Below are positions 1-64,000 of a stretch of DNA of 64,000 bases, in pieces (the stretch's first letter is position 1; every line of letters begins with the position of its first letter). The translations under genes were made by a program, and so were the position numbers. The stretch covers positions 328 through 64,327 of the forward strand of contig JBJEGC010000012.1 in the NCBI GenBank assembly GCA_051874695.1, read 5' to 3'. The notes under the pieces were generated by a model. The model had not been told where the DNA came from. It saw only the letters and a program-made list of their open reading frames with translations, and searched no databases. This stretch comes from Candidatus Bruticola sp. (lineage in GTDB: Bacteria > Vulcanimicrobiota > Xenobia > Xenobiales > Xenobiaceae).

Positions 1-1203
1 ACCGTAAAATTCCAGATCATCCAGACTGATTTGGAAATGATGAAGAATGGCACTGAGCGTTGTCTGGCGTCTGGAAATTGCGAGAAGATCGGCTCTTCAG
101 AAGCTCTTTACTCTATGAAAGCCACCGGTACTGACGGTATCAAGGGCGTGCGTTCTCTTCAAGATCACCGTGAAGCTATTATTTCTATCTTTGACTGGAT
201 TGGTTCCGGCAAAGCTGGTATTGAAGGTGTCAGCAGCTTAAAAGATATAGATGCTGTAGGCTATCGCGTTCTGCACAGTGGTGAGCTTTTCAATAAATCT
301 GTTTTAATTGACGACGAAGTTCTGCAGGGTATTTTGGGATTAGCTTGCTTAGGTCCTCTGCATCAAATGGCCCAATACAAAGGTATGCTGGCCTGTAGGG
401 AAATTTTAGGTAACGACATTCCGCAAACGGCTGTTTTCGATACTTCGTTCCATTCAACAATGGAGCCGAAAGTTTTTCTGTACGGACTTCCTTACGAATA
501 TTACGAGCGCTACAAGATTCGCCGCTACGGATTCCACGGTACTTCCCACCGCTATATTACCCACAAGTATGCCGAGTTGACCGATACTCCCTTAGATAAG
601 GTCAATATCATTTCTTTGCATTTGGGCAATGGTAGCTCGGTGGCTGCCGTTAAAGGTGGCAAGTGTGTCGATACTTCTATGGGATTTACTCCTTTAGAAG
701 GTTTGCTTATGGGCACTCGCTGCGGCGATCTCGATGCTTCGGTTTTGCCCTTTATCATGGAGAAAGAGAATCTTACTCCGGCTCAGGTCGATACTCTTAT
801 GAATAAAAAGTCCGGCCTGTTGGGTATTTCCGGTTTGTCTTCTGATATGCGCGATATAGAAGAGGCCGCTGCTTCAGGTAATGAGAAAGCTAAGCTGGCT
901 TTAGATATGTTCTGCTTGCGTTTAGTTAAGTACATCGGCGCCTATATGGCTGAAATGGGCGGAGCAGATGCCATCGTCTTTACTGGTGGTATCGGCCAGA
1001 ATTCGCCTGTCACTCGTGCTCTGACTTGCGCCAATTTAGGATGCCTCGGTTTGGATCTCGATTCCGAGAAGAATGAGTCTTTGAAGCGTGGCAGTGCCGG
1101 TGAAATTTCTCAAACTGATTCTAAGAAGAAAATTTGGGTTATTCCCACCAATGAAGAGCTTATGATCGCTCGCGATGCCGTTATGTGCATGGAAGCTAAG
1201 TAA
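1..1203 (+). CDS. ackA: acetate kinase (5' partial; about 15 codons missing upstream of window)
   Basis: Motifs VFDTSFH, RRYGFHGTSHRY, GTRCGDLD, VFTGGIG and IPTNEE are colinear with E. coli AckA. The reading frame is open to position 1. Confidence 0.9.
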   Translation, partial: TVKFQIIQTDLEMMKNGTERCLASGNCEKIGSSEALYSMKATGTDGIKGVRSLQDHREAIISIFDWIGSGKAGIEGVSSLKDIDAVGYRVLHSGELFNKSVLIDDEVLQGILGLACLGPLHQMAQYKGMLACREILGNDIPQTAVFDTSFHSTMEPKVFLYGLPYEYYERYKIRRYGFHGTSHRYITHKYAELTDTPLDKVNIISLHLGNGSSVAAVKGGKCVDTSMGFTPLEGLLMGTRCGDLDASVLPFIMEKENLTPAQVDTLMNKKSGLLGISGLSSDMRDIEEAAASGNEKAKLALDMFCLRLVKYIGAYMAEMGGADAIVFTGGIGQNSPVTRALTCANLGCLGLDLDSEKNESLKRGSAGEISQTDSKKKIWVIPTNEELMIARDAVMCMEAK

Positions 1204-1243
1204 TTCACTTCCAGAGTGTTTTAGACTGATTAGTCTGTAAAAA

Positions 1244-1283
1244 AGGGCTCCGGTTTACCATAAAACCGGCAGCCCTTTTTTTG
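1244..1283. terminator. rho-independent terminator between convergent genes
   Basis: GGGCTGCCGGTTT...AAACCGGAGCCC inverted repeat, flanked by an A-run on one side and TTTTTTT on the other. Confidence 0.6.
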
Positions 1284-1315
1284 TCTTAAGCGAAGTCTGT
1301 TATATGAAAAGTCCG

Positions 1316-2407
1316 CTATTTTAAAATTATCGTGTGATCGCTCATCATAGCTGAACGTATATCTTTGGGAGAACTCTGGTCAATAGGCTTGACTATATCG
1401 TAAGCCAATCGAAGCCCAGCGTAAAGACTTATTAAAATCAGAAAAGTACCCAAAGCAAAGCCGCAGTTAGATGTAGCAATGGGGTAGAGACGATAGTCTA
1501 AAGGCAGGAAGCCTAAGAACATTGCTCCTCCCAACAGCCCGAAACTAAAACCACGTTTGTCTGGTAGAACCTTTGCTAGAGCCCAAAAAGTAAGGGGGCA
1601 GCTCATAGACAGAGTGAAAACTGCCAAACACCCGATTAAAGTCTGATCTGACCAAAAAAATAGACAGATAGAGACTATCAGAGAAAAAGACGCCGTTTTC
1701 ATAAAGCCGAATCGATCGCTGAGGAAACTGCCCATCAATTGCCCCAAGGCAACGGCCAACATTAGTGCCCAGATATAATCTTTGGGCCAAGGTGAGTCAA
1801 GTCCGCAAATCAGGTAGGATCGCACCGTCATGGAGCAGACTAACAGTAAAACGGTCAGCACAGTTAGTTTTTCAAAGCTCCAAGGTTTAAAAACCGTATT
1901 GTCTGATTGGAAGCTTGGATTTTTTCTGTACTGGAATACGGCAATGAGGGTCAGGGCAGTGAGAACAGCAATAATGGGCCAGACTGTGGACTCTGTCGGT
2001 TGTCCGCAGCCCGCTGCCGTTCCTAAGTACCACCCTAACCCCCCCATGGCCAGAAATATACTTAGCGGTAGAGATTTACTTTGGCTGTAATTGAGCACTT
2101 CTGCTCCGCTGCCCGCATAGAAAAGGGCACTCCCTAAACCAGCCAGGATGACTAAGGCCAAAGGATGCATGGCAAAGCCGCACCCTACCGCAGCCATCAG
2201 GCAGCCAAAAACGGCCAGAACGGCATTGTGGTTTAACTTATCAGCTAGAATTCCCAGCGGAGCTTGTAGCCCGAAAGCACAAAAATTGTAAATAAGAGCC
2301 AGCATCTCCCAGTTGGCAAAGTTTGGAGCTGCGTTAGCAAAATAAGCAAAAGCGCAAGCAAAGTCGAGCAGAGCATGCGCTAAAGCGTAAACTATAACCA
2401 GACTCAT
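1316..2407 (-). CDS. MFS-like polytopic membrane transporter
   Basis: About 12 predicted hydrophobic helices. GILADKLNHN resembles MFS motif A. Its start overlaps the upstream stop, indicating translational coupling. Confidence 0.6.
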   Translation of the reverse strand: MSLVIVYALAHALLDFACAFAYFANAAPNFANWEMLALIYNFCAFGLQAPLGILADKLNHNAVLAVFGCLMAAVGCGFAMHPLALVILAGLGSALFYAGSGAEVLNYSQSKSLPLSIFLAMGGLGWYLGTAAGCGQPTESTVWPIIAVLTALTLIAVFQYRKNPSFQSDNTVFKPWSFEKLTVLTVLLLVCSMTVRSYLICGLDSPWPKDYIWALMLAVALGQLMGSFLSDRFGFMKTASFSLIVSICLFFWSDQTLIGCLAVFTLSMSCPLTFWALAKVLPDKRGFSFGLLGGAMFLGFLPLDYRLYPIATSNCGFALGTFLILISLYAGLRLAYDIVKPIDQSSPKDIRSAMMSDHTIILK

Positions 2408-3883
2408 TTATTTTTTCTTACTCGGTTTTTTAAATATACTACTCAAGATGCCGTCGTTTCCGGATGAGGTGTTTTGGGATTCTTTCCCAGACGACTCCTT
2501 ATTATCCGCTGTTTCGTGAGCCTCAACCCTGGAACCGTCAGTTTCGTTAGGTTGCACTTGATCTTCCTTTTTGTATTCAAGTGTGCCGTTAACAATCATT
2601 TTTACCTGGCTCTTAGCCACTTCATGAGTAGACAACACGCACATGTGCGGAATATCATTACAGATCAGCTCCGAGACAAAACGGCGCAGCTCCGGAGTAG
2701 TAATGATAACGCTCGGATTACCTGCAGCATGAAGTTTTTCCTTGATACAGGATATAATGCGGTCTGTCAGAGTTTTGAGGTCATCGCTTGTTTCTGTACT
2801 GTTTTGTATATGCTTGAGTTTATGCAGGTCAGCTTCCAATTTATCGCCGGTTACTGCTGCCTGCAGTTCCTCGTTGGGAGTCAAATTGGACCAGCAGATT
2901 TGTCTGGCCAAGGCTAATCTGCAGCTTTCCGCCAGCTTTTCGATAACACTTTCTTTTAGGCTGATATGGTCAATCATACCGTCGCCTACAGTTTCTAAAA
3001 TGGTGACCATGTTGTTTAAAGCAACACGTTCGCGCAGCAGTGACTGTAGAACACGGCGTAAAATGCGGAGTTTTAAGCTGTCTTGAAGGAATTCATTGAC
3101 TACAATTGGATGGGTAATCTGTAAACGGGAAATTAAATTAAAGGTATCTTGCAGGCCCAGAAGTTCGGGAGCAGATTCTAGCATAACACTTTTCAGATGG
3201 GTGAGTAGTACCTGAAGTGGACTAACCAGCAGGCATCCCGACTGTTCAGCCTTCTCTCGAAGATCGGCTTCAATCCATTTGGCTTTCATGCGGTAGGTCG
3301 GTTCAATTGCTGCCCACCCTTCTAAGGCAGAAAGCTGCTCGAATGAACCTATAGCTAAGAATCTATCTAAGTAGAGCTCACCTGAGGCTATAGGGGAGTT
3401 ATGCAGTAAAATTTTGTAGCAGCAGGGATCGAGGTTTAAATTGTCCTTGATGCGCACACCAGCCGGAACTAATCCGGATTCTTTCGCTATTTCATCGCGC
3501 AGTCCCGGCATTGCTGCAACCAGAGGAGCACTGCACTGAGGATCGAGTAAAATTAACAATCTTTTGCCGAGTTCCAAAACAACAGGATCTTGATACACAT
3601 AGGGATCTATACCCGGTTCTGTGGATCCCTCAAACGACATAGTTAGCTCCCCGGCAACGTTCCAACCTTCGTTAACTAAGCGCATAAGGGCCTGTTGTAG
3701 CTCTGCATCCAGAACGCAGTTCTCACCGACATAAAGGAGGGCGTCTTCTTGGTCGCGAGTCATCTTTATGTACACTTGCTGGCCCCTCTCACTGCGTTTC
3801 CAGGGCATAAAATCGTCTTTGTAGCTCTTAAGAGAAAAGAGTTTTATTTCATTTGTTGTTTCATCTATTTGAGGAAGCGGCAT
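2408..3883 (-). CDS. FlhA/SctV-family cytoplasmic domain protein (FHIPEP C-terminal domain only, no transmembrane region)
   Basis: Colinear with FlhA residues about 350-690: LVPAGVRIKDNLNLDPCCYKILLHNSPIASGELYL matches LPPVVHIRDNMDLQPARYRILMKGVEIGSG, and LRILRRVLQSLLRERVALNNMVTILETVGD matches LHKVLQNLLAEKVPIRDMRTILETLAE. No hydrophobic segments. AGGAG lies 13 nt upstream of the ATG. Confidence 0.7.
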   Translation of the reverse strand: MPLPQIDETTNEIKLFSLKSYKDDFMPWKRSERGQQVYIKMTRDQEDALLYVGENCVLDAELQQALMRLVNEGWNVAGELTMSFEGSTEPGIDPYVYQDPVVLELGKRLLILLDPQCSAPLVAAMPGLRDEIAKESGLVPAGVRIKDNLNLDPCCYKILLHNSPIASGELYLDRFLAIGSFEQLSALEGWAAIEPTYRMKAKWIEADLREKAEQSGCLLVSPLQVLLTHLKSVMLESAPELLGLQDTFNLISRLQITHPIVVNEFLQDSLKLRILRRVLQSLLRERVALNNMVTILETVGDGMIDHISLKESVIEKLAESCRLALARQICWSNLTPNEELQAAVTGDKLEADLHKLKHIQNSTETSDDLKTLTDRIISCIKEKLHAAGNPSVIITTPELRRFVSELICNDIPHMCVLSTHEVAKSQVKMIVNGTLEYKKEDQVQPNETDGSRVEAHETADNKESSGKESQNTSSGNDGILSSIFKKPSKKK

Positions 3884-3914
3884 ATTAAGTTCACGACTCC
3901 TGAAAATAATAAAA

Positions 3915-3946
3915 ACGGGAACGTTGATAATATTAACGTTCCCGGA
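3915..3946 (-). terminator. rho-independent terminator downstream of the secreted/lipoprotein gene
   Basis: Perfect inverted repeat CGGGAACGTT-gataatatt-AACGTTCCCG, followed on the minus strand by a U-rich tract (GTTTTTATTATTTTC). Confidence 0.5.
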
Positions 3947-3957
3947 GAAAAACTTAT

Positions 3958-4782
3958 TTATATAGCCGGGGTGGGCTGAACGGAACCATCTTCAGGCATT
4001 GTCTCATGATAGTGCGGAGTCGGCACCGCCTCGGGAACTCCGCTGCTGTCTGCAGAAATTGAGTTGTCCTGAATTGCCTCCGAGCTCTCGGAGACACTTT
4101 GCGCGTTAGAAGCTGCATCGGAAATGCTGTCTGCTTCTTTCGGTACATAATCGGTGCTAGGAGAAGGTTCGTCTTCAGAAACTATGTTGGTCTCTACCGG
4201 CTCATCTTTGGGCTTTGATAAAGGAGTTCCTTCTAAAGGAAGGCTGATCACTTTGCTCGTCGGAGCCTTTTGACTGGCTCCGGGAAGATTAAAGTTGATA
4301 GGAGTTTCTGCTTCAATATAAGCTAATTCTCCGGAAGAAGTAAGGGCCAGATTAACTCCCAGCGCTTCTTTGAGGTAAGCAGCCAGAGGAGGGCAGTTGA
4401 CCGATTTTACATTGCCGGTTACTACCACTATGCTGCTGTTTGGGCTTTTATAAGCTTCTTCAGGAACATCGGAAGGAGCCTGTACCAAAATAGCCTCTGA
4501 GGGAGCTTTGGAGTTTAGCAAAATAAAGAAAGCCTTAATATTGTTAGGGGCCTGCCCTCCTAAGGCAGCCAAATGTTCCTTTATATCCGGAGCGGAACTG
4601 TACAGTGCCGTTCCTTCAATACTCTCGTAGCGGTCAGCAGCCGGAGATGACATTTTGAAGCTGCTGTTTTTTATAACAGTCGGAGCCGGTTTTGTGGCAG
4701 AATTTTTGCTGCAAGCGGGAGTGAAAAGAGCTGCAGCGCCGAGTAAAGCAATGAGTATAAAAGTTGAGAACTTACATTTCAT
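3958..4782 (-). CDS. secreted protein / probable lipoprotein with acidic Ser-rich C-terminal tail
   Basis: N-terminal signal peptide MKCKFSTFILIALLGAAALFTPAC, with a Cys after the hydrophobic core in a loose lipobox. The C-terminus is low-complexity and rich in D, E and S. Confidence 0.55.
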   Translation of the reverse strand: MKCKFSTFILIALLGAAALFTPACSKNSATKPAPTVIKNSSFKMSSPAADRYESIEGTALYSSAPDIKEHLAALGGQAPNNIKAFFILLNSKAPSEAILVQAPSDVPEEAYKSPNSSIVVVTGNVKSVNCPPLAAYLKEALGVNLALTSSGELAYIEAETPINFNLPGASQKAPTSKVISLPLEGTPLSKPKDEPVETNIVSEDEPSPSTDYVPKEADSISDAASNAQSVSESSEAIQDNSISADSSGVPEAVPTPHYHETMPEDGSVQPTPAI

Positions 4783-4891
4783 GTTATTTAGGCCTCAAAA
4801 TAAAAAGTTGTGCGGCAGGACCGCAGCCTATCTCTCTGGCGTCAATTAGCAAATACCAACTCTCGAAGTTCCTTATTTTGTGTAAATATCC

Positions 4892-7800
4892 TTGCATAGG
4901 AAAAGAGAGATCCTTTCTCGAAGGTTTCACGCAATGTCTAAGTTCTACACTATCGAAGAAGTTTCTGAATTAATCAACGTTCCGGCCGACGTTATTCGTG
5001 AATGGATAACTGAAGGAAAAGCATCTGCTTCCCGTCGTGCCGGCGATGTGGTTTTGCGTCATCACGAGGTTCAGCGTCTCCTAGCCGAATATGGAGAAAA
5101 TGATGACAGCGCTAAGGAAACCGGCAACACTGATATAAAAAGCGGCTCCTTAGATTCGTCGTCTAACGGTTACATTGGCGGATCTGCTCAAAATAATGCT
5201 GACGATCCGGCCAGTTACTACGGGTATCCCAATCCAGAGCCGGAACCTGAGCCCGAGCCGGAAGAAACAGAGAAATTTAAGCCTCCGACGGCCCCCACTC
5301 CGCCTTCGGGTGTAGGTGCCTCTCCGGCTAAACTTGTTTTGAATAGCCGAGCCGTTGCCATTGTGAACAGTATTCCCGATGGTCCGATCGATGGCGACGC
5401 TACCGTTAGCATTTCTGCGCCTATTACTTTTGAAAGCTTAGTAGGAACTGCCCCGGCTCTAGATTATTCGTCTTTTTACGATCGAGAACTCGATGAGTAC
5501 GAATCACAGTTGCGCTATTTGGAAATGGAACTTCCGCTGCGTCCCAGTTCTTCTGAAAATGGTTCGGCAGCCGATCAGCGTGTTTCTACGTCGAATTTAG
5601 ACGGTAGAAATGCCAAGGGCAGTGAAGATGAATCTATTAGCGCAGCTCAACTTGAGCATGCTATCGAGCGCACGGTTGAACCTTTGGCCAGAGCTCAAGC
5701 CAGACTCATCAAGTTGTTTAACGAGTCACGTGAAGAATCGCGGCGGCCTACAGCCCTGCCTGCTCCCGGCGGCAGTGCTTCCGACAAAGCTTTGGCTCGT
5801 ATAGAAGAGAAGCTCGCTAAAATGCAGAGCAAACTGGAGACTCCTACCGAATCGAACAATAAGCCTGCCAGTCTTTTAGCAGAAAACGTAACTAACAGCT
5901 TGCGCCAAGAACTAGCCTCTTTACGAACTTTCTGCGCAGAGCGTTTCACAGATATAAATGCTAAGCCTGTTGCTCCTTCTCAGGAAATTATCGATAGTTT
6001 GAAAGAGATAAAAGCCTCTGTAGACAGGTTGGCCGCTAAGCAGGATCCTTCGTCTATCAGTGTCGGCTTGAGCAGCTTACAGAAAAAGTACGATCTGCTA
6101 ACGCAGAAATATAACAATTTACGTATTGAGCATGAGCGCATGGCCCAAGAACACTCTGCTGTTAGTGAGGCCGGAGCTGATGTCGATGATATTCTGAACC
6201 GTTTAGAGGTACTGCGGGCTCCTCTCGATGCTTACGGCCTTGAAGTTGGCGATTTTATGGAAAAAATTGTCAGTCATATCGATGAGCTGAGTACAGCTAA
6301 GCGCGATTTGGTCAGAAAATACTCCGATTTGGAAAAGAATTACAGCGAGTGTGAGGCCCGTTATGAAGCTTGTGAAGAGGAGTCGTCTGCTTTCCAAGTT
6401 TTAGTCGGCAATCTGCAGCAGGAAAACCGTACTCTCAAAGACGAGCTTGATAATTTGGAAGCTGAAAATTCTAAAGCTAAAGAAGAACTAGTCGAGTTGG
6501 AAAATTTGCGCGAAACCTGTCTCAATTTGCAGCATACGGCTAGCGGTTCCGATGAGGCTTTCACCAAACTTCAAGAAGAGTATTTGGGCTTGCAAGAACA
6601 GAATAAAGATCTGCTTAGGAAATTGCAAAGCGCCGATAACGAGCTTAAAGATACGCTTTTAAAAATGCAGGAAGGCAAATCTGACAGTGCAGCTGCGGCA
6701 GCTGCTTTGCAGTCTGAACTGAGCAGTAGAGAAGAAGCGCTGCGCGATTTTGAGGCCCGCATTGAAGAGCTTTCTATCCAGTTAGGTAAAACGATTGAAG
6801 ATTATGAGGCCTCTTCAAGTGAGCTGAATGAAATGAAGTCTCTGCTTGGAGAAGCTAAAGAAGAGGCGGAAGAGGCCCGCAGCCAGTTGGCTCAGGCAAA
6901 TGAAGCCTACAACGACCTTTCAGAGGCTTACAAACAGAAAGAAGAAGAGGCTAAAGGAGCCAAAGCGGAGCTGTTGCAGCTGCAGACAGTGGTAAGGTCT
7001 ACTCGGGCTCAGTCAGCTGAATTAGAAAATATGGCTGCTGAAGCTCACAAAGAGGCCTCGGAAGCTTTAGCTAAGCTCAAAGAAGCTGAGAATCGTTTGG
7101 AAGAGGCCGAAAAAGATTTTGAGGCTCAGCAGGTAAAAACCGAAGAAGTTGAGGCCTCCAGGGAGGAACTTCGAGAACAGCTGAGTTTAGCTCAGAGAGA
7201 GACTGAGGAACTCTTGGCTAAAGCTCAAGAAGAGAGTCAGCAGGCTTTAGAGCTTATGCAAAGTGAGCTTGAAGCAGCTAGGGCGAAAGCTGAAGCCAGT
7301 GCTATTGAACTGGCTCAGCAGATTGAAAGCATGGCAGCCAAAGATAAGGCTATCATGGAAACTTCTGCCAGGATGGAAAGTGAAAAAGTGCGCCTATTGA
7401 GACGAATTAATACGCTCCAGGCCAAAAATGAAGCTTTACAGGCAGAAATTGAAGAAAGTCACGAGTTAGGCAACAGCTACGAGTCTGCTAAAGTTGTAGA
7501 GTTGCAGGATCGTCTTGAGGCTGTTACTTTCGAACTCAATGAAACTAAAGACAAGTTAAAAGAATATGAAGAACGTGGTGCCACCGACGGTAGCGGTAGT
7601 CTGGAGCTAGAGGAAGCTTTAAACCAGCTGCAGACTTTAAAGTCTGAAAATGACGAGCTGCGTTACGAACTGTCAGTGCGCGATAATGCCGATGATTTGC
7701 ATAAGCAGTCAGCCGAGATGCTGGAAGCGATAGCTAATTTTGAAGCTGAGAATGCAGAGAAAGATCGCCTTATCGAGGAGTCGCACCAAGATCGGGCTCG

Positions 7801-7987
7801 TTTGCGCGAGGAGTTGGAGCGTGTTAAGCAGTCTCTCTTTGAGCAGCAGCAGCTTTACGAGCGTGAGCGCAAAGAGTGGTCTGAAATTTTAGCTAAGCAG
7901 GTTAAGGGAGAAGGCGTTGACACTGGAGTAGATTCTCCGCGTCGAAGTGGATTTAAACTGTTTAGAAATAGGGGTGGTTCTATTTAG
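4892..7987 (+). CDS. HTH (MerR/excisionase-type) DNA-binding domain fused to a (PE)n linker and a 750-aa coiled-coil protein
   Basis: The N-terminal FYTIEEVSELINVPADVIREWITEG...RHHEVQRLL matches the HTH_17/excisionase fold. PEPEPEPEPE follows. From about aa 250 to the end the sequence is E/K/A/L/Q-rich heptad-like, as in SMC arms or myosin tails. Likely true start: the ATG at about 4934 (MSKFYT). Confidence 0.8.
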   Translation: MHRKREILSRRFHAMSKFYTIEEVSELINVPADVIREWITEGKASASRRAGDVVLRHHEVQRLLAEYGENDDSAKETGNTDIKSGSLDSSSNGYIGGSAQNNADDPASYYGYPNPEPEPEPEPEETEKFKPPTAPTPPSGVGASPAKLVLNSRAVAIVNSIPDGPIDGDATVSISAPITFESLVGTAPALDYSSFYDRELDEYESQLRYLEMELPLRPSSSENGSAADQRVSTSNLDGRNAKGSEDESISAAQLEHAIERTVEPLARAQARLIKLFNESREESRRPTALPAPGGSASDKALARIEEKLAKMQSKLETPTESNNKPASLLAENVTNSLRQELASLRTFCAERFTDINAKPVAPSQEIIDSLKEIKASVDRLAAKQDPSSISVGLSSLQKKYDLLTQKYNNLRIEHERMAQEHSAVSEAGADVDDILNRLEVLRAPLDAYGLEVGDFMEKIVSHIDELSTAKRDLVRKYSDLEKNYSECEARYEACEEESSAFQVLVGNLQQENRTLKDELDNLEAENSKAKEELVELENLRETCLNLQHTASGSDEAFTKLQEEYLGLQEQNKDLLRKLQSADNELKDTLLKMQEGKSDSAAAAAALQSELSSREEALRDFEARIEELSIQLGKTIEDYEASSSELNEMKSLLGEAKEEAEEARSQLAQANEAYNDLSEAYKQKEEEAKGAKAELLQLQTVVRSTRAQSAELENMAAEAHKEASEALAKLKEAENRLEEAEKDFEAQQVKTEEVEASREELREQLSLAQRETEELLAKAQEESQQALELMQSELEAARAKAEASAIELAQQIESMAAKDKAIMETSARMESEKVRLLRRINTLQAKNEALQAEIEESHELGNSYESAKVVELQDRLEAVTFELNETKDKLKEYEERGATDGSGSLELEEALNQLQTLKSENDELRYELSVRDNADDLHKQSAEMLEAIANFEAENAEKDRLIEESHQDRARLREELERVKQSLFEQQQLYERERKEWSEILAKQVKGEGVDTGVDSPRRSGFKLFRNRGGSI

Positions 7988-8020
7988 AACTTTTAGTTCT
8001 TAAATTAAGAGCGCCAGTAG

Positions 8021-8059
8021 AGCGGTTTGCTTTATGTTAAGGTAGACCGCTTTTTTTTT
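8021..8059 (+). terminator. rho-independent terminator
   Basis: Hairpin AGCGGT...ACCGCT followed by T9. Confidence 0.55.
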
Positions 8060-8136
8060 ACTAGTCTGGGTAATATTAGGCTTTTCTGTTAATAATGCAG
8101 GCAGCCTGTTGAGGCCGGGAAGAAAGAGAGCCGTAC

Positions 8137-9819
8137 ATGGGGCAAAAAGATAAAAATTCCACCGATATAAAGCAACTGGGGCTAGTTGCCGCACTAATGA
8201 GTTTGGGCTATGTATTCTGGGTAGTCGGTGCTATGGAAATGGTAGAGCGCTTGGCTTATTATGGCGTACGTGCAGTAGCTGGCCTTTATGCAACAGCTCC
8301 CGTATCTGAAGGAGGTTTAGGAGTTACTGCTGCCAAATTCGGTATCATTTTAATGGTTTGGTCTGGTTTTCAAGGCTTTATTCCAATCTTTGTCGGTGGC
8401 TTAGCCGACCGTTATGGATATAAGCTTATGATTGGCATCTCTACAGCTGTGAAAATGAGTGCTTATCTGATTATGGCAGCTTTTCCTACTTTTTATGGCT
8501 TTTTAGTAGGCGCTGTATGCTTAGCTACAGGTACAGCTATATTCAAACCCGGTATTCAAGGCACTTTGGCAAAAGCTACTAAGCCGGAAAACAGTTCCAT
8601 GGCTTGGGGAGTTTTCTACCAAACGGTTAATATTGGAGGCTTTATCGGTCCTGTATTAGCCGGCTTTTTAAGAAAAATGGAGTGGAGCCATGTCTTTTTG
8701 GCTTGTGCCATGATTATTGCCTGTAATTTTTTGCTGTTATTAACTTATAAAGAACCGGGCTTAGAAGAACGCTTGGCTAAAGCCAAGGAGCGTGAGGCTA
8801 AAAAAGAAAAGCAGAAGAATATAGTTTGGGAAACTATTAATGAATTGCGCCGTCCCCATTTGTTTGTATTTTTGGCCATTTTTACCGGTTTCTATTTTAT
8901 GTTTAACTGCATGTTCGATGTACTGCCTCTTCACATTCGAGATTGGGTTGACAGCCGTGATGTAGTTTCCACCGTGTCGCATTTCCTCAATACTGATAAT
9001 GCCGTAGTCGGTTTTATCATGATTTTAGATAAGACTAAATCGTATATTCAGCCTGAAGGCATGTTAAATTTGAACTGCGGCATGATTATGTTTACTTGTT
9101 TCTTCTTTGCTTGGTTGTCATCTAAAATGCGCATTCTGCACAGTATAGCTTTGGGTACGGCTTTGGCTGCTGTTTCTATGTGCTTAATTGGCATATCTCA
9201 TATGGGCTGGTTCTGCCTGTTGTCTATTGCCGTTTTCAGTGTCGGTGAAATGATGTCTAGTCCTAAATTTAGTGAGTTTGTAGGTACTCATCTGGCTTCG
9301 CATGATAAAAAGGGAATGTACTTAGGTTTGGGCCAGATGTCTTTTGCTATAGGCTCCACATTGGAAGGGTTGGTTGCTCCTCGACTGTACGATAAGCTGG
9401 CTTCTAAAGATACTTTTTCCAGACAAATGCTGGTTGATAGTAATTTAATGACTTCTGCTCAAGCAGAGGCTATTAAGCCTGGTGAGGCTTTTGAACAACT
9501 AGTTTCTTTGAGTGGCCGAAGCGCCGACGAGTTGACTCAATTTATGTACCATCACCACAATGTAGCCAGCATGTGGGAAATTATGGCTTGTATCGGTTTT
9601 GCTACTGCAGTACTCATTTTAATCTATGCTGTTTGGTGGGCTAAAACTGGACACAGTGCCGCTGTAGCAGATTCTGCTCAAATAAAAGATGCGGATGGTG
9701 AAAGTAGCAGCTCAACTGAACAAAAACTATCAGTATCAGCTTTATCCGAACAGGCGACAGATGCAGAGTCTACTCGGAATACTAAGGAGCAGAAGGTAGA
9801 TAGTTCCGGAAGTCATTAA
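8137..9819 (+). CDS. MFS transporter, POT/PTR2 (peptide transporter)-like
   Basis: ERLAYYGVRA is a POT signature (ExxERFxYYG). GGLADRYGYK motif present. 12 or more hydrophobic segments, plus an acidic C-terminal tail. Confidence 0.7.
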   Translation: MGQKDKNSTDIKQLGLVAALMSLGYVFWVVGAMEMVERLAYYGVRAVAGLYATAPVSEGGLGVTAAKFGIILMVWSGFQGFIPIFVGGLADRYGYKLMIGISTAVKMSAYLIMAAFPTFYGFLVGAVCLATGTAIFKPGIQGTLAKATKPENSSMAWGVFYQTVNIGGFIGPVLAGFLRKMEWSHVFLACAMIIACNFLLLLTYKEPGLEERLAKAKEREAKKEKQKNIVWETINELRRPHLFVFLAIFTGFYFMFNCMFDVLPLHIRDWVDSRDVVSTVSHFLNTDNAVVGFIMILDKTKSYIQPEGMLNLNCGMIMFTCFFFAWLSSKMRILHSIALGTALAAVSMCLIGISHMGWFCLLSIAVFSVGEMMSSPKFSEFVGTHLASHDKKGMYLGLGQMSFAIGSTLEGLVAPRLYDKLASKDTFSRQMLVDSNLMTSAQAEAIKPGEAFEQLVSLSGRSADELTQFMYHHHNVASMWEIMACIGFATAVLILIYAVWWAKTGHSAAVADSAQIKDADGESSSSTEQKLSVSALSEQATDAESTRNTKEQKVDSSGSH

Positions 9820-9840
9820 CCGATTGTGGCTTCAAAAAAA

Positions 9841-9882
9841 CAAGGGCCAGCTATATTAGGCTTGGCCCTTGTTTTTTTTGGG
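9841..9882 (+). terminator. rho-independent terminator
   Basis: CAAGGGCCAG-ctatattaggctt-GGCCCTTG followed by TTTTTTTT. Confidence 0.6.
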
Positions 9883-9892
9883 TTATTGGCGG

Positions 9893-11371
9893 TTAGCAAT
9901 GTGTGTGCACACGGCGATATGTTTCACAGAGCTGAGAGCTAGGAGAAGCATTAAGATATTTTTTCATATTTTTTCTAAATACGTTAAAGGTTTGTATAGC
10001 CAGTTGTGGCTGGCATGCGGCTGCATAAGCACACATTAAAATTTGAACGCACTGTTCATTGAGAGGATCAAGAGAAGCTGCCTGCGAGGCAGTTTCAATT
10101 GCTGCTGACCAATCTTTTTGGCTGTATTCATGCTTAGCTAATTCAAGTAGGGCCTGTTGTGAAATGTAGTCGAGTCTTACTCTTTTCATTTCTGCCCATT
10201 CCATAGAACATTGGCACAAAAAATGCCCCTGGCTCAGTTTCTTGATAGAAATAAGGTGTTGAAGCAGCTTTTGCGATCGATATTCTGACCAATGCTGTTC
10301 CAATACGAGCCAATCTGCTTCTATATGAAGTTTAGAATTGAGCGCTAGTGAAGCTGAACTGCGTATTATGGGTATGAAATTGGGACAGACCTGACGAAAG
10401 ATTTTTTTTATGACAGATACGGCTTTCCAAAGATTTGTCTGCCCACCGCTGTCTGGCCAAAACTCTTCAATAAGTTGATCTGCACTGAAGTCAGTATGGC
10501 TGCTTGCCAAGCGCAGAAAAAGATATTTGATTTTTTGAGTTACCCACATTTTGTCGTCAATGGGTTGACCGTTCAAGCTGATACGGCATTGACCTAAGAG
10601 GGACAACTCAAGCTTGGGGAGTTTCTGTTCAGAAGCTCCTGGCAGATCTTGGACCGATGACATGGAAGAAATTATTATTTGGCGGGCTAAAGCAAATTTT
10701 GGATGGAAGTAATTCTGCGTAAAACTGCCTTCCCAAAGCTCTTTATCTGGTAGAGCGAAATCATTATTTTGCTCCCATTTCAGGGTACGCAAAACAGCAT
10801 TAATTTCAATTTCTTGTACGGTAGGAGCATCGAGCCCGGCTTGTATGGCCAAACGTTTAGCTACTGAACTAATATGTTGGGCTGTCTTAATGACTTGGGT
10901 GGAAAGTTCACCCTTACAGAAACTACCGAGCAGAGTTTTGATAGACCACGAGTGCAAGGCCTGCAGGCGCAGATTGTACTCGCAATTTTGTCGGTAGCGA
11001 ATGTTTTGTCTTATTAAACAGAATACTACTGCTAAAAAAGTTTTCAGTTCGAAGGGTTGACGCAGACAATCTGTCGTACCCGGATGGAGGGCTCTGATCG
11101 AATCTTCCTCACTGGCATTTCTGGTTATAACCAGAACCGCCGCCTCTCTGAGATGACTTTGTACCGTTAAGACGGGCAGCAAGGCCTCGGGATTGTCAGT
11201 ACAAGTATCTAGCACAATTAGATCGAATGATTTACGCGAGGAGATCGCGACAGCGTATTCCCCCCTGGACGCAGCCGTCACCTCAAACCCTTCGTCTTGA
11301 AGAGCGCGGCTGAGCATATTTCTCAGGGAAGCGTCATCTTCAAGCACCAGGATTCGTGCTGTCTTGATCAC
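9893..11371 (-). CDS. response regulator with receiver domain, winged-helix and BTAD (SARP-like) C-terminal domain
   Basis: The N-terminal ILVLEDD...FDLIVLD is a CheY-like REC. The middle region resembles an OmpR-type winged helix (LSLLGQCRISLNGQPI...LWKA). The C-terminal ...DWSAAIETASQAASLDPLNEQCVQILMCAYAAACQPQLAIQTF is BTAD-like, as in AfsR/DnrI. Confidence 0.65.
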   Translation of the reverse strand: MIKTARILVLEDDASLRNMLSRALQDEGFEVTAASRGEYAVAISSRKSFDLIVLDTCTDNPEALLPVLTVQSHLREAAVLVITRNASEEDSIRALHPGTTDCLRQPFELKTFLAVVFCLIRQNIRYRQNCEYNLRLQALHSWSIKTLLGSFCKGELSTQVIKTAQHISSVAKRLAIQAGLDAPTVQEIEINAVLRTLKWEQNNDFALPDKELWEGSFTQNYFHPKFALARQIIISSMSSVQDLPGASEQKLPKLELSLLGQCRISLNGQPIDDKMWVTQKIKYLFLRLASSHTDFSADQLIEEFWPDSGGQTNLWKAVSVIKKIFRQVCPNFIPIIRSSASLALNSKLHIEADWLVLEQHWSEYRSQKLLQHLISIKKLSQGHFLCQCSMEWAEMKRVRLDYISQQALLELAKHEYSQKDWSAAIETASQAASLDPLNEQCVQILMCAYAAACQPQLAIQTFNVFRKNMKKYLNASPSSQLCETYRRVHTHC

Positions 11372-11502
11372 GCTTCCCTAATTAGCTATTAGAAGTAATT
11401 TTTTCCTGCTTGCATACGATGGTTAAATTTCCAATTTATTTCAGCTTCAAGTAGTATAAACAATTTGTACAGGAAACTGTTTTGTTAGGGGGAGGGAAAA
11501 GT

Positions 11503-11883
11503 ATGCCGAATTTTTTACCTATTTTGTTAGAGAAAGCTAGGACCCGCACGTTGTCACCGCGAGAATTTTCTGTGCGTTGGCACTCGATACGCCGAGGAAT
11601 CAATGAACGATGTGCTTGTGTTAGGCGTGAGTTTGAAGATATGAGGCAGCGCGCTTCCGGACGCGTGTCTAAAGGGCGGGTTGATCGTATTTTGCGAGGA
11701 GTAAGCGAAAAAGAAATTGAGTACTGGCAGTTAGTTATTTTTTGCATAGAAAATTGGTTAGAGCGCAGTGGGAGCACAGCTTATTTGTTGCAGGCTCAAG
11801 AGTCGTTCGCTATAGTAGAAAAACTTTGCAGTAAAAGGGTGAAAGCTTTGAAAGCCGTTTGGGAAGGCGAATTCATTCGTTAG
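11503..11883 (+). CDS. hypothetical protein (first gene of the pseudopilin operon)
   Basis: ATG is preceded by GGGGGAGGG, 7 nt upstream. Basic protein of 126 aa. An overlapping minus-strand ORF has no RBS. Confidence 0.4.
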   Translation: MPNFLPILLEKARTRTLSPREFSVRWHSIRRGINERCACVRREFEDMRQRASGRVSKGRVDRILRGVSEKEIEYWQLVIFCIENWLERSGSTAYLLQAQESFAIVEKLCSKRVKALKAVWEGEFIR

Positions 11884-11898
11884 CAAGCTGAGCTGTCT

Positions 11899-12525
11899 TT
11901 GAGCTATATATGCCAAATTGGGGGGTCAAAATTGAATAACCATTCTGATTCGGTTTGGAAAGTTCTCTCAACGTTGTCATTGCGCTGTTTAAATGCGCAC
12001 AAATTAGCAGAAATCAGACATACTGGTCTGACTTTGCTTAAAAAAGAACGTGGCGGCAGTGCCATCATTATGTCAATATTTATTATTACTATTATGATGA
12101 TTTTAGCCGCCACCTACCTGATGTCTCTGCAAACCGAGCGCCATTTTTCTGCAGTTCAGGAGCGCCGTCTGCAAGCCTGGTATTTAGCTGAATCGGGGCG
12201 AGATTATTTCCTCAATTACTGTAGTATTGGTTCTGCCGATACTTTATTGGCTGCACCGGGCAACACTTTAAAAGCGACGCAACCTGGTGAACATGGGGAG
12301 CTTATTTTAGCTAAAGTTTGCGTGCCAGAGTATTCTGCTAATTATTACTTTGAAATATCTTCACTTAAACCAAATGTTATTTGTGTGAGGGGAGTTGTTT
12401 ACGACACATTAAGCAGCAGTGGCCAGCCTGCCTGTTTAGAGAAAAAAATCTATTTGACTGGCAGTTTTTCAAAGGGGTGGGGAAATGCTTTCTACGATAA
12501 ATTGGCTGAGGAAAACGAAATATAA
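11899..12525 (+). CDS. minor pseudopilin-like protein (PilX_N / GspK-like hydrophobic N-segment); start uncertain
   Basis: ERGGSAIIMSIFIITIMMILAATYLMSLQTE resembles PilX/GspK N-termini (QRG-ALIV...). Annotated TTG start; alternative starts at about 11932 or 12070. Confidence 0.5.
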   Translation: MSYICQIGGSKLNNHSDSVWKVLSTLSLRCLNAHKLAEIRHTGLTLLKKERGGSAIIMSIFIITIMMILAATYLMSLQTERHFSAVQERRLQAWYLAESGRDYFLNYCSIGSADTLLAAPGNTLKATQPGEHGELILAKVCVPEYSANYYFEISSLKPNVICVRGVVYDTLSSSGQPACLEKKIYLTGSFSKGWGNAFYDKLAEENEI

Positions 12526-13162
12526 TCAGCGCGGAGTCACTATCATTGAGTTGTTGATTTGCTGCGCTTTAACGGTAACTTTTTTAGGTTTGGTAGGGCG
12601 ATTAGCTTCGGCGGCAGCTGAAAATTACAAGCATAGCGAAAAAGGAATGAGGGCCATGCGCTCGGCAGCCTTAAGTGCGGAAAACATGAGCTGCGATTTG
12701 CGTTTATGTCAGAGTATTCTATGGCCCAAGGTAAGCTCTGAAAAGTGGCTCCAAGGATATTCTGTGAAAGGTGATAGTCAGGTCGCCTTCAAGTTCATTT
12801 TTAGACAATCTCCTCCGGTAGGCGGTGCGCCATCCATAATCGGTTACCATTGGGATTCGGTCAGTCGGGAACTGACTAAATGTATCTATCGCCCTAATTT
12901 TAATCCGCAGGCGAGCAATTTGAACGACTCCGGACAGATCATTTCTCAAAAAATTTTAGCACGCGATCTGTCAGCTATTTCCATTAATTCGGTAAACTGT
13001 CGTCTGCGCGGAGGAGCACAATTTTTAGAACTGAGCTTAACTGTTTCATTTAATGAACTAGATCGGGGGCTTCGCAAACTAAATAATATTTCAACTCAGC
13101 CTCCTGAACTGTTCAAGAGTATTTATACACAGTTCGAAATCAGGGAGGGGGCGTCTTTATGA
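12485..13162 (+). CDS. type IV pilin-like / T2SS pseudopilin (prepilin N-terminal cleavage/methylation motif)
   Basis: QRG|VTIIELLICCALTVTFLGLVG is a canonical G|xTxxE prepilin leader plus hydrophobic helix. Overlaps the upstream gene. Confidence 0.65.
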   Translation: MLSTINWLRKTKYNQRGVTIIELLICCALTVTFLGLVGRLASAAAENYKHSEKGMRAMRSAALSAENMSCDLRLCQSILWPKVSSEKWLQGYSVKGDSQVAFKFIFRQSPPVGGAPSIIGYHWDSVSRELTKCIYRPNFNPQASNLNDSGQIISQKILARDLSAISINSVNCRLRGGAQFLELSLTVSFNELDRGLRKLNNISTQPPELFKSIYTQFEIREGASL

Positions 13163-14424
13163 AAAGACAAGGTCAGTTTGCTTATACGCTTATAGAGCTA
13201 ATGGTCGGTCTGTTTCTGATTTTTTCTGCTGCCAGTTGCTTATTTAGCACTTACGCTTTTGGAACTAAAGCTAATTTAGGCACCGATCGCTTCACTACAG
13301 CTATAAATTTAGGACAGGCCAAAATGGAAGAGCTGCAAAGCCGTCCCTATACATCTCTGCCTGATCGACAGCAGGGTAAATTCGCCCAACCTTACCAGAA
13401 TTACAGTTGGAGTGCCGATCTTTCGGATTTTAGTGAAGACTTCGCTTTGCTCACTCTTTACACCGGTTATAACGGGGCACCTCTATGTACTCTGCGTCGT
13501 TTGTTGGCTAAAGACTGCCCGTCTTCAATTTCTGCTCACATTTACGATAGTGAGGCGTCCTTTACCGATCGAACTTTTAGTTCTCCTTTTGGTAAATATA
13601 ATTTTTGGCTAACTCGTTCTGTCGAGCAGAAACTTGTAGGCAGTTTTCCCAAAGGAGAAATGGGAGCCATGTGCGGTTATCCCGCGCAAGGTATTGTCTG
13701 GCTGGCATATTTGCGCCAGCCTAAGCTGTGTCGGCTTATATTTGATGGCGACGGCAATCATATAGGAACTAAATTGGTTAATGTGCCTAAGCTGACTTAC
13801 GGATACGAAGCTGATATTGTCGATATGGCCGCCGATCAAATGGGGTGCTTTGTGTTTTGTGCCGATAGGGCTAATCAGTCAGTGTGGGTTCTAGATGATT
13901 CTCAGAATCAGGGACAGGTTTCATGGAGCAACGGTAGGTGTTTAACTAGTCGACTCAATCCTCTAAAAGATTTGCGATCTATTGCCTGCGATCAATATGG
14001 GACTTCTGCCTGGATCTGTGAGGGGCAGCCTCGTCGCTTGCGTCAATTCTATTGGGGCAGTTTACCCAAAAGTTTTGAGGAAAAAATCAATAATTATGCA
14101 GCTTGGGGGAGTTGTTTTGAGGTGCCTTTTTCCGGTTCTGGTCGCCTTCACAGTGTGGCCGTCAATAGTTGGGGATCGGCGGTCTATACCATCGACAACA
14201 ATTTTCTATATGGCTTGCTTTTTCAGGAGTGTAGCGGCCTTGGACAGTGGTCTAAAACACCTATGCCGTCTGAATTATGCCGTTCCGCTCCCAGAGCCCT
14301 GTGGGTCGATCCCGGCAGCAGCATAATTTATATCAATACTTTGTACGGAGGACAATGGGCTGCTAAACCACTCACTGATGGTTCTCTATCTCCGTCTTGT
14401 TTCAGCAAACTTAGTTGGAGGTAG
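13159..14424 (+). CDS. large pseudopilin-like protein with non-canonical prepilin N-terminus
   Basis: MKRQGQFAYTLIELMVGLFLIFSAAS looks like a GspI/PilV N-terminus, but with spacing G-Q-F-A-Y-T-L-I-E. ATGA-type start/stop overlap with the upstream gene. Confidence 0.55.
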   Translation: MKRQGQFAYTLIELMVGLFLIFSAASCLFSTYAFGTKANLGTDRFTTAINLGQAKMEELQSRPYTSLPDRQQGKFAQPYQNYSWSADLSDFSEDFALLTLYTGYNGAPLCTLRRLLAKDCPSSISAHIYDSEASFTDRTFSSPFGKYNFWLTRSVEQKLVGSFPKGEMGAMCGYPAQGIVWLAYLRQPKLCRLIFDGDGNHIGTKLVNVPKLTYGYEADIVDMAADQMGCFVFCADRANQSVWVLDDSQNQGQVSWSNGRCLTSRLNPLKDLRSIACDQYGTSAWICEGQPRRLRQFYWGSLPKSFEEKINNYAAWGSCFEVPFSGSGRLHSVAVNSWGSAVYTIDNNFLYGLLFQECSGLGQWSKTPMPSELCRSAPRALWVDPGSSIIYINTLYGGQWAAKPLTDGSLSPSCFSKLSWR

Positions 14425-15455
14425 TGTCTATGGAAAAAATATTTTTATATCGCCAGCTAGGTGTTATGTTAGGTTCAGGAGTTCCCATTGTTAAAGCCTT
14501 GGAGTCTGCTGCCGGGTGTTGCAAATATTATAAAGATAAGCAAGTTTGGTATGAAGCTGCCGAAGCGGTCAGTCGCGGAGAAAATCTGACTCAAGTTTGG
14601 AGTTCAAACCCTAACTATTTTGAAATGATAGAAACTGGCCTTATTAGAGCAGGGGAAGCTTCTTGTTCAGTAGCCGAAATATGTCTGTACATTTCAGAGT
14701 TTTTTTCATTTGAGCTGCATATGAAGCGGCGATTAAGGGGAGCTCTTCAGTATCCTTGTGTAGTTTGCTTCAGTTTTATTGTGCTGAGTATTATGATGTC
14801 ACTCTATATTGTACCTTCATTTTCTCCGGTATTTGCCGCTCTGACCGATTTGCCCTGGTCTACATCTGTTTTACTGCTTTTTATCAATTTGCTAAAAAGT
14901 CCGCTATTCTGGATTTTGATTGGAACTGCTATTTTAGGATTTTGGGTATTTTTTAAGTTTTACCGCCGGTTTGCTTTGGTCCGGCGCCAGTGGCAGCTGC
15001 TTGTTTTGACTACTCCGCTGCTGGGTAAAATAGTCAAAAATATTGTAACAGCTCGTTTTTGCCACACTATGTCTATGTTGGTGCGCAGTGGCCTGCCCTT
15101 AAACAATTCATTACAGATTGCCGGACTGTCTTTAGCCAACTATCCTTTGGCTGCAGCTTTAGAACTAGCTGCTGCGGAAATAGATGAAGGTTCGGAATTG
15201 AGCCAAGCGTTGCAGGCAGGAGGTTACTTTTCGTTATCATTTATAGCTGCTTTGAACGTAGGATCGGAATCAAGTTGCCTTGACTGCGTTTTTGAGCGTC
15301 TCAGCCGCTCTTATAATGAGCAGGTAAAGTTAGATATTGAGAAATTGTCAGTATATATAGAGCCTGTAATGATAGCCGTTATGGGAGTCGCCACAGCCGC
15401 AGTACTTTTCGCTTTATTTGCACCTCTTTATGAGTACATTAATAGGCTGACTTAA
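14415..15455 (+). CDS. type II secretion / type IV pilus platform protein GspF/PilC family
   Basis: Two T2SSF-type repeats (FLYRQLGVMLGSGVPIVKALE...; ...TARFCHTMSMLVRSGLPLNNSLQIAG...) and three hydrophobic helices. 10-nt overlap with the upstream gene. Confidence 0.8.
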   Translation: MEVVSMEKIFLYRQLGVMLGSGVPIVKALESAAGCCKYYKDKQVWYEAAEAVSRGENLTQVWSSNPNYFEMIETGLIRAGEASCSVAEICLYISEFFSFELHMKRRLRGALQYPCVVCFSFIVLSIMMSLYIVPSFSPVFAALTDLPWSTSVLLLFINLLKSPLFWILIGTAILGFWVFFKFYRRFALVRRQWQLLVLTTPLLGKIVKNIVTARFCHTMSMLVRSGLPLNNSLQIAGLSLANYPLAAALELAAAEIDEGSELSQALQAGGYFSLSFIAALNVGSESSCLDCVFERLSRSYNEQVKLDIEKLSVYIEPVMIAVMGVATAAVLFALFAPLYEYINRLT

Positions 15456-15481
15456 AGATAATTTTAAGGGGGAGGGAATGG

Positions 15482-16531
15482 ATGTCAGATAAACCTTTCA
15501 TTATTCTTTGCGATCAAGATTCTGCTATCGGAGACTTACTTTTTTGCACTTTGCAAAAATTAGCGGGGAGAATAAGCCGTCTTAGAGGGCGCTCTTCACT
15601 TCTGGCGGCTGAGTTGTTAGAGCGGCGTGCAGACTTGTTAATAGTAAACGGCACTGCTAAGGTCGGCGAATTGCTGCATATTATGCGTTGCTGTAAGGCA
15701 AAATATCCCGATCAAAAACAAATTTTTATTACTGCTGTTTTTGAAGGCTATGAAGAAGAGCTGAAAGCAACTCAATTGGACGGTTTAATTTTTAAACCGT
15801 TTAAGATTAACCAACTAAATGATATGGTAGCAGGTTTGCTTCCTAGCCTTAATAGAGCAAATCAGCAGGTCTCTGTCGATGTTATTAGCCGAATTGAACA
15901 ATTGAGCAAAATAAAAATAGCGGTTGTCATGCAATACTTGAAGTCTTGGTTAACCACACTACAAACTGTTTGGCACAACTTCAGTCTTAGAGAACTTGAA
16001 AATGAACGCCTTATAACTTTAAAAACTGTTTATCGTTTTTGTTTGTCCAAGTTTTCTAGCTACCGGTTTGCTTTAAAATTGTGGCATTATTTAGAGTTTT
16101 TGGAGCGTCATTATCTGCTTATCAAGGGAGGAGCCGATGTCGAGCGGGAGGCGCTAAAGTTCCATTACACTATGTTAAAGAGCAAACTGGAGAGAGGAAT
16201 GCAGGGCAAGTTTATCTCTATGGGTGAAGGAGACGGATTCGGGCCTAAGCTCGATCTTGTCCAATTCGGTCAGTTTTATGAGCGCTTGCGCCGTCAAGAA
16301 GTTAGCTTCGGCTGCTTTCGTTTAGCCGCTCAGGCTAGGCTGGTGCGATGGGCTTGTGATCGGCCTCCTATGAATGAGCTAAAATATTGGGCTCAAGGAC
16401 GTCGCTGTTTAGAGCGTCACAGACATTTATCCTACAAAGCCAGTGTAGCTGAAGCCGAAGCTGAGCTGAAGTTTTTGGCTGCTGCGAGTGAGCCGGGGCT
16501 ACAGGAGGTATTCAGCCAAGTTTGGGGATAA
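15482..16531 (+). CDS. receiver-like (pseudo-receiver) domain protein of unknown function
   Basis: The N-terminus IILCDQD...ADLLIVNG...IFITA...LIFKPF follows the CheY fold pattern, but has N where the phospho-acceptor Asp is expected. GGGGGAGGG RBS. C-terminal domain unknown. Confidence 0.5.
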   Translation: MSDKPFIILCDQDSAIGDLLFCTLQKLAGRISRLRGRSSLLAAELLERRADLLIVNGTAKVGELLHIMRCCKAKYPDQKQIFITAVFEGYEEELKATQLDGLIFKPFKINQLNDMVAGLLPSLNRANQQVSVDVISRIEQLSKIKIAVVMQYLKSWLTTLQTVWHNFSLRELENERLITLKTVYRFCLSKFSSYRFALKLWHYLEFLERHYLLIKGGADVEREALKFHYTMLKSKLERGMQGKFISMGEGDGFGPKLDLVQFGQFYERLRRQEVSFGCFRLAAQARLVRWACDRPPMNELKYWAQGRRCLERHRHLSYKASVAEAEAELKFLAAASEPGLQEVFSQVWG

Positions 16532-16561
16532 AGATGGCCTGGTAGTTTTGACTTACAATAA

Positions 16562-16632
16562 AAGAACGAGCCGACACACAAACAACCTTCATATTGGTAT
16601 ATCGGTGCTCATCGGCTCGTTCTTATTTTTTG
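16562..16632. terminator. bidirectional hairpin terminator between convergent genes
   Basis: AAGAACGAGCCGA...TCGGCTCGTTCTT 13-bp stem with a large loop, followed by TATTTTTTGG on the plus strand and TTTTATTG on the minus strand. Confidence 0.45.
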
Positions 16633-16642
16633 GTTGCACTAT

Positions 16643-17023
16643 TTAGGCGCCGCCAAATATTTTTCCCAAACGTTTAAAAACGCCGGGCCGTTCTTTCATT
16701 GAAGTTAGTTGTTCTTTACTCACGAACACACCACCGCAATTAGCGCATTTAGGCAACGACATGCCTAATTCTTCTATATTGCTCATGGTCAGATCGAAAC
16801 CACAGCTAGGACATTTCATATAATGAATATTAGCCGTAGACTCTGTTCCTGGTCCATTTTGTTCTGTCTGGGATTTTTGCGCTTCTTGTAGCTTTTTATT
16901 GCGCATCTGCTCCAGCAGCCTTCTTTCGTGTTCTTCCACGCCCTTGATTTTCAGGCCGCTGCTTTTTCCAGCCATTTGTTCCTGAGTTTTACCCTTAGAG
17001 GCAAAATGGTCACTACTACCCAT
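16643..17023 (-). CDS. zinc-ribbon domain protein
   Basis: C-terminal CPSCG...x17...CANCGG four-Cys ribbon. The N-terminus is charged and K/E/Q-rich. Confidence 0.5.
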   Translation of the reverse strand: MGSSDHFASKGKTQEQMAGKSSGLKIKGVEEHERRLLEQMRNKKLQEAQKSQTEQNGPGTESTANIHYMKCPSCGFDLTMSNIEELGMSLPKCANCGGVFVSKEQLTSMKERPGVFKRLGKIFGGA

Positions 17024-17235
17024 CTGCGCTGATGCAACCTCCTACTTGAAGTTTGTGAACAACACTCGCGGCTCCTTCGTGCTTGAAGGTGTTTCCCCTT
17101 CGGATAAGCAAGGGCGTCCAGCAGAGCAGGAGGCCCCAAAAAAGTATAAAATTTTTAGCCGCTGTTTTTTTCAGATGTGCTATTAAGCATCAGTTTGTGC
17201 AGCAAGGAAGCGGCCGACATAGAGGAGCGATGGAA

Positions 17236-18042
17236 ATGAATTTTTGCGGCGAAGAAATACGCGATTGGGTATACGATAATTATCAGGCTGCCTATTGTAT
17301 AGGTACAGGTCTCCTTACGCTTGGAGCTTGGGCCCTATGCCCGAAAAAAATGAGAAAAGCTTCTTTTTTTTGGGGCGCTTACAGTGCAGCTCTTACATTA
17401 GGAGCTTTGCTCGAACCTTGTGTCAACGTCACCTCTTCTCTTTACGGAGAAGTACTGTCTTGCGGCTCACGAAATAGTCGCAAAATAGCCTTGACCTTCG
17501 ATGACGGCCCTCATCCACTGAATACTCCTCAAATTCTTGAAGTTTTGGCTCAGGAAAAGGCGATGGCATCTTTTTTTTGTGTGGGTGCCCATGTGCTTGA
17601 GTATCCAGACCTAGTTAAACGCATAAAAAAAGGTGGTCATTTGCTGGGATCACATAGTTTTTCCCATTGTAATTTTCTGGGATGTACTCCTAGCCGTGCC
17701 CGACAGGAAATTTTTGAAGGAGGATTGGCCCTGGAAACAGTTTTAGGCGAAAAAACTCGCTACTATCGTCCTCCTTACGGCATGCGCTATCCTTGGAACT
17801 TAAAAGATGGCTGCGATCTACGTCAACTAGCGGTGCTTTGGTCTAACTGCCCTCGTGACTGGCAGATGCCCGGGGCTGAAGTAATTGCGCAAAGAGTTAT
17901 TTCTCAGGCTCAGCCTGGCGATATCGTCCTTCTTCACGATGGAGGAGGAGATCGTAGTCAAACTGCTTTGGCTCTGCCCTCTATTATCAGAGGATTACGT
18001 CAGCGCGGCTTTGAGTTGGTAAGAGTCGATCAGCTGCTGTAA
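17236..18042 (+). CDS. polysaccharide deacetylase (NodB-homology domain) family protein
   Basis: LTFDDGPHP, HSFSHC, RPPYG and LLHDGGG are carbohydrate esterase family 4 motifs. The start is set at an ATG 7 nt after GAGGAG; the track ORF extends further upstream. Confidence 0.8.
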   Translation: MNFCGEEIRDWVYDNYQAAYCIGTGLLTLGAWALCPKKMRKASFFWGAYSAALTLGALLEPCVNVTSSLYGEVLSCGSRNSRKIALTFDDGPHPLNTPQILEVLAQEKAMASFFCVGAHVLEYPDLVKRIKKGGHLLGSHSFSHCNFLGCTPSRARQEIFEGGLALETVLGEKTRYYRPPYGMRYPWNLKDGCDLRQLAVLWSNCPRDWQMPGAEVIAQRVISQAQPGDIVLLHDGGGDRSQTALALPSIIRGLRQRGFELVRVDQLL

Positions 18043-18145
18043 TATTTAATTTATCCGTATGTATTTGCTGCTGGTATAGTACTATGTTTATAAGTAAGCT
18101 TAGGAAAGCGAACAAAATTAGGAAGGAAGAGTCTAGTCTGAATAT

Positions 18146-20224
18146 ATGGATGATAAACAACCCAGGGTGCGTCTTTTAGAAAAAAGCGTTTATGAGCGCA
18201 TTGCCGCCGGAGAGGTTGTTGATCGTCCGGTTTCAGTTATTAAAGAGCTGGTAGAAAATGCTCTGGACGCTTCTTCAAGCAGAATCAATGTTAGCATAAG
18301 GGGCGGCGGTCGTGAGTTTATGCAGGTTGTCGACGACGGATGTGGCATGAGTCCTGAGGACGCCCGTTTATCTGTGCAACGTTTTGCTACTTCTAAACTT
18401 AAAGATTGGGAAGACCTGGATAATCTGTATACTTTAGGCTTTCGGGGCGAGGCTCTACCCAGCATTGCGGCTGTATCGCGTTTGGAAATACGCACTTGTC
18501 AATCTGGCGATTTGGAAGGCACTCTTTTAACTATGGAGGGTGCCTCCGACCCTAAAATTAGTGTATGCGCCGCCGTACCCGGAACTCGTATCACTGTGCG
18601 CGATCTCTTTTTTAATACTCCGGCCAGGTTGAAGTTTTTACGGTCAGCCAGCGCTGAAAGTTCTCAAATTACCGATCTTTTAGGACGTTTATCCGCTGCC
18701 TGGCCCGAAGTCGCTTTTTCGCTTACTTCTAATGGAAAGGAAGTTTTTTCCTTCTCTTCTGATATGAGCAGCGACAAGCGATTGGCCAAGCTATGGAAGT
18801 TGGATAAGAAAGATTTTATACCTGTATTTGCTAACGGTGAAGGTATAAGTTTAGACGGTTTTGTAGCTAAGCCCGAAACTGCCAGAAGCAATCGCACTTG
18901 TCAGCTTTTTGTCATGAACGGTCGAATTATACGCTCTCAGAACTTGTCTCAAGCTTTGGCGGAGGGTTTTGGTCCTCTTATTGAAAAGGGCAAATTCCCA
19001 GTGGGTATGATGCGCTTGAGTGTCGATCCAGCTTTTGTAGACGTAAATGTTCATCCTGCCAAGTTGGAAGTGCGCTTTGCTGACCCCCGCCCCGTCTTTT
19101 CACTTATTTACAGAGCTGTTAGCCAAGCTTTGGAAACTTACAAAGCGGATAGTGTGCTGCCCAAACACTTCGATTTTTTAAATCGCCAAATAAAGGCGCA
19201 AAACGGCCCTATTATAAGCGAGTTTTCTTCTCCTTCCGTTAAAGCTGGAGAAGAAGATAACGTATCAGTTGTTTCTAAACAGACAGTCAGTTGTAATGTG
19301 CCGCTTGAGTCTGCCAGTAAAGTTGATCCGCCTCGTGCAGGTGGAGCCCCATCCAATACAACTTTTTCTACTGGTCTTATGAATCGTACCGTAGGTAAAC
19401 GCTTGGCCGACATGCGCCTGTCATCTGCCGAATCTGGAGCTGCTTTAGAGCTTTATGCTCCCTATAAAACAACTGAAATTAAGAACGATATTGTAGTTGG
19501 TGAAAATACATCCTCGGAACTGGTTGAATCAAGTCCGGGGGCAGAGGCAGATAGTTTATCTGCTGCTCAAATTGACAGCAACTGTGACGAGAGCTCCAAC
19601 CAAAATATGCAAGCAGAATTTTGGCAAGGAGCCAAGAGTGTTGGCCATTTTAAAGTTTTAGGCCAAGTTTATAAGACTTTCATAGTGGGAGTATACGAAG
19701 ACAAACTGTGGTTGGTAGATCAGCATACGGCTCAAGAACGCATAAATTATGAAAGTTTTGCTCATATGAGAGTTTTGAGTGAGCGGTCTCAAGGATTGCT
19801 AATTCCGGAAGTAGTTGAGTTCACTCCCGATATCAGTCAATTTCTGCAAGACAGTTTAGATAATTTTCGCGAGTATGGTTACGAGGTAGAAAATTTCGGC
19901 CATAACAGTTTCGCTTTACGCGGAGTACCCGCTTCTTTGCCCGCTCGTCAGGCTGCGGCAACCTTCTCCGAATTGGTTGAAGAGCTGGCCCATGAATTTG
20001 TATCCGTGCGTGGCGGTACTGCAGAGCTGATGAGAGAAAAAATTAGAGCTATGGCCAGTTGTAAAGCAGCTGTTAAAGCTGGTGATGTTCTTAGTTTGGA
20101 GGCTATGGAAGGGTTGGTGAACAATATGCTTAAAGTCGAGCATTCTCTGTACTGCCCTCACGGTCGTCCGACCAGAATTATTTTAGAAGAAAAGGTGCTG
20201 GAACGGTTGTTCCATCGTATTTAG
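18146..20224 (+). CDS. mutL: DNA mismatch repair protein MutL (with endonuclease motif)
   Basis: GHKL ATPase motifs: ERIAAGEVVDRP, ELVENALDA, VDDGCGM and GFRGEAL. C-terminal DQHTAQERINYE endonuclease motif. Confidence 0.9.
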   Translation: MDDKQPRVRLLEKSVYERIAAGEVVDRPVSVIKELVENALDASSSRINVSIRGGGREFMQVVDDGCGMSPEDARLSVQRFATSKLKDWEDLDNLYTLGFRGEALPSIAAVSRLEIRTCQSGDLEGTLLTMEGASDPKISVCAAVPGTRITVRDLFFNTPARLKFLRSASAESSQITDLLGRLSAAWPEVAFSLTSNGKEVFSFSSDMSSDKRLAKLWKLDKKDFIPVFANGEGISLDGFVAKPETARSNRTCQLFVMNGRIIRSQNLSQALAEGFGPLIEKGKFPVGMMRLSVDPAFVDVNVHPAKLEVRFADPRPVFSLIYRAVSQALETYKADSVLPKHFDFLNRQIKAQNGPIISEFSSPSVKAGEEDNVSVVSKQTVSCNVPLESASKVDPPRAGGAPSNTTFSTGLMNRTVGKRLADMRLSSAESGAALELYAPYKTTEIKNDIVVGENTSSELVESSPGAEADSLSAAQIDSNCDESSNQNMQAEFWQGAKSVGHFKVLGQVYKTFIVGVYEDKLWLVDQHTAQERINYESFAHMRVLSERSQGLLIPEVVEFTPDISQFLQDSLDNFREYGYEVENFGHNSFALRGVPASLPARQAAATFSELVEELAHEFVSVRGGTAELMREKIRAMASCKAAVKAGDVLSLEAMEGLVNNMLKVEHSLYCPHGRPTRIILEEKVLERLFHRI

Positions 20225-20227
20225 ACT

Positions 20228-21244
20228 ATGAGCAAGCGCCGTCATTTTGATGATTACAGTTTTAAGGCAGCGGAGTCTTGGCGCCACCGAAAGGAAGAAG
20301 GCCATAAACACAACGTTCAGCTAGAGGCTTATCGTCATAAAAATCCTAGTGCGGAAGCTCAGCAATGGTGGGACGGTTCGCTGCTATACTCCGATTTGCC
20401 GAACCGTTTTTCTCTTAAAACAAATGCTGATTCGTTAAAAAAAGGACAGTCACCAACTCAGTGCGGCCTTGGAGGGAATGCAGAATCCGGTTCCAATAGT
20501 TGGAAATGCTTAGATCGGGCTGTTACACCTGAAGGTACGGTTATGGAGTTGATGTGCTATGGTGAAGAACTAGCTATTTTTATAGACGGCATAGAATTGA
20601 TGGCCAGTGGACAGCACGGCTCTGAAGAGCTCATGGCTTACTTGTGTGCCTTGTTGCATAACGATTGGCATAATATGAGCAACGGTAAGCTTGATCGATT
20701 GGTTGAACAGGCCTTTTCGGAAAGCTGGCAAGAGGATAAATTAGAGACTAACGATGCCTCATTAAAGGTTTTAATTGGAGGGTTGGGACTTGGTTATACT
20801 TTGAAAGCTGCTCTGAAGGCCTTCCCTAAGTCAAATCGTATTACTGCTGCCGAACTGATGAATTGTGTGGCTGAGTGGAATAGAGGGGTTTTGGGAAAAC
20901 TGGCCGGTTTTCCCTTGCGCGATTCTAGGGCAGACCTGTTTATCGGTGATGTAAGAGAGGCGATATGTTCCCAAAATTGGGACATAATTATGCTCGACGT
21001 AGATAATGGCCCAGAGCCGATTACACAGATGGCTAATCACACTCTGTATAGCGAAACCGGACTGAAAGAAATAGGTGAACACCTTGATACTGGAGGTATT
21101 CTTGCCGTTTGGTCAGTCAACCACGATCGCAACTTTATAGGACGTCTTCAGCACTTAGGATTTACTTGCCGGGCAGTTACGGTGCCTTCTGTATTGGGCA
21201 CGTCTAATTGCGATCGTCACACAATATTTTTAGCTTATCAATAA
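20228..21244 (+). CDS. spermidine synthase-like (PABS-fold) methyltransferase-family protein
   Basis: VLIGGLGLGYTL (glycine-rich loop) and DIIMLDVDNGPEP resemble polyamine aminopropyltransferase motifs. 3-nt gap after mutL suggests co-transcription. Confidence 0.5.
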   Translation: MSKRRHFDDYSFKAAESWRHRKEEGHKHNVQLEAYRHKNPSAEAQQWWDGSLLYSDLPNRFSLKTNADSLKKGQSPTQCGLGGNAESGSNSWKCLDRAVTPEGTVMELMCYGEELAIFIDGIELMASGQHGSEELMAYLCALLHNDWHNMSNGKLDRLVEQAFSESWQEDKLETNDASLKVLIGGLGLGYTLKAALKAFPKSNRITAAELMNCVAEWNRGVLGKLAGFPLRDSRADLFIGDVREAICSQNWDIIMLDVDNGPEPITQMANHTLYSETGLKEIGEHLDTGGILAVWSVNHDRNFIGRLQHLGFTCRAVTVPSVLGTSNCDRHTIFLAYQ

Positions 21245-21281
21245 GTTCGGAATTAGTTTTTATACTACTAAGTGCAATAAT

Positions 21282-21316
21282 CCGGGGCCGATAAATTATC
21301 GGCCCCGGATTATTTT
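21282..21316. terminator. rho-independent terminator between convergent genes
   Basis: Perfect hairpin CCGGGGCCGAT-aaatt-ATCGGCCCCGG, followed by ATTATTTT. Confidence 0.65.
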
Positions 21317-21347
21317 AGTGATACATAATTTAAGAAGAAGCAACAAA

Positions 21348-22616
21348 TTAATTTATAACTTGATGAAGCTCTTTGCGGTTCATGCAGTTCAAGTAAATTT
21401 CTTCCAGTACGTACTTGACTTCGTTATCGTTGCGCTTTTCCAGGCCTTTGGTTACTATAAGAAATCTGGCTGAGAAACTGCCGGGTATCTCTTCAAACGG
21501 CATATGCAGCAGATTCAGCATATGCCCCAACACTACCCTGGCAGCACGGCTGTTGCCGTCTTGGAAAGGATGAATGTGGACAAATTCGTTATAAGTGTAA
21601 GCGCATAAATCGAGAGCTTCCTCAAAAGTAGAAGGAGAAGCCTGATCCAAATAATCGACTAGCTGTTGTAAGCGCTGAGGGATTTCGTTGATGGGAGCTG
21701 GTTTAAAATTAGGATTATTGGCTATCATAACCTCATGATCACGATAGATTCCGCCAAAATCGGTATTAGCCATGGCTAAGTGATGGTATTCACGCAGTAT
21801 ATCTACAGTTAACTTGCGCCCTTCTCTGCTATACTCATGCATTTTATCCCAAGAACGTTCGTAGCAGGCCTTAGAGGCAGGATCGAACATTTCTGAATCT
21901 TCTTTTTCTACACTTTCGCGGATCTCTTCTCCGAGAGTAGGAAGTCCCCAGTTTCGACCTGCCAAATTTTTATTGTGGAACAGCTCCATAGCTGCTTTCA
22001 ATTGAGGATCGTCGGCATTTTGAAAGCTCTCCACTCGCCCTTCTAGGAACTGCTCCAGAGGCACCCGACGCCTAAAGAAAAATGACTTAATGCGCTTTAT
22101 TTTGAGATAATCGCACAGACCATCCAAAAACATATTTTCGACCATTCGGCCGGTAAAAGGCTCATAACTGTAAATAAGCAGCAAAGCGTTGTCGACCAAA
22201 CGGCAAAGAAGCTCCGGATCCATGAGCTCGGGAGGTACATCTCTGTTGTTGAAATAGTCGCTGCGATAAGCCTTCTTCAAAAAGGCAATCATTTTCTCTG
22301 AAAAATAAACATTGTAGTCGCAGTTTGAAGCCAGAGCAAAGGATAAAGTTTGGCGCAGATTCTTAGCTACTTGAGACTTATTATTCAGAATATAGTGATC
22401 ACGGCTGTCGCATACGATTAACCCTTCATCTTCAAGGGCTCCCAGAGGAACTATGAGTGAACGTTCGCGATCTACATGAAGTATGTGAGCCAGTCTCGTT
22501 AACGCAATGCCTTCAGGGCGGCCGGCCACGCAGGCAAAAAGATCCCAGCGGGTAATGTCTTGGGAACTTAGATGAAGTCTGTTATTAGGAGCAATAGCCA
22601 TAGATCTCGTATCCAA
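21348..22616 (-). CDS. Fic/Doc-family protein (Fido domain) with N-terminal winged-helix-like region
   Basis: The motif HPFQDGNSRAAR matches the Fic core HxFx(D/E)GN(G)RxxR, with Ser replacing the second Gly. Confidence 0.8.
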   Translation of the reverse strand: MDTRSMAIAPNNRLHLSSQDITRWDLFACVAGRPEGIALTRLAHILHVDRERSLIVPLGALEDEGLIVCDSRDHYILNNKSQVAKNLRQTLSFALASNCDYNVYFSEKMIAFLKKAYRSDYFNNRDVPPELMDPELLCRLVDNALLLIYSYEPFTGRMVENMFLDGLCDYLKIKRIKSFFFRRRVPLEQFLEGRVESFQNADDPQLKAAMELFHNKNLAGRNWGLPTLGEEIRESVEKEDSEMFDPASKACYERSWDKMHEYSREGRKLTVDILREYHHLAMANTDFGGIYRDHEVMIANNPNFKPAPINEIPQRLQQLVDYLDQASPSTFEEALDLCAYTYNEFVHIHPFQDGNSRAARVVLGHMLNLLHMPFEEIPGSFSARFLIVTKGLEKRNDNEVKYVLEEIYLNCMNRKELHQVIN

Positions 22617-22883
22617 TTCTAAAAATTGGCTTACTGTTTTCTATAGCTTATCGGCAGATCCTAGCTGCATAGTTAATTTATCCATTTTCTGTAGTATTTT
22701 AGAATGGCTAATCTGCACAAGAAACAGAGAATATCGGGTACTTTTGGGGGAATGTGAATTTTATGCATCTTTTATTGGGAGCTTATCTTAATTTTAATTT
22801 TACATTGAAGCTTATAAACTAATTAAGCAAAATTTTGTTTTGCTTGAAGGAGTAGGCGTTTTTTAATTGAAAGCGCAGCAATC

Positions 22884-23291
22884 ATGTTTTCAGAAGTTGT
22901 TTCTTATCAGGCCTCTGCCCAGGGGCTCTATAACATCACCCAGCAGATTAACGATGTTGTCAAGCACAGCAATATCGAAAATGGTATGTGCAACCTGTTT
23001 GTCTTACATACCTCCTGCAGTTTGTGCATTCAAGAAAATCATGACCCCAACGCCCGTCATGATCTCGAAGAATGGATGATGCGTTCTGTTCCCTTCGCCG
23101 ACTGGTTTAAACACGTCGAAGAGGGGGAAGATGATATGCCTTCTCACATTAAGTCCGCTATAACCAATGTTTGTCTGACTATTCCCGTCATCGACGGCAA
23201 GTTGGCCATGGGACAGTGGCAGGGAATCTATCTCTGGGAGCATCGCAATAATCCTAACGCTCGTAAAATCCGCGTTTCTGTTTGGGCATAG
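22884..23291 (+). CDS. YjbQ/UPF0047 family protein
   Basis: HTSCSLCIQENHDPNARHDLEEW...EGEDDMPSHIKSAI...QWQGIYLWEHR matches the UPF0047 signature pattern. Confidence 0.75.
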   Translation: MFSEVVSYQASAQGLYNITQQINDVVKHSNIENGMCNLFVLHTSCSLCIQENHDPNARHDLEEWMMRSVPFADWFKHVEEGEDDMPSHIKSAITNVCLTIPVIDGKLAMGQWQGIYLWEHRNNPNARKIRVSVWA

Positions 23292-23324
23292 AATGTAGTC
23301 TGCTTTAGTAAGGCGCATTTTCTT

Positions 23325-24032
23325 ATGACCGCAGAACGTTTACAGAAGATTATGGCCGATGGCGGGGTCGGATCTCGCAGATATTGCGAGTCTCTTATTT
23401 CCGGAGGCCAAGTCAAAGTAAATGGTCAGACTGCTTATTTAGGCAGTAAGGCTGATCTTGATTGCGATGATATTGAAATCGTTGGCTGGGGAAAATTAAA
23501 CAAAGTTGATTCCAAGAGGATTTATATAGTCCTCAATAAGCCTCGCGGTTTCGTTTCAACCGTCAAAGATCAGGCTGGCCGTCCCACTGTCATGGAGTTT
23601 GTACGCGACATTCCCGTCCGCATCTATCCCGTTGGCAGACTGGATCGGGACACTGAGGGACTGCTCGTTTTTACCAATGACGGTGCTCTGACCAATAAAC
23701 TGCTTCATCCCAGCAGTCTTGTCGACAAAGTGTATATCGCTTGTGTCGATATCCTTCCCGGTGAGCGTGAAATACGTTTCTTGGAAGAGGGGATCTGCCT
23801 CGATGACGGGTGGACAGCTCCTGCTAAAGTGAAAATTTTGGCAGAAGACAAAGTTCAGCTTACGATTCATGAAGGGCGTAAGCGTCAGGTTCGTCGTATG
23901 CTCGCAGCTGTTGGTTGCAGAGTTAAGAAGCTGGAAAGAGTCAAGTTAGGCCCAATCTGTCTGGGTAATTTACCTCGTGGCAGATACCGCCGTTTGAGTG
24001 ACAGCGAGGTCAGGGCTCTTAAGGAACTTTAA
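23325..24032 (+). CDS. RNA pseudouridine synthase, RsuA/RluB family (S4 domain plus catalytic domain)
   Basis: S4-like N-terminus (RLQKIMADGGVGSRRYCESLISGGQVKVNG) and catalytic motif GRLDRDTEGLLVFTNDG. Confidence 0.8.
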   Translation: MTAERLQKIMADGGVGSRRYCESLISGGQVKVNGQTAYLGSKADLDCDDIEIVGWGKLNKVDSKRIYIVLNKPRGFVSTVKDQAGRPTVMEFVRDIPVRIYPVGRLDRDTEGLLVFTNDGALTNKLLHPSSLVDKVYIACVDILPGEREIRFLEEGICLDDGWTAPAKVKILAEDKVQLTIHEGRKRQVRRMLAAVGCRVKKLERVKLGPICLGNLPRGRYRRLSDSEVRALKEL

Positions 24033-24048
24033 ACAAGTTCACAACATG

Positions 24049-24085
24049 AAAAAAGCTCCCTTCCTTCAGGGGAGCTTTTTTCATG
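24049..24085 (+). terminator. rho-independent terminator
   Basis: AAAAAAGCTCCCCT-gaaggaagg-... hairpin (AGCTCCC/GGGAGCT), followed by TTTTTT. Confidence 0.65.
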
Positions 24086-24186
24086 TTGTTATCGGCTTCA
24101 AATAAGCTGCAAATGTCAATCCGTAAAACGGCACATGCTTGGGAATTCTGTAGCTCGGAAAGCTGCAGTTAGGGGGCAGTGTGTGG

Positions 24187-24771
24187 CTATAAGAAAATGT
24201 CTTGTTTTTTAGCTAAGCGGCGTACTGTCTTTATGTCAGTACATAATTTGTCGTATTTAGGGAAGAAGAAGCGTTCAATTACAAAGCTATTTTGCCCGTC
24301 GCTTACAGTAGTGTGGTCAAAGATGCTCTTTGTGGGCTTTATTTCTGTGGCTGTCTGAAAATTTTTCCAGGCCATGTTGATAATCTTTTTGCGGCTGTCG
24401 TCGTAAATAAGATGTGTAGGGGTAAGAATAATGGTCCTATCGCGGAAAATCGAGTAGGCCATAATGAGCATTACTATGCAAGCTACAGCCAGCAGAATAG
24501 GGATGGAACCTATGATAATTGCTTCTGCGTCGAGACTGTCGCCTCGTCCACTCATCATAGAAATTCCTGTTTTTACTAGTGCTCCCGATAATAACAGAAG
24601 CAGCAAGGAGGCTATGTAGAAGTTTCTCATGGAAGACTGGTAAACAATTCTCTTATCGAGAACATCTGACTTCTTGTCTTCCGCAGTTTGGCCGTTGGTA
24701 GCGCTCGCTTCCTCGGTGGAGGCGTCGCTAGGGATACTACTTTCTTCTTTTATATTATCTGCTTCACTCAC
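24187..24771 (-). CDS. hypothetical membrane protein (two TM helices, bacterial PH-like topology)
   Basis: Acidic N-terminus, then two hydrophobic helices (FYIASLLLLLLSGALV and IIIGSIPILLAVACIVMLIMAY). Confidence 0.45.
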   Translation of the reverse strand: MSEADNIKEESSIPSDASTEEASATNGQTAEDKKSDVLDKRIVYQSSMRNFYIASLLLLLLSGALVKTGISMMSGRGDSLDAEAIIIGSIPILLAVACIVMLIMAYSIFRDRTIILTPTHLIYDDSRKKIINMAWKNFQTATEIKPTKSIFDHTTVSDGQNSFVIERFFFPKYDKLCTDIKTVRRLAKKQDIFL

Positions 24772-24875
24772 GTGGAGAAAGTTATCTAAAAAGGACTTTA
24801 GTTCCTGTTTGTTTTATACCAAAAAAGTGCGTATATTTCGCATTATTTTTGCATATTGGCTATTTGTACCTAAAT

Positions 24876-26618
24876 ATGAAAATTCCTGAAGAAACAATTA
24901 GTGAAATAAGTAATCGTATCGATATTTCAACTGTTATTGGTAGATATTTGCAGTTGAGAAGATCTGGCGGCAAATACTTGGGGCTATGTCCATTTCACAA
25001 TGAGAAGACACCATCTTTCAGTGTCGATCCTGATCGCGGCTTTTGGTACTGCTTTGGCTGCCGTCAGGGAGGGAATGTATTTCAATTTCTTATGAAGATA
25101 GAGGGCATGGGGTTTCCGGAAGCTGTTAAGAAATTGGCTGCTGAAGCTGGGGTGGAAATTAAATTGCAGTCTGATGAAAGTGCCGGGGATACCTCACGCC
25201 AGCGCAGTCTTCAGCTGTTGGAGCGAATTACTGGTTACTATAGCCGCATACTTTTTGAAACTGAAGAGGGACGGCCGGGGCGAGAGTATCTGAAAAAGAG
25301 GCGCATATCTAAAAGTGTAGCTCAAAAATTTCGTTTAGGGTTTGCTCCCGGAAATTCAGCCCGTCTCCTGCAAGCCGTGCGTCGTTCGGGGTTCAATGAA
25401 GAAGATTTGCTGCGCAGCGGTGTGTTCGTTAAAAAAGAACGCGGACTGCGAGAACTGTTGAACGGTCGTTTAATATTCCCTATTGCCGATTTTCAGGGTC
25501 GCATTATAGCTATGGGAGGACGCATTCTAGGGGATGGCTTGCCAAAATATATAAATTCTCCTGAGACAGAGTTGTACTCTAAGCGCTTCCATCTCTACGG
25601 ATTAAATGTCGCTCGGGGAGCTATCTCCCGAGAAAACAGAGCTATCTTGACGGAAGGTTATCTCGATGTCATTTCTATGCACCAGATCGGCATAGATTGT
25701 TGTATCGCTTCTTTGGGAACGGCTCTGACCGCGGACCAGGCAAAGTTGCTAAAGCGCTACACCAAGCAGGTGGTGTTAGCGTACGATGGAGACACGGCTG
25801 GGGCTAAGGCTATCATTAGCGGCAGCGCCATTTTAGAGGAAGCGGGTCTTCAAGTTATGACTGTGTCTTGGCCGGATGGAGAAGATCCCGATTCTATGTC
25901 TGCTAAGGGGCGTCAGGCAGTCGACGAAATATTAAACGAAAAAGTGGGCATAGTTAAATTTAAAATTGATCGACTGTTGAAAACGTTAGATACGACAACT
26001 CCGGAAGGCAAAGAAGATTTAGTTAAGAACGTTCTGCCTTTCATTATGCGCATTCAAGATCCGGTTCGGCGCAATGCTTATGTGAGTGAATTGGCCTATT
26101 ACAGCGGATTTTCGGAGAATAAGCTGCTGATCTATCTCAATCGCAGCCGCCGTGCCCTTCCTCGCGCACCTGAATATAAAGCTAAGGAGCGCGTTTTAAC
26201 TTCCGCAGAAAAATTGTTCAGTTTATGTACTTCTCATCCGGAGTGGATAAAGGAAGCCAAAGCTTTGGTTGAGCCTGACTACGTGGAAAATGACGGGTTG
26301 CGTCTGCTCTTTGCTAAATTGTGGCATATGGAAGAGCGCACAAAACCGATCACAGTTAATGAGCTGCTTGATGAGGAATGCGATCAGACTGAAGCGGAAA
26401 GATTAAGTGAGCTTATGGCTTATGATCGCTTGAGCAGTGATACTGACGATATACGCAAACTGGCCACCGATATAAGAAATGAGCATTTGAAAAAACGCTT
26501 GGAAAGTTTGAAATGCCAAGTATTAAAAAAGTTAGAGTCGGGAACTCTATCTAATGACGATCCGCTTTACGTGGAATATATTGGCATGCAAAAAAAGCTG
26601 AGAACCGGGGGGCTGTAA
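24876..26618 (+). CDS. dnaG: DNA primase
   Basis: CHC2 zinc finger CPFHNEKTPSFSVDPDRGFWYCFGC. TOPRIM motifs EGYLDVIS and YDGDTAG. The start is set at MKIPEE; the track ORF begins 9 codons earlier. Confidence 0.9.
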   Translation: MKIPEETISEISNRIDISTVIGRYLQLRRSGGKYLGLCPFHNEKTPSFSVDPDRGFWYCFGCRQGGNVFQFLMKIEGMGFPEAVKKLAAEAGVEIKLQSDESAGDTSRQRSLQLLERITGYYSRILFETEEGRPGREYLKKRRISKSVAQKFRLGFAPGNSARLLQAVRRSGFNEEDLLRSGVFVKKERGLRELLNGRLIFPIADFQGRIIAMGGRILGDGLPKYINSPETELYSKRFHLYGLNVARGAISRENRAILTEGYLDVISMHQIGIDCCIASLGTALTADQAKLLKRYTKQVVLAYDGDTAGAKAIISGSAILEEAGLQVMTVSWPDGEDPDSMSAKGRQAVDEILNEKVGIVKFKIDRLLKTLDTTTPEGKEDLVKNVLPFIMRIQDPVRRNAYVSELAYYSGFSENKLLIYLNRSRRALPRAPEYKAKERVLTSAEKLFSLCTSHPEWIKEAKALVEPDYVENDGLRLLFAKLWHMEERTKPITVNELLDEECDQTEAERLSELMAYDRLSSDTDDIRKLATDIRNEHLKKRLESLKCQVLKKLESGTLSNDDPLYVEYIGMQKKLRTGGL

Positions 26619-27035
26619 GAGGACAGACAGGAGAGCTCCTGCAAAAGAAGGAGAAAACATTTTTCTTGCGTATTGTCCAAAGCTATCTTCTGCGTGAAGG
26701 AAGAAGCTGGAGCGGCTCAGTCGCACCAGGCTGCTGTCTGCTCTGGCAGCGGTAAGGCCTACTTCTCTCGACGCAGGCGGTCTGCAAGCTTAATTATATA
26801 TACGTTTATAGGCGGGATGTAAAGGGGCTTTTCGGCTTTTTTTGCTTAGCTTGAATCTTTGTACTTTCCGTTGATTGATCGGCTCCAGCCGAGGTCTTTT
26901 TGCAGCTTCGGGCACAAGATTTTACTCTCATAAACAACAAGAGAGAGTCACATTCAAATACAGCATGTTTAAGCTGCTTGTACCAGTGGCATACTACTAT
27001 AGATTTTTGTTTCTTTTAGCAGCGTAAGGTAAAGG

Positions 27036-28799
27036 TTGAATATGGAAAATATTAGAGGAGAAGAGTCTGCCAAGAGTATTACAGAGTTAGATCTAGGTTC
27101 ATCTATATCTTACTGCTGTCTTGGAGCCGATCTTAGCTCGAGTGATGACCTTGGACTTGGCAATATAGATTTGTCTGCAAACTATGGAGCGTACGAGTGC
27201 GAAAATTTAGATTTAGTAGAGTCTCCATCGTCATCGAGTTTTGATACTCCCCCTGAAGTTATTGTTCCGGAGTTAGCTCAAAAGAGAAGGATTGAAGCTG
27301 CCCGTCAGGTTGAACGTGAGTTAAAGCTGGAAGAAGCTAAAAAACAACTGGAAAAAGACGGACTGATCAAAGCAAAGTCTTCATCAAAGTCTGTTGCTAA
27401 GCCCGCTAAAGCTAAGAAAAAATCGGGCAGTTCTGCTGATACGGTTACCGTTGATGATCCCGTACGTCAGTACCTGAAAGAAATTGGCGATGTGGCTTTG
27501 CTTACTTCTGAGCGGGAGTGTAGGCTGGCTGAGAGCATAGAAAAGGGTAATGAGGCGGCTGAAGAACTTCTTTTGGAGCCTGGTTTCCGGGAGCTGGTTT
27601 TGGATATTCTCAGTCAAGTGGCTGACGCGCGTGATGTTCCCGGCTTCTCTTTAACTCTGGATGAGACAGACCCAGATTTAAAGGCCGATCTTGGCAAAGA
27701 TGATTATACAAGCGATGATGCTGTTACTTCTCACTGTACGCTTAGTGATTTGGTCAAAAGATTGAGAACTTGTGATTCCAAAGTTTGGAAGATTAAGTTC
27801 CGTGAACTGATTGAGCGTCAGAAAGAGTTGGTGGGAGGATGCTTTGAGCAGGCTAAGCGTGAGTATCATTCCGATTTGCAGAAGCAAACATACAACATGG
27901 TTGCCGGAGCTGCTGAGCGTTTAAAGCGCTTTGAAGAGTTAGATCGGTTAGTCAGAAATGGCAGCGAAGCCAAAAACGACCTGACTCAGGCTAATCTTCG
28001 CTTGGTTGTTAGTATTGCCAAAAAATATATCAGCCGCGGTATGCTGTTTTTGGATTTGATTCAAGAAGGCAACTTAGGACTGATTCGTGCAGTTGAAAAA
28101 TTTAACTATCATAAAGGGTACAAGTTCAGCACTTACGCTACTTGGTGGATTCGTCAGGCTATTACGCGTGCTTTGGCGGATCAGGCGCGCACGATCAGAA
28201 TCCCCGTTCATATGGTGGAAACAATTAACCGTTTAACTAGGGTTACCAGGCTGCTACTTCAGGAAAACGGACGCGACCCAACGGTAGAAGAGATTGCTAT
28301 GCGCATGTATCCTATCGATGAAGATGCTCTGTGCAAAGAGTTAAGTGAACTCTATAAAACAGAGATTACTCCCGATGACAAGCGTTACAAGGAAAAGGCT
28401 GCTGAAAGAAAGCAAAGTGCCGAAGCTAAGGTTCGCGACATTCAAAAAATAGCTCAAGAGCCGATTTCTCTGGAAACGCCCATTGGTGAAGAAGAAGATT
28501 CCCACTTAGGTGACTTCCTGGAAGATGAAGGAGCTGTCGCTCCAGCTGATGCTGCTTCCAGAGTTTGGCTAAGGGAACGCATTAAGTCTGTGCTTCACGA
28601 TCTTTCTACTCGAGAGAGAGAAGTTTTAGAGCTGCGCTTTGGTTTGCGTGACGGTCATACTCGTACTTTGGAAGAAGTGGGAGCCATATTCAAAGTAACT
28701 CGCGAGCGTATAAGACAAATCGAAGCCAAGGCTTTGCGCAAGCTGCGTCAGCCTGGACCGCGCAAATATCTGGAAGATTATTGGGATACTAACGGCTAA
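27036..28799 (+). CDS. rpoD: RNA polymerase primary sigma-70 factor
   Basis: Region 1.2: [11 protein letters not shown]. Region 2: [12 protein letters not shown]...[16 protein letters not shown]...[14 protein letters not shown]. Region 3: [13 protein letters not shown]. Region 4: [28 protein letters not shown]. Acidic region 1.1 present. Confidence 0.9.
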
Positions 28800-28848
28800 A
28801 TTTTAACAAAACGCCGTATTTTGTGCTTATTAAAGGTGTATAACAGCA

Positions 28849-29781
28849 GTGTGCATTTATAAGTTTCGATCGGTAAGACGGTCGCGCTTGGGTATTTTAT
28901 TTAGAATTGCGTTTTTGGGTATTTGCTGGTGTTGGCTGAGTTTGAGTGGAACTTCAGCTGCCCAGAGCCAATCAGAAGGGAAAGCCGTCGAAGCTCATCG
29001 AGCAGCGTCTGCTGTAACTAAGTCCGCTCCTTCTGCCTCTGCGGTTAAGAAAGAGAATCGTCAGGTTTCTGAAGCCTCCTCAGTTAAGCTCAGTCCCAAG
29101 GCCTGTGGCATACGGGCTTATGCTCGCTTGCAGGTGTTAATTGAGTACTACTTTATGGAAAGTGGTCTCTATCCAGTCAGTTTGCAATCTTTAGAACGTA
29201 GTTTTAACACTGGGCTGCCTACTGATGCTCCTAAAGTTATCTTGGGTACCGATCCTCTTTCAGGCAAACCTTTTGTTTATCAGGTAAGCGAAGATCGCCA
29301 CCATTACACTTTGTCTGTACCTGAGCCTGAAAAGTACGGATCGGACTTGCCTACTTTGGAAACTATAGATTGGGGCTGGCTGATGCTGGCTGCCGAAGGC
29401 AAGCGCATTGAGCGTCTTTTATCTGATTGCACCAGAAACATAAATGAGTTGGCTACGGCCTGTGAAATTTACGCTAAAGATCACAATAAAGCTTTTCCTG
29501 CCAAATTGGAATCTTTGCGTCCTCAGTACATGTTCCGCGAACTGCGCTGCCCTGCGTCTTCCAAACCTTATATTTATACTTTCAGACGTGGCGGGTACAC
29601 TATCGAATGTCCGGAACCGCGCCGACATGGTCTGGGGTCCATAAAGTACGATTCTGATAGAGGACTCTTCGTAGGTGGCGTTGAGAGCGTCGGTGCTGAT
29701 AATGCCGAGAAAAAAGCTAATTCAACTGTTATCAATTCTGAAAATAGTGGGGCTCCGGCAGCCAAAACCGAAAAAAAATAA
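28849..29781 (+). CDS. secreted protein with two GspG-like periplasmic repeats
   Basis: Signal peptide FRIAFLGICWCWLSLSGTSAA. Two internal repeats (YPVSLQSLERS...GKPFVYQV...HYTLSVPEPEKYG and FPAKLESLRP...SKPYIYTF...YTIECPEPRRHG) resemble the C-terminal motif of T2SS pseudopilin GspG. Confidence 0.5.
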   Translation: MCIYKFRSVRRSRLGILFRIAFLGICWCWLSLSGTSAAQSQSEGKAVEAHRAASAVTKSAPSASAVKKENRQVSEASSVKLSPKACGIRAYARLQVLIEYYFMESGLYPVSLQSLERSFNTGLPTDAPKVILGTDPLSGKPFVYQVSEDRHHYTLSVPEPEKYGSDLPTLETIDWGWLMLAAEGKRIERLLSDCTRNINELATACEIYAKDHNKAFPAKLESLRPQYMFRELRCPASSKPYIYTFRRGGYTIECPEPRRHGLGSIKYDSDRGLFVGGVESVGADNAEKKANSTVINSENSGAPAAKTEKK

Positions 29782-29904
29782 GTCAGCCGTTTTCTAACTT
29801 AAATTTTTCGTTCATCTTATAGCAAAAGCGTCTTGGGACTCAAACTTAAGCCGTTCTCGAGGCGCTCTTTTTTTTTGTATACATATAGTCTTGAAAGGTA
29901 TAGT

Positions 29905-31833
29905 ATGGAATTAATTCCCTTTGCTCAGTGGCCACTTAACAGTACGTTGCAGGAAAGTTTGCAGCAGGCCGGTTTTATCACACCTACAGAAGTACAGCAG
30001 GCCTGCTGGGATGACATTTTGGCTGGAGCCGATCTACTGGTGCAGTCTTGTACAGGCACTGGTAAAACTTTGGCTTTTGCTCTTCCTTTACTTAACGATC
30101 CTAAAAATACGCGCCCTTCTTCTATACTGGTTGTGCTGCCTACACGCGAATTGGCCATGCAGGTTGCTAGAGTTATTACCTCATTGGGCAGTAAAGCTGC
30201 CCTACTTTATGGCGGCGGCAGCTATCACGAACAAATGTGTTCTTTGAAACAAGGGGCGCCTGTTATTGTGGGTACTCCAGGCCGTTTAATAGATCATTTA
30301 GAACGAGGTTCTCTGAACTTATCAGACTGCCGCACCTTAGTTCTCGATGAAGCCGATGAAATTTTAGATATGGGCTTTGCAGAAGAACTGGACAAAATTT
30401 TGGCTGCTTTACCTTCTCAGCGCCAAACTTTGCTTTTTTCCGCTACCATGCCTAACGAAATGGAAGAGTTGGCTCAAAAAACGTTGCGTGAAGGATGTCG
30501 CCGCATTTCAGTTAGTATCGGTCTGACAGCTGCTCATGATATAAGTCATGAGGTATATTTAGTAGCTAAAGAGCACAGGCCTAAGGCTTTAAGCAACATT
30601 TTGCACGCTGAGTCTCCTCAATTGGCCATCATTTTTTGTCACACTAAGGCCGAGACTGATGAGTTGACGCAAACTTTAATTAAATCTGGTTTAAATGTGC
30701 TTTCTTTGCACGGTGATATGGCTCAAGCTGAACGCACGCGGACCTTAAGCAGTTTCCGTAGTGGTGTTGCCAAGTATTTAATTGCAACCGATGTGGCCGC
30801 CCGCGGACTAGATGTAGAGGGAGTGACTCATGTTATAAATATGGCCCCTCCTCAAAATACGGAAACATACATCCATCGCGTTGGACGCACAGGCAGAGCT
30901 GGCAAGAGGGGCACGGCTATTACTTTTGCAGCCAGACATGAATTTAATCGCTTTAAGCGCTTGACAGGTAAGGCCAATATTTGCTTAGAGATAGGCAAAT
31001 TGCCTCAAGCCGAAGAGGTACGTCGTCGTATTAGAGCTGATTTTCATAAAGAAATTGCGGAAAAGCTGAGCTCAGAAGTGAACGAAGATTACCGTTTTCT
31101 GGCAGCTGAACTACTTTGTTATCTGAGCCCGGCTGATAGTTTAGCTGCGGTTTTGAGTATGTTGCCCAGGGCTGGAGCTATTTTCAGAGCCGGATGCAAT
31201 GTCGCCGTACAGGAACTCGACAGGGGAAATAGGCGCAATCGGGCGGAAAAAAACAGTCTCGTGGAAAGAGTTTCCAAAAAAGCCGGTGCTGCCGCTGCTG
31301 AGGGTATGAGTTTTATTCAAATAAATTTGGGGCGCAGCGATGGTATAAATGTACAGGCTGTTTTGCGTATGCTGGGAGAAGCTGCATCCCTATCTAAAGC
31401 CGAGGTAGGAGACATTGAGCTGCGATCCCACACTTCATTTATAGAGTTGCCTAGTGCCGAGGCCGCATCTGTTTTAGAAGCACTCAACCATTTCGACTTT
31501 GGAGTTGTGCGTGTGCGGGCCCGCCTAATTACTCCAGAAAAATTAAAGGCTCTGCTGCCTCCTCCTGAATTCAAAGTAGGAAAACGTAAAAAATCTGCCG
31601 GCGGTGAGGTGCGCAGCTCCGAGCGCAGCCGCCATGGTGAAGGTCGTCGATTAGAAAAGAAGGGCGGTAAAGATAGAAGAAGCAGACGAAACGGAAGTGA
31701 TAAATTCGCTGAGCGTCGCAGCAGCACGGCAGATAAGGAACGCTGCAAACGTGAGTCTCACTTTTCGGCAGTGCGTAAAAAAGAAAGTTCCAATAGGGGA
31801 GGCATGGGCAAGCGCAGAAGTAGAAGGAATTAG
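29905..31833 (+). CDS. DEAD-box ATP-dependent RNA helicase with DbpA-type RNA-binding domain and Arg/Ser-rich tail
   Basis: Q-motif TPTEVQ, Walker A CTGTGKT, DEAD box VLDEADEILDMGF, SAT, and HRVGRTGRAGKRG. C-terminal RRSRRN-rich tail. The start is placed at MELIPF, after an AAAGG RBS. Confidence 0.85.
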   Translation: MELIPFAQWPLNSTLQESLQQAGFITPTEVQQACWDDILAGADLLVQSCTGTGKTLAFALPLLNDPKNTRPSSILVVLPTRELAMQVARVITSLGSKAALLYGGGSYHEQMCSLKQGAPVIVGTPGRLIDHLERGSLNLSDCRTLVLDEADEILDMGFAEELDKILAALPSQRQTLLFSATMPNEMEELAQKTLREGCRRISVSIGLTAAHDISHEVYLVAKEHRPKALSNILHAESPQLAIIFCHTKAETDELTQTLIKSGLNVLSLHGDMAQAERTRTLSSFRSGVAKYLIATDVAARGLDVEGVTHVINMAPPQNTETYIHRVGRTGRAGKRGTAITFAARHEFNRFKRLTGKANICLEIGKLPQAEEVRRRIRADFHKEIAEKLSSEVNEDYRFLAAELLCYLSPADSLAAVLSMLPRAGAIFRAGCNVAVQELDRGNRRNRAEKNSLVERVSKKAGAAAAEGMSFIQINLGRSDGINVQAVLRMLGEAASLSKAEVGDIELRSHTSFIELPSAEAASVLEALNHFDFGVVRVRARLITPEKLKALLPPPEFKVGKRKKSAGGEVRSSERSRHGEGRRLEKKGGKDRRSRRNGSDKFAERRSSTADKERCKRESHFSAVRKKESSNRGGMGKRRSRRN

Positions 31834-31859
31834 TCAAGATCAGGGGAGATACCGATTCT

Positions 31860-33545
31860 ATGTTGTGTAAAGTTGTGCTGCCTCATGGTATTCAAGAAGT
31901 TTCCAATGATACTTTTGTCTGTGATGTCATTTGTCGTGATCTGGGAATTGACAGCACAGAACAGGCTCTGAAATTTGTACTATGCATGAAGCATCTTCGT
32001 GAATTCGGCTGTGTGGGAGCTCAGGTTGACGGGGAAATTGTCGATTTAAAGTCGCGCATAACTTCCAACTGTACTGTAACTCCTCTCACTCAAAACGATT
32101 ATTTTGGCCGCCACATTATTATGCGCAGCTCGGCGCATTTGCTGTTCTATGCGGCCAAATTGGTTAATCCTGAAGCCGTGCTGGAAATTGGCCAGTCGCT
32201 GCACAGTCAGTTGTTCTTCAGTGTCAAAAATGTCAGCGATATTGAGTCATTCGGCGAAGAAGTCAATAAAAAGTTCGCTTATCTCTGTGCAAAAAATACG
32301 CCTTTTAAAACTAATTCGGTCGCGCCTTCGGCAGCTCTGAGTATGATTGAAGATCCCGACGGCGATCGTCGCCATGTCGTGAATTGCTGGGTCGGTTCCA
32401 GTTTCGGCATTGTTAATATCGGCCATTATACCGATTTAGCTTACGGTCCCTTTGTGCCCGATGCCGGTTTCCTGCGTTCCATTAAGGTAGTTGGCATGGC
32501 AGAAGGTTTGCTTTTGACTCAGGAACCTGTGCAGCTTCCCTCACAAGAACTCAAAGATTTTATGCTCGGGGCCGCTAGGCAAGCCAAAGAGTGGAATAAG
32601 CGCATGAATATCGATACTGTTGGCAAGCTGAACAAGATGATTTTGAGTGGCGAGGGACAGAACTTAGTGCAGGTCAGTGAAACTTTGCATGAGCTACGTA
32701 TCGGCCAGATCGCCCGTGATGTGCTTTCCCGCTCTGGAGTGAAAGTTGTCTTTATTTCCGGACCTTCCAGTTCGGGTAAAACCAGTACTGTGCGCCGTCT
32801 ATCCACCCATTTGCAAGCTATGGGCAGGCGCACTGTCTATGTTGGCCTAGATGATTACTATCTGCCTTGTGAACAGTGCCCGCGTGATGAAAAAGGCGAC
32901 TACGATTTTGAGGCTATAGAAGCCCTTAACTTGCAGCGCATTCAAGACGATCTTCAGTCGTTGGTTGAAGGCAAGGCTACTAGAATTCCTCATTACGATT
33001 TTGTCAGCCAGCGTCCTGGCCCGGCTGAAAATGAGAATGTTGTCCGTTTAGCCGACGATCAAATTTTACTTATAGAGGGTATTCATGGTCTAAATCCGGC
33101 TATAACTGATGCAGTTGACAGAGAGAAACGCTATGCGCTCTTTGTCAGCGCTCTTCCGCAGTTGAACATGGATAAAGCTAACAGGGTACCGACTACTTAT
33201 GCCCGCCTGTTGCGCCGTATTATTAGAGATCGTCGCTACCGAGGCATTTCAGCTGTCAGCACGATTATGCGTTGGCCTAGTGTCCGCCGAGGGGAAAATA
33301 AATATATCTTCCCTTATCAAAGTCGTTCCGATGCTATGTTTAATTCAGCTTTAGCATATGAATTGGCTGTTTTCCGCCATTATGCTTGGCCTTATCTGCT
33401 GGAAGTACCCGATGACAGCCCGGCCTACACTATGGCCAGAGATATGCTGCGCTTTTTAACTATGGTTGTGCCCATGGATTCTGAGTGGGTGCCTAAAAAT
33501 TCTGTTTTGCGCGAGTTTTTGGGAGGCAGCATTTACCAATATTAG
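31860..33545 (+). CDS. fusion of ThrRS-N-like (TGS + second additional domain) and uridine kinase/phosphoribulokinase-family P-loop kinase
   Basis: The N-terminus (...HIIMRSSAHLLFYAAKLVNPEAVLEIGQSLHSQLFF) resembles the ThrRS/AlaRS editing-associated domain. C-terminal P-loop FISGPSSSGKTS with uridine-kinase-like downstream motifs. Confidence 0.65.
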   Translation: MLCKVVLPHGIQEVSNDTFVCDVICRDLGIDSTEQALKFVLCMKHLREFGCVGAQVDGEIVDLKSRITSNCTVTPLTQNDYFGRHIIMRSSAHLLFYAAKLVNPEAVLEIGQSLHSQLFFSVKNVSDIESFGEEVNKKFAYLCAKNTPFKTNSVAPSAALSMIEDPDGDRRHVVNCWVGSSFGIVNIGHYTDLAYGPFVPDAGFLRSIKVVGMAEGLLLTQEPVQLPSQELKDFMLGAARQAKEWNKRMNIDTVGKLNKMILSGEGQNLVQVSETLHELRIGQIARDVLSRSGVKVVFISGPSSSGKTSTVRRLSTHLQAMGRRTVYVGLDDYYLPCEQCPRDEKGDYDFEAIEALNLQRIQDDLQSLVEGKATRIPHYDFVSQRPGPAENENVVRLADDQILLIEGIHGLNPAITDAVDREKRYALFVSALPQLNMDKANRVPTTYARLLRRIIRDRRYRGISAVSTIMRWPSVRRGENKYIFPYQSRSDAMFNSALAYELAVFRHYAWPYLLEVPDDSPAYTMARDMLRFLTMVVPMDSEWVPKNSVLREFLGGSIYQY

Positions 33546-33777
33546 CTTTGGCATATATTAGCTGAACATAGGGGCCCGGCCGGTGTTATTCGGTAGCGTA
33601 TGGGCTCCTTTTTTCTCGATAATATCGAGTTTATGTAGGTAAAATTATATTTAAGTAATGTTAACATGCTCAGTTGGAGTTTATTTATGGGGCACATGCC
33701 GTTGATTTATGCTAAACTTAACAGGAAGCTGCTTTATAACAGCAGATAGAAAAAAATATATATGGGGGGAAAATAAA

Positions 33778-34764
33778 ATGGGTAGCGTTGCCTGTGCTTC
33801 ATCTGACAGTAATTGTGCTTACGTTCGTAGCCCTTTGACGACTCGTCCGACATGTTGTTCCAATTCTCAATTAGTTGATAGTAATTCCTTATTTGACGGT
33901 ACTACCGATTGTTATGCTGTTTCTGAGGGCAGAGTGGCTATCTTGACAGCAGAATTTTCTCAGGGCGGTGCTAGTCAATCTTCGGCCCATACGTGGCAGA
34001 TTAATAATTGCACCGATAATTGCGCCACTCTGTTTTTTGCATCTAATGTTTTAAATGATGCTGAGGCGGAGGCTCTCTCTAACGAGCAGCTGCAGGCCGA
34101 ATACGGACGCCATCAGAAAATATCCTATCAGTCGCAAACTGAGGAACAAAAATGCTTATGTCAATCGGCAGCTTTAACTCAAAGTCAAGGCGAAGCTGTA
34201 CGGATGAATGAGCTGGCCCTTAACCTTAAACAGAGTGCTGTTCAAATGAAACAATGCGCTCTAACTCAGGTAACCGTCGGAACTGCTTTATACGCTTCAG
34301 GAGTCGCCTTGGAAGCTGCTGGGAAAGCTCTTTCTGCTTGTCCTTTTTCCAAAGCGGCCGGTTTGGCTTTAATAACTAAAGGAAAGGCCATGAAGCAGCA
34401 AGGAGCAGAAATACAGCAGGCAGGAAAAAAACTTAACTTAGGGGCCAAAAATCTGCTGAATTCCGGTTTTAAGTTAGCTTCTTCTGCTTCTAGGCGGTTA
34501 AAAAAAATAGCCGATTCTTGGCAAAAATTAGGTAGTTTGTACCGTCAGGTTAAAGAAATAGGCAGTTCTGCTGAAAAAAGCATGAACTGTGTCGTCAAAG
34601 AAGGGCAGAAGCGCGGCTTAAATATGATCATTTTGCATCCAGAGCGTACTTTTATCTATAATTATGGATCTTGTGCTCCGGTTAAGAACCTGTCTCACTC
34701 CAGCACCCGGTTCGGTTTTTCTTCAGATGAGACAATATTGCCCTCAATAAGTAGCATAAAATAG
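33778..34764 (+). CDS. hypothetical Cys-rich protein with alpha-helical Ala/Lys/Gln-rich C-terminal half
   Basis: ATG preceded by a GGGGGG RBS. 10 Cys in the first 150 aa. No signal peptide or TM helix. No recognisable domain. Confidence 0.45.
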   Translation: MGSVACASSDSNCAYVRSPLTTRPTCCSNSQLVDSNSLFDGTTDCYAVSEGRVAILTAEFSQGGASQSSAHTWQINNCTDNCATLFFASNVLNDAEAEALSNEQLQAEYGRHQKISYQSQTEEQKCLCQSAALTQSQGEAVRMNELALNLKQSAVQMKQCALTQVTVGTALYASGVALEAAGKALSACPFSKAAGLALITKGKAMKQQGAEIQQAGKKLNLGAKNLLNSGFKLASSASRRLKKIADSWQKLGSLYRQVKEIGSSAEKSMNCVVKEGQKRGLNMIILHPERTFIYNYGSCAPVKNLSHSSTRFGFSSDETILPSISSIK

Positions 34765-34920
34765 TAAATAATCATATTTACATGTTATAAAAGCGCAGAT
34801 AGACGCAGTAACAGCCTGTTTTATCTGTGCTTTATCTTTGTTCTCTAGGTAAATTTTATGTCTTATTATCTATAAAAAATACAGGAAGGGCTGCAAAGCG
34901 CTAGAACTTTTCACATTACA

Positions 34921-36135
34921 ATGGCTAAGTTTCCTCTTCTAGACGACAATTTCCCTCGTATAATTCCCTCTTTCAGACAGTTGGTGAAGATAATGTCTGA
35001 ATGTGTTGACGGTGGAGTGAGTTTAGGCTGCACCGCTTTTGAATTCCGCCAGTGTGATATTGCTCTTGGGACGGCTTTGGGCAATTTTATGGAAGTTTTG
35101 CGGTTGAAGGAACTTCCTCCTGAGAGAAATGAAGCAATTAATGAGATAGTGCTTCTTTTTACTCGCATGAGTTCGGAAATGGCTAAATTAGAGACTGCAT
35201 TGAGCATGGATGCTACGGCGGCCGCTGTTAATTGTGTAGCTAACATATACGAACACTTAAAAGACTTAGAAGAATTAAATATGGACCTGAAGGCTGCTGT
35301 AGGTGATAGCCATATTTATTCTGAAGTACCGGTTGTTGACAGTTTGTTGCGTGCGGGCAACTTTGTGCTGGAAACTAACGGCGCAGAGTGGGATGCTTTG
35401 AGTGCCCGTCTGGAAGCACTTATACCTCAGTGGAATGAAATAGTTTCCGGCAGCGGTCTGCCGGAGGAATTGATTCGCCACGACCATGCTTTGGAACGCC
35501 TGGTTGAAGTGCTTAACGAAAGAAATTTGGAGGCGCTTCCTGATGTTTTGGAAGAGGTCAAGTCTAGTGGTGAAGATTTGGTCAATTTTCAGGACAGCCA
35601 GATAGACGTCGAAAATACTTCCGTAGTGCTCTGCCCTTATTGCGGCAAGCCCATGTTGGGAGGAAGTAAAAAGTGCTTCTCTTGTGGAGCTAGGATGCCC
35701 GAAGAGTTTGAACGGGGCGGTTCTTCCGACAAAGAAACAGATAAGGGCGAGGCCATCAGTGGAATGCCTGAGTATGTACAACGCATTTTCGATGTTGCCC
35801 AAGAACTTCCCAACAATCCTAAAATGATACGTCCTTTCAAGAGAGCTGTGGGTGAGCTGCGCCGTCGTGTTGCCGATGCCAGTTCGCGCATCAATAAAAT
35901 GTCTTCTTCTAAGTTAAAAACTACTCCGGAAGAACGTGAAAATATTGACGGTATTATCGACCTCTCCAATACTTGTATAGACAATTTCTCCAAGGCAGTA
36001 GAACTGTTAGAGGAATTTGAACCTCCTGTTGATCGATTCCATATGCAGTGCGCCTTAGAGGTTATGGTTGAAGCTGTAAAGGAGATGCGCGGCATAGGTG
36101 GCTTGGCCCAAAAATATCGCAATTCGAAGAAATAA
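34921..36135 (+). CDS. hypothetical protein, paralog A of tandem pair with central zinc ribbon
   Basis: Aligns along its full length with the next gene: FPLLDDNFPRIIPSFRQLV / LPKLDDSFPKLIPHLRSFV, NLEALPDVLEEV / NLEELPAALESF, CPYCG...CFSCG / CPKCG...CPKCG. No signal peptide or TM helix. Confidence 0.6.
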   Translation: MAKFPLLDDNFPRIIPSFRQLVKIMSECVDGGVSLGCTAFEFRQCDIALGTALGNFMEVLRLKELPPERNEAINEIVLLFTRMSSEMAKLETALSMDATAAAVNCVANIYEHLKDLEELNMDLKAAVGDSHIYSEVPVVDSLLRAGNFVLETNGAEWDALSARLEALIPQWNEIVSGSGLPEELIRHDHALERLVEVLNERNLEALPDVLEEVKSSGEDLVNFQDSQIDVENTSVVLCPYCGKPMLGGSKKCFSCGARMPEEFERGGSSDKETDKGEAISGMPEYVQRIFDVAQELPNNPKMIRPFKRAVGELRRRVADASSRINKMSSSKLKTTPEERENIDGIIDLSNTCIDNFSKAVELLEEFEPPVDRFHMQCALEVMVEAVKEMRGIGGLAQKYRNSKK

Positions 36136-36187
36136 TCAATTTTTCCAATATTAAGTTCGTACGACAAGACAATCCTTTGGAGGTCCC

Positions 36188-37384
36188 ATGCTAGATACGC
36201 TGCCTAAGCTGGATGATTCTTTCCCCAAATTAATACCTCATTTGCGCTCTTTCGTGAGCGGTTTAGAACATTGTATCGCTAATAAAGAACCTTTGCTCCA
36301 GCTGCGTGAGGAACTGCACCAGTGTGATGTGGTTATGTCCGCTTTTATACTGGCCTTCAAATACAGTGTACGCGGTTACGACTATAACGAAGAAGAATTG
36401 CCCCATATCGCCCAGGTTTATGCCGATTTTGAAGGAACAGCTGGCGTACTGTCATCCCTTATTTGCGATTTAAAGAGTGAAGATGCTGAAGGGGCGGTGC
36501 GTGACGTCAACGCCTTGGTGGAACAGCTTAAAGAAACCGAAAAGAGTTTGGCCAAGCTGGAAGAACTGAAAAAAGCCAAGACAAAAATGTCTGAGTTTGT
36601 CGGTATAGACAGTGTATTGAAAGCTGGCTTGGCCGTAGCTGAGGGGCGCCGTGAGTGGGACATGTTGGAAAATTGCTTGGATTCTCTCCGTCCGGCCTTT
36701 GAACGTTTAGTGGCCTGCAATTCCCTTCCCGACCATATAGAAGATTACTGTGAAGCTCTTGATGATCTGTTCAAAATTTGTGAACAGCAAAATTTAGAGG
36801 AACTTCCTGCTGCTTTGGAATCGTTTAAAGGCGCCAGCGAAATAATGATTGCCAAATATAATGAGGTTAAAGCCAGTAAACAAGCTAACGACAGCTCGCG
36901 CAGCTGGAATTGCCCCAAGTGTGGAGTTGACCTGGGAGAGTGGGATAAGCGTTGTCCTAAGTGCGGCTTGCGTCTGCCTGATCGCTCTGTCGTAGAACAG
37001 AATTTGAATGAATGTTGTAATTGCACAGATTTACCAGGTTGTGTGCAGATTATATTTGACAGTATAAATGGTCTTCGCGATGGCGGTGATTGTTGGAGGG
37101 CTTTCTCGGAAGGCTTGAGCGAGTATGCGGCTTTTGTAGAAGACTTAAAGTGTAAGTACGCTTCTTTGCCGGAAAGCGCCTTCAATAGTTCTTCTTCTGC
37201 AGGTGAGGCTTTAATTTTGTCCCGTGAAGCTGTTGAAGAAGGTTTAACTAAGCTTGAAAACGCCTATTACGTGTGTGAGCATATGCAGAATGGCGGAGAA
37301 GTTACCGATGAAGAACTGGATGCCGCTTTGGAAAATATGGTTGAAGGAGTAGAACAGACTCGTCAAATAACTAGTATGGTCTAG
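36188..37384 (+). CDS. hypothetical protein, paralog B of tandem pair with central zinc ribbon
   Basis: Same architecture as 34921-36135, at about 25-30% identity. The WNCPKCGVDLGEWDKRCPKCGLRLP ribbon lies between two alpha-helical domains. Confidence 0.6.
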   Translation: MLDTLPKLDDSFPKLIPHLRSFVSGLEHCIANKEPLLQLREELHQCDVVMSAFILAFKYSVRGYDYNEEELPHIAQVYADFEGTAGVLSSLICDLKSEDAEGAVRDVNALVEQLKETEKSLAKLEELKKAKTKMSEFVGIDSVLKAGLAVAEGRREWDMLENCLDSLRPAFERLVACNSLPDHIEDYCEALDDLFKICEQQNLEELPAALESFKGASEIMIAKYNEVKASKQANDSSRSWNCPKCGVDLGEWDKRCPKCGLRLPDRSVVEQNLNECCNCTDLPGCVQIIFDSINGLRDGGDCWRAFSEGLSEYAAFVEDLKCKYASLPESAFNSSSSAGEALILSREAVEEGLTKLENAYYVCEHMQNGGEVTDEELDAALENMVEGVEQTRQITSMV

Positions 37385-37559
37385 TAATTTGGCTTTTCAT
37401 GCAGTGTCTTTTCATTGGAGCACAAGTTTGAATGAGCTTCAAGGAGAAGACATTTTTTTTATAGTTTTTTGTCCGGTTACTGTCTGGCGGCTCTTTACTT
37501 TAGTGTAAAATGTATTGAAAATATAGCCAATTCTAGTTTTAAAGGAGAGGTATCTTCTC

Positions 37560-38579
37560 ATGAACGCTCTAACGAACGCTTCCTCCATGTCCGGTATGGC
37601 CAACATGGTTGGCCAAGATCTAAAGAATTCTCAGCTAATGTATTCTGGTATGGCCAATACCGATATTTCCGCTACTTCCGTTTTCGGTGGTGGTCAGGGC
37701 CTGATGGGTGTGTCCCAGGAACTGATCGATACCCAGATGAAGAGCCTTGAAGGGGCTGGCGACGTTGGCAAAACAATTGCTGCCGGTTTGAACTCCATTT
37801 ACTCTGGTGGCAGCTTTGAAGACTTCTTGCAGGCCACTATCGGGAGTATGGACATTAATCCTACTGTTGATAACGAGATTACTCAGGGAGCGACCGATAT
37901 GCTCGCTAAGTATCTTAAAACTTACTTCCCCGGTATGAGCGATGCCACCATTAAAGCTATGTGCAACTCTATGGTGGCTCAGTACGGCGACGTAGCCCAG
38001 GCTATGGATCTGAGCTCTTTGGCTTCCAGCGTAATCGGCTCTTCCGGTTTAAGCGCCAGCAGCTTAGGTGAGAGCGCTAGCAGTTCTAGCAGTGTAGGCA
38101 ACAATGGCAACTATGGCGCCAACAAAGGTGTAAGCGGTTTGCTGTCTGATGCCAGCTCCATGGTTGGTATGACTGAACAGTCTAATGCTTCTTCCATTAA
38201 CGCTATCACTAAGAAGAGCGGTATCAATTGTCAGACTACTCCGTGGTGTGCTGCCTGGGCTATGAACATGCTCAAAGATCACGGTGTGCTCGATACTTCT
38301 TCCTGCTCCAACGTTAACTATTGTCCGACTATTGTTAACTGGGCCAAGAAAGAAGACATCTGGGCTGGTCGTGGCTCCTATACTCCTCAACCCGGCGATG
38401 CCATTCTCTTTGACTGGCAAGGCGACGGTACTTCCGATCATATCGGTATTGTAGAGAAGGTTGCCAACGGTAAGGTTTACACCATTGAAGGTAACTCTTC
38501 CGACTCCGTGGCTAGGAGAAGCTACAGCCTTAATAGCTCCAAGGTAATGGGCTACATTAACTGCGCCGCTCAGAAGTAA
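37560..38579 (+). CDS. CHAP-domain peptidoglycan hydrolase/amidase-like protein with long low-complexity N-terminal region
   Basis: The C-terminal ...TPWCAAWAMNML...PQPGDAILFDW...SDHIGIVEKV...YTIEGNSSD has the Cys...His arrangement of CHAP domains. The N-terminal 220 aa are Ser/Gly/Met-rich with no signal peptide. AAAGGAGAGG RBS. Confidence 0.7.
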   Translation: MNALTNASSMSGMANMVGQDLKNSQLMYSGMANTDISATSVFGGGQGLMGVSQELIDTQMKSLEGAGDVGKTIAAGLNSIYSGGSFEDFLQATIGSMDINPTVDNEITQGATDMLAKYLKTYFPGMSDATIKAMCNSMVAQYGDVAQAMDLSSLASSVIGSSGLSASSLGESASSSSSVGNNGNYGANKGVSGLLSDASSMVGMTEQSNASSINAITKKSGINCQTTPWCAAWAMNMLKDHGVLDTSSCSNVNYCPTIVNWAKKEDIWAGRGSYTPQPGDAILFDWQGDGTSDHIGIVEKVANGKVYTIEGNSSDSVARRSYSLNSSKVMGYINCAAQK

Positions 38580-38582
38580 GTT

Positions 38583-38660
38583 TTAGAGGCCGTTTCCCTT
38601 GTTTGGTAACGGCTTTCGTGAAATGGGCCCCCGCTTCTTGTTCTATTGAGGCGGGGGTCC
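38583..38660. terminator. two tandem hairpins between convergent genes (possible bidirectional terminator)
   Basis: GCCGTT...AACGGC followed by TTTCG, then CCCCCGC...GCGGGGG followed by TCCATTTG. Confidence 0.4.
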
Positions 38661-38695
38661 ATTTGTGTTAAGGAATTTTAAATTTGCAGATGCAC

Positions 38696-41017
38696 TTACT
38701 CAAACATTGAATCGAGTTCTGCCATCTTAAACTTCTCCGGTTCATGGCCGGTCCAATCTATTACAAAGTATGTACGACAAGGTAGGGTCATTTTGCTAAA
38801 ATAGCGTATTTGTTGGGTAGGAATCATTTTTTTGTACCCATAATACCAGCCTACAGGAACAGGTGGAGTGTTAGAGCCTTTATTGCACAGATGGCGGGTC
38901 CCTTTAGGAAAAAAGGGCATAACTCTGGCACTAAAAGAATTACCTACAACTTTACATCCCATGTCGCTACGCATAACGAAGTGAAGGTGAGGCGCAAAGA
39001 GCAAACTGCTGCCAAATTCAATAGTGACCTCCGGGTCTCCGCAGCTTATCGTATCCCTGATAACCAACATTTGCTGATTCGATTTTAAGAGCAGCTCGCG
39101 TCCAATGCTTATAAGCATTCCGTTGTTGAGCTTGGCTTGTCGCTTGGCTTTAAAAATAATGTCTCCACCAAGCGTACTTCTGTAGAGCGGGGAGCAGAAT
39201 AAGCGGTTTCCCTTATCAATATCTTCTATAGAGTCGGGGCACAAACTCGCTTCGCTGCTATTAAGATCTTCCTGACGCGCCACCTCAAAAGGTCTAATTT
39301 CACCTTTGATAACGGGAGTTGAATGTGAGAAAAAGCTATTTAAGTAAGCGGAAGTTTTACCATAATAGTCAGGGAAGCCGGAGTCTATTAAGAAAGGCTC
39401 ACCCTTCACATTAACAATCACTGACAAGAAATCGCAATGAGTCGCTTTGGGACTGGCAGCTTGATTAGGGGGATTATAGAAATCTCGGCTGTAGTTTCTT
39501 GGCTGGCATCCTCTAATAATAGCCTGGGAGCCAGATTCTTCCCAAGTGTCTCTGACAACTCCCAAACCTGCAGCTGAAAAATAAAACTGATTTGTCTTAG
39601 GAGCATAGGGAATAATCTGGTTGAACATTTCCGAGGCGTTAGGACCTACCCACCACAGAAGTTCACCAGGCATATTTTTGATGGCATAGGACCATTGACC
39701 GCAGTTCAAGGCGATAGCCCCCAAACATAGCAGATTCTGCGCATATTCAAAACTTGAGTAGGCAAATCGGCCTAAAAATCCGGGAGGACTATAAGTTCCT
39801 ATGTTAGGGATGAGTGGATGTGGTACAGGCTTGCTCGTTTTCGCTGTTCCGTCAGTATTTTGAAAGGGATTATAGCTTATATGCTTGATAACTCTGTTCG
39901 TTCCGCTTATGGCTTGTAGGGCCTGGAGAGCCTTAATGCAAGCTTCTGTCAGAAAAACCGGGGGAGACGTTTGGGTGCGCATATGCTGCACAATAGGCAG
40001 AAGTAGCCATTCCATAGCGGAACAGTGGACGCATAGGGAAGCACTAAGATGCAATCCGTTGCTGTCAAATTCCCTTTTTATAAGCTCAGGTAATTTAGAT
40101 TTCGCTAAATTCTGCCATCGTTCAGCCAGCTTAAGCTCCGGGAAATTGACGGCAAACATGTATAGGCAGGAAGCTGCTGGCAACGATAAGGTCTGATCGT
40201 GCGTCAGGTGCCAGCTTAAGGCCGATGCATGTAAGATCATGGTCTTAAGGACTTCTGCAAACAGAACTGGAGTTACAACCCGACTGTTCAGGCACATATT
40301 GATAGCTATCATCCAGTTCATCAGACGCACCGCTACAGTATCGAAATTGAGCCAGTTAACCCCTATCCAGAGAGGGTTGCTTTTGCTCCAGCTGATCGCC
40401 TGTATCATTACTTCTGCGGCGTAATTGTCTTGTTGAGCCAGCCAAAAAGAGCGCGCTAGTGTCAAAAAATGAAAATGCTGATTTAAATCCCAAGTACGAT
40501 CGAAAGAGACAAAACCGCCGCGCTGTTTTTCGCTATCGGAATAGAGTTCCTTTAGGAGTTTTTTTACGTGAATGTTGGGACAACTGCCTGAGTGGAAGTC
40601 GTAGAACCAGTCTATATCTTGGCCTAAAGCTACAGGTTTTTCTGTATCGTAGGGACAAAAAATATGCCTCATTGCTTGTGAGGCAGGGAGCTCTGTAGCT
40701 TTAATTACATTGGGAAAATATTCAAAACGTTCTCTGAGCAGATCTTGCTCTGAGCTGCGGAGAAAAAACACCGGAGTACTGCGGCCGCGAAAGTAATTGA
40801 GAAGTGCTTTCGCGGCCAGTTCCGGTTGTTCGTTATGATAATGATTTTTAGCTTCCCCGATTCCGCGCACATTAGAGAATTGGCCGTATAAGTAGCCGTC
40901 TTCGAGCCTGTACTCAGACTCATTCTCATAAGCGAACTCTACCTGCCCCTCTAATTTAAACAAGGGCCTGACAGGGTCTATAATACTTTTGCGAAACCAG
41001 GGAAACATTTTATTCAA
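38696..41017 (-). CDS. heparinase II/III-like (alginate-lyase-fold) family protein
   Basis: 773-aa protein. The N-terminal alpha/alpha toroid region is W/F/H-rich and the C-terminus is beta-rich, as in Hepar_II_III proteins in surface-glycan loci. Domain assignment is by recall, not by a search. Confidence 0.5.
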   Translation of the reverse strand: MNKMFPWFRKSIIDPVRPLFKLEGQVEFAYENESEYRLEDGYLYGQFSNVRGIGEAKNHYHNEQPELAAKALLNYFRGRSTPVFFLRSSEQDLLRERFEYFPNVIKATELPASQAMRHIFCPYDTEKPVALGQDIDWFYDFHSGSCPNIHVKKLLKELYSDSEKQRGGFVSFDRTWDLNQHFHFLTLARSFWLAQQDNYAAEVMIQAISWSKSNPLWIGVNWLNFDTVAVRLMNWMIAINMCLNSRVVTPVLFAEVLKTMILHASALSWHLTHDQTLSLPAASCLYMFAVNFPELKLAERWQNLAKSKLPELIKREFDSNGLHLSASLCVHCSAMEWLLLPIVQHMRTQTSPPVFLTEACIKALQALQAISGTNRVIKHISYNPFQNTDGTAKTSKPVPHPLIPNIGTYSPPGFLGRFAYSSFEYAQNLLCLGAIALNCGQWSYAIKNMPGELLWWVGPNASEMFNQIIPYAPKTNQFYFSAAGLGVVRDTWEESGSQAIIRGCQPRNYSRDFYNPPNQAASPKATHCDFLSVIVNVKGEPFLIDSGFPDYYGKTSAYLNSFFSHSTPVIKGEIRPFEVARQEDLNSSEASLCPDSIEDIDKGNRLFCSPLYRSTLGGDIIFKAKRQAKLNNGMLISIGRELLLKSNQQMLVIRDTISCGDPEVTIEFGSSLLFAPHLHFVMRSDMGCKVVGNSFSARVMPFFPKGTRHLCNKGSNTPPVPVGWYYGYKKMIPTQQIRYFSKMTLPCRTYFVIDWTGHEPEKFKMAELDSMFE

Positions 41018-41029
41018 AGAGATACTCTC

Positions 41030-42133
41030 CTATGCGCGGAAAAAACTCTTAATTGCAGCTGCTACGGTATCAATTTGTTCATCGGTAAGCTCAGGGAACA
41101 TGGGCAAGGACATGACCTCTTTCTGAAGCTGTTCACAAACAGGGAGAGAGCCCTCCTTCATTCCGCTGGCTGCAAAAGTTTTCTGCAAGTGGAGGCAAAC
41201 CGGATAGTAGATGGCTGGGCCTACGCCATTGGCGCGCATATGCTCGAAGAGCTCGTCGCGCTTAGGAACACGAATCGTGTACTGATGGAAAACATGGCGG
41301 TAGCCTTCGCGTTCAATAGGAGTAATTAACCCTTCAATACCTTGTAAAGCCTCGGTGTATTTTTTAGCAACAGCGCGCCTTTTATCATTCCATTCGGGGA
41401 CGTGCCTTAACTTCACACGCAAAGCGGCGGCTTGAATTTCATCCAGTCGGCTGTTGGTACCTAAAATTTCGTGGTAATAGCGCACTTTGCTGCCATGACC
41501 GCGCAACATTTGCAGTTTCTCGAAGTAAGTGTCGCTGTTCGTCAGAACCATGCCGCCATCACCGATACCGCCTAAGTTCTTGCTGGGGAAGAACGAGAAG
41601 CAGCTCATATCACCGAATCCGCCGACCTTTTGTCCGTTGATTTCGGCACCGGTAGCTTGGGCACAGTCTTCAATGAGAGCTAAACTGTGCTCTTGACAGA
41701 TAGCCTTAATAGCGGAAATATCTGCTGCGTGTCCATAAAGATGAACGCAGATAACCGCCTTAGTATTAGGAGTTATAGCTTTTTTAAGACTTTCCGGATC
41801 TAAAGAAAAAGTGTGGGGATCAATATCAGCGAAGACTACTTTAGAACCGGCTAAAGCGACAGCGCCGGCGGAAGCAACAAAAGTGAACGAAGGGACGATC
41901 ACTTCATCTTCAGCTTTCAAATCGAGGGCTCTGACTGCCAACTGTAAAGCGTCGGTGCCGTTGCCTACGCCGATACCGTGCTTTACTCCGTTCCAAGCGG
42001 CAAACTCTTCTTCAAAAGCTTTTACTTCGGGGCCTAGAACGTAGGCTGTAGAGCGCAGAACTTTCAGTACCGCCTCTTCCAACTCATTTTGAATTTGAGA
42101 GTACTGAGTGCGAAGCTCTAAAATAGGGATCAT
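41030..42133 (-). CDS. DegT/DnrJ/EryC1/StrS-family PLP-dependent sugar aminotransferase
   Basis: GNGTDALQLAVRAL, VIVPSFTFVASAGAV, FSFFPSKNLGGIGDGGMV (PLP-binding Lys region) and NSRLDEIQAA. Confidence 0.85.
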   Translation of the reverse strand: MIPILELRTQYSQIQNELEEAVLKVLRSTAYVLGPEVKAFEEEFAAWNGVKHGIGVGNGTDALQLAVRALDLKAEDEVIVPSFTFVASAGAVALAGSKVVFADIDPHTFSLDPESLKKAITPNTKAVICVHLYGHAADISAIKAICQEHSLALIEDCAQATGAEINGQKVGGFGDMSCFSFFPSKNLGGIGDGGMVLTNSDTYFEKLQMLRGHGSKVRYYHEILGTNSRLDEIQAAALRVKLRHVPEWNDKRRAVAKKYTEALQGIEGLITPIEREGYRHVFHQYTIRVPKRDELFEHMRANGVGPAIYYPVCLHLQKTFAASGMKEGSLPVCEQLQKEVMSLPMFPELTDEQIDTVAAAIKSFFRA

Positions 42134-42473
42134 AAATATGTCTCCTTCTATCCGTTCATCAGGAGCGGAACTGCTTTGATGGCAGAAAATCCCAAAATTA
42201 TGGGGTAATTTTCCGTCGGCAAATGTAGGTTACCTACTCGTTAAGGGAAGGCTGTAAATAATTGCCTTTAATCCCAAGGTAATTTTGCTTGGAGGCAAAC
42301 GGCTATTTATCGCCTTCGTTGACGAGTATTTTTGTAATATACTCAAGCTTCATCTTAAGATAGATGAGCAAAAGCTGAGTGGACTACAGAATCCGATATT
42401 TTCCAAACACGGGGGGGAAGCCCTGCCTAAATAAAGTACATTTTACAAATGTTTAGCTTCCCGCATTTGTTGA

Positions 42474-44288
42474 TCAGGACTGCGAGGCAGAGCGCACCTC
42501 AAACTCAAGACGCCATTTGGGATGGCCGTCTTGGCAGCACCATACCTCTAGAGTGCCCACTTCCGTAACGTGAGTTTCCAGGGTAACAGGAATCACCTTA
42601 CCGACTTCACCTACTTCGGCAGGTAAGGTAATCTGCAGAGGAGGCAGTTCTTCTATATCATCTTCCCAATCATCTATAAGATCGCCAATTTGATCTTGCT
42701 GTCGGCACGTAGAAGCTAAGAAGCGAAACTCTACCGGTTCCCCTACTACTAAACCGAAACTCCTACCTGGCAAACGTTCACGGGAATCTTCTTCCATACC
42801 GAATGGGGCTGCGCAGAGAGCTTTTATAGGAGGAATAAGGCCTGGCACAGCGGGCATGGAAGTTTCTATACCAAGGTAATAGGAGCGATTTGTTCCTGCC
42901 TTTATTCTTATGCCTGCTCCTTGACTGGCCAGCCCGCTGCGCACGGCACCGCGAGCTACGGCTAAATCATAATCGGCTCCTTCCAGCTCTTTTACTGGCG
43001 GTGCTCCTACAGAGGTCAGCCAGCTGTTTAATGTTTCTGTTAAACGACGGCGCAGGACAGGAGCTTTAAGGACGCCTCCGTTGAATAAAATTGCTGTAGG
43101 TGCAAAAAAAGGCAAGGAGTTGTCTTCAGGTTTATTGACGGTTAGGAAGCGAGCCAAGTGCTTGGTAATGGCCGGATTGGATTCAAACGGAAGGCCTAAT
43201 TCGCGCAAGCCACTTTGACGGGAGCGAATGGCCTGATCTTCTATTGAACATTTAGGGAAGAAACCGTCTACTATAAGTTGCTCGGTAAGTTGCTTGGAAA
43301 GAGGAAGCGTTACAGAGGAGGCAATCAGGCTGCTGCCACGCCCGGGAATGGTTACATTCCATTCTTCTTCTCCATCTTCTTGTAAGAGTTGTTCTTTGGC
43401 AGTGCGACAGGCATGAGTGAGGACTTGCATCTGCCAGCTATCTAATTTAGTTTTTCGCTCAGTTTTGAGTTTTTGCTGTAAGCAGACGGCTAAAGTAAGA
43501 TCCATGTTGTCGCCGCCTAATAAAATATGGTCGCCTACCGCGGAGCGTTCCAAAGATAAATTTCCGTCTTGATCAGTTACACTTATGAGACTGAAGTCAG
43601 TGGTGCCCCCTCCAATATCACAAACTAAAATTTTGTCGCCTACGGAAACTTGGGAACGCCAATCTTTTTCGCTGTTGCCTAGCCAGGCATAGAAAGCAGC
43701 TTGAGGTTCTTCCAATAAAGTGAGATTTGTGAGGCCTGCTTTATGAGCAGCCTGGACTGTCAGCTCTCTGGCAATAGTATCAAAAGAGGCAGGAACGGTA
43801 AGTACAATTTGTTGTTCGGCAAGCGGGGAATTCGGATGTTCAAAGTCCCAAGCAGAGCGCAAATGCTCCAAGTATCTAGCCGAAGCGTCTATGGGAGAAA
43901 TGTGTTCTACTTCATCGGGGGCATTCCAGGGCAGGATGGGGGCATTGCGGTCAGCTTGTTCACTAGAAAGCCACGATTTCGCTGAAGAGACAACTCTATG
44001 AGGAACTTTCACCCCCTGTTCACGGGCCATGTAGCCCACAACGCTGTTAGCCTGTTTGTTCCAAGGGAGTTCCAAGCTTCTGGGAGGCAGTTCATGGGCT
44101 CCGGGAAAATATAAAAAAGAAGGCAGAGTTTTGCGAGGTTCAACCGTGGCCGGATAAGTTAGCTGGGAAACGGCAAAATGGTGTATAGGTGGAGTCTCTT
44201 TGCGTGTTCTCTGTTCTGATGAAACAGCATCCGGATCGGACCAGGCCACGGCGCAGTTAGTCGTTCCTAAGTCTATACCTATAATCAT
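42474..44288 (-). CDS. divergent Hsp70/actin-fold ATPase family protein
   Basis: Phosphate-1 motif MIIGIDLGTTNCAVAW, VCDIGGGTTDFSLI, and LFNGGVLKAPVLR. Not canonical DnaK: it lacks the DnaK substrate-binding-domain signatures. Confidence 0.7.
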   Translation of the reverse strand: MIIGIDLGTTNCAVAWSDPDAVSSEQRTRKETPPIHHFAVSQLTYPATVEPRKTLPSFLYFPGAHELPPRSLELPWNKQANSVVGYMAREQGVKVPHRVVSSAKSWLSSEQADRNAPILPWNAPDEVEHISPIDASARYLEHLRSAWDFEHPNSPLAEQQIVLTVPASFDTIARELTVQAAHKAGLTNLTLLEEPQAAFYAWLGNSEKDWRSQVSVGDKILVCDIGGGTTDFSLISVTDQDGNLSLERSAVGDHILLGGDNMDLTLAVCLQQKLKTERKTKLDSWQMQVLTHACRTAKEQLLQEDGEEEWNVTIPGRGSSLIASSVTLPLSKQLTEQLIVDGFFPKCSIEDQAIRSRQSGLRELGLPFESNPAITKHLARFLTVNKPEDNSLPFFAPTAILFNGGVLKAPVLRRRLTETLNSWLTSVGAPPVKELEGADYDLAVARGAVRSGLASQGAGIRIKAGTNRSYYLGIETSMPAVPGLIPPIKALCAAPFGMEEDSRERLPGRSFGLVVGEPVEFRFLASTCRQQDQIGDLIDDWEDDIEELPPLQITLPAEVGEVGKVIPVTLETHVTEVGTLEVWCCQDGHPKWRLEFEVRSASQS

Positions 44289-44337
44289 AAAACGTTATCT
44301 CTCCTGGAATATTTTCCCAAAATCAGGTGACCGCAGA

Positions 44338-44841
44338 CTAAAGCTCTACTTCGGCAGGGCAAATAATATCCGAATCGTCATCGGTACTTTGAGGAAGATT
44401 AGCTTGGGCAAGGCGCCAACCTTGGTGGCGCAAGATACCTTTAAATGGTGGGTTGCCCTCAACTTTACCGACTAAGCGGATGCTGCTCGGATCGAAGCCT
44501 TCTTCTATTGTAATATCCGAACCTTCTTCCTCAGAGCGCACCGGTTCGAGTGTAAGATACTCTTTAAGCGCTTTGCGGCACCCTTTATATACGGTCGACT
44601 TAACGACTGCACCTATTTGCTCTTCAGGAACGTTCTCCAAGTCTTCTTGCAAAAAGTCGATGAGACGTCCTTCGCGCTGCAGCAAAGCCAGAATGCCAAC
44701 GGCACCAGGGTACAACGAGGGAGTACTGGCAGAAGATACGGGCTGATCTGCTTTGTCTTCTAACAATAGGGATAATTTTTCAGCGAAGGCACCATTGAAC
44801 AGAGCTTTAAAAAAAGCCTTGAAAGCTGTAATTATACGCAT
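44338..44841 (-). CDS. hypothetical protein (possible DUF2760-type partner of the Hsp70-like gene)
   Basis: 167 aa with an amphipathic N-terminus. Lies directly downstream of the Hsp70-like gene. The family assignment is from memory of this gene pairing. Confidence 0.35.
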   Translation of the reverse strand: MRIITAFKAFFKALFNGAFAEKLSLLLEDKADQPVSSASTPSLYPGAVGILALLQREGRLIDFLQEDLENVPEEQIGAVVKSTVYKGCRKALKEYLTLEPVRSEEEGSDITIEEGFDPSSIRLVGKVEGNPPFKGILRHQGWRLAQANLPQSTDDDSDIICPAEVEL

Positions 44842-44884
44842 GTCTGAAGTTACGACAGTTGTAGGCCTTTAACCTTTTGTATAC

Positions 44885-45841
44885 CTAATCAGCACAGGCC
44901 CGCTGCAGTCGATCTAGGAGAGCAGACCAGCGTTCTTCGTTTTGCGGAGGCTTTTCAACGAGAATTGTCTGTGGGCGCAGACTGTCTGCGTAACGGAGCA
45001 GACTGTAAAGAGATTGAGCGCATTCAGCCGGATTATCGGGCAAATGCAGACGGCGAATTAAATTGTTGTCTGGATAAATATGTTCGCGTCTGCTTAAAAT
45101 TACGGTCGGTCCCTGAGCCTTAGAGGCTAATTGCAAAAGTTCTTCCGCTGTTACTAAATGGGCAGGGGAGTGGGGAGCATAATGCTTTTTTAAAGTTCCC
45201 GGGGCTTTGCTGCCTTGACCATAAGCAATAGGTAGGCCCGCTACCTCACTGATCACCGAAGCACTGAGCATACCCGGCCTAACTATAACTGGTTGCTCTT
45301 TAGAAAAATCTATAATCGTTGATTCTACACCTACCGAACAGGGGCCGCCATCTAGGATAAAGCGGAGCCGATTGCCGAATTCTTCACGTACGTGGGCGGC
45401 ACTGGTAGGGCTTATATGACCAAAGCGGTTAGCTGAAGGTCCAATTAGGCCGCGTCCGAAGACGGAGATTAACTTTCTGGTAAGAGGATGGGCCGGTATG
45501 CGCAGTCCTACATTGTCTTGGCCGCCGGTTACTTGAGCCAGTACTCCGGGTTGTTTAGGCAATATTAAAGTCATAGGACCTGGCCAAAAATGTTCGGCTA
45601 ATTTCAGGGCCGCTTCCGGAATTTCTCTAGCCCATAATTCTATTTTGTCCAGATTGTCTAGGTGGACAATTGAGGGGTGATCTGCCGGTCGTCCTTTAAG
45701 AGCGTATACTTTGCGTATAGCTTCCTGATTAGAAGCGTCAGCGCCTAATCCATAAACTGTTTCTGTGGGAAAAGCAGCCATGCCGCCTCTCTCTAATTCT
45801 TGAGCTGCTTGTTGAATGAGTTCATCTTCGGAGGTAAACAT
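44885..45841 (-). CDS. tsaC: L-threonylcarbamoyladenylate synthase (Sua5/YrdC family, with Sua5 C-terminal domain)
   Basis: AFPTETVYGLGADASNQEAIRKVYALKGRPADHPSIVHL is the YrdC signature. 318 aa implies the extra Sua5 domain. Confidence 0.85.
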   Translation of the reverse strand: MFTSEDELIQQAAQELERGGMAAFPTETVYGLGADASNQEAIRKVYALKGRPADHPSIVHLDNLDKIELWAREIPEAALKLAEHFWPGPMTLILPKQPGVLAQVTGGQDNVGLRIPAHPLTRKLISVFGRGLIGPSANRFGHISPTSAAHVREEFGNRLRFILDGGPCSVGVESTIIDFSKEQPVIVRPGMLSASVISEVAGLPIAYGQGSKAPGTLKKHYAPHSPAHLVTAEELLQLASKAQGPTVILSRREHIYPDNNLIRRLHLPDNPAECAQSLYSLLRYADSLRPQTILVEKPPQNEERWSALLDRLQRACAD

Positions 45842-46080
45842 ATTTTGTCTGATCTTTCTTTGCCGGGGCCGTTTATTTGTTAGGGACCCTTATGAAGTCG
45901 CTGCTTGTAGGCTTTCCGGTCAAATATGAGCAACCAAAGAGGGGGGCTGCAGCTTCAGGGCTGCCTTCGAAACTCGGTTGCACACTTTTCTTTCGTAAAA
46001 AAATAAGGCCGTTCCCCCCATTGTATAAGGAACGACCGTATACATACGCTTATGCTTTCAAAGTTTTGCGCAACGTAGAA

Positions 46081-46386
46081 CTAACGGCGGGCACCGCCAT
46101 GGTTCTTGAAACATTCGCTACAGTAAATAGGTTTGTCGTTGCGGGGACGGAAAGGCACTTTGGCCGTTTGGCCGCACTCTGCACAGATTACTTCGAACAT
46201 TTCACGAGTACCGTTGGAACGGCCTAAGTCGCCATTTTCGCGGTTACGTTTGTGAATGCGGCGGCATTCTGGGCAGCGCCGGGGGTCACTGGAAAAACCT
46301 TTAGACGCATAAAATTCTTGTTCTCCGGCAGTGAAGACAAAATCGTTTCCACAGTCGCAGCAGGTTAAAGTACGATCAGAAAACAC
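46081..46386 (-). CDS. double zinc-ribbon protein
   Basis: Two CxxC...CxxC units (CCDCG...CPECRR; CAECG...CSECF), each with FxAxEQxFY-like spacing. Confidence 0.5.
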   Translation of the reverse strand: MFSDRTLTCCDCGNDFVFTAGEQEFYASKGFSSDPRRCPECRRIHKRNRENGDLGRSNGTREMFEVICAECGQTAKVPFRPRNDKPIYCSECFKNHGGARR

Positions 46387-47196
46387 TCAAATTCCCTCCA
46401 ATAAGGAACATAGCCAACGGGAACGCGAGCTTCGTAAGACATATTTCCCACAGTCTGAACAACTTAGAAAACTTAGGACACTAACAAGCCAAATTCGCGG
46501 CTCGCGACGGTCCATATGGTCGGCATCAGAGTACTTTATTTGATTTCGCACTTAGACGCACTTCCAGCCCTTATTCCTATGTGTGCTGTAAACCGTTTAT
46601 TTTGTAGCTATGATCGCAATAATAACTGAAAAAAACTTGCAAAGTTTAAAGCGTCCGTATAGTTGCAGTCCATGTCTGCATAGCCGCAGAAAGTATCCTT
46701 TCGGCAATGGCACTGGAGACGAAAATATTACAGATTAAACTTCCAAACTCGTATTTACAAGTAAAAATACAATTAAATGCAATCAAAAAAACAATTAGCA
46801 CTAAGGAAAGCCGCAGCTTTAATTCCAATTCGCATTGAGATTGTAAAACGGCTAAAAAGAGTAGTCAAGGACTCGAACTGTCGAAATGTTCCCCAAAAAT
46901 TAATCTAAGAAAGTTGTTTTTCAGTAATTTAAGCTTATTCTGCACTAATAAAATCGATAAAAACGTATATTTATATTCGTTTCTGCAAATTGTACGTATT
47001 AATGTAAGCAGATTATTTTTTTTATTAGATAAATACGTAAGTATTTTCAGCAGACAGTTAGAGCTACGAGTGACATTTTTGTCTGTTTTTGTGAAGCAAA
47101 ATAACTGAATATAAGCTTTTGAAGATAATTCAGCTGTCTGCACCAGCTTGATTTGCTGCAAGTTTGGGCTGATGCAGGCAGTTAATGTCAGCATAA

Positions 47197-48912
47197 TCAC
47201 TGACTAATGAGCTTGCGCAAATCGCCATACTGTCTGATTTTAAACCAAGTCAGTTCTCCGTTAAGTAGGTATCGCCAGGCGACTGCGCCCATTTTTAGGA
47301 AGTTAGCTGCCCAAGCTAGTATAAACGGGACATGCCAGTGAAGCTTAAAATACTCACGGTGTTTGAGCAAAAAGCGGATAAAGCTTTTAGGAACGAATGA
47401 TTTGGAGACTAGGCAATAAACAGCCAAGTAAAAGCGATCTTCAGGGCTGCGCGGCCAGTCCATGGAGACGCGGAACTGCTTCCAAGCTTTATTGTTCAGC
47501 CCTTCCACTTGATTGGCATTAATTTTCCCTTCAGCCAAAAGGCGTTTGGTAATAGCTGTGCCGGGGAAATAATTTAGAGAGTAGAAATAAATGTCGTAGG
47601 GGCGTTCCAGAGCTAACAAAAACTGAGCTGTTTCTAGCTTCATTTCTTCCGAAGCCCAAGGGTTGTCAATAATAAGATCGTAAACCGCATTGATATTTAG
47701 TTCTTTATTGAATTTAGAAAAAGCCAAAATATTGTTGTTACCCGGCACTCTGTTATGTACGGCTAAGCTTTCTTGAGGAGAGCCACTCTCAATGCCAGTT
47801 TGTAGGCGTACTAACCCGGCTTTCTTGAGTTTCTCCAAGAAAGGACGTTTCAGCATGGGGGGAATAAGCATGCATTCGAAGGGAAGGTGAATGCGCTGCG
47901 GATACTTGGTGCAGAATTCATCTACCCATGCGGCCGGAGCAGCAAAAGCTGTATCATCATCTATTTTTACTCTGGCCAGGCGAGGAAAACGATCTTTTAT
48001 ATATTCAAGTTCACCCAATATGTGCTCAACTGAGCGCAAGCGGTAAAACTTTTGCTTATCTGCGGCAAATTTTTCGCGCAAAATAGATACATAACAGTAA
48101 GAGCAATTGTAGGGACAGCCTCTAGAACAATAAATGCGGTATTCTGCCGTACGTTTCCAAGGCTCTTCATTATGAATAGTTTTATCTTCAATATAAAATT
48201 TATTAAAGTCGTCTATGTCGGGATAGGGAAGCTCATCCAAATTGGCAATAAGCGGGCGCATATCATTTCTGAAAATTTGCCCGTTGATCTTGGCCCAAAT
48301 ATTGGGAATATTGCCGGTAAACTGATGATTGTATAGCGCTTCGCACAAGTCGATTAGGGGAGCTTCTCCTTCTCCAAGGCAGATGTAGTCTGCATAATCG
48401 AGAGCCCCTTCAGGTACAGCCGTAACATGAATCCCTCCCCAACAAATTGGTAAGTTTGGAAAACGTTCTTTTAAACGTACAGTGAGCTTTTCTGCCATGG
48501 AAAGCAGGCTGGAAATAAAACCTATACCTATAAAATTTGCTTTTTTCTCATCAATAATTTTGAAAACTAACTCTAGCTCTTCGGCGGAAGGCATCTCTAA
48601 TTTGTTGTTGACCCAGTCTCTCAGGAATATCAAATTCACTTCAAAACCTGCGCGGCGCAGAGCTGCCGATAAATAACGCAGGCCCGAATTTTCCACGCTG
48701 TACATGGCTATGAGGGCTACGCTAAATTTTTTGGGCTGACCGTACCAGCCTGATTTGGGAGCCCAAGGAGCTTGAGGATTTTGGACTGATGAACCTACGG
48801 CAGGATTAAAAACTGCTTCAGCAGATCCTGGAGAGGCTCCAGGAACTGAGGCAATTTGCTCTTTGCACTCATTCTGTATATTCTGTATAGTTTGGATAGA
48901 TGAATCTAACAT
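47197..48912 (-). CDS. B12-binding-domain radical SAM protein (class B)
   Basis: Cobalamin-binding region (...IGIGFISSLL...PICWGGIHVTAVPE...YICLGEGE), then YCSRGCPYNCSYC (CxxxCxxC). Confidence 0.8.
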   Translation of the reverse strand: MLDSSIQTIQNIQNECKEQIASVPGASPGSAEAVFNPAVGSSVQNPQAPWAPKSGWYGQPKKFSVALIAMYSVENSGLRYLSAALRRAGFEVNLIFLRDWVNNKLEMPSAEELELVFKIIDEKKANFIGIGFISSLLSMAEKLTVRLKERFPNLPICWGGIHVTAVPEGALDYADYICLGEGEAPLIDLCEALYNHQFTGNIPNIWAKINGQIFRNDMRPLIANLDELPYPDIDDFNKFYIEDKTIHNEEPWKRTAEYRIYCSRGCPYNCSYCYVSILREKFAADKQKFYRLRSVEHILGELEYIKDRFPRLARVKIDDDTAFAAPAAWVDEFCTKYPQRIHLPFECMLIPPMLKRPFLEKLKKAGLVRLQTGIESGSPQESLAVHNRVPGNNNILAFSKFNKELNINAVYDLIIDNPWASEEMKLETAQFLLALERPYDIYFYSLNYFPGTAITKRLLAEGKINANQVEGLNNKAWKQFRVSMDWPRSPEDRFYLAVYCLVSKSFVPKSFIRFLLKHREYFKLHWHVPFILAWAANFLKMGAVAWRYLLNGELTWFKIRQYGDLRKLISQ

Positions 48913-50084
48913 AGTGGAGGAACCTTTTTTATTATTTCTGCTAATTCTGAAGGTGAGGGTAGTTGCTTATCCGGAAAACGACGGAAGTTTAGGTTGAGGG
49001 CATTTATAAAAGATGAGCTGTTATGCATAGTTAAGGCTATTTCCCACCAGCAAGGACGGAAACAAGCTTGACAGTTGCGGCGTAGTTCCTTTATTTTGGC
49101 CAGATTGCGTTGGTGTTTATACCAGCTTATAAAGTTGTCTTCATATACTTTGGGGTGATCTTCAGGAGATTCGTCTTGAAAATGGCACATGGAACAGCGT
49201 CCGTCCGGGCTGACAGAGAAGCTGAGAGTGCCCGTTTGGCAGTCGATCCCAGTTCCCCAAAAGTTCGCATTGAGTGAAGCTGATTTCTCTGGGGAAGTCT
49301 CTTGACATCCGCACTTTAAGAAATTAATCATAGCCTTCAGATAAGGCATAGAGTTAAAAATAGGAGAATGGGACTGCTTTTTCAGCCTGCACAGATATTC
49401 TAACAGACAATCCAGTTTGGCTTCATCTTGGCTGGCAAAACGCATATCTTCCGAATCGGGGGAGCAGCTGAGAATTTCACCCTGATAGCTGTGCTTTTCT
49501 AAAGGCACCAAAGATAGATAAAAATTGTAAGCTTTGGCAATGGCCACCATTTGGGGAATGTCATTTATGTTGCGTGCTGATACCACGCAGTTTAATATGC
49601 CGGTACCTGATCTTTTCTGTATATAAGAAGACCAGAAACGGACTCGCTCAATAATTTTCGCCCAAATTTCCGGCTTATGACAAATTTCACTCTGCACTTG
49701 AGGATTAGGCGTATCTAACGATATAGATATGTGGCGCAGACCTGCAGCGGCTACCGCCTCATGTAGATCCGGAGAACCTGCTAGAGCATTAGTAAGAACT
49801 CGGGTTTCAATACCGTTATTGATAAAAGCAGCGACAATTTGCGGTAAGTCTGAGCGCAAAAAAGGCTCCCCGCCGCCTAATGATATGGCCGTTGTGCCCA
49901 GTTGACGGAAGTGGCTGGCCGCAGTCTCGATTTGTTCTAAACTGAGCTCCTCATCTTTGTTGCCTTTTTTCCATAAACCGCACATGGCGCAAGTTAAATT
50001 GCATCGATGAGTTAGACCAAAGTGTACGTAAATAGGCGTATTACCACCGATTATAGCTTTCAGAACCGGCCAAGGGTTTCTCAT
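48906..50084 (-). CDS. radical SAM protein with SPASM/twitch-like Cys-rich C-terminal domain
   Basis: HRCNLTCAMC (CxxxCxxC) and GGGEPFL. The C-terminal half has 9 or more Cys (CGCQ...CQTG...CSMCH...CQACFRPC). 7-nt overlap with the downstream gene. Confidence 0.75.
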   Translation of the reverse strand: MRNPWPVLKAIIGGNTPIYVHFGLTHRCNLTCAMCGLWKKGNKDEELSLEQIETAASHFRQLGTTAISLGGGEPFLRSDLPQIVAAFINNGIETRVLTNALAGSPDLHEAVAAAGLRHISISLDTPNPQVQSEICHKPEIWAKIIERVRFWSSYIQKRSGTGILNCVVSARNINDIPQMVAIAKAYNFYLSLVPLEKHSYQGEILSCSPDSEDMRFASQDEAKLDCLLEYLCRLKKQSHSPIFNSMPYLKAMINFLKCGCQETSPEKSASLNANFWGTGIDCQTGTLSFSVSPDGRCSMCHFQDESPEDHPKVYEDNFISWYKHQRNLAKIKELRRNCQACFRPCWWEIALTMHNSSSFINALNLNFRRFPDKQLPSPSELAEIIKKVPPLC

Positions 50085-51538
50085 AATTTTAAAATCTCCC
50101 AGCCGGCTTTTAATTTGCGGGCCATGTCGTGGAAATTTTTCAGCTCCAGCAGTTTGCGGAACATCTGTTTGGGACGCAGGTAGAAGCGTTTAAAGGCCTG
50201 ATCGCACAGAGAGCTTAATTCAGCAGCGCTGAAAAATTCCGTCCAGACTTGCGGCTTAAAGTTAGGATACGGATTGGCTAGGAATTGATCCCAATGATTA
50301 GGATCGAGTATGCCCTTCTCAATGCCCTGATTATAAACTAACGTGTTGGGATAGGGAGTCAAAATACCGAAGAGAGCGTAGTCCGGATCTAGAGAAATGG
50401 CAAAATCGACAGTTTTGTTTATTTCATCTAGAGAACTATCGTGGGGGCAGCCTATCATAAAGTAGCATACGGTGGTTAAGCCTTCGTCGGTAAGCATATT
50501 AAAAGCTTGGCGCACTTTCGCTGTAGTTAAATTTTTGTTGAGCGCTTTCATTCCCTCGTCGGTGCCAGATTCTACTCCGATATGCACCCGAGTACATCCT
50601 GCACTGCGCATGGCCTTCACTGTTTCTGGAGTGATACAGTTGGCTCTGGCTCTGATATTCCAGTTAACTTTTATGGAACGCTTTTTGATCTCGCTGCATA
50701 TGGCTAAAACGCGATCTTGGCGCACATTGAAAGTGTCGTCTACAATATATACTTCGTGGACTCCCAGCTTAGCACACTCAGCCAACTCGTCCACTACTGA
50801 TTCCGCACTGCGCCATCTCCAGGTTGTGCGCCCGGGGGTATTGCAGAATGAGCATTTGTAGGGACAGCCGCGGCTGGTTAACAACGAAGTGGCGACAGCT
50901 TCACTGCCTAGTACATAGCTGTATTTGCGATAATCGAGAATTTCACGCCGAGGAAAAGGCAAACTATCTAAATCGGCTATGGGGGGACGGGTTGGGGTTT
51001 GTACAATTTGCTGTTGTTCGTTTTTAAAATATATACCGTTTATTTTTTGCAGATTGTTGGCCAAAGTTTGGCTGTCGTACCCGGATTCTTCATTCCAGGC
51101 TGCTGTATGAGCGGCTACAACTTCTGTAAAAGCTTCTTCTCCTTCAAAAGGAATGCAGCCGTCTACGCAGCTGTATTTCATACACTGAGCGGGAAAATCA
51201 GAAACGTGAGGACCACCCCAAAATATTCTTACTCTGCTTCCCAGCTCTTCTTTGGCTATCTGGGAAGTTTGCATCATATCGATTAAATCGTGAGTATGTC
51301 CGGTTATACCTACAACTTGAGGTCGGTAATCAGCTATGATTTTGCGCAGGTGAGTGCTGTGAAGGTGGTCGGCCAGGCAATCGACTATGCGCACTTCCGA
51401 CTGAGAATATTTATGCAGATGAGCCTCTAGATACATTAATCCCAAAGGCGGTATAGTGTTTGTTTCAGCGTTGACTGTGGTAGGGACTTCTGAGGATATG
51501 CTGTTGTCGCGCGGCGGGTTAATTAAAAGTATCTTCAT
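50081..51538 (-). CDS. B12-binding-domain radical SAM protein (class B)
   Basis: MKILLINPP B12-domain start, then SRGCPYKCSFCNTP. 4-nt overlap with the downstream gene. Confidence 0.8.
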   Translation of the reverse strand: MKILLINPPRDNSISSEVPTTVNAETNTIPPLGLMYLEAHLHKYSQSEVRIVDCLADHLHSTHLRKIIADYRPQVVGITGHTHDLIDMMQTSQIAKEELGSRVRIFWGGPHVSDFPAQCMKYSCVDGCIPFEGEEAFTEVVAAHTAAWNEESGYDSQTLANNLQKINGIYFKNEQQQIVQTPTRPPIADLDSLPFPRREILDYRKYSYVLGSEAVATSLLTSRGCPYKCSFCNTPGRTTWRWRSAESVVDELAECAKLGVHEVYIVDDTFNVRQDRVLAICSEIKKRSIKVNWNIRARANCITPETVKAMRSAGCTRVHIGVESGTDEGMKALNKNLTTAKVRQAFNMLTDEGLTTVCYFMIGCPHDSSLDEINKTVDFAISLDPDYALFGILTPYPNTLVYNQGIEKGILDPNHWDQFLANPYPNFKPQVWTEFFSAAELSSLCDQAFKRFYLRPKQMFRKLLELKNFHDMARKLKAGWEILKL

Positions 51539-51600
51539 AAAATTTCCTATAATGAAAGATCACAATCGCTGACAGAATTAAGATAACTATTTATAAGCTG

Positions 51601-52632
51601 CTATTTTTGGCTCAATCTGCTGCCCATGGCCATAACCCACTGCATTATGGTTCGGTGATTGAGTGAGAAAAGCAGATTATATTCCGTAAAACAGGTTGCA
51701 GAGCAACTATGGCAGGGAAGAGGCTGGCTGCTGACTTGAGAGGCAGCTTCAGCAAATCCTAGCTCCAGAGCACTGGGACCGGGTTTATCTCCTATCAACA
51801 GAGAACAAGGGTAAAGACGACCGTCGGCGTCTATATTTAGATAAAACCGTCCGGCCCAGCATTTACTCCAGCCAATACCTCCTTGGACAGAAGTATTTTG
51901 GCTGAAGTCTTGCCAATTCAAAAGATGATCTAGGCATTGAATTGAATTGCCGATCCTGCGCCCCCTTAGTTTAGCTTCTTTTAGATAGCGCAGACAATCT
52001 TTATATTCTTGGTCGGAAGGACGCAGAGGGTTGTTAACGCCAAAATGTTCACTGTGATGCAGAACTTGAAATGTAGGAGTGAAGTTGTACTTGTCAGCCT
52101 GGTCTAGTATCCACTCTACTTTGTTAATGTTATTTGAAGTTAGTACAGTAATGGTCCAAAGAGCTACTTGACTGGCTGAGGCTGTTTCCACCGCAGCCAT
52201 AGCCTTGGCAAAAGATCCAGGTTCTCGGTTGGCATCGTGAGCTTCTTCCGGGCCGTCTAACGAAATAATTAGGTGGTCAAGTTCTTTCAGCAGAGAGGCT
52301 TTTTGAGGAACCAGATAGCCGTTTGTGTCTAAAGTTGTATATAAACCAGAGTGCCTGGCATAAGCGACCAGCTCTTCAATGTCACTGCGCAGTAAAGGTT
52401 CTCCTCCCCAGATTCCCAATCGCTGAATTCCGAAGTCGGCCATCTGTTTGATGAGTGTTTTTATCTGCTCCGTTGTTAGTTCAGGTTGTTTTCTGGCAGG
52501 AATTTTGCAGTAGCGGCAGCGCGACTGACAGGTGTTATTTGTGGCTATAGTTGCAAAAATAGGGCGAGGCGAACCAGTAAGGCGTCCCTTTAGAACCGCC
52601 GCTCCTGCTTTGGCCATGGTTATAAATTTCAT
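51601..52632 (-). CDS. radical SAM protein with SPASM/twitch-like C-terminal Cys cluster
   Basis: CQSRCRYC (CxxxCxxC), GGEPLL, and C-terminal CWAG...YPCSLL...CHSCSATC. Confidence 0.75.
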   Translation of the reverse strand: MKFITMAKAGAAVLKGRLTGSPRPIFATIATNNTCQSRCRYCKIPARKQPELTTEQIKTLIKQMADFGIQRLGIWGGEPLLRSDIEELVAYARHSGLYTTLDTNGYLVPQKASLLKELDHLIISLDGPEEAHDANREPGSFAKAMAAVETASASQVALWTITVLTSNNINKVEWILDQADKYNFTPTFQVLHHSEHFGVNNPLRPSDQEYKDCLRYLKEAKLRGRRIGNSIQCLDHLLNWQDFSQNTSVQGGIGWSKCWAGRFYLNIDADGRLYPCSLLIGDKPGPSALELGFAEAASQVSSQPLPCHSCSATCFTEYNLLFSLNHRTIMQWVMAMGSRLSQK

Positions 52633-52747
52633 ATGGTTTTTCTTTGCCTGACTGTGAATTAAGATTTATAAGTAAATTTGGCCCAAGCGGAAGCGGACAC
52701 AAAGTTTACACCGCAGAGAACTGTTCACCACCGATTGTATCTTGAAC

Positions 52748-54763
52748 TTACGTCTTGTCGTTGTCTGAAGCAAGTTTAGAAGCACGATTGCTTATTTCTG
52801 CACTTCCAGACGGGCCCAAAGCCGGACTTTTGCGCAGAGCCAAGATATTCTTTGCGACAGAAGAGGCTACCGGGCGTGGCGATGCAGGAGCTGCTGAGGG
52901 GCGATCTGCGTTCGATAAAGATGCAGATGCCGGGCGTCCGGTATTAGGATGGGGTAATGACGAGTGTCGTCCAGCTACCGAAGGCGGCAGAGGCGGAGCG
53001 GTAGGACGGGGGGCTGGGGATGGAGCAGGCCGCCCAGCGGCGGAGCGAGGGAGAGGCGGAGCAGTGGGGCGGGTGCTTGGTGCTGAAACCTGGCGCTCAG
53101 CGGTTGAAGGAGGTAGTGGCGGAGCTACCGGGGGCTTGGATAGTATTGATGTTGACTGTGTCGTTGCGGCGTGGGGCAGTGGCGGAGCGGCCGACTGCCT
53201 AGGCTGTGCTGAAGCCGACGGTTGAGTTAATTTTGCAGAAGAAGATAACGGAAGTGCAGCCGAGCGATCAGACATTAAGTCTGAGACTGCAGCTGGACTA
53301 ACTGCCGGAGATTCTGTTGAAGTATGTTCCTCTGCTGAGGATTCGTCGGAACCTAAATGGTAAATTGACTGCTTATCGGGCTTAGGACGCCTGCGCGATG
53401 AATAACTGGGAGAAGGTACATTGTTGTTTTGGTAAATTACATCTTGCGGTTTTTCTTCCTTAACTATAGGCAAGTTGAACTCTTTGTTTCCTCCGTAGTG
53501 GAGAACCGTATCGAGTGAATATCTGCATCCTTTAACGATACGCTCCAAATCGGAGTCTTTCAGGCGCGGATATATGGGTAAGTGAAGTTGGGTACGTGCC
53601 AACAAATTAGTGGTTGTTAGCTTGCTAGTGTAACTCACCGATTCCGAGAACATGGGAATTTGCTGAACAGGCTTCAGATAACCTGGGGAGGTATCGACAC
53701 TGTGGCTAGACAGTTGACGGGCTAACTTCTCGTTTTCGATGTGGCCAACAACGAATGAGGTGAAAACTGATTCTCCGTAAGACGGATATTTGGGAATAAC
53801 TAATCCGGGTAACTTGGCTTGTTGTAAAAGTTCAATAAGTTTTTTTCCGTTCTGAGTGCGCTGTTTGTTCTGTTCGTCGGCCCACTCCAGTAGGCGTCTT
53901 CCCAAAGCAGCTTGAACCGGCGAAGGTTTGGAGCTTATATCGGGAGCGTTGGTATTAATGCTGTCTTCAAACATGCTGTGCAGCGTATCTTTTCCTAGGA
54001 AAGACCAGCCGACACTAAGAAGAACGTAGGCACTTAAAGTGAAACCTACTGTGGTAGTGCCTGCCCACATAGCGGCCGCTTTGAAAATTTTGGGATAAAT
54101 GGAAGAACTGGGGGTAATATATGAATCTTCCATGCGCAGAGAAGCTACTTCTGCTAAATGTTCGTTTTGGAAGACGGCCATGCCACCGCCTAAGGTAGTA
54201 AAGTTCTTGGTCAGAGCAAATGAGAATATGGCGGCGTCACCGAAAGTACCGACCTTTTTTCCGTTGACAGAAGCTCCGAAGCCTTGGGCACAATCTTCTA
54301 TGACTACAATACTTTTGCTCCTGGCAATGGCTGCCAGTTCTTCTACCGGAGCAGGACATCCGTACATGTGGGTAATAATGACGGCTGAGACACCTTCCCA
54401 GTCTTCATCACTTATGGTCTCCGGCCCCATTACCCAGCTGCCTTCACGTATGTCTACTAAGTGAGGCTGTAGGCCGGCTGCAATAATAACCGAGGGTATA
54501 GAATGATGTGTCCAAGCGGGAATGATTACTTTGGAATGCGGAGCAAAATTTAGGCACTGCAGTATCAGATAAAGGGCCCCGCGAGCAGAGTTCATGTAAA
54601 TAGCTTTTTTAACGCCTAAAAACTCCGCAAATTTATTTTCAAATTTTTCAATTTCGCTATCTCTGGCGTTGTTAATTTCGCTGATAAGCCATTGAATATC
54701 GGTTAGGCCCAGTGCTAAATCAAACCTTGGAATAGGCCATCCGTTCTTTAAAACATTAGACAT
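52748..54763 (-). CDS. DegT-family aminotransferase domain fused to a 250-aa proline-rich tandem-repeat tail
   Basis: N-terminal 430 aa: DegT fold (CAQGFGASVNGKKVGTFGDAAIFSFALTKNFTTLGGGM). C-terminus: four repeats of the form (T/V/A)APPLP(x)S..GR. Confidence 0.7.
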   Translation of the reverse strand: MSNVLKNGWPIPRFDLALGLTDIQWLISEINNARDSEIEKFENKFAEFLGVKKAIYMNSARGALYLILQCLNFAPHSKVIIPAWTHHSIPSVIIAAGLQPHLVDIREGSWVMGPETISDEDWEGVSAVIITHMYGCPAPVEELAAIARSKSIVVIEDCAQGFGASVNGKKVGTFGDAAIFSFALTKNFTTLGGGMAVFQNEHLAEVASLRMEDSYITPSSSIYPKIFKAAAMWAGTTTVGFTLSAYVLLSVGWSFLGKDTLHSMFEDSINTNAPDISSKPSPVQAALGRRLLEWADEQNKQRTQNGKKLIELLQQAKLPGLVIPKYPSYGESVFTSFVVGHIENEKLARQLSSHSVDTSPGYLKPVQQIPMFSESVSYTSKLTTTNLLARTQLHLPIYPRLKDSDLERIVKGCRYSLDTVLHYGGNKEFNLPIVKEEKPQDVIYQNNNVPSPSYSSRRRPKPDKQSIYHLGSDESSAEEHTSTESPAVSPAAVSDLMSDRSAALPLSSSAKLTQPSASAQPRQSAAPPLPHAATTQSTSILSKPPVAPPLPPSTAERQVSAPSTRPTAPPLPRSAAGRPAPSPAPRPTAPPLPPSVAGRHSSLPHPNTGRPASASLSNADRPSAAPASPRPVASSVAKNILALRKSPALGPSGSAEISNRASKLASDNDKT
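52965..53230. repeat. imperfect tandem DNA repeats (about 45-50 nt units) encoding the APPLP repeats
   Basis: GGCGGCAGAGGCGGAGCGGTAGGACGGGG, AGCGAGGGAGAGGCGGAGCAGTGGGGCGGG, GAAGGAGGTAGTGGCGGAGCTACCGGGGG and GGCAGTGGCGGAGCGGCCGACTG recur in register. Confidence 0.5.
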
Positions 54764-55009
54764 TCTGCGTGTGCTGCAAATTGATCGCCCAAACTGCGAG
54801 CTCAGCCGTTTCGCTCCTTTACCCTTAGAAGGCGGTTGCCTCGACGGAAGATCAACTCCCCTTTCCTAAATTTGACAAATTTAATTTTTACAATTTATGC
54901 AATTTTCCGCTCAGTTCAAAGCCGATTTGCGGTATATACGAAATCTAAAAGACAATATAGTGCATACCACAATCGGTCTAAACCACCTTACTTCCAAATT
55001 TAGGTGATG

Positions 55010-56512
55010 CTATGAAACTTCCTTCATAACAGATTCCCCCTCTGCAGACAAATTCGTCAGCTTTTTTAGATACTTGGCGGCCGTACTTAGCGAGTTTTCT
55101 ATAGAGTGATCTAGATTGTTATACCAGAAGCGGCCGGTGCGTCCTAACAACTCCAGATTGTCGAAAGCAGAGCATTCTTTTTCTAATAGGTTGAGTCTGT
55201 CAATGTAATTGAGGCTGTAGATAGGATAGGCGTCTCTAATTTTTTCTACTTTGGCGTCAAGGACTTTAAAGCTTTCGTCAATAACGCCGACCTGCTTTAG
55301 CTCTTGAATCAGACGGGGAATAAGCTTGTCTGGATTATGCCACATGTCGTCTTGATATTGACAGGTTATTTCCAGACACAGCCCGCCCCGTCCGTCGGGA
55401 GCGCAACTTGAACTAAAGCATGATGGATTGGATATGCGAGAAAACAGCAGGTTCTTGTCACCGAAATAGCACCACTGCGAGCGATGCAGGGGAGGCTTAT
55501 CTAGCATTACTGAACAAATGAGTTGCGATCTGTAGTCTAATTGGGTAGGCGTCAGATTTAATTTGTCAGTCAGTTCGTTAATGGAGGCGCTCCAGGCCAA
55601 TTCCTGACATTCGATTTTTCCTTCAGGGGTAATCACTTCGCTAATTTTGCTCTTGCCGTTGTTGTCTGTGCTGCGTATCAAAGCAGATACTTCGCTTTGA
55701 GTTATAATTTCGCCGCCCATAGCTGTTATACGCTGTTGACAACTCTCCCAAAAAGAGCAAATGCCTCCCTCTTTGGGATAGAGAAAATTGAGCTCTGCTT
55801 TCTTGGGCAGCAGCATCAGTTTAAATATTTCAAACAGGGAAGCCGTGTTTACGTTGTCGTCGATAGTAGCCCGCTCTAATCCTATTTTCGCCCAATTGCG
55901 GTGGGTATTTTCTGTAGAGATGCCGACAAATTTCTCGGTGTAATCTTTAAAAAAAGTTTCATATAAAGTTTTTCCGTAACGGCATAACACGTAATCTTTA
56001 AAAGTGAGGCTGGAACGGCGGTTGCTTCGTCCGGTTCTGAGAATCATGTCCAAGCCGGCTTGTATAGCCACTTGGGGAGGAAGTTTGGCTATGGTCGCCA
56101 AGCGCAGAGGCCACTCATGATAGTGGCCCATAAAGTATACTTGGGAGAACCGAGGAATTTCCGCAAAGCTGTCGCCATGGACTTCTTTTAAAAACCGATT
56201 CACTTTCGGATTTTGTGAGTAGAATCGATGGGGACCTATATCGAAAGACCAATCTCCGTAGTGAAAAGTGCGCGACAGACCGCCTACTTTTTTTTCTCTC
56301 TCTATAACTACAGTAGGTAGTCCGGCCTTACACAAATAATAAGCCAACGTTAGACCGGCAGCTCCGCCTCCCACAATTACATAGCGCTTCAAGGAAGATC
56401 TCTCCAAAACAAAAATTATCTTCGGCTTATGAACTGACGGGAGCTTTATGCTTCTTACAGAGAAGTCCGGAGTTGCTCTCCGGAGTATATAAGCGCATAG
56501 CGAACTATCCAA
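55010..56512 (-). CDS. FAD-dependent oxidoreductase (amine oxidase / phytoene desaturase / UDP-galactopyranose-mutase-like Rossmann family)
   Basis: YVIVGGGAAGLTLAYYLCKAGLPTVVIEREKKVGG dinucleotide-binding motif. The true start may lie just upstream of this motif. Confidence 0.7.
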   Translation of the reverse strand: MDSSLCAYILRRATPDFSVRSIKLPSVHKPKIIFVLERSSLKRYVIVGGGAAGLTLAYYLCKAGLPTVVIEREKKVGGLSRTFHYGDWSFDIGPHRFYSQNPKVNRFLKEVHGDSFAEIPRFSQVYFMGHYHEWPLRLATIAKLPPQVAIQAGLDMILRTGRSNRRSSLTFKDYVLCRYGKTLYETFFKDYTEKFVGISTENTHRNWAKIGLERATIDDNVNTASLFEIFKLMLLPKKAELNFLYPKEGGICSFWESCQQRITAMGGEIITQSEVSALIRSTDNNGKSKISEVITPEGKIECQELAWSASINELTDKLNLTPTQLDYRSQLICSVMLDKPPLHRSQWCYFGDKNLLFSRISNPSCFSSSCAPDGRGGLCLEITCQYQDDMWHNPDKLIPRLIQELKQVGVIDESFKVLDAKVEKIRDAYPIYSLNYIDRLNLLEKECSAFDNLELLGRTGRFWYNNLDHSIENSLSTAAKYLKKLTNLSAEGESVMKEVS

Positions 56513-56867
56513 GTATCCTATTCAGCCGGGGCCGGTGAGGTTCTTCTTTAATGTAAAGCTAACCTGCCATTTTTCAGGGAGTTGAGCCTTTTTTTTAGCT
56601 GAAGGAAGTAAATTGAAATTTGCAACTTTTTTTAAATTTGCGCCATAATTTAAAAACAATTTAGTCTCATTTTTGTTGTTGGACGTATATAGTCTCTAAC
56701 AGTATATTTTTTGTGTAATATTATACAATATTACAAATGTAATGCGCCAAAAATAGTACAATATTTTGTTTGAAAAAATGTTTGCTTATACAATAAAATG
56801 TTTTATTATTTGCTACATATAGTATATTTTTGAGATGATGAACCCAAAAAAATGATGTCGATAAATT

Positions 56868-56905
56868 TTGACGCCGTTGACGAAAATTTTCGGCTTTTAT
56901 AGTAT
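56868..56905 (+). promoter_or_regulatory. candidate sigma-70 promoter for the dcw cluster
   Basis: Tandem TTGACG hexamers, then a 15-17 nt spacer, then TATAGT/TAGTAT. Lies about 400 nt upstream of rsmH. Confidence 0.3.
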
Positions 56906-57314
56906 TGGCTTGAAGTTGTGGCTGTAAAAAGAAATTAACAACTTTTTAGATTGTAAGTTTGCTGTGTCGGGATGCACCTTGTTCTCAGAAATTAGCTCTG
57001 ATCGGAGCCGATGGTTATTTGAGAATAAGTTGGCGACAACTTGACATTGTGGGCTGAATTCAAATCAGAAGCTTTGGCTGAAGACTTGGAGGCGAAGATC
57101 TTTGATTAACGCAGCCTATAAGAAAGACAACGTTTATCCAATGCTGGCCCAGATGGGAATTAACCGATGGCATCGGGTCACGGGAATCCGATCTGGCGGA
57201 GAACATAAATCAGAAAATCATGTCACTATACGCCTTTCAATAGGGCTTGTTTCTTCCTCTAGTCCGTTCGCCTTACTTCCAAATTTAAAAGAAATGAGAT
57301 CAGCCGAGTAATTT

Positions 57315-58301
57315 ATGAGCAATTACCATGTTCCTGTACTTCTGCATGAAGCTTTAGAGCTCTTAAACATAAGGAGTGGCTGCATCTATGTTGACGCTAC
57401 TCTTGGAGGTGGCGGACATACTCTAGCTATTTTAAAAAAGCTCAGAGAGTGCGGAGGGGGTTGCCTGTTCTCTATTGATCAAGATCCTGAAGCTGTGGCT
57501 GAAGCTGAGCATGTTGTTAAAGAAAGCGGAGTTCTGGAAGGTGACGAGGGGCAGAGAGTTCGCTTTTCTATTTTGCAGGGCAATTTTTCACAGATGAAAG
57601 AGATGCTGGAGCTGGCCGGAGTCAGTGCGATCGATGGTGTGCTCATGGATTTGGGCGTTTCTTCACATCAGTTGGATGCGCCTTGGCGCGGTTTTTCCTT
57701 CAGAAATGACGGAAAGCTCGATATGCGTATGTCCGGCTCGTCCGATCTTGCCAGTGCCGCCGATTTGGTAAATAACGCTTCTTATGAAGAATTGAGAGAT
57801 ATTATAAGCCGCTGGGGCGAGGAACGGTACGCTGGTCGAATTGCGGCAGCAATCGTTAGGGAACGCGTTGTTAAACCTATCTCGACTACGTTTGAGTTGG
57901 CTGATATTATTTCGCAGGCGGTGCCGGTTCATAAAGCTTATTCCGGATTTCATGGAAGGACAATCCATCCTGCCACCAGAACATTCCAGGGATTGCGCAT
58001 TGCCGTAAATAATGAAATTTTTGTGTTGAAGCGAGGCGTTGAAAGCGCTCTGGAACTACTTAATTCGAAAGGGCGCGCAGTCGTTATCAGTTATCACTCT
58101 CTGGAAGATAGGATTGTCAAGACCGCTTTTAAAAGTGGCTTGGGACGATGCAAATGTCCGCCTCTTGCTCCGGTATGTACTTGTGGTGCCAGAGCTATTT
58201 TCAAAGAACTCACTAAGCGTCCGCTGCTTCCAAGCACTGATGAATTGGAAGCTAATCCCCGCTCCCGTTCGGCAAAGCTTCGTTCCGTAGAAAAATTATA
58301 G
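57315..58301 (+). CDS. rsmH: 16S rRNA (cytosine1402-N4)-methyltransferase RsmH (MraW)
   Basis: HVPVLLHEALELL, YVDATLGGGGHT, DLGVSSHQLD and GFSFR motifs. Confidence 0.9.
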   Translation: MSNYHVPVLLHEALELLNIRSGCIYVDATLGGGGHTLAILKKLRECGGGCLFSIDQDPEAVAEAEHVVKESGVLEGDEGQRVRFSILQGNFSQMKEMLELAGVSAIDGVLMDLGVSSHQLDAPWRGFSFRNDGKLDMRMSGSSDLASAADLVNNASYEELRDIISRWGEERYAGRIAAAIVRERVVKPISTTFELADIISQAVPVHKAYSGFHGRTIHPATRTFQGLRIAVNNEIFVLKRGVESALELLNSKGRAVVISYHSLEDRIVKTAFKSGLGRCKCPPLAPVCTCGARAIFKELTKRPLLPSTDELEANPRSRSAKLRSVEKL

Positions 58302-58371
58302 CTCAGTAAATGCAGATGTTTATGTTTCTTTGACTACTAATTTGGAATCTGCTTTATGGGAAAGGAAAGTC

Positions 58372-58839
58372 ATGTCTCAGTTTAGCGTGCAGCGAGCTCA
58401 TATAAATCTCCCTAAACTGCCGGAATGGGCCAGGCAGCTTCGAAGAACGGTTCGTTCTGCAGAAGAACTAAGCGATCTTTCAGTTCAGGCCGAAAATGAA
58501 CTTCCTAAGTTAGCCGTACTACCTAAAGTGTGGTGTTTTTGTGTCTTTTCCATTGTGATATCCTTGGTTTTTCTGATGACTTTTCAATATGCCGGTATTG
58601 TTGAAGTTCAGTATGAACTGAACAGAGCCCAGTCCAAGCTGGCCGCTCTAAAAGATGACCAGCTTAAATTAAAAATTGAAGTTGAAAAGTTATCTTCGGT
58701 TGAGCGGATTAGCCCGCAAGCTATTGCTCTTGGTATGGAAGTACCTCGTCCTGATAAAGTTCATCTCGTTAAGCTGCACTCCTCAGCCAGTAACGGTGAA
58801 GTCAAGGCCGTTTATTACCCTCCTGTTCGTAAAAAGTGA
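58372..58839 (+). CDS. ftsL: FtsL-like cell division protein (single TM helix plus coiled coil)
   Basis: Sits between rsmH and ftsI. One TM helix (VWCFCVFSIVISLVFLMTF), then a leucine-rich coiled coil. The start is placed at the ATG after AGGAAAG. Confidence 0.5.
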   Translation: MSQFSVQRAHINLPKLPEWARQLRRTVRSAEELSDLSVQAENELPKLAVLPKVWCFCVFSIVISLVFLMTFQYAGIVEVQYELNRAQSKLAALKDDQLKLKIEVEKLSSVERISPQAIALGMEVPRPDKVHLVKLHSSASNGEVKAVYYPPVRKK

Positions 58840-59173
58840 AGATCTACTTTTTGGGTTGCTTATTTGGTTTGATTATGTTGTAGATGCATTTTTGCCGTTA
58901 GTGCATATTTTTGTACTGGTTTTGTGTATATAATACTTGTGCGAGTTAATACCTGAAGTTATAATCTCCTCCAATGAGGGGAACTTGAATTTTTTTTATG
59001 AGTTTCATTGCAGAAGCTGTAGGCATTTAGGTGATCGTTGCGCCCGTTTGAATTTGTTCACCGTTGGGTAGCGGGCTTAGAACTTGTGTTGGTCGTCTCT
59101 TTATTGAGGGTGTCTCAAATCCTGTCTCCCCAGCCTTTTGGGCTTTTCGGCAATAACATTTGGTGATAATACG

Positions 59174-61024
59174 ATGGAAAAAGATTTTCATAGCTGTTTT
59201 CGCAAACGTGTTATTACGATCTTTATCGTGTTAGTTGCGTGTTTTGCCGCGGTAGCAATGCGTCAGCTGTGGATGCAATGGTTTGCGGGCAGTTTTTATG
59301 CTTCATGGGCAGATAAACTTCAGGCTAGTATAAAAGAGGGCAAAGGAAAAACCATTGGTTTACGGGGATCTATTTTAGATCGCAACCGCGTAGTTCTGGC
59401 TGCCAGCCGACGTCGATACGAGATTAGATGTCATCCTTACCTAGTTAAAAATGCTGCCGAAACGAGTGCCATACTGGCCCCCGTTCTCAAGATGGATCAG
59501 CAGAAGCTGTTTAAAATTTTAAATACTGACAACAATTTTGAGGTTCTGAACGAGAATGCTCCAGATGAGATGCTCTCTGAGCTTAGGAAATTGAAGGCGT
59601 CATCTGAAGATGACGATGACAAATATTCTCTCGGAGCTATCGAAATTACAGAGGCTGAGTCGGGTTTCCGCTACTATCCTAAAGGGCGTTTGGCCTCTCA
59701 AGTTTTAGGTTTTGTCGACTTCGATAGTGGGGAAGGTCGCGACGGAATAGAGGCTTTTTTCGATCAGGAACTCTCTCATAGAGTGGCTTCTCATGCTGAT
59801 GAACAGGTCGATCGTTACGGTGGTGTCGTTCCTGGGGCGCCGGTGTTTGTCCGCGATAAGAAAAATGACAGTCAGTCTATCGACGGTTGCAGTGTCGTTT
59901 TGACAATAGACGAGTTCGTCCAGTTTGTGGCTGAAGAAGAGCTGCGAAAACAGGTTATAAAGTTTGGGGCTGTTGGAGGCTCTGTGCTCATTATGGATGC
60001 CAAGAGCGCCGATATTCTGGCCATGGCTAATTACCCCGATTTTGAGCCTCAGCGATATTACGCTTATCCTGTAGAATCTTATGTCAACGGGATTGCCTGT
60101 TATTGCTATGAGCCGGGCTCCATTTTTAAGGTTCTTACCGCTTGTGCAGCCATTAAAAATGGTTATTCGAGTACTTCTCTGTTTCCTTGCCCCGATGCCG
60201 TTCCTGTTGGCGGTGAAGTAATTCATAACGCTGAAGATGGACTATATTCTCGTGGTGTAGAAACTATAGCCGATATAATTGCCTACTCTTTTAACACAGG
60301 CACTGTCAATATGGCTCTGGTGCTGGGGGCCGAAAAGTTAGGTACGAGTTTGGAAGATTTCGGCATCGGTCAGGAAACCGGTATCGAGGTTAGCGGTGAG
60401 TCTTGCGGGCTGTTTTTTTCTTGGAAAGATTGGAGCAAACTGACCATGGCCAATATATCTTTCGGACAGGCTGTCGGTATCACTCCTTTACAGTTAGGAT
60501 CTGCCATCCAGGCTGTGGCCAACGATGGTGTGCGCATGAAGCCTCATTTGGTTAAAGAGATCATAACCCCCAAAGGTGAGGTGGTTAAGTCGTACTCAAG
60601 GACGAAGAGGGATCACAAGGTTGTTCACTCTCTAAAGCCTGAGGTGCTAATCCGTCCGATCAGCAAAGAAGGCGCTAAACAAGTTCGCAGCATAATGGCC
60701 GGCGTAGTTAGTGTCGGGTCCGGCAAGCGAGCTAGAGTTCCGGGGTACAAGGTCGGCGGTAAAACTGGCACTGCCCAAATAGCCGAAGGTGCACGAGGTT
60801 ATCTGCCTAATCAGTATACCGCAGGTTTTGTCGGAATAGCTCCCATAGACGATCCTGCTGTCGTAATAGTAATAAAGATTGATCGGCCCAAAAAAGAATA
60901 TTATGGCGGTCGGGTGGCTGCTCCTGTATTCAGTAGTATATGCAAAAGAATTTTGCCGGTTTTGGGGGTTCCTCCCGTTCCAGGATATGTTCAGGAAGAA
61001 TATGAGCCCGGAAATGTAAAGTAA
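59174..61024 (+). CDS. ftsI: peptidoglycan D,D-transpeptidase FtsI / PBP3-class penicillin-binding protein
   Basis: N-terminal TM helix and dimerisation domain. Transpeptidase motifs YEPGSIFK (SxxK), SFN-like SFNTG, and KTGTA. Confidence 0.85.
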   Translation: MEKDFHSCFRKRVITIFIVLVACFAAVAMRQLWMQWFAGSFYASWADKLQASIKEGKGKTIGLRGSILDRNRVVLAASRRRYEIRCHPYLVKNAAETSAILAPVLKMDQQKLFKILNTDNNFEVLNENAPDEMLSELRKLKASSEDDDDKYSLGAIEITEAESGFRYYPKGRLASQVLGFVDFDSGEGRDGIEAFFDQELSHRVASHADEQVDRYGGVVPGAPVFVRDKKNDSQSIDGCSVVLTIDEFVQFVAEEELRKQVIKFGAVGGSVLIMDAKSADILAMANYPDFEPQRYYAYPVESYVNGIACYCYEPGSIFKVLTACAAIKNGYSSTSLFPCPDAVPVGGEVIHNAEDGLYSRGVETIADIIAYSFNTGTVNMALVLGAEKLGTSLEDFGIGQETGIEVSGESCGLFFSWKDWSKLTMANISFGQAVGITPLQLGSAIQAVANDGVRMKPHLVKEIITPKGEVVKSYSRTKRDHKVVHSLKPEVLIRPISKEGAKQVRSIMAGVVSVGSGKRARVPGYKVGGKTGTAQIAEGARGYLPNQYTAGFVGIAPIDDPAVVIVIKIDRPKKEYYGGRVAAPVFSSICKRILPVLGVPPVPGYVQEEYEPGNVK

Positions 61025-61053
61025 TAACTAAAAGGAGAGCGCAGTGGAAGGTC

Positions 61054-62655
61054 ATGGCTAGTGTATCGGAGTTAAGTCAGCTAATAGAAAGTGCTGAAGT
61101 TATAGGCGATCCCTCTACAGAGGTCAATAAGTTGAGCTGTGATTCCAGGCGGGTTGCCCCTGGAGATCTATTTGTGTGTATAACCGGATTTCAGAGTGAT
61201 GGCCACGCTTTCGCAGCCGAAGCGTTGGATAGGGGCGCTGCTGCTCTAGTAATGGAACATGTTCCGGAGAAATTGGCTTCTTCCGGTGTAGCTATTATAA
61301 AAACACCTGATACCCGAAAGGCCTTGGCTGTTCTCTCTGCTAAATTCTGCGGATATCCTGCTGCAAAGTTAAAAACTATTGTTGGCATAACCGGCACTAA
61401 CGGAAAAACTACCACTTCTTACCTTACTGAAGCCGTTCTCAAAGAAGCTGGATATAATCCTGGAATGCTTGGTACCATCGAAGCTCATGTCGCCGGAAAG
61501 TCGTACCCACTTTCCAATACTACTCCTGAATCGTTCGATTTGCACAAAATGTTTGCCGACATGGTTGGTGCCGGTCAGGATAGTGTTGTCATGGAGGTCT
61601 CTTCTCACGCGTTGGCCCTGAATCGGGTTTACGGAATTCCGTTTGATATTGCTGTTTTCACTAATTTGACTCAAGATCATCTGGATTTCCATGAAACTAT
61701 GGAAAAATATTTCCTGGCTAAAGCTAAGTTGTTTACAAATTTGGGTATTTATAGCGATCGGGCCGTCAGTCCTTTTGCCATCATCAATCTTGACGATCCT
61801 TACGGCGAGCGTTTGGTTGAACTTATAAAGAATAGAGTGCCGTTTATAACTTATGGTACTCCCAAAAATGCTGATGTGCGAGCTTACAATGTCCAGGCCG
61901 ATCCTAGTGGATTGAGCTTTACAGTTGAGACCAGAGTCGGCGCATACGACGTCAACTTGCAGTTTTCCGGCCTCTTTAATTTGCATAATGCTTTAGCCGC
62001 CTTCTCTGTAGGTATGGCTCTGCGCCTTGATTGCAAATCTATTGTTAAGGCTTTAGAATCGGTTACTGCTGTACCCGGGCGGTTCCAGCTTGTGCGTAAG
62101 GGGCAAAGCTTTACTGTGATTGTCGATTACGCTCACACTCCAGATGGTTTGGCTAATCTGCTCGACTCGGCTCGCGCTATTACTAAAGGAAAACTGAGCT
62201 TAGTTTTCGGCTGCGGAGGAGATCGCGATAAAGGCAAACGGCCCATTATGGGGCGTTTAGCCGTTGAGAAAGCTGATAAAATTTACATTACTAGCGATAA
62301 TCCGCGCAGCGAGAATCCTGAAAGTATCGTTCAGCAGATTTTGGCTGGCATCTCAAGTGACAATATGCAATATGTTGAAATAATCCTGGATCGGGCTGAA
62401 GCAATATCTAAGGCGGTGAATAGTGCTAAAGTCGGCGATACTGTAGTTATTGCCGGCAAAGGACATGAAACTTATCAAAAGTTGCGTGATTCGACCGTTT
62501 ATTTCGACGACGTAAAGCAAGCCGAGTTGGCTTTAAGCAAAATGGCTTTAGGAAATAATTGCGATTACTTTAGTTCGAGCAAAGTTCGTATGGTTGCCAA
62601 ATGGAATCGTCCAGCTCTGGACCATAGTCGCTATGTCATGGATAGTTCTTTATAG
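61054..62655 (+). CDS. murE: UDP-N-acetylmuramoyl-L-alanyl-D-glutamate--2,6-diaminopimelate ligase MurE
   Basis: GITGTNGKTTTSYL P-loop, DSRRVAPGDLFV, and C-terminal DNPR motif (TSDNPRSENP). Confidence 0.9.
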   Translation: MASVSELSQLIESAEVIGDPSTEVNKLSCDSRRVAPGDLFVCITGFQSDGHAFAAEALDRGAAALVMEHVPEKLASSGVAIIKTPDTRKALAVLSAKFCGYPAAKLKTIVGITGTNGKTTTSYLTEAVLKEAGYNPGMLGTIEAHVAGKSYPLSNTTPESFDLHKMFADMVGAGQDSVVMEVSSHALALNRVYGIPFDIAVFTNLTQDHLDFHETMEKYFLAKAKLFTNLGIYSDRAVSPFAIINLDDPYGERLVELIKNRVPFITYGTPKNADVRAYNVQADPSGLSFTVETRVGAYDVNLQFSGLFNLHNALAAFSVGMALRLDCKSIVKALESVTAVPGRFQLVRKGQSFTVIVDYAHTPDGLANLLDSARAITKGKLSLVFGCGGDRDKGKRPIMGRLAVEKADKIYITSDNPRSENPESIVQQILAGISSDNMQYVEIILDRAEAISKAVNSAKVGDTVVIAGKGHETYQKLRDSTVYFDDVKQAELALSKMALGNNCDYFSSSKVRMVAKWNRPALDHSRYVMDSSL

Positions 62656-62765
62656 GCACCTTATAATTAGCGTCCTCTTAGCGTGAGTTCTGCCTCTGCT
62701 GAGAGGATTTTGTTTTAACTGTACTACTTTATCATTCACGAGAAACGGAATTTCAGAATATTTTT

Positions 62766-64000
62766 ATGGTCGAAATTTGGAAAACAGAAACAATAGTTAA
62801 AGTTCTTCAGACCAAACTTCCTAAACAAGTACCCGGTAATTTTGTTTTTGCCGGCCTTTTCACCGACAGCCGTCGTCCTATATCCGGAGGCTTGTTTGTA
62901 CCTCTGTGCGGTGAGCGTTTCAATGGCCACAAATTTGTAGAAACTGCTATAAAAGACGGGGCGGCGGCTTCTCTCTGGTCGTTGCGTGAGGCCGGAGATA
63001 TTAAGCCGCCTCAAGAGTGCTCCGGCAAGCTTATTTACGTTGATTCCTGTCTTCAGGCTTATCTTCTTTTAAGCGGTTACTATTTGCACTGTTGCGGTGC
63101 TAAGGTTCTGGCTGTAACCGGTTCAGTGGGAAAAACAACAGTAAAAGATTTTGTTAATTCCATTCTTAGCCAACGTTATAAGGTCGCTGCCACTATTGCC
63201 AATCACAACAACGAGGTGGGCTTTGCCGAAACCCTTTTGTCTCTGCGCTCGGATACTGATTGGGCTGTCACTGAAATGGGTATGCGGGCTCGGGGAGAGA
63301 TTGATCGTTTAGCTAAAATAGCTGTTCCTCAGATCAGCGTTATTGGCACTATAGGTGAGTCTCATTTAGAGAGGCTAGGGAGCAGACATGAAATAGCTCT
63401 AGCTAAAGCTGAACTTTTGGACAACAGCGATTCTGAAGGGGTGTCTATTCTGCCGGCAGATTCTGATTTTTATGAACTTTTATGTCAGCATGCTAAAGGA
63501 AGGTGCATTTCTTTCGGTGTGCAGAACGGCGATGCTGATTGGCATTTGCTTGAGGTTAAAGAAAAAATTCAATTGGCAGAATCTTGTGATAATGGCAACA
63601 TGCGGCGTCTGATTTGGGGACAGACTGTGCGTTTTGTTTCTCCTTCGGGAATTAGAGAAGTGTTTCTCCCTGTGCCCGGAGTACATAACTGTGCTAATAT
63701 GCTGGCTGCTTTAGCCGCTTGTTATGAGGCAGGAGTTAATCTGGAAGAAGCAGCTCGCGGCATTTCTTCCTGTCGGCTAACCGGCAAAAGGTTGCAGATT
63801 GAGGTCGCTCCGGACGGTACCGTTTTAATTGATGATTCATACAATGCTGCCCCCAGTTCAGTAAGAGCCGCTCTAGAGTTGATGCCTAAACTGCCGACTC
63901 TGTTGGATTCGGTCGGTTTGTACATTTCCCAAAACAGAGAACAAAGGCGTCGCTTGGCTGTTTTGGGAGATATGCTTGAATTGGGGACTGAAGAACAGGA
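62766..64000 (+). CDS. murF: UDP-N-acetylmuramoyl-tripeptide--D-alanyl-D-alanine ligase MurF (3' partial; not in ORF track because the frame is open to the window end)
   Basis: FTDSRRPISGGLFVPLCGERFNGHKFVETAIKDGAAA and AVTGSVGKTTVKDF P-loop. The frame stays open through position 64000. Confidence 0.8.
   Translation, partial: MVEIWKTETIVKVLQTKLPKQVPGNFVFAGLFTDSRRPISGGLFVPLCGERFNGHKFVETAIKDGAAASLWSLREAGDIKPPQECSGKLIYVDSCLQAYLLLSGYYLHCCGAKVLAVTGSVGKTTVKDFVNSILSQRYKVAATIANHNNEVGFAETLLSLRSDTDWAVTEMGMRARGEIDRLAKIAVPQISVIGTIGESHLERLGSRHEIALAKAELLDNSDSEGVSILPADSDFYELLCQHAKGRCISFGVQNGDADWHLLEVKEKIQLAESCDNGNMRRLIWGQTVRFVSPSGIREVFLPVPGVHNCANMLAALAACYEAGVNLEEAARGISSCRLTGKRLQIEVAPDGTVLIDDSYNAAPSSVRAALELMPKLPTLLDSVGLYISQNREQRRRLAVLGDMLELGTEEQ

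Follow-up and report, generated by a model that had tools for sequence, protein, structure and literature searches.

A stand-alone FlhA cytoplasmic-domain-like protein of Candidatus Bruticola, its phylum-restricted family and its divergently encoded coiled-coil partner

To our knowledge, the cytoplasmic domains of FlhA and SctV (FlhA-C and SctV-C) are otherwise always one half of a membrane protein that belongs to a type III secretion machine, and our literature searches found no exception; searches for FlhA-C proteins that stand alone, or for flagella of Eremiobacterota, likewise found no account of a family such as that described here. In Salmonella FlhA, residues of a hydrophobic dimple function in chaperone binding (PMC5916509, PMC5932034), and contacts between the linker and subdomain D1, in which E351, W354 and D356 meet R388, R391, K392 and K393, serve cooperative ring formation (PMC5916509).

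The window (the whole 64-kb stretch of DNA analysed here, from Candidatus Bruticola, class Xenobia) contains a gene of this kind near its left end, in the following setting.

1250..1269, reverse strand: terminator-like hairpin and T-run closing a two-gene unit
1316..2407, reverse strand: 363-aa MFS-like membrane protein with about 12 TM segments; its ATG comes straight after the TAA of the FlhA-C-like gene
2408..3883, reverse strand: stand-alone FlhA-C-like protein gene, 491 aa (stop codon 2408-2410; from the ORF list and the FHIPEP profile)
2411..2578, reverse strand: polar/acidic spacer, disordered, with the basic amphipathic motif GILSSIFKKPSKKK at its end, aa 436-491
2579..3604, reverse strand: FlhA linker-C and D1-D4 core, aa 94-435 (PDB profile search)
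3605..3883, reverse strand: family-specific N-terminal domain, aa 1-93, beta-beta-beta-alpha-beta
3916..3944, reverse strand: hairpin that terminates the lipoprotein gene, 33 nt before the FlhA-C-like start codon
3958..4782, reverse strand: putative lipoprotein, 274 aa (signal peptide and lipobox-like Cys seen in the sequence)
4783..4933, no strand: intergenic region between divergent genes, containing a conserved motif and hairpin (four related loci aligned)
4934..7987, forward strand: partner protein with an N-terminal HTH_17/MerR-type HTH, a coiled coil of about 900 aa and a conserved C-terminal segment of about 110 aa ending GFKLFRNRGGSI

A sequence-only reading of this DNA had identified the 491-aa product as a FlhA cytoplasmic domain encoded on its own, and this identification holds. 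The Pfam family FHIPEP (PF00771) matches aa 94-425 with an E-value of 7.3e-63, over profile positions 326-655 of 657 only, which is the C-terminal half of the model; profile positions 1-325, corresponding to the polytopic N-terminal membrane domain and the FHIPEP loop, have no match in the protein. When the PDB was searched by profile, aa 93-430 gave an end-to-end alignment to FlhA-C of B. subtilis (3mix, E 1.3e-89) and to Salmonella FlhA, and the AF2 model of the whole protein (pLDDT 84.4) superposes on the crystal structure of Salmonella FlhA-C (6ch1; Foldseek E 1.2e-30, TM-score (target) 0.88). Subdomains D1-D4 of the FlhA/SctV cytoplasmic domain are thus all present. The NCBIfam FlhA model TIGR01398 scores 236.5 bits, over model positions 334-670 only and below its equivalog cutoff of 772.1, and the SctV model scores 101.7 bits and does not reach its own cutoff of 692.25; since the FlhA score is the higher and the best PDB match is to B. 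subtilis FlhA-C, the family descends from flagellar FlhA and not from injectisome SctV. NCBI lists an identical protein under the name 'FHIPEP family type III secretion protein [Candidatus Bruticola sp.]'. The product has no membrane domain, as had been claimed from the sequence, nor is one to be found nearby: tblastn with ten FlhA N-terminal domains gave no match in the window and none in 29 related loci.

The equivalents of the Salmonella dimple residues are I178 (for I440), E194 (D456), Y197 (F459), M199 (L461) and T228 (T490), and these chaperone-binding positions are kept or conservatively replaced throughout the family. Of the linker-D1 contacts, E351 and R391 are kept (as E89 and R129), whereas W354, D356, R388 and K392/K393 are changed to I92, P94, P126 and D130/E131 respectively. 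The basic D1 patch of R388, R391, K392 and K393 accordingly reads P, R, D and E here, with a family consensus of R-[DE]-E, and W354 is not kept in the family, so that any ring assembly must rest on other contacts.

Two further parts of the protein lie outside this core. The first is an alpha/beta domain of about 90 residues that is exclusive to the FlhA-C-like family and sits at the point where the membrane domain would be attached; neither fold nor sequence searches gave any relative or fold match, and it is a previously undescribed small domain. The second is the C-terminal tail, in which aa 446-482 of the spacer have a pLDDT below 50 in the AF2 model and no helix is predicted. About two-thirds of the 82 members of the family carry a terminal motif comparable to GILSSIFKKPSKKK, and about 22 of the 82 have no C-terminal tail of any kind. 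We note that the sequence-only reading mentioned neither the N-domain (93 extra residues) nor the tail motif, and likewise neither the divergent HTH-coiled-coil partner nor the restriction of the family to one phylum.

The 82 short homologues, mostly 423-553 aa long (two are shorter), were all found with E-values of 6e-78 or below, after which there is a gap to full-length FlhA proteins at 2e-41, and in a neighbour-joining tree they form a single clade. The family comprises about 80 sequence clusters, mostly from Vulcanimicrobiota/Eremiobacterota metagenome-assembled genomes, and its members have in common the N-domain and the complete linker-C/D1-D4 core, with the basic tail in about two-thirds. 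The stand-alone FlhA-C proteins are therefore a monophyletic family that is confined to the phylum Vulcanimicrobiota/Eremiobacterota, or mostly so. Values of pN and pS were 0.061 and 0.80 for the N-domain and 0.097 and 0.73 for the core, with synonymous sites saturated; strong purifying selection acts on the 491-aa ORF, a real gene, and the strongest constraint within the protein falls on the family-exclusive N-domain.

A comparison of gene neighbourhoods, which had been proposed along with the original identification, shows that the conserved neighbour is the HTH-coiled-coil gene. In 21 of 24 testable loci it is located divergently upstream of the FlhA-C-like gene, and its product is conserved at both ends; it is absent from three divergent loci (L018, L026 and L027). 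The mechanically called ORF begins at a TTG at 4892, and the conserved start is the ATG at 4934. Its HTH is matched by MerR_1 in the window protein (24.4 bits, cutoff 21.6) and by HTH_17 in the orthologue at locus L016 (33.6 bits, cutoff 27). The basic aromatic motif at its C-terminus resembles the tail of the FlhA-C-like protein. A profile search with the C-terminal segment returned six short fragments only and thus gives no lead to function; the partner is a family found only in Vulcanimicrobiota/Eremiobacterota. In the intergenic region between the two genes, CTCTTTTCCTATGCAAGGA.ATTT.CAC is conserved across four related loci, and a hairpin with a T-run is kept among them despite base changes.

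Lacking a membrane domain, the FlhA-C-like protein cannot itself be an export gate, and as the family is phylum-restricted and paired with a coiled-coil protein and not with flagellar genes, it is probably a reused flagellar part; among the suggestions of the sequence-only reading, that of a domesticated or re-purposed module is the one that the evidence favours. Our tentative preference is for a reused docking platform, probably oligomeric and at the membrane, that acts with the coiled-coil protein. The architecture of the protein is observed directly; as to mechanism, we infer that the platform would sit at the cytoplasmic membrane, on its inner side, held there by the C-terminal tails or by partners, and that the retained D1/D2 dimple would bind a helical ligand, for which the coiled-coil partner is the prime candidate. 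The partner in turn could connect this complex with DNA, or could act as a regulator of the divergent promoter region. A bolder version, which we regard as possible though doubtful, is that a lineage after losing its flagellum turned FlhA-C into a new membrane-associated assembly that has the N-domain as a cap, acts together with a giant DNA-binding coiled-coil protein and might serve, for example, as a tether of the chromosome or nucleoid to the membrane or as a docking hub for some non-flagellar process.

It is unlikely that the protein is instead a soluble decoy or regulator of a flagellar type III system encoded elsewhere, titrating chaperone-substrate complexes or FliJ away from the export gate. 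In its favour, the chaperone-binding dimple residues are kept, and Eremiobacterota sequences occur in flagellar protein phylogenies (PMC10284905), so that flagella may be present in some of the phylum's members. However, there is no flagellar gene near any of the 29 loci or within the window, which agrees with the earlier claim for this locus: none of the 39 ORFs of at least 150 aa scanned with Pfam across the 64 kb belongs to a flagellar or type III secretion family, tblastn with E. coli FliE, FliF, FliG, FliI, FliJ, FliM, FliN, FliP, FliQ and FliR gave no match in 515 kb (the window and the 29 loci), and Pfam and tblastn found no type III core gene (FlhB, FliPQR, FliI, FliF/G) in the same 515 kb. 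The synteny is with the HTH-coiled-coil gene and with housekeeping genes, the wider context of the loci including mutL, a polysaccharide deacetylase gene and rph. Moreover, the only cultured isolate of the phylum lacks both flagella and a flagellin gene and uses type IV pili for movement (PMC9758169), its gene table lists just a FliN-like gene, and a simple decoy has no need of a family-exclusive N-domain that is the most constrained part of the protein. Rfam and tRNA scans of the window found nothing.

Quite unlikely, too, is a docking platform that serves some other envelope machine (type IV pili, a Tad-like system or another exporter) and not the coiled-coil partner. Besides the pilus-driven motility of the isolate (PMC9758169), it is supported by a stretch of the window, 11899-16531, in which a PilC-like T2SSF gene lies with pseudopilin-like genes, but this cluster is an insertion confined to Bruticola-type loci and is not adjacent in other clades, and no conserved secretion gene accompanies the family.

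The sequence-only reading had made the pairing with the MFS-like gene a defining feature, with the two genes coupled by an overlap of stop and start. The genes do adjoin, TAA being followed at once by ATG, but the spacer is 0 nt and there is no overlap. The downstream product has about 12 hydrophobic segments, arranged six and six around a central loop (read by eye; a Kyte-Doolittle scan was also run), a match to Pfam MFS_1 that is under the gathering score (E 1.8e-6, 27.6 bits against 33.4) and no PDB relative by sequence. The abutting codons, the single terminator after the pair and a gene order kept in eight related loci are what would be expected if the FlhA-C-like protein were an accessory cytoplasmic subunit of this transporter. 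The pairing, however, is limited to these eight close relatives (at least 60 % identity); in other clades its place downstream is taken by rph, cutA or a DUF1800/DUF1501-like pair (cutA and DUF1800/1501 assigned by eye), and the MFS-like protein belongs to a small-MFS family whose members, some of them labelled FSR-family MFS by JGI, are widespread in Clostridia and other bacteria within a separate three-gene unit that has no FHIPEP gene. A subunit role is thus very improbable and, for the family as a whole, largely refuted. The small downstream ORFs of the other clades were also considered as chaperone-like partners and rejected, as by eye they resemble housekeeping genes, cutA-like and rph.

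On the other side of the FlhA-C-like gene, the secreted protein or lipoprotein gene with its own hairpin was correctly recognized from the sequence. Its product belongs to no Pfam family and to a cluster (c2) found at 11 loci, all of the Xenobia type, and the hairpin at 3916-3944 has a 10-bp stem followed by a U-run (dG -14.9 kcal/mol, z -3.3). An artefact, a pseudogene, a split or frameshifted half of flhA, or a decaying and functionless relic is suggested by the missing membrane domain and by nothing more, and is refuted by the conservation data, as the same intact architecture recurs in more than 80 sequence clusters and at 29 loci with pN of 0.06-0.10 at saturated synonymous sites, the lipoprotein gene is a separate one, and no FlhA membrane domain lies in any frame of the window or the 29 loci. 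With this the suggestions of a split gene and of an upstream frameshift both fall. The MFS-like protein was also tried as a diverged FlhA membrane domain and rejected, the two being unrelated (hhalign probability 0.2 %).

A version that is conserved and under selection without the membrane domain would mean that independent reuse is open to the export-gate ring, or at least to its chaperone-docking fold, and if the bolder reading above is true, no earlier case of the ring being used outside type III secretion would exist. The family offers a natural system for studying FlhA-C separately from the ion channel and a marker for loss of flagella in Terrabacteria-related phyla, and the N-domain and the HTH-coiled-coil partner are two families to be characterized in the culturable Vulcanimicrobium. 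Database labels such as 'FHIPEP family type III secretion protein' and 'flagellar biosynthesis protein FlhA' are misleading for genomes that possibly have no type III secretion system.

Among known systems, FlhA-C of Salmonella (3a5i/6ch1) and B. subtilis (3mix) has the same four-subdomain fold (TM-score (target) 0.88, about 29-33 % identity) and aligns end to end from linker-C to D4, with the dimple, the G and LL of the GYXLI motif and R391 also kept. Flagellar FlhA, however, has an eight-TM ion-channel domain and the N-terminal part of the linker, both of which are absent here; in their place is the new 90-aa N-domain, the charge is reversed at 392/393, W354 is missing, a spacer and basic amphipathic motif are added at the C-terminus and the gene is encoded without any type III secretion gene. 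The cytoplasmic domain of SctV has the same fold (Foldseek E of about 1e-21 to YscV, CdsV and MxiA) but is clearly more distant than FlhA (101.7 against 236.5 bits), and otherwise differs in the same ways. For the tails a MinD/FtsA-type membrane-targeting sequence, a short terminal helix with a hydrophobic and a basic face, was considered: their hydrophobic moments (0.42-0.59) are comparable to that of the E. coli MinD tail (0.48), those of the partner tails are 0.61-0.87, and AF2 predicts no helix in the tail of the FlhA-C-like protein. B. subtilis Noc and RacA tether DNA to the membrane or pole by means of a DNA-binding head, an extended region and a short terminal motif that binds the membrane or a partner, and the possible likeness of the partner protein to them is a functional analogy only. 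A further parallel is Chlamydia pneumoniae, a non-flagellated bacterium with orphan flagellar genes for FlhA, FliI and FliF, in which a flagellar export part is likewise kept without a flagellum (PMC2830194). The model for chlamydial FlhA, PRK05910, spans 584 positions. We take this protein to retain its membrane domain; it coexists with an injectisome, whereas here the cytoplasmic domain alone survives, with new modules at its termini.

The 491-aa product of the FlhA-C-like gene matches the Pfam FHIPEP family over residues 94-425 (E 7.3e-63), at profile positions 326-655 of 657 only, which bears out the sequence-only reading of a stand-alone FlhA/SctV cytoplasmic domain and its expectation of an HMM match confined to the C-terminal part of that model. 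A PDB profile search aligned residues 93-430 of the family profile end to end with solved FlhA cytoplasmic domains (FlhA-C), the top match being B. subtilis 3mix (E 1.3e-89), and the AF2 model of the protein (pLDDT 84.4) superposes on Salmonella FlhA-C 6ch1 (Foldseek E 1.2e-30, TM-score to the target 0.88). With the NCBIfam FlhA equivalog model the protein reaches 236.5 bits, where the cutoff is 772, and with the SctV model 101.7 bits; it thus descends from flagellar FlhA, not from the injectisome protein, and is not itself an FlhA equivalog. The identical protein has a database record named 'FHIPEP family type III secretion protein [Candidatus Bruticola sp.]', the genus belonging to Vulcanimicrobiota, class Xenobia.

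Features around the FlhA-C-like gene
1316-2407, minus strand: MFS-like gene (363 aa), directly 3′ of the FlhA-C-like gene
2408-3883, minus strand: FlhA-C-like gene (491 aa)
3958-4782, upstream of the FlhA-C-like gene: lipoprotein-like gene, no Pfam family, hairpin at its end
4783-4933: divergent intergenic region with conserved motif and hairpin
4934-7987, plus strand: partner gene (1017 aa), divergent from the FlhA-C-like gene; mechanical ORF from TTG 4892
8137-9819, plus strand: MFS_1 transporter (560 aa), directly 3′ of the partner gene
9893-11371, minus strand: response-regulator/BTAD protein, after the MFS_1 transporter
11899-16531, plus strand: pseudopilin-like cluster, weak N-terminal methylation motifs, also unannotated ORFs
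14415-15455, plus strand: T2SSF/PilC-like platform protein within that cluster

The FlhA-C-like and MFS-like genes abut at a TAA-ATG junction, without the start/stop overlap that had been proposed, and another terminator-like site lies past the end of the 363-aa gene. The upstream secreted or lipoprotein gene does end in a hairpin of its own, as had been read from the sequence, with a 10-bp stem and U-run (dG -14.9 kcal/mol, z -3.3). Two ORFs lie antisense within the FlhA-C-like gene (147 aa at 2474-2917 and 114 aa at 2742-3086, both plus strand); they are most likely spurious, since the minus strand shows strong coding conservation.

A search of 5.8 billion proteins returned 82 short homologues at E<=6e-78 (most of 423-553 aa, two shorter), followed by a gap in E-value and then by full-length FlhA proteins, mostly of 680-850 aa, at E 2e-41 and worse. 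Named sources of the homologues are mostly Eremiobacterota, Vulcanimicrobiota, Xenobia and UBP9, with a few MAG labels elsewhere. The family is a single clade in a neighbour-joining tree built on the D1-D4 columns, separate from ten full-length FlhAs, and mean identity is 47% inside the family and 32% between family and FlhA-C.

The module architecture was read from an alignment of 38 members. Near-invariant positions of the N-terminal domain (residues 1-93) are F25, P27, W28, G34, Q36, K40, G53, L69, N71, G73, W74, G78, E79, F84 and G86, and modelled in isolation it adopts a confident beta-beta-beta-alpha-beta fold (pLDDT 88.5). It has no sequence match in Pfam or the PDB, and among 1.84 billion representative proteins a profile of it matched only 16, all with the domain starting within about 45 residues of the N-terminus and all sized like members of the family or fragments of them. 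The domain takes the very place at which, in FlhA, the membrane domain and the linker's N-terminal part are attached.

Core residues were mapped by alignment with E. coli FlhA, the numbering agreeing at every Salmonella residue cited. The chaperone-binding dimple, whose residues have described roles in Salmonella FlhA (PMC5916509, PMC5932034), is retained (I440 to I178, D456 to E194, F459 to Y197, L461 to M199 and T490 to T228 in the window protein), as are the G and LL of the GYXLI motif and R391. Contacts for cooperative ring formation in Salmonella are lost, W354 aligning with I92, and the basic patch R388/R391/K392/K393 reads P/R/D/E (family consensus R-[DE]-E). Past D4 runs a disordered polar or acidic spacer (AF2 pLDDT below 50), ending in about two-thirds of members in a short basic-hydrophobic motif (e.g. 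GILSSIFKKPSKKK, KKEGVLGFLKGG and GFWKTRKKK) that is missing from about 22 members, the 423-442-aa clade. The hydrophobic moment of the tail falls within the range computed for the MinD membrane-targeting sequence, and this apparent likeness is a lead.

The partner gene is the robust neighbour. Its product begins with an HTH (MerR_1 over cutoff in the window protein; HTH_17 at 33.6 vs 27 bits in an orthologue), continues as about 900 aa of coiled coil and closes with a conserved segment of about 110 aa ending G[WF]xLF[KR], in the window GFKLFRNRGGSI. Orthologues measure between about 410 and 1215 aa, the coiled coil being highly variable in length and both ends conserved. In 21 loci, profile searches of six-frame translations detect both ends directly upstream of the FlhA-C-like gene and in divergent orientation; the loci without a detected partner are three of the divergent branch and five on contigs too short to tell. 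The intergenic region carries the motif CTCTTTTCCTATGCAAGGA.ATTT.CAC, holding a TCCT-N5-AGGA palindrome, and, some 25 nt before the lipoprotein start, a hairpin with a T-run that four loci preserve despite base changes; these could be an operator or leader structure.

We infer that the FlhA-C-like protein cannot be an export gate. Most likely it would serve as a docking platform near the membrane, binding a helical ligand through the dimple, and the best candidate for that ligand would be the coiled-coil partner protein.

The protein could be a decoy or regulator of a flagellar T3SS only if the genome encodes one in another place. Among 39 scanned window ORFs and the divergent-branch neighbour genes none belongs to a flagellar or T3SS family, and E. 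coli flagellar core proteins found no match in 515 kb (the window plus 29 loci), so the earlier claim that no other such genes lie nearby stands. Flagellar protein trees place Eremiobacterota sequences near Chloroflexota in one study (PMC10284905). Vulcanimicrobium alpinum, the sole cultured member of the phylum, shows no flagella, has no flagellin gene and uses type IV pilus motility (PMC9758169); its gene table holds a FliN-like entry only.

A rival reading has the protein as a platform serving some other envelope machine. Across the phylum mutL, polysaccharide deacetylase and partner gene recur in that order, with the FlhA-C-like gene divergent after them, and the window's mutL-partner stretch holds an insertion of about 9 kb, with genes for an MFS protein and a response regulator as well as a pilin/PilC-like cluster. 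Compared with other clades the pseudopilin-like cluster, which has the partner gene on one side and the deacetylase and mutL genes on the other, looks inserted; the MFS_1 and response-regulator/BTAD genes (clusters c3 and c6) are kept beside the partner gene in Xenobia-type loci.

Elsewhere in the window, four radical-SAM proteins, two with B12-binding domains, are encoded in a run at 47197-54763 (minus strand) adjoining a 671-aa DegT-type aminotransferase fusion; with a second DegT gene (41030-42133) and a heparinase II/III-like gene (38696-41017) they may form a sugar- or lipid-modification cluster. Adjacent genes at 34921-36135 and 36188-37384 (both plus strand) encode proteins of about 400 aa, probably tandem paralogues, each with a weak zinc-ribbon match at the same position.

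The protein might also be an accessory to the MFS-like transporter in this lineage only. A one-genome-per-GTDB-species scan, with ORFs called and products clustered, gave 27 loci, and the pairing put forward earlier holds for adjacency here, but the MFS-like gene lies 3′ of the FlhA-C-like gene in only 8 loci, all with at least 60% identity to the window protein. The 560-aa transporter follows the partner gene, so that a transporter follows both divergent genes in Bruticola-type loci. Homologues of the MFS-like protein occur widely in Clostridia and other bacteria, some named by JGI as FSR-family MFS transporters, and in two such genomes the gene belongs to a different three-gene unit without an FHIPEP gene. 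In L031-L036 (loci with homologues of the 363-aa protein, in Oscillibacter and metagenome contigs) the small MFS-like gene comes first in a conserved three-gene unit, with unannotated companions of 107-114 aa and 270-276 aa that are both missing from the window. In several clades, the most divergent branch included, rph (RNase PH) lies within a few bases 3′ of the FlhA-C-like gene (L009, L011-L014, L018, L024 and L027), which looks like the ancestral arrangement; downstream genes in further clades resemble, by eye, cutA or a DUF1800/DUF1501 pair.

Half of a split gene, as also suggested, is rejected: membrane domains taken from ten full-length FlhAs, that of E. coli among them, gave no tblastn match in the window or 29 related loci, and the membrane protein encoded downstream bears no relation to the FlhA N-domain (hhalign probability 0.2%). 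In the comparison with the closest relative, pS of 0.73-0.83 shows saturation at synonymous sites, and pN is 0.061 for the N-terminal 93 residues, 0.097 for the FlhA-C core and 0.31 for the tail. Purifying selection is strong, and strongest on the non-FlhA part; given pN of 0.061-0.097 in N-domain and core, a decaying relic or artefact is rejected.

The family derives from flagellar FlhA, is restricted to one phylum, is under selection and lacks the membrane domain. It carries a new N-domain and keeps the ligand-binding dimple, a basic amphipathic tail is optional, and the HTH-coiled-coil protein is its conserved partner; it should interest specialists in T3SS and flagellar evolution. No description of a stand-alone FlhA-C family was found in the literature searched, and FlhA-C is the closest known entity. 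Chlamydial FlhA retains its membrane domain. For flagellar export genes kept as orphans, the closest precedent comes from Chlamydia (PMC2830194).

Follow-up and report, generated by a model that had tools for sequence, protein, structure and literature searches.

A very long coiled-coil protein with a MerR/Xis-type winged-helix head in Candidatus Bruticola, possibly a tether between nucleoid and envelope

The stretch of DNA analyzed here (the window, 64,000 nucleotides) comes from Candidatus Bruticola, an uncultured gut bacterium of the phylum Vulcanimicrobiota, class Xenobia, which is a gut class. An open reading frame spans positions 4892-7987 of the plus strand and is a real gene, as a sequence-only reading of the window had claimed, with its start now placed further downstream. 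Gene order also bears out the claim that it is divergent from an FlhA-domain/MFS operon. The following features make up the locus:

2408..3883, minus strand: gene for a 491-residue soluble homologue of the FlhA cytoplasmic domain (FlhA_C-like protein), second gene of the divergent operon (Pfam, PDB match, alignment).
3958..4782, minus strand: gene for a 274-residue lipoprotein with a signal peptide, lipobox Cys24 and a conserved domain of ~140 residues matching no known family.
4869..4907, plus strand: upstream non-coding element, TTCCTT.TTT..TG.AAAT.TCCTTGCATAGGAAAAGAG, invariant at nearly every position in an alignment of eight Xenobia species.
4934..7987, plus strand: gene for a 1017-residue helix-turn-helix (HTH)/coiled-coil protein, stop codon included, with the start moved from TTG 4892 to ATG 4934.
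8019..8053, plus strand: terminator-like stem-loop of 16 pairs followed by a T-run, just 3' of the stop codon.

All 22 close homologues (22/22) begin with MSKFY, which corresponds to ATG 4934, and a 1-nt indel relative to other species breaks the reading frame upstream of that codon; ATG 4934 is thus the most likely start, and the product is therefore 1017 residues long. The TTG at 4892 is an unlikely start, since the homologues begin at the equivalent of ATG 4934 and positions 4892-4933 lie inside a non-coding element kept between species. The protein is 100% identical to the NCBI entry 'hypothetical protein ACI38Q_03250 [Candidatus Bruticola sp.]'. A single-gene transcript is probable. Scanning the window for Rfam families and tRNAs returned nothing, and no candidate for a centromere-like repeat was found in it. 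The upstream element occurs once in the window, further matches being partial and at chance level, and carries a TGCAA/TTGCA inverted repeat in 7 of the 8 Xenobia species, while the window copy has TGTAA in the first arm. Its 39 nt are invariant although the proteins of the eight species are only about 61-79% identical. The element is a candidate promoter or operator.

The protein starts with a small head of DNA-binding type, continues through a flexible linker into a helical rod of great length, and closes with a basic tail that is short and conserved. Its parts, with residues numbered from ATG 4934, are:

4934..5092, plus strand (residues 1-53): MerR/Xis(BldC)-type winged HTH head (Pfam, AlphaFold2, Foldseek, conservation).
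5093..5641, plus strand (54-236): disordered acidic linker (AlphaFold2, composition, conservation).
5204-5227, plus strand (91-98): DPASYYGY motif within the linker, conserved in Xenobia only.
5234-5263, plus strand (101-110): (PE)5 run within the linker.
Within 5444-5539, plus strand (176-202): LDYSSFYDRELDEYESQLRYLEMELPL motif of the linker, with a predicted helix at 184-199, conserved in Xenobia only.
5642..6244, plus strand (237-437): five shorter helices interrupted by prolines (AlphaFold2, proline positions).
6245..7903, plus strand (438-990): proline-free heptad-repeat rod (heptad scan, AlphaFold2 helices, conservation).
7364-7465, plus strand (811-844): conserved SEKxRLLRRINTLQAKNEALQAEI segment inside the rod (conservation).
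7688-7903, plus strand (919-990): family-defining C-terminal helix (AlphaFold2, conservation).
7904..7984, plus strand (991-1017): flexible linker, then the terminal basic-aromatic tail RRSGFKLFRNRGGSI (conservation, charge, AlphaFold2 pLDDT <50).

The head is confidently predicted to adopt a MerR/Xis-type winged HTH fold, which sustains the earlier assignment of an N-terminal excisionase/MerR-type HTH. Pfam MerR_1 matches residues 5-49 at 24.5 bits (cut-off 21.6), while HTH_17, the model named originally, stays under its cut-off (20.9 against 27 bits), as does TIGR01764 (19.1 against 28.8 bits). AlphaFold2 models residues 1-57 at pLDDT 90 as a strand, two helices, a two-strand wing and a further helix, and the top Foldseek matches are BldC (TM 0.76-0.79, rmsd 1.5 A), Rv2175c, NmlR, RacA and mycobacteriophage Xis, with CbpM also among the fold matches. 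PADLOC and PHROGs yielded only generic HTH matches and SMC-arm noise, and the excisionase PHROG families match weakly. Conserved arginines sit in helix 2 and the wing: R22, R34, R35 and R42 are invariant in Xenobia, and across the 17 family members that were aligned R35 never varies, while R34 is kept in >=90%. From this fold we infer that the head binds DNA. The head of the window protein is slightly acidic (net charge -2, pI 5.6); an acidic head joined to a strongly acidic linker is unusual for a DNA binder, and basic heads occur in only some distant members.

Behind the head, the spacer and low-complexity region described earlier are confirmed, with AlphaFold2 predicting disorder at residues 54-182 and 202-236 and a net charge of about -23 over residues 54-250. 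The coiled coil had been described as a continuous 750 residues from about residue 250. Helices do run from 237 to 990, and in a heptad-register scan 67% of residues 241-1000 lie above the 95th percentile of shuffled sequence, far more than chance. However, helix-breaking prolines occur up to residue 430 (250, 272, 276, 278, 304, 311, 345, 348, 372 and 430), and the uninterrupted rod is accordingly about 550 residues long (438-990). The region 237-437 includes the LNRLEVLRAPLDAYGL break (421-436) and the EPLARAQARL helix (249-258), which is conserved family-wide; the stretch free of prolines is 431-1001. AlphaFold2 places long helices at 438-579, 586-844, 850-884, 888-916 and 919-990, and the 553-residue rod would span ~82 nm as a fully extended coiled coil. 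Searches of the C-terminal domain against Pfam and PDB gave coiled-coil noise only, with no FliJ, FliH or other flagellar-family signal.

A rod of this length invites comparison with other long coiled coils. Scy, FilP, crescentin and SMC arms likewise have heptad-repeat rods hundreds of residues long, but they lack this type of DNA-binding head, and no homology beyond coiled-coil composition was found, a faint Rod_CreS match in one homologue aside. Weak, sub-threshold matches to PspA, SMC, Rad50, JetC and LmuB models could suggest a secreted or surface coiled-coil protein (M protein, S-layer) or an SMC-like coiled-coil ATPase of the Wadjet or Lamassu kind. This interpretation is effectively refuted: the matches cover only the arm regions of the models and fall far under their cut-offs (e.g. 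42 bits against 567), the HTH begins at residue 1, and none of the partner genes of those systems is nearby. SMC, MukB, Rad50, JetC and LmuB have ABC-type ATPase head halves flanking the coiled coil, whereas the window protein has none and contains no Walker A motif, in agreement with the earlier statement that an ATPase head is missing. M protein and PspA start with a signal peptide and are anchored in the cell wall or membrane; the 1017-residue protein lacks a signal peptide, an LPXTG motif and any transmembrane segment (maximum Kyte-Doolittle 19-residue mean 1.17) and is thus predicted to be cytoplasmic. With an HTH fold at its N-terminus and no signal peptide, it shows neither of the outcomes that the sequence-only reading had named as refuting it.

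Behind the rod, the tail lies at the extreme C-terminus, preceded by ~10-25 low-complexity linker residues. The tail reads GFKLFRNRGG in the window protein and G[W/F]xLF[K/R]x[R/K]G across the family; with a net charge of +4 it is the sole basic part of a protein whose overall net charge is -85. AlphaFold2 does not predict it as a helix (pLDDT <50), and some members have a proline within the motif (WRLFKPRGG) that would shorten any helix. Its hydrophobic moment is comparable to those of established targeting peptides; since the tail and genuine targeting peptides alike do not exceed their own shuffles, this test has no discriminating power. In composition the tail resembles MinD-type membrane-targeting sequences. 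We regard it as a candidate peptide for reaching the membrane or binding a partner, and we infer membrane binding from its conservation and this resemblance. Beta-clamp-binding motifs of the QLxLF-like kind feature a glutamine, and the FtsZ C-terminal peptide features DIP residues; the tail has neither, and both readings of it were set aside, membrane targeting being the better fit to the similar tail of the FlhA_C-like protein.

The family to which this protein belongs is hitherto undescribed and extends beyond Xenobia to at least 13 further 50%-identity clusters (392-1175 residues), which have in common the head, the conserved C-terminal helical domain and the tail. The distant members were assigned to the phylum by one fragment named 'Candidatus Eremiobacterota bacterium' and by common synteny. 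A contig scan with Xenobia-specific peptide patterns found 10 Xenobia loci and, given that specificity, is uninformative on wider taxonomy; word-indexed protein searches with a C-terminal profile and a full-family profile returned only fragments or the known Xenobia set and added no members. The rod differs about fivefold in length across the family, from ~150 to ~750 residues, and conservation is highest at the ends (head 0.61, C-terminal helix 0.60, tail 0.57) and lowest in the rod (~0.30), as would be expected if the rod is a spacer that links two functional ends.

This pattern bears on whether the protein could be a transcription regulator of its own promoter, of the divergent lipoprotein/FlhA_C-like operon, or of both, with the coiled coil oligomerizing it and the tail sequestering it at the membrane. 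The head belongs to the MerR/Xis/BldC class, of which BldC is a transcription factor (PMC5859096), the divergent regulator-target arrangement is classical and here conserved, and the 39-nt upstream element is invariant in the eight Xenobia species, with a perfect inverted repeat in seven. Even so, we consider such a regulator improbable. A rod of 550-750 residues with a conserved domain and tail at its far end would be needless and without precedent in a regulator. Rod length varies about fivefold while the ends are kept, and between the divergent genes of distant loci, where one intergenic region measures just 46 nt, no equivalent of the element or common operator is recognizable. Classical MerR regulators share the winged-HTH fold, but their antiparallel dimerization helix and C-terminal effector-binding domain are missing here, where the disordered stretch 54-182 directly follows the wing. 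BldC of Streptomyces (29% identity) and the phage Xis excisionases come closest to the head in structure and sequence, yet both consist of a single domain of about 55-70 residues, form head-to-tail multimers on DNA and have no linker, rod or tail.

The divergent neighbors suggest another direction. The FlhA_C-like protein matches positions 326-655 of 657 of the Pfam FHIPEP profile (E 7e-63), and among PDB entries it comes closest to FlhA_C of B. subtilis (3mix, E 3e-75). It has no transmembrane segment, begins with a conserved novel domain of ~95 residues and ends in a Gly/hydrophobic/basic tail comparable to that of the HTH protein. No relevant publication turned up in a search for orphan FlhA homologues that are soluble. 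The lipoprotein and FlhA_C-like pair lies divergently beside the HTH gene in 9/9 informative Xenobia loci, in 7/8 informative distant loci found with the HTH protein as seed, and in 9/9 informative metagenome loci seeded with the FlhA_C-like protein. The HTH gene belongs to the core chromosome, in a syntenic region that also holds ackA, mutL, dnaG and rpoD, and this synteny recurs at each of the 10 Xenobia species loci; the plasmid-anchoring role offered originally is therefore unlikely.

The near-constant pair and the similar tails are consistent with the HTH protein being a structural subunit of an undescribed envelope complex with the FlhA_C-like protein and the lipoprotein, in which the head would bind protein, or DNA only secondarily, and the rod would serve as a stalk, ruler or scaffold. 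In Xenobia the head is acidic, protein binding is known for MerR-like folds (CbpM), and in flagellar systems FlhA_C forms a ring and binds coiled-coil ligands such as FliJ. We nevertheless regard such a complex as rather unlikely. Gene order beyond the pair is kept across the phylum as well, two distant loci (L018 and L019) having polysaccharide deacetylase and MutL genes downstream as in the window, so that adjacency of the pair may mirror stable gene order and not common function; at one distant locus (L013) the pair is absent. The lack of any flagellar-family signal in the C-terminal domain and the retention of DNA-contact-type wing arginines, with R35 invariant and R34 nearly so, also speak against it.

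The reading we favor, still tentatively, is that the protein is a nucleoid-to-envelope tether working like RacA, RocS or RicO without being a detectable member of that family. A MerR-type winged HTH joined to a coiled coil is found in RacA, RocS, RicO and pSK1 Par, of which the last three, anchors between DNA and membrane in chromosome or plasmid segregation, also have a C-terminal amphipathic helix (PMC4914108, PMC11500499, bioRxiv 10.64898/2026.03.06.710092). RacA tethers DNA to the cell pole during B. subtilis sporulation (PMC4914108), and the RocS helix binds membrane only after oligomerization of the coiled coil (PMC11500499; bioRxiv 10.64898/2026.03.06.710092). In its module order the window protein agrees with RocS of S. 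pneumoniae, RicO of S. aureus and Par of pSK1: the MerR-type winged HTH comes first, then a coiled coil, here a predicted one, and at the C-terminus a short peptide, here a candidate anchor. Unlike these Firmicutes proteins of about 150-250 residues, the 1017-residue Vulcanimicrobiota protein adds a disordered linker of ~180 residues, a several-fold longer rod and its own conserved C-terminal helical domain; its tail is distinct in sequence and not predicted as a helix, and its gene is linked to that of an FlhA_C-like protein, a partner that the papers cited here do not describe for RocS, RicO or Par. RacA, at 184 residues, likewise joins a winged-HTH head of MerR-like fold to a coiled coil, but lacks an amphipathic tail and is anchored through DivIVA. 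Pfam and NCBIfam scans of the window protein gave no match to a RacA model or to DUF536, the domain of RocS and Par; the head aligns with RacA (PDB 5i44) at Foldseek TM 0.71 and 16-18% structural-alignment identity, and hhalign of the head profile with the RacA DNA-binding domain gives a probability of 44% over 27 columns, a superfamily-level similarity.

We propose that five modules would act in such a tether. The winged HTH, of predicted fold, would bind DNA, and the acidic linker would let it move freely, its two aromatic-acidic motifs in Xenobia probably docking partners. The ~750 helical residues, including the uninterrupted rod, would oligomerize as a coiled coil that, if extended, forms a spacer of roughly 80-110 nm. 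The conserved C-terminal helical domain would follow the rod, and the GFKLFRNRGG tail would hold the far end in place, either directly at the cytoplasmic membrane, on its inner face, or through a partner associated with the membrane. Chromosomal DNA would thus be joined to the cell envelope and the nucleoid or origin positioned or organized, as by RacA, RocS and RicO in Firmicutes, with the divergently encoded FlhA_C-like protein and lipoprotein as likely partners. The nucleoid tether or segregation scaffold raised by the sequence-only reading hence keeps its precedents in RacA, RocS, RicO and pSK1 Par, and its architecture of HTH, spacer and long rod without a motor is borne out by the head fold, the linker and the helices; DNA and membrane binding stand as predictions, and the descriptions 'filament-forming' and 'cytoskeletal' found no support.

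Several observations count against this tether, others for it. First, as CbpM shows, a MerR-like fold may bind protein and not DNA. Second, the head and linker are acidic and AlphaFold2 does not render the tail as a helix. Finally, the similarity to RacA is at the superfamily level only, and the window holds no candidate centromere-like repeat. On the other side, the tether reading is strengthened by the family-wide conservation of the basic-aromatic tail behind a flexible linker. It also draws on the head fold, whose best structural matches are DNA-bound heads of the MerR superfamily, RacA among them, on the conserved arginines, on the heptad signal of the rod and the stronger conservation of the two ends, on the comparable tail of the FlhA_C-like protein, on the predicted cytoplasmic location and on the core chromosomal synteny.

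A bolder extension, which we think doubtful, is that the HTH protein, the FlhA_C-like protein and the lipoprotein form one undescribed, phylum-wide nucleoid-to-envelope machine, in which an FlhA cytoplasmic domain detached from its membrane part would have been re-used in chromosome or envelope organization. To our knowledge this domain has so far been seen only in the export gate that serves flagella and type III secretion systems, and Vulcanimicrobium alpinum, the only cultured member of the phylum, lacks flagella. What is new here is the reach of the family beyond Xenobia, its MinD-like tail and the near-constant divergent lipoprotein/FlhA_C-like pair. Work on DNA-to-envelope anchors like RacA, RocS and RicO has been confined to Firmicutes, and how they are distributed in other bacteria is openly named as a gap (bioRxiv 10.64898/2026.03.06.710092). 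If the tether reading is true, the family would be an independent version of such tethers, with a far longer rod, in the barely cultured Vulcanimicrobiota/Eremiobacterota, and its variable rod would amount to a natural experiment on the effect of tether length. The link to the FlhA_C-like protein, if functional, would be the first role of this domain outside the type III export gate.

The HTH protein, named for its N-terminal helix-turn-helix (HTH) head, matches, at 100% identity, a hypothetical protein from a metagenome-assembled 'Candidatus Bruticola sp.' genome (phylum Vulcanimicrobiota, formerly Eremiobacterota; class Xenobia). The sequence-only reading had described its gene essentially correctly but had taken as its start the TTG that opens the 4892-7987 (+) open reading frame. 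This start is rejected: 22/22 close homologues begin with MSKFY, which equals ATG 4934, and the 42 nt from TTG to ATG sit within a cross-species conserved upstream element. Because that element carries a 1-nt indel relative to other species, 4892-4933 is not coding, and the HTH protein is therefore 1017 aa long.

The HTH gene and its surroundings
2408-3883 (-), FlhA_C-like gene; 491 aa, soluble homologue of the FlhA cytoplasmic domain
3958-4782 (-), lipoprotein gene; lipobox Cys24
4869-4907 (+), upstream element; 39 nt, non-coding
4934-7987 (+), HTH gene, followed 3' by a terminator-like hairpin
8137-9819 (+), MFS transporter gene, next after the hairpin

The upstream element is invariant at almost all positions in eight Xenobia species, whereas the proteins of those species are only ~61-79% identical. 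Its core is TCCTTGCATAGGA, and it holds a TGCAA-N6-TTGCA inverted repeat in 7/8 species, the window copy having TGTAA in the first arm. A two-mismatch copy at 11407-11419, 5' of a response-regulator/BTAD gene, is within chance expectation. That gene (9893-11371, -) encodes a 492-aa response regulator with receiver and BTAD domains separated by ~250 unannotated residues; a BTAD protein is also found 3' of the MFS gene in L016, one of the distant (non-Xenobia) loci compared.

Domain plan of the HTH protein
aa 1-53, MerR/Xis(BldC)-type winged-HTH head
aa 54-236, linker, predicted disordered (AlphaFold2)
aa 237-437, five helices interrupted by prolines
aa 438-990, long helices, interrupted very briefly at four points
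aa 991-1017, tail; a low-confidence flexible stretch, then RRSGFKLFRNRGGSI at the end (AlphaFold2)

The head matches Pfam MerR_1 at 24.5 bits (cut-off 21.6). AlphaFold2, given nine family sequences, predicts (pLDDT 90) the order strand, helix, helix, two-strand wing, helix, and the top Foldseek match of this model in the PDB is BldC (TM 0.76-0.79, rmsd 1.5 A, 29% identity), followed by Rv2175c, NmlR, RacA (TM 0.71), mycobacteriophage Xis, SoxR, CarH, GlnR, and BmrR. A profile search of PDB sequences returned the same proteins weakly (E 0.004-0.07). Excisionase identity is rejected, as HTH_17 and the TIGR excisionase model both score below cut-off. A MerR-type head encoded beside a divergent operon would be compatible with a transcription regulator of that operon, a role we regard as improbable; identification as a classical MerR regulator is rejected, the protein having neither a post-wing dimerisation helix nor an effector domain.

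The linker is acidic (net charge ~-23 over aa 54-250) and contains a (PE)5 run at aa 101-110. Two of its motifs, DPASYYGY and LDYSSFYDRELDEYESQLRYLEMELPL, the latter a predicted short helix, are conserved in Xenobia only. Non-Xenobia members (P0024-P0058) carry instead, between head and rod, a strongly basic (E/D)RRRxxGRRxxD(F) motif in place of the acidic aromatic motifs, which may be an auxiliary nucleic-acid-binding element.

Proline is absent across aa 431-1001, and a scan for heptad register placed 67% of residues 241-1000 above the 95th percentile of shuffled sequence. The uninterrupted rod (aa 438-990) is shorter than the 750-residue coiled coil first described; if extended, this 553-residue coiled coil would have a computed length of ~82 nm. 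Matches to SMC, Rad50, JetC, and LmuB are coiled-coil noise far below cut-offs, and SMC-type identity is rejected, the sequence having no Walker A motif. Surface-protein identity is likewise rejected, as LPXTG motif and hydrophobic segment are both absent. In a protein of net charge -85, the RRSGFKLFRNRGGSI end is the sole basic part.

Gut and rumen metagenomes are the source of the close homologues, which are 852-1164 aa long and 33-79% identical. A one-genome-per-species scan found 10 loci, all from uncultured gut or rumen genomes, labelled by their submitters Candidatus Bruticola, UBP9, Candidatus Eremiobacteraeota, 'uncultured bacterium', and, in one case, Riflebacteria. This last locus (L003, CAAGRW010000067.1, submitted as 'Candidatus Riflebacteria bacterium') is syntenic with Xenobia/UBP9 loci and its protein is 64% identical to theirs, for which reason the label is probably erroneous. 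An exhaustive HMM search of 1.84 billion cluster representatives, using a profile of the N-terminal 270 residues, recovered three Xenobia representatives together with long proteins that, on inspection, have a matching head and the whole plan.

Family plan, N- to C-terminus
1, head
2, EP[LI]ARxQAR helix
3, LxRLExLRxPLDA break
4, ESERxRLLKRxNTLQAK segment
5, C-terminal domain of ~100 residues, EKDxLIQ..R..LR.EL...QRA.YELQQ....E..EWSE.LAR.I
6, linker of ~10-25 residues
7, terminal tail, G[W/F]xLF[K/R]x[R/K]G

Twelve complete clusters (392-1175 aa) share this plan, and a thirteenth (P0028, 563 aa) ends short of the C-terminal signature. The gene call of the distant homologue P0030 (L011 9965-10003) is 5'-truncated; starting 36 nt farther upstream, at an in-frame ATG, restores the family's MSKYLSIEEVA N-terminus. 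No Pfam or PDB family matches the C-terminal domain. Across 17 aligned members, conservation is 0.61 in the head, 0.60 in the C-terminal helix, and 0.57 in the tail, vs ~0.30 in the rod. Ends that are conserved while the rod between them varies in length mark out a spacer or tether. The G+C content of distant loci is 53-69%, and because one related fragment bears the name 'Candidatus Eremiobacterota bacterium', the family is probably phylum-wide, its taxonomy being inferred. No name for the family appears in the sources, it lies outside all Pfam and NCBIfam models, and no papers on it were found; it appears to be undescribed.

The HTH gene is divergent from a three-gene operon encoding the lipoprotein, the FlhA_C-like protein, and a weakly MFS-like protein. 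The lipoproteins of different loci are mutually homologous, with an invariant lipobox cysteine, a conserved ~140-aa domain, and a disordered Pro/Ser/Ala-rich tail that varies; they match nothing in Pfam or NCBIfam. Their gene always lies between the FlhA_C-like and HTH genes. The FlhA_C-like proteins (426-550 aa, 43-50% identical across deep branches) are closest to flagellar FlhA_C (B. subtilis 3mix, E 3e-75, profile positions 97-431), have no TM segment or membrane domain, and share a novel ~95-aa N-terminal domain (F.PW.R.ERGQQ...RLVNEGW.V.GE...DPYVYQD). They end in a MinD-like Gly/hydrophobic/basic tail, such as KKGRGITGLFGRK or GLLGRLRGG (GILSSIFKKPSKKK in the window), similar in sequence to the end of the HTH protein. 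Other flagellar genes are absent from the window and the compared loci, and the sole cultured member of the phylum is without flagella (PMC9758169).

Gene neighbourhoods at homologous loci
FlhA_C-like genes elsewhere: L011 7149-8621, L012 7871-9244, L014 4007-5401, L015 95-1480, L016 1-1452, L020-L031
Xenobia loci, found via the HTH protein in the genome scan: lipoprotein/FlhA_C-like pair present in 9/9 informative
Distant loci, found via the HTH protein: pair present in 7/8 informative
Metagenome loci, found via the FlhA_C-like protein (count in the reverse direction): divergent HTH gene alongside in 9/9 informative

By itself, adjacency does not prove a shared function of the HTH gene and the pair, because wider gene order is also conserved, with polysaccharide deacetylase and MutL genes downstream. 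An MFS gene lies 3' of the HTH gene in distant L012, L015, and L016 as well. The MFS transporter next to the HTH gene shows much stronger conservation than the genes around it, with 70-92% identity across Xenobia vs 35-79% for the HTH protein. The HTH protein may interact with the FlhA_C-like protein, and the association of their genes and the likeness of their tails would fit a structural part of a shared complex; given the conserved wider order, we consider this reading somewhat unlikely.

The best-supported reading, which we favor tentatively, is that the HTH protein is a nucleoid-to-envelope tether, whose head would bind DNA, whose rod would oligomerise as a coiled coil, and whose tail would bind the membrane or a partner. 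RocS, RicO, and pSK1 Par, with alike tether logic, combine a MerR-type winged HTH, a coiled coil, and a C-terminal amphipathic helix (PMC11500499; bioRxiv 10.64898/2026.03.06.710092), and RacA follows the same logic (PMC4914108). In RocS a lone amphipathic helix is insufficient and coiled-coil oligomerisation is needed first (PMC11500499; bioRxiv 10.64898/2026.03.06.710092); a long oligomeric rod ending in a short tail would obey this rule. By analogy the HTH protein would work like RacA, RocS, and RicO, yet membership in that family is not demonstrable: its head resembles RacA no more closely than at superfamily level (hhalign probability 44%), Pfam scans gave no DUF536 signal, and size, linker, C-terminal domain, and phylum all differ.

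Several observations count against a tether. First, the head of the window protein is slightly acidic, and CbpM, one of its fold matches, is a case of a MerR-like fold that can bind proteins. Second, AlphaFold2 leaves the tail unfolded. Finally, the tail amphipathicity test has no discriminating power. The anchoring role proposed from sequence is plausible and better supported than before, through the conserved far-end tail and the published analogues, and is unproven.

The window as a whole is core chromosome (ackA, mutL, dnaG, rpoD, DEAD-box helicase, Sua5), and tRNA and Rfam scans of it found no tRNA genes or Rfam matches. Five co-directional genes at 11899-16531 (+), syntenic in other Xenobia loci and with a T2SSF/PilC-like sole family match (14415-15455), may make up a cluster for a type IV pilus or type II secretion-like system, with partners that lack annotation. 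A further cluster (47197-52632, -; 52748-54763 and 41030-42133, -) holds four radical-SAM enzymes in a row, two with B12-binding domains; DegT-type aminotransferases and a heparinase II/III-like protein (38696-41017) lie to either side of them. It probably serves to modify sugars or glycans.

For the organism, the three genes (HTH protein, lipoprotein, and FlhA_C-like protein) could together constitute a nucleoid/envelope module in which a detached domain of the flagellar export gate is put to a new use, a proposal that we hold to be unlikely.

Follow-up and report, generated by a model that had tools for sequence, protein, structure and literature searches.

The locus and its gene content

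The DNA studied here comes from Candidatus Bruticola, a gut-associated, uncultured member of the class Xenobia (Vulcanimicrobiota/Eremiobacterota), and was analysed as a single window, the whole stretch of 64,000 nucleotides. Six genes on the same strand, overlapping or tightly packed, occupy positions 11503-16531 of this window, and all six open reading frames lie where an earlier, sequence-only reading had placed them. That reading proposed a pseudopilin/GspF operon, which proves to be a real operon of the type-4-filament (T4F) class, with class III signal peptides and a genuine platform protein. Altogether, the products of the cassette include the membrane platform of a type IV pilus or type II secretion-like filament, three of its tip-type subunits and a degenerate receiver protein. 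The features of the locus are as follows:

9893..11371, minus strand: divergent REC-BTAD regulator gene (Pfam)
11372..11502, no strand: intergenic, putative promoter region common to the regulator and gene 1 (four-species alignment)
11503..11883, plus strand: gene 1, 126-aa cytoplasmic protein (ORF, ATG start, ribosome-binding site)
11932..12525, plus strand: gene 2, GspK/PilX/ComGG-type minor pilin without Glu5 (HMM matches, motif, gene call)
12485..13162, plus strand: gene 3, 225-aa prepilin, canonical class III signal peptide (N_methyl, invariant residues)
13159..14424, plus strand: gene 4, 421-aa GspI/XpsI-like pilin with a predicted beta-propeller (AlphaFold2, Foldseek, HMM)
14430..15455, plus strand: gene 5, 341-aa platform protein of the GspF/PilC/ComGB class (T2SSF and GspF models)
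15482..16531, plus strand: gene 6, 349-aa aspartate-less receiver with a helical domain (family profile, AlphaFold2)

The cassette is kept as a unit in eight GTDB species-level genomes and also, with different flanks, in a further and more distant lineage (P0011). In the window, the operon is limited by the divergent regulator gene on one side and by a convergent zinc-ribbon gene on the other and, therefore, its missing parts do not lie just outside it in the same operon.

The neighbouring gene had been described as a divergent REC-SARP regulator, and Pfam indeed finds in it both a receiver (Response_reg, E 1.2e-12), with the acceptor Asp kept (LIVLD), and a BTAD domain (2.7e-9), while no OmpR-type wHTH was detected by Pfam in residues 230-380. 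This REC-BTAD (SARP-type) protein, whose gene occupies this divergent place at every Xenobiaceae-type locus and is absent from it in the P0011 lineage, is a candidate transcriptional regulator of the cassette. An alignment of four species reveals two conserved blocks in the region between both genes, TTTCCTGC at 11402-11409 and AAATTTCCAnTTTATTTCAG at 11425-11444, the latter with TTTCC/TTTCA spaced 11 nt, followed downstream by a TATAAA and then by a strong ribosome-binding site. From their sequence and position, these blocks may act as promoter elements. No Rfam match was found in the intergenic region 11372..11502.

The platform protein and the three pilins

The most readily recognized member of the cassette is the product of gene 5, which is 100% identical to an NCBI entry named 'type II secretion system F family protein [Candidatus Bruticola sp.]'. 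Known T4F platform proteins have a duplicated T2SSF motif and three transmembrane segments (PMC10191384). In gene 5, T2SSF is matched in two repeats (E 1.3e-43), GspF (TIGR02120) is matched with E 3e-53, residues 6-336 align with residues 83-412 of PilC from M. xanthus, and hydrophobic segments occur at 104-122, 134-173 and 306-324. The best score is obtained for GspF (181.5 bits, cut-off 424), followed by PilC (153) and ComGB (102, cut-off 240), and the ComGB model is covered from end to end (3-332 of 332, E 3.4e-29). The platform is thus as real as first proposed, and its shortness reflects only the loss of the T2SSF_N extension of about 65 aa (PF28597, detected in outgroup proteins only), with both repeats and the hydrophobic membrane segments being kept.

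Genes 2 to 4 had been read as a PilX/GspK-like minor pilin, a canonical prepilin with a G|VTIIE site and a 421-aa pseudopilin-like protein, and the three descriptions stand with some refinement. The reading frame of gene 2 opens at 11899 and runs to 12525, and its start is probably the TTG at 11932, which matches the 197-aa product called on a Logan contig. The N-terminus is PilX_N/GspK-like, with a cleavage motif (ERGG|SAIIM) lacking Glu5 that is kept in frame in three orthologues (L005, L007 and L009), upstream of their called ATG. The protein in the window matches PilX_N with E 0.028 and GspK with E 0.0013, and the L005 orthologue reaches E 2.5e-6 for GspK. Gene 3 has the site RG|VTIIE, with Gly-1 and Glu+5 invariant in six orthologues, and a Pfam N_methyl match (E 0.003). 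Its matches, which comprise pilins and the 'Verru_Chthon cassette protein C', are N-terminal only. It may be either a J-type minor pilin, a call that draws on the N-terminus only, or a polymerising subunit.

The product of gene 4 carries the site QFA|YTLIE, with Tyr+1, Leu+3 and Glu+5 invariant across 11 sequences, and the distant L007 orthologue has a canonical RG|YSLLE. Its layout consists of a pilin module (aa 1-117), a linker and a predicted beta-propeller (aa ~168-418, DNA 13660-14412). An AlphaFold2 model of moderate confidence (pLDDT 70.6, pTM 0.67), built from a shallow alignment of 11 sequences, shows a pilin helix and a small sheet followed by the propeller, for which the top Foldseek matches are 7-bladed propellers, lactonases and WD40 proteins, with no PilY1 structure among the best 50. 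The family is formed by just 12 clusters and has 104 invariant columns, many of them within the propeller, and the P0134 orthologue matches XpsI (3.5e-11) and GspI (2.9e-4). The pilin first proposed is borne out, and the model narrows it to what is predicted to be an I-type pilin with a grafted beta-propeller.

As a whole, HMM classing places gene 2 with GspK and gene 4 with XpsI/GspI and gives no GspJ signal for gene 3, and every score lies far below the curated equivalog cut-offs (GspF 181 versus 424, GspK 18-27 versus 130, XpsI 43 versus 150). The Pfam N_methyl scores of the cassette pilins (17.5 and 13.9) are likewise under the gathering threshold of 21.2. The set of three pilins resembles the K, (J?) and I subunits that make up a tip complex for initiation, with the gene 2 product as a candidate for its cap.

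Two cytoplasmic proteins

The last gene had been read as a CheY fold without the phospho-acceptor Asp. The gene 6 product has no match in Pfam; its family profile, however, matches solved response regulators (E 8.8e-10) and phmmer reaches true REC proteins. A moderate-confidence AlphaFold2 model from a shallow alignment of seven sequences (pLDDT 79) superposes on Spo0F/CheY at TM 0.75-0.8, with a receiver at aa 1-125 followed by a long helix and a helical bundle (aa 132-349), a domain for which no homologues were detected. When mapped by HMMER onto solved receivers, Asn56 occupies the position of the phospho-acceptor Asp and Gln12 that of the second acidic residue, with Asp11, Thr84 and Lys105 kept among the five active-site residues, so that the phosphorylatable set of PF00072 (DD, D, T/S, K) is incomplete. 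A pseudo-receiver is a receiver fold missing at least one of the five residues, the aspartate-less type being the one without the acceptor Asp (PMC12632262), and gene 6 in this genome fits both definitions. Among seven aligned sequences, nevertheless, the acceptor position is Asn in four, Glu in one and Asp in two, and the Asp-less state is therefore specific to some lineages; the original claim holds for this genome but does not extend to the family as a whole, where distant orthologues keep the Asp. Nothing points to the suggested link of this protein to c-di-GMP: PilZ, GGDEF and EAL domains, a conserved RxxxR motif and a riboswitch are all absent.

Gene 1, the first cassette gene in every case, starts with an ATG preceded by the ribosome-binding site GGGGGAGGG. 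Its product is cytoplasmic and probably helical, with no hydrophobic segment and no matches in Pfam, NCBIfam or PDB. Across five orthologues with 38-88% identity, Cys37 and Cys81 are invariant. Any roles given below to genes 1 and 6 are guesses from position and fold.

Missing components and alternative readings

Every characterised T4F has pilins, a prepilin peptidase, an extension ATPase and a platform (PMC10191384), and of this core set only pilins and platform are present at the locus. When the long, non-nested ORFs in the window were scanned with Pfam, no T2SSE ATPase, secretin or A24 peptidase appeared. Neither the 64-kb window nor about 14 kb beyond its ends, where a complete ATPase-secretin set would have undone the sequence-only reading, yielded a GspE/PilB ATPase, a prepilin peptidase or a secretin. 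A six-frame motif scan of the window revealed no GspE-type Walker A and just two prepilin motifs with Glu5, those of genes 3 and 4. The window also lacks GspD, the major pseudopilin GspG and GspC/L/M, there is no polytopic unannotated ORF near the cassette, and none of the related loci has a GspE-type ATPase motif within 10 kb. The absence of ATPase, peptidase and secretin in cis is thus confirmed as a feature kept across the lineage and not an accident of assembly. With the motor ATPase, the peptidase and an obvious main filament subunit all missing, the cassette probably depends on genes elsewhere in the genome. At least the peptidase must act in trans, since the cleavage motifs are conserved and the window has no A24 domain. 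Sharing of a prepilin peptidase is an established mechanism, and supply of the ATPase in trans is reasonably inferred; to our knowledge, sharing of one ATPase by two platforms is not an established mechanism.

The same absence could be read in another way, as the mark of a self-contained device in which platform and pilins form a short stub that shows the propeller at the surface or within the periplasm, with no GspE-type polymerisation, genes 1 and 6 perhaps standing in for the missing cytoplasmic parts. In favour of this idea, the six genes of the cassette move together, their flanks differ in the P0011 lineage and an ATPase is never present within 10 kb; the platform has lost T2SSF_N, and the two cassette-specific cytoplasmic proteins are without relatives outside the lineage. 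However, NTPase motifs are absent from gene 1 and gene 6 alike, an extension ATPase occurs in every characterised T4F (PMC10191384), and the ComGB model covers the gene 5 platform without any such extension. The pilins, moreover, need a peptidase that is also missing, so dependence in trans would persist anyway. We regard such ATPase independence as unlikely. ComGB platforms, for their part, work with ComGA.

A Com-like DNA-uptake pseudopilus module, in line with the earlier label 'competence-like', seems to us equally improbable. Com pili are minimal T4F (PMC10191384), the gene 5 platform has the length of ComGB and matches its model in full, and there are weak matches to ComGE, ComGG and ComGF. 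On the contrary, the ComGB score is under its cut-off and under those of GspF and PilC, GspK and XpsI/GspI are better matches for the pilins, the gene order is unlike comG and the phylum is diderm. The ComG matches that would speak for the label are weak, and a search of the window for DNA-uptake genes, ComGA, ComC, ComEA and ComEC among them, revealed none.

The missing core genes, the scores under curated cut-offs and the degenerate receiver site might also suggest the decaying remnant of a former T2SS/T4P locus, without present function. Against this, the six reading frames are intact at every locus examined, with conserved lengths, and the cleavage motifs and many propeller residues are invariant. 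In the cassette, pN is 0.05-0.2 versus a pS of 0.6-0.7, with synonymous sites near saturation, and dN/dS is 0.04-0.11 (about 0.04-0.06 for gene 1 and about 0.11 for gene 3), equal to that of mutL; purifying selection on the cassette is as strong as on mutL. Intact frames and purifying selection largely refute the remnant, which we consider very improbable. Least credible of all is an unrelated membrane-protein operon with ordinary signal or anchor sequences and a chance GspF homologue, because, despite the sub-threshold N_methyl scores, a G/A|[VY][TS][LI][IL]E motif has Glu+5 invariant across families (and -1 and +5 invariant in genes 3 and 4), GspK and XpsI/GspI are matched, the gene 4 model begins with a long helix of pilin type and continues into a sheet, and three pilin genes are grouped with a platform gene. 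The pilin-like N-termini first noted are class III signal peptides and not ordinary ones.

A probable lineage-specific filament sub-module

The explanation that we favour, with fair though far from full confidence, is that the cassette is a lineage-specific sub-module of a T4F (T2SS/T4P-class) machine in gut-associated Xenobia, that is, a tip complex with a grafted propeller and a dedicated platform, relying on other loci for its peptidase and ATPase and probably also for a major pilin. The sole member of the phylum in culture is a diderm that bears pili and has pilMDTC genes (PMC9758169). In such a sub-module, the prepilins would be cut by a prepilin peptidase encoded elsewhere, and the three pilins would form an initiating tip complex on the platform, with the Glu5-less gene 2 subunit at the apex and the propeller displayed as a binding module. 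Tip complexes capped by a Glu5-less subunit, as well as pilins with grafted adhesive modules, do exist (PMC10191384, PMC8179133). A GspE/PilB-family ATPase from elsewhere would engage the two cytoplasmic domains of the platform and extend a filament whose subunit is either the gene 3 product or a major pilin from another locus. Gene 6, and possibly gene 1, might serve on the cytoplasmic side as a switch or adaptor that works without phosphorylation, for instance by recruiting a shared ATPase to a second platform or gating it there, and transcription would be under the divergent REC-BTAD regulator.

Comparison with known systems

One close parallel is the GspI-GspJ-GspK tip of the T2SS with its GspF platform (PulF/EpsF/XcpS). 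The cassette platform matches GspF best, and adjoining its gene are three tip-type pilins, including a GspK-like one without Glu5 and a GspI/XpsI-like one. In contrast with the T2SS, GspD, E, G, H, C, L, M and O are missing in cis, the genes run in the opposite order (K-?-I-F), the I subunit bears a propeller of ~250 aa, the K-like subunit is roughly half as large as GspK, scores are under the equivalog cut-offs, the platform lacks T2SSF_N and two unrelated cytoplasmic genes are added. ComGB of the Com pilus resembles the platform in its ~340 aa, the lack of an N-terminal extension and the full coverage of the model, but differs in a score below its cut-off and below those of GspF and PilC, in the lack of an adjacent comGA and in the diderm character of the host phylum.

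The Verru_Chthon cassette (TIGR02596-02600), which we take to be gene cassettes of pilin-like proteins in Verrucomicrobia, is another lineage-specific prepilin-type cassette, and gene 3 orthologues weakly match its protein C (E 0.003), although the match spans only the N-terminal 60 residues and scores 16.8 against a cut-off of 256.5. We know of no platform gene in that cassette. For gene 6, both FrzS and TadZ/CpaE of Tad pili offer an Asp-less receiver fold followed by a helical region and a genetic tie to a pilus machine. By sequence, however, only the REC fold is common to them, the C-terminal helical bundle of ~220 aa is neither the coiled coil of FrzS nor the MinD-like ATPase of TadZ, and some gene 6 family members still have the Asp. 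FrzS of Myxococcus is a phosphorylation-independent recruiter of a T4P activator (PMC1974792, PMC9811614).

With regard to the propeller, two systems can be compared. The tip adhesin PilY1/PilC of T4aP, a separate non-pilin protein of ~1000 aa, has a propeller as its C-terminal domain, whereas that of the cassette would be covalently part of a pilin. In both cases, a beta-propeller would stand at the filament tip by way of minor pilins, which in T4aP prime assembly (PMC10191384). The T4P of Streptococcus sanguinis comprises an I-like PilA as well as PilB and PilC with grafted vWA/lectin modules (PMC8179133, PMC9934059, PMC10191384), all encoded at a pil locus that is complete, with ATPase, platform and peptidase included. 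Despite these in cis components, the lack of sequence similarity and a cassette module that is predicted to be a beta-propeller on the I-like subunit itself, both systems have three tip pilins in place of HIJK, as well as a bulky binding domain joined to a pilin module, and we take the modular minor pilins of S. sanguinis as the closest functional counterpart of gene 4.

The cassette and its setting

Candidatus Bruticola belongs to the class Xenobia of the Vulcanimicrobiota (= Eremiobacterota/WPS-2; NCBI taxonomy), and no mention of pili or secretion was found in publications on Xenobia or Bruticola. The window has the even composition of ordinary chromosome, and its genes include acetate kinase, mutL, dnaG, rpoD and the start of the dcw cluster. 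The operon-like block of six genes that a sequence-only reading had proposed here was confirmed as six co-oriented ORFs, overlapping or closely spaced, which are bordered by a divergent regulator gene upstream and a convergent zinc-ribbon gene downstream:

9893-11371, divergent: REC-BTAD regulator
11372-11502: intergenic region
11503-16531 (+): six-gene cassette, encoding in order a 126-aa cytoplasmic protein (gene 1), a GspK/PilX-like pilin (gene 2), a 225-aa prepilin (gene 3), a 421-aa predicted propeller-bearing pilin (gene 4), a platform protein (gene 5) and a 349-aa protein with a predicted receiver fold and helical domain (gene 6)
16643-17023 (-): 126-aa zinc-ribbon protein (Zn_ribbon_TFIIB, E 2.9e-7), convergent with the cassette

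Genes 2 and 3 overlap by 41 nt and genes 3 and 4 by 4 nt, with gaps of 5 nt between genes 4 and 5 and of 26 nt between genes 5 and 6. A promoter and terminator scan gave a result no better than shuffled sequence. At the position of the zinc-ribbon gene, the loci of Bruticola and of UBP9-type genomes (Xenobia MAGs from human and baboon gut) have a gene of 126-128 aa, and none was called in L007, the locus of a goat-rumen relative.

A platform protein with three pilins

The gene 5 product is unambiguously a platform protein. T2SSF matches it twice (E 1.3e-43), the GspF, PilC and ComGB models score 3e-53, 1e-44 and 3e-29, all below the equivalog cut-offs, residues 6-336 of the family profile align to residues 83-412 of Myxococcus PilC, and hydrophobic segments occur at the sites expected for the membrane-spanning segments of a platform. 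An NCBI protein from a Candidatus Bruticola sp. MAG has the identical sequence (100%), and the platform clade comprises 12 clusters among 5.8 billion proteins. Its earlier description as a short GspF holds as far as the T2SSF_N domain (PF28597; ~65 residues) goes, which is missing here and carried by almost all of the ~400-aa relatives among the matches listed; nothing else has been lost, as both T2SSF matches and the hydrophobic segments are kept.

Outside the family, the best platform match among the matches listed is P0013, a 408-aa protein encoded on a Desulfobulbus sp. contig (L026 8001-9227; DRKI01000186.1), whose gene has no ATPase gene upstream either and follows unrelated neighbours. 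Unlike P0013, P0016 lies within a classical pilB-pilT-pilC-pilD-pilin cluster. Platform genes that lack an adjoining ATPase gene may be commoner than assumed. The Xenobia-type platform, at 57% identity as in UBP9 genomes, also occurs in a MAG from human gut (L021, CAAGRW010000080.1) that bears the label 'Candidatus Riflebacteria bacterium', probably through taxonomic misassignment.

Class III signal peptides are found in gene 3 (RG|VTIIE) and gene 4 (QFA|YTLIE). Glu at +5 is invariant in both families, as is Gly at -1 in that of gene 3, and the most divergent orthologue of gene 4 has a canonical RG|YSLLE. Gene 2 carries a conserved R-G-G|S/A/M-x-[IL]-[IV]-[MF] motif with no Glu5, which in other species lies in frame upstream of the ATG picked by gene callers, and it matches GspK/PilX_N/ComGG-type models; its product is predicted to be a Glu5-less K/X-type subunit. 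Because only its N-terminus resembles anything, the gene 3 product may be either a J-type subunit or a polymerising pilin. When compared with the PDB, the profiles of genes 1, 2 and 3 gave nothing significant except a pilin N-terminus.

In the AlphaFold model of the gene 4 product (pLDDT 70.6; shallow alignment of 11 sequences), residues 1-117 form two helices, the N-terminal one long, and a sheet of four strands; a poorly predicted linker and a beta-propeller (168-418) follow. The top Foldseek matches are of a generic kind, namely 7-bladed propellers, lactonases and WD40 proteins. The pilin module of the orthologues matches XpsI (3.5e-11), GspI (2.9e-4) and ComGE (6e-5), with a weak sequence match to solved GspI in the corresponding region. 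This fold, together with the XpsI and GspI matches, identifies a predicted minor pilin of I type onto which a propeller is grafted. The family forms 12 clusters among 5.8 billion proteins; an exact-sequence look-up of the 421-aa protein gave no match, nor did Pfam for the propeller alone. That the N-termini of genes 2-4 are ordinary signal peptides is excluded by motif conservation, HMM matches and fold, which bear out their pilin-like character.

Parts missing in cis

Among the long non-nested ORFs of the window, Pfam detected no T2SSE ATPase, secretin or A24 peptidase. In a six-frame motif scan of the window, GspE-type Walker A motifs were absent and the only Glu5 prepilin motifs were those of genes 3 and 4. 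None of the neighbouring unannotated ORFs is polytopic. Past one window end the dcw cluster continues, whereas on the other side an acetate kinase gene and a glycosyltransferase family 9 gene are the last before the contig end, and look-ups beyond both ends gave no filament genes. As scans and look-ups were all empty, the initial statement that ATPase, peptidase and secretin are absent within 10 kb holds over much more than that distance, and the flanks looked up contain no full machine to which the cassette could belong. Related loci agree, none having a GspE-type Walker A within 10 kb of the cassette.

Type 4 filaments (T4F) always comprise pilins, a peptidase, an ATPase and a platform (review by Pelicic, PMC10191384). 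Two of these four, pilins and platform, are present in cis, and ATPase and peptidase are not. Moreover, the cassette fails every curated equivalog threshold and therefore should not be filed as T2SS, T4aP or Com.

Conservation and selection

The six genes keep their order and similar lengths in several lineages, the platform being 76% identical in a second Bruticola species, 57-59% in UBP9/UBA-type MAGs from human and baboon gut and 45% in the goat-rumen MAG. All these loci have the REC-BTAD gene upstream and a deacetylase-mutL region downstream. With each GTDB species represented by one genome, a scan recovered the cassette in 8 species, all from gut or rumen. In the more distant lineage of P0011, whose platform is 43% identical, the six genes lie between anmK and an M23 peptidase gene, with no REC-BTAD gene directly upstream, so that the conserved unit is the cassette and not its neighbourhood.

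Between species, non-synonymous differences amount to 0.05-0.2 per site and synonymous ones to 0.6-0.7, near saturation; the resulting dN/dS of 0.04-0.11, approximate because dS is saturated, is the same as for mutL. The six genes are functional, and these selection data exclude the reading of the cassette as a decaying remnant.

A receiver without its aspartate, and the regulator

Although Pfam gives no match for gene 6, three lines of evidence support the CheY-like N-terminus recognised earlier: phmmer reaches true REC-REC proteins, the family profile matches solved receivers (E 8.8e-10), and the AlphaFold model (pLDDT 79; shallow alignment of 7 sequences) superposes on Spo0F/CheY with TM 0.75-0.8. 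The HMMER alignment places Asn56 at the phospho-acceptor Asp and Gln12 at the second acidic residue, as the claim of a missing acceptor had anticipated, with Thr84 and Lys105-Pro106 retained. Under published definitions (PMC12632262), the gene 6 product is a predicted pseudo-receiver of the aspartate-less type. Its C-terminal 220 residues are confidently predicted as a helical bundle preceded by a ~57-residue helix, with no Pfam or PDB match; Foldseek matches of the whole are due to the REC domain only. A word-index homology search returned two proteins, and exhaustive HMMER among 1.84 billion representatives six family representatives, then only generic receivers. Gene 1, the other cytoplasmic protein, has no relatives outside the cassette.

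In the gene 6 family, the more distant members have Asp at the acceptor position, and the others have Asn or Glu there. In goat-rumen L007, the single locus examined for the context of the Asp form, a 900-aa histidine kinase gene adjoins the REC-BTAD gene (L007 1160-6224) and the gene 6 orthologue (11060-12046) keeps its acceptor (LVLWDL), whereas Bruticola and UBP9-type genomes have Asn at this site and no kinase gene beside the regulator. This co-occurrence of kinase and Asp, and their joint absence, suggests that gene 6 was once phosphorylatable and has since lost phosphorylation control; a receiver may have become a pseudo-receiver upon kinase loss. The c-di-GMP role also put forward for this protein was dropped because its RxxxR motif (RLRGR) is not conserved among orthologues; nor does Rfam find a riboswitch in the window or the leader region.

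The REC-BTAD regulator keeps its acceptor Asp, and its middle part has no Pfam match. In the intergenic region, the blocks TTTCCTGC and AAATTTCCAnTTTATTTCAG are conserved across four species, and AAATTTCCAnTTTATTTCAG contains two TTTC(C/A) elements 11 nt apart, upstream of TATAAA. These blocks are a possible binding site of the divergent regulator, which probably controls the operon.

Other features of the window

1316-2407 (-): 363-aa weak-MFS membrane protein, directly after the 491-aa gene
2408-3883 (-): 491-aa protein without a membrane segment, corresponding solely to the C-terminal, cytoplasmic half of FlhA/SctV (E 7e-63; FHIPEP profile positions 326-655 of 657)
4892-7987 (+): 1031-aa protein, N-terminal MerR-type HTH and no further recognised domain
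34921-36135 and 36188-37384 (+): tandem genes of 404 and 398 aa, internal zinc-ribbon match at the same position
42474-44841 (-): Hsp70-like 604-aa protein paired with a DUF2760 protein
47197-56512 (-): four clustered radical-SAM genes, two of them with B12-binding domains, a 671-aa protein (DegT aminotransferase matched in two stretches) and an FAD amine-oxidase-like gene

The 491-aa protein is a stand-alone export-gate cytoplasmic domain; the sole isolate of the phylum has no flagella (PMC9758169). The region of the 1031-aa gene shows a strong purine skew (GC skew 0.20, AT skew 0.15 at 6-8 kb) and is conserved upstream of the cassette locus in relatives. The tandem genes are probably paralogues, otherwise unannotated, and the radical-SAM cluster may encode a pathway that modifies sugars or lipids.

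Proposed mechanism and alternatives

From gene content, motifs, folds, conservation and the absence of parts in cis, we infer a mechanism that depends on components supplied in trans. With cleavage motifs under selection and no peptidase gene near, a prepilin peptidase must act in trans on the prepilins. The same reasoning applies to the motor: every known T4F has an extension ATPase, so the platform would most likely engage a GspE/PilB-type ATPase encoded elsewhere. Since the phylum's sole cultured member, a diderm, has type IV pili and pilMDTC genes (PMC9758169), a machine of the lineage able to lend motor, peptidase, major pilin and secretin is plausible. The K-like, gene 3 and I-propeller subunits would form an initiating tip complex on their dedicated platform and display the propeller as a binding module, with the filament body made of the gene 3 protein or of a major pilin from elsewhere. 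Operon control would be driven by the divergent REC-BTAD regulator. The aspartate-less receiver protein could serve as an adaptor or gate on the cytoplasmic side, independent of phosphorylation, a role for which TadZ, with its atypical receiver domain, is in principle a second analogue. The first, likewise in principle, is FrzS (PMC1974792, PMC9811614).

Among the alternatives, a Com-like DNA-uptake module is possible: the weak ComG scores are consistent with it, but the window yielded no DNA-uptake genes. It is unlikely that Xenobia have no dedicated GspE/PilB-family partner for this platform, or none at all, which would make the cassette a new T4F derivative in either of two versions. In one, gene 6 and gene 1 may be a new adaptor through which a second, N-terminally truncated platform borrows another machine's motor; in the other, platform and tip pilins may display the propeller adhesin with no ATPase-driven polymerisation. 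A self-contained, ATPase-free device we regard as quite improbable.

Comparison with known filament systems

The cassette is functionally a T4F module. A platform gene commonly adjoins its ATPase gene, as in pilB-pilT-pilC-pilD clusters; what distinguishes the cassette is a platform gene retained with tip-type pilins and without its ATPase, the loss of T2SSF_N from this platform, the predicted fusion of an I-type pilin to a beta-propeller, and two cytoplasmic proteins specific to the cassette, including a receiver with an active site degenerate in most lineages. A platform gene that evolution has long retained beside nothing more than tip-type pilins and two cytoplasmic proteins specific to the lineage lets two questions be tested in nature: how platforms find their motors, and whether two platforms can share a single motor. 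Moreover, the propeller pilin, from a never-cultured gut lineage, is a candidate adhesin for binding to a host or a partner.

In known systems, filament assembly begins at a minor-pilin tip complex with a Glu5-less subunit as cap (Pelicic, PMC10191384), a logic that the trio of genes 2-4 fits. In Streptococcus sanguinis, an I-like pilin and two modular pilins with adhesive modules take the place of HIJK (PMC10191384, PMC8179133), and among such modular pilins the predicted I-type pilin-propeller fusion would represent a new kind of grafted module.
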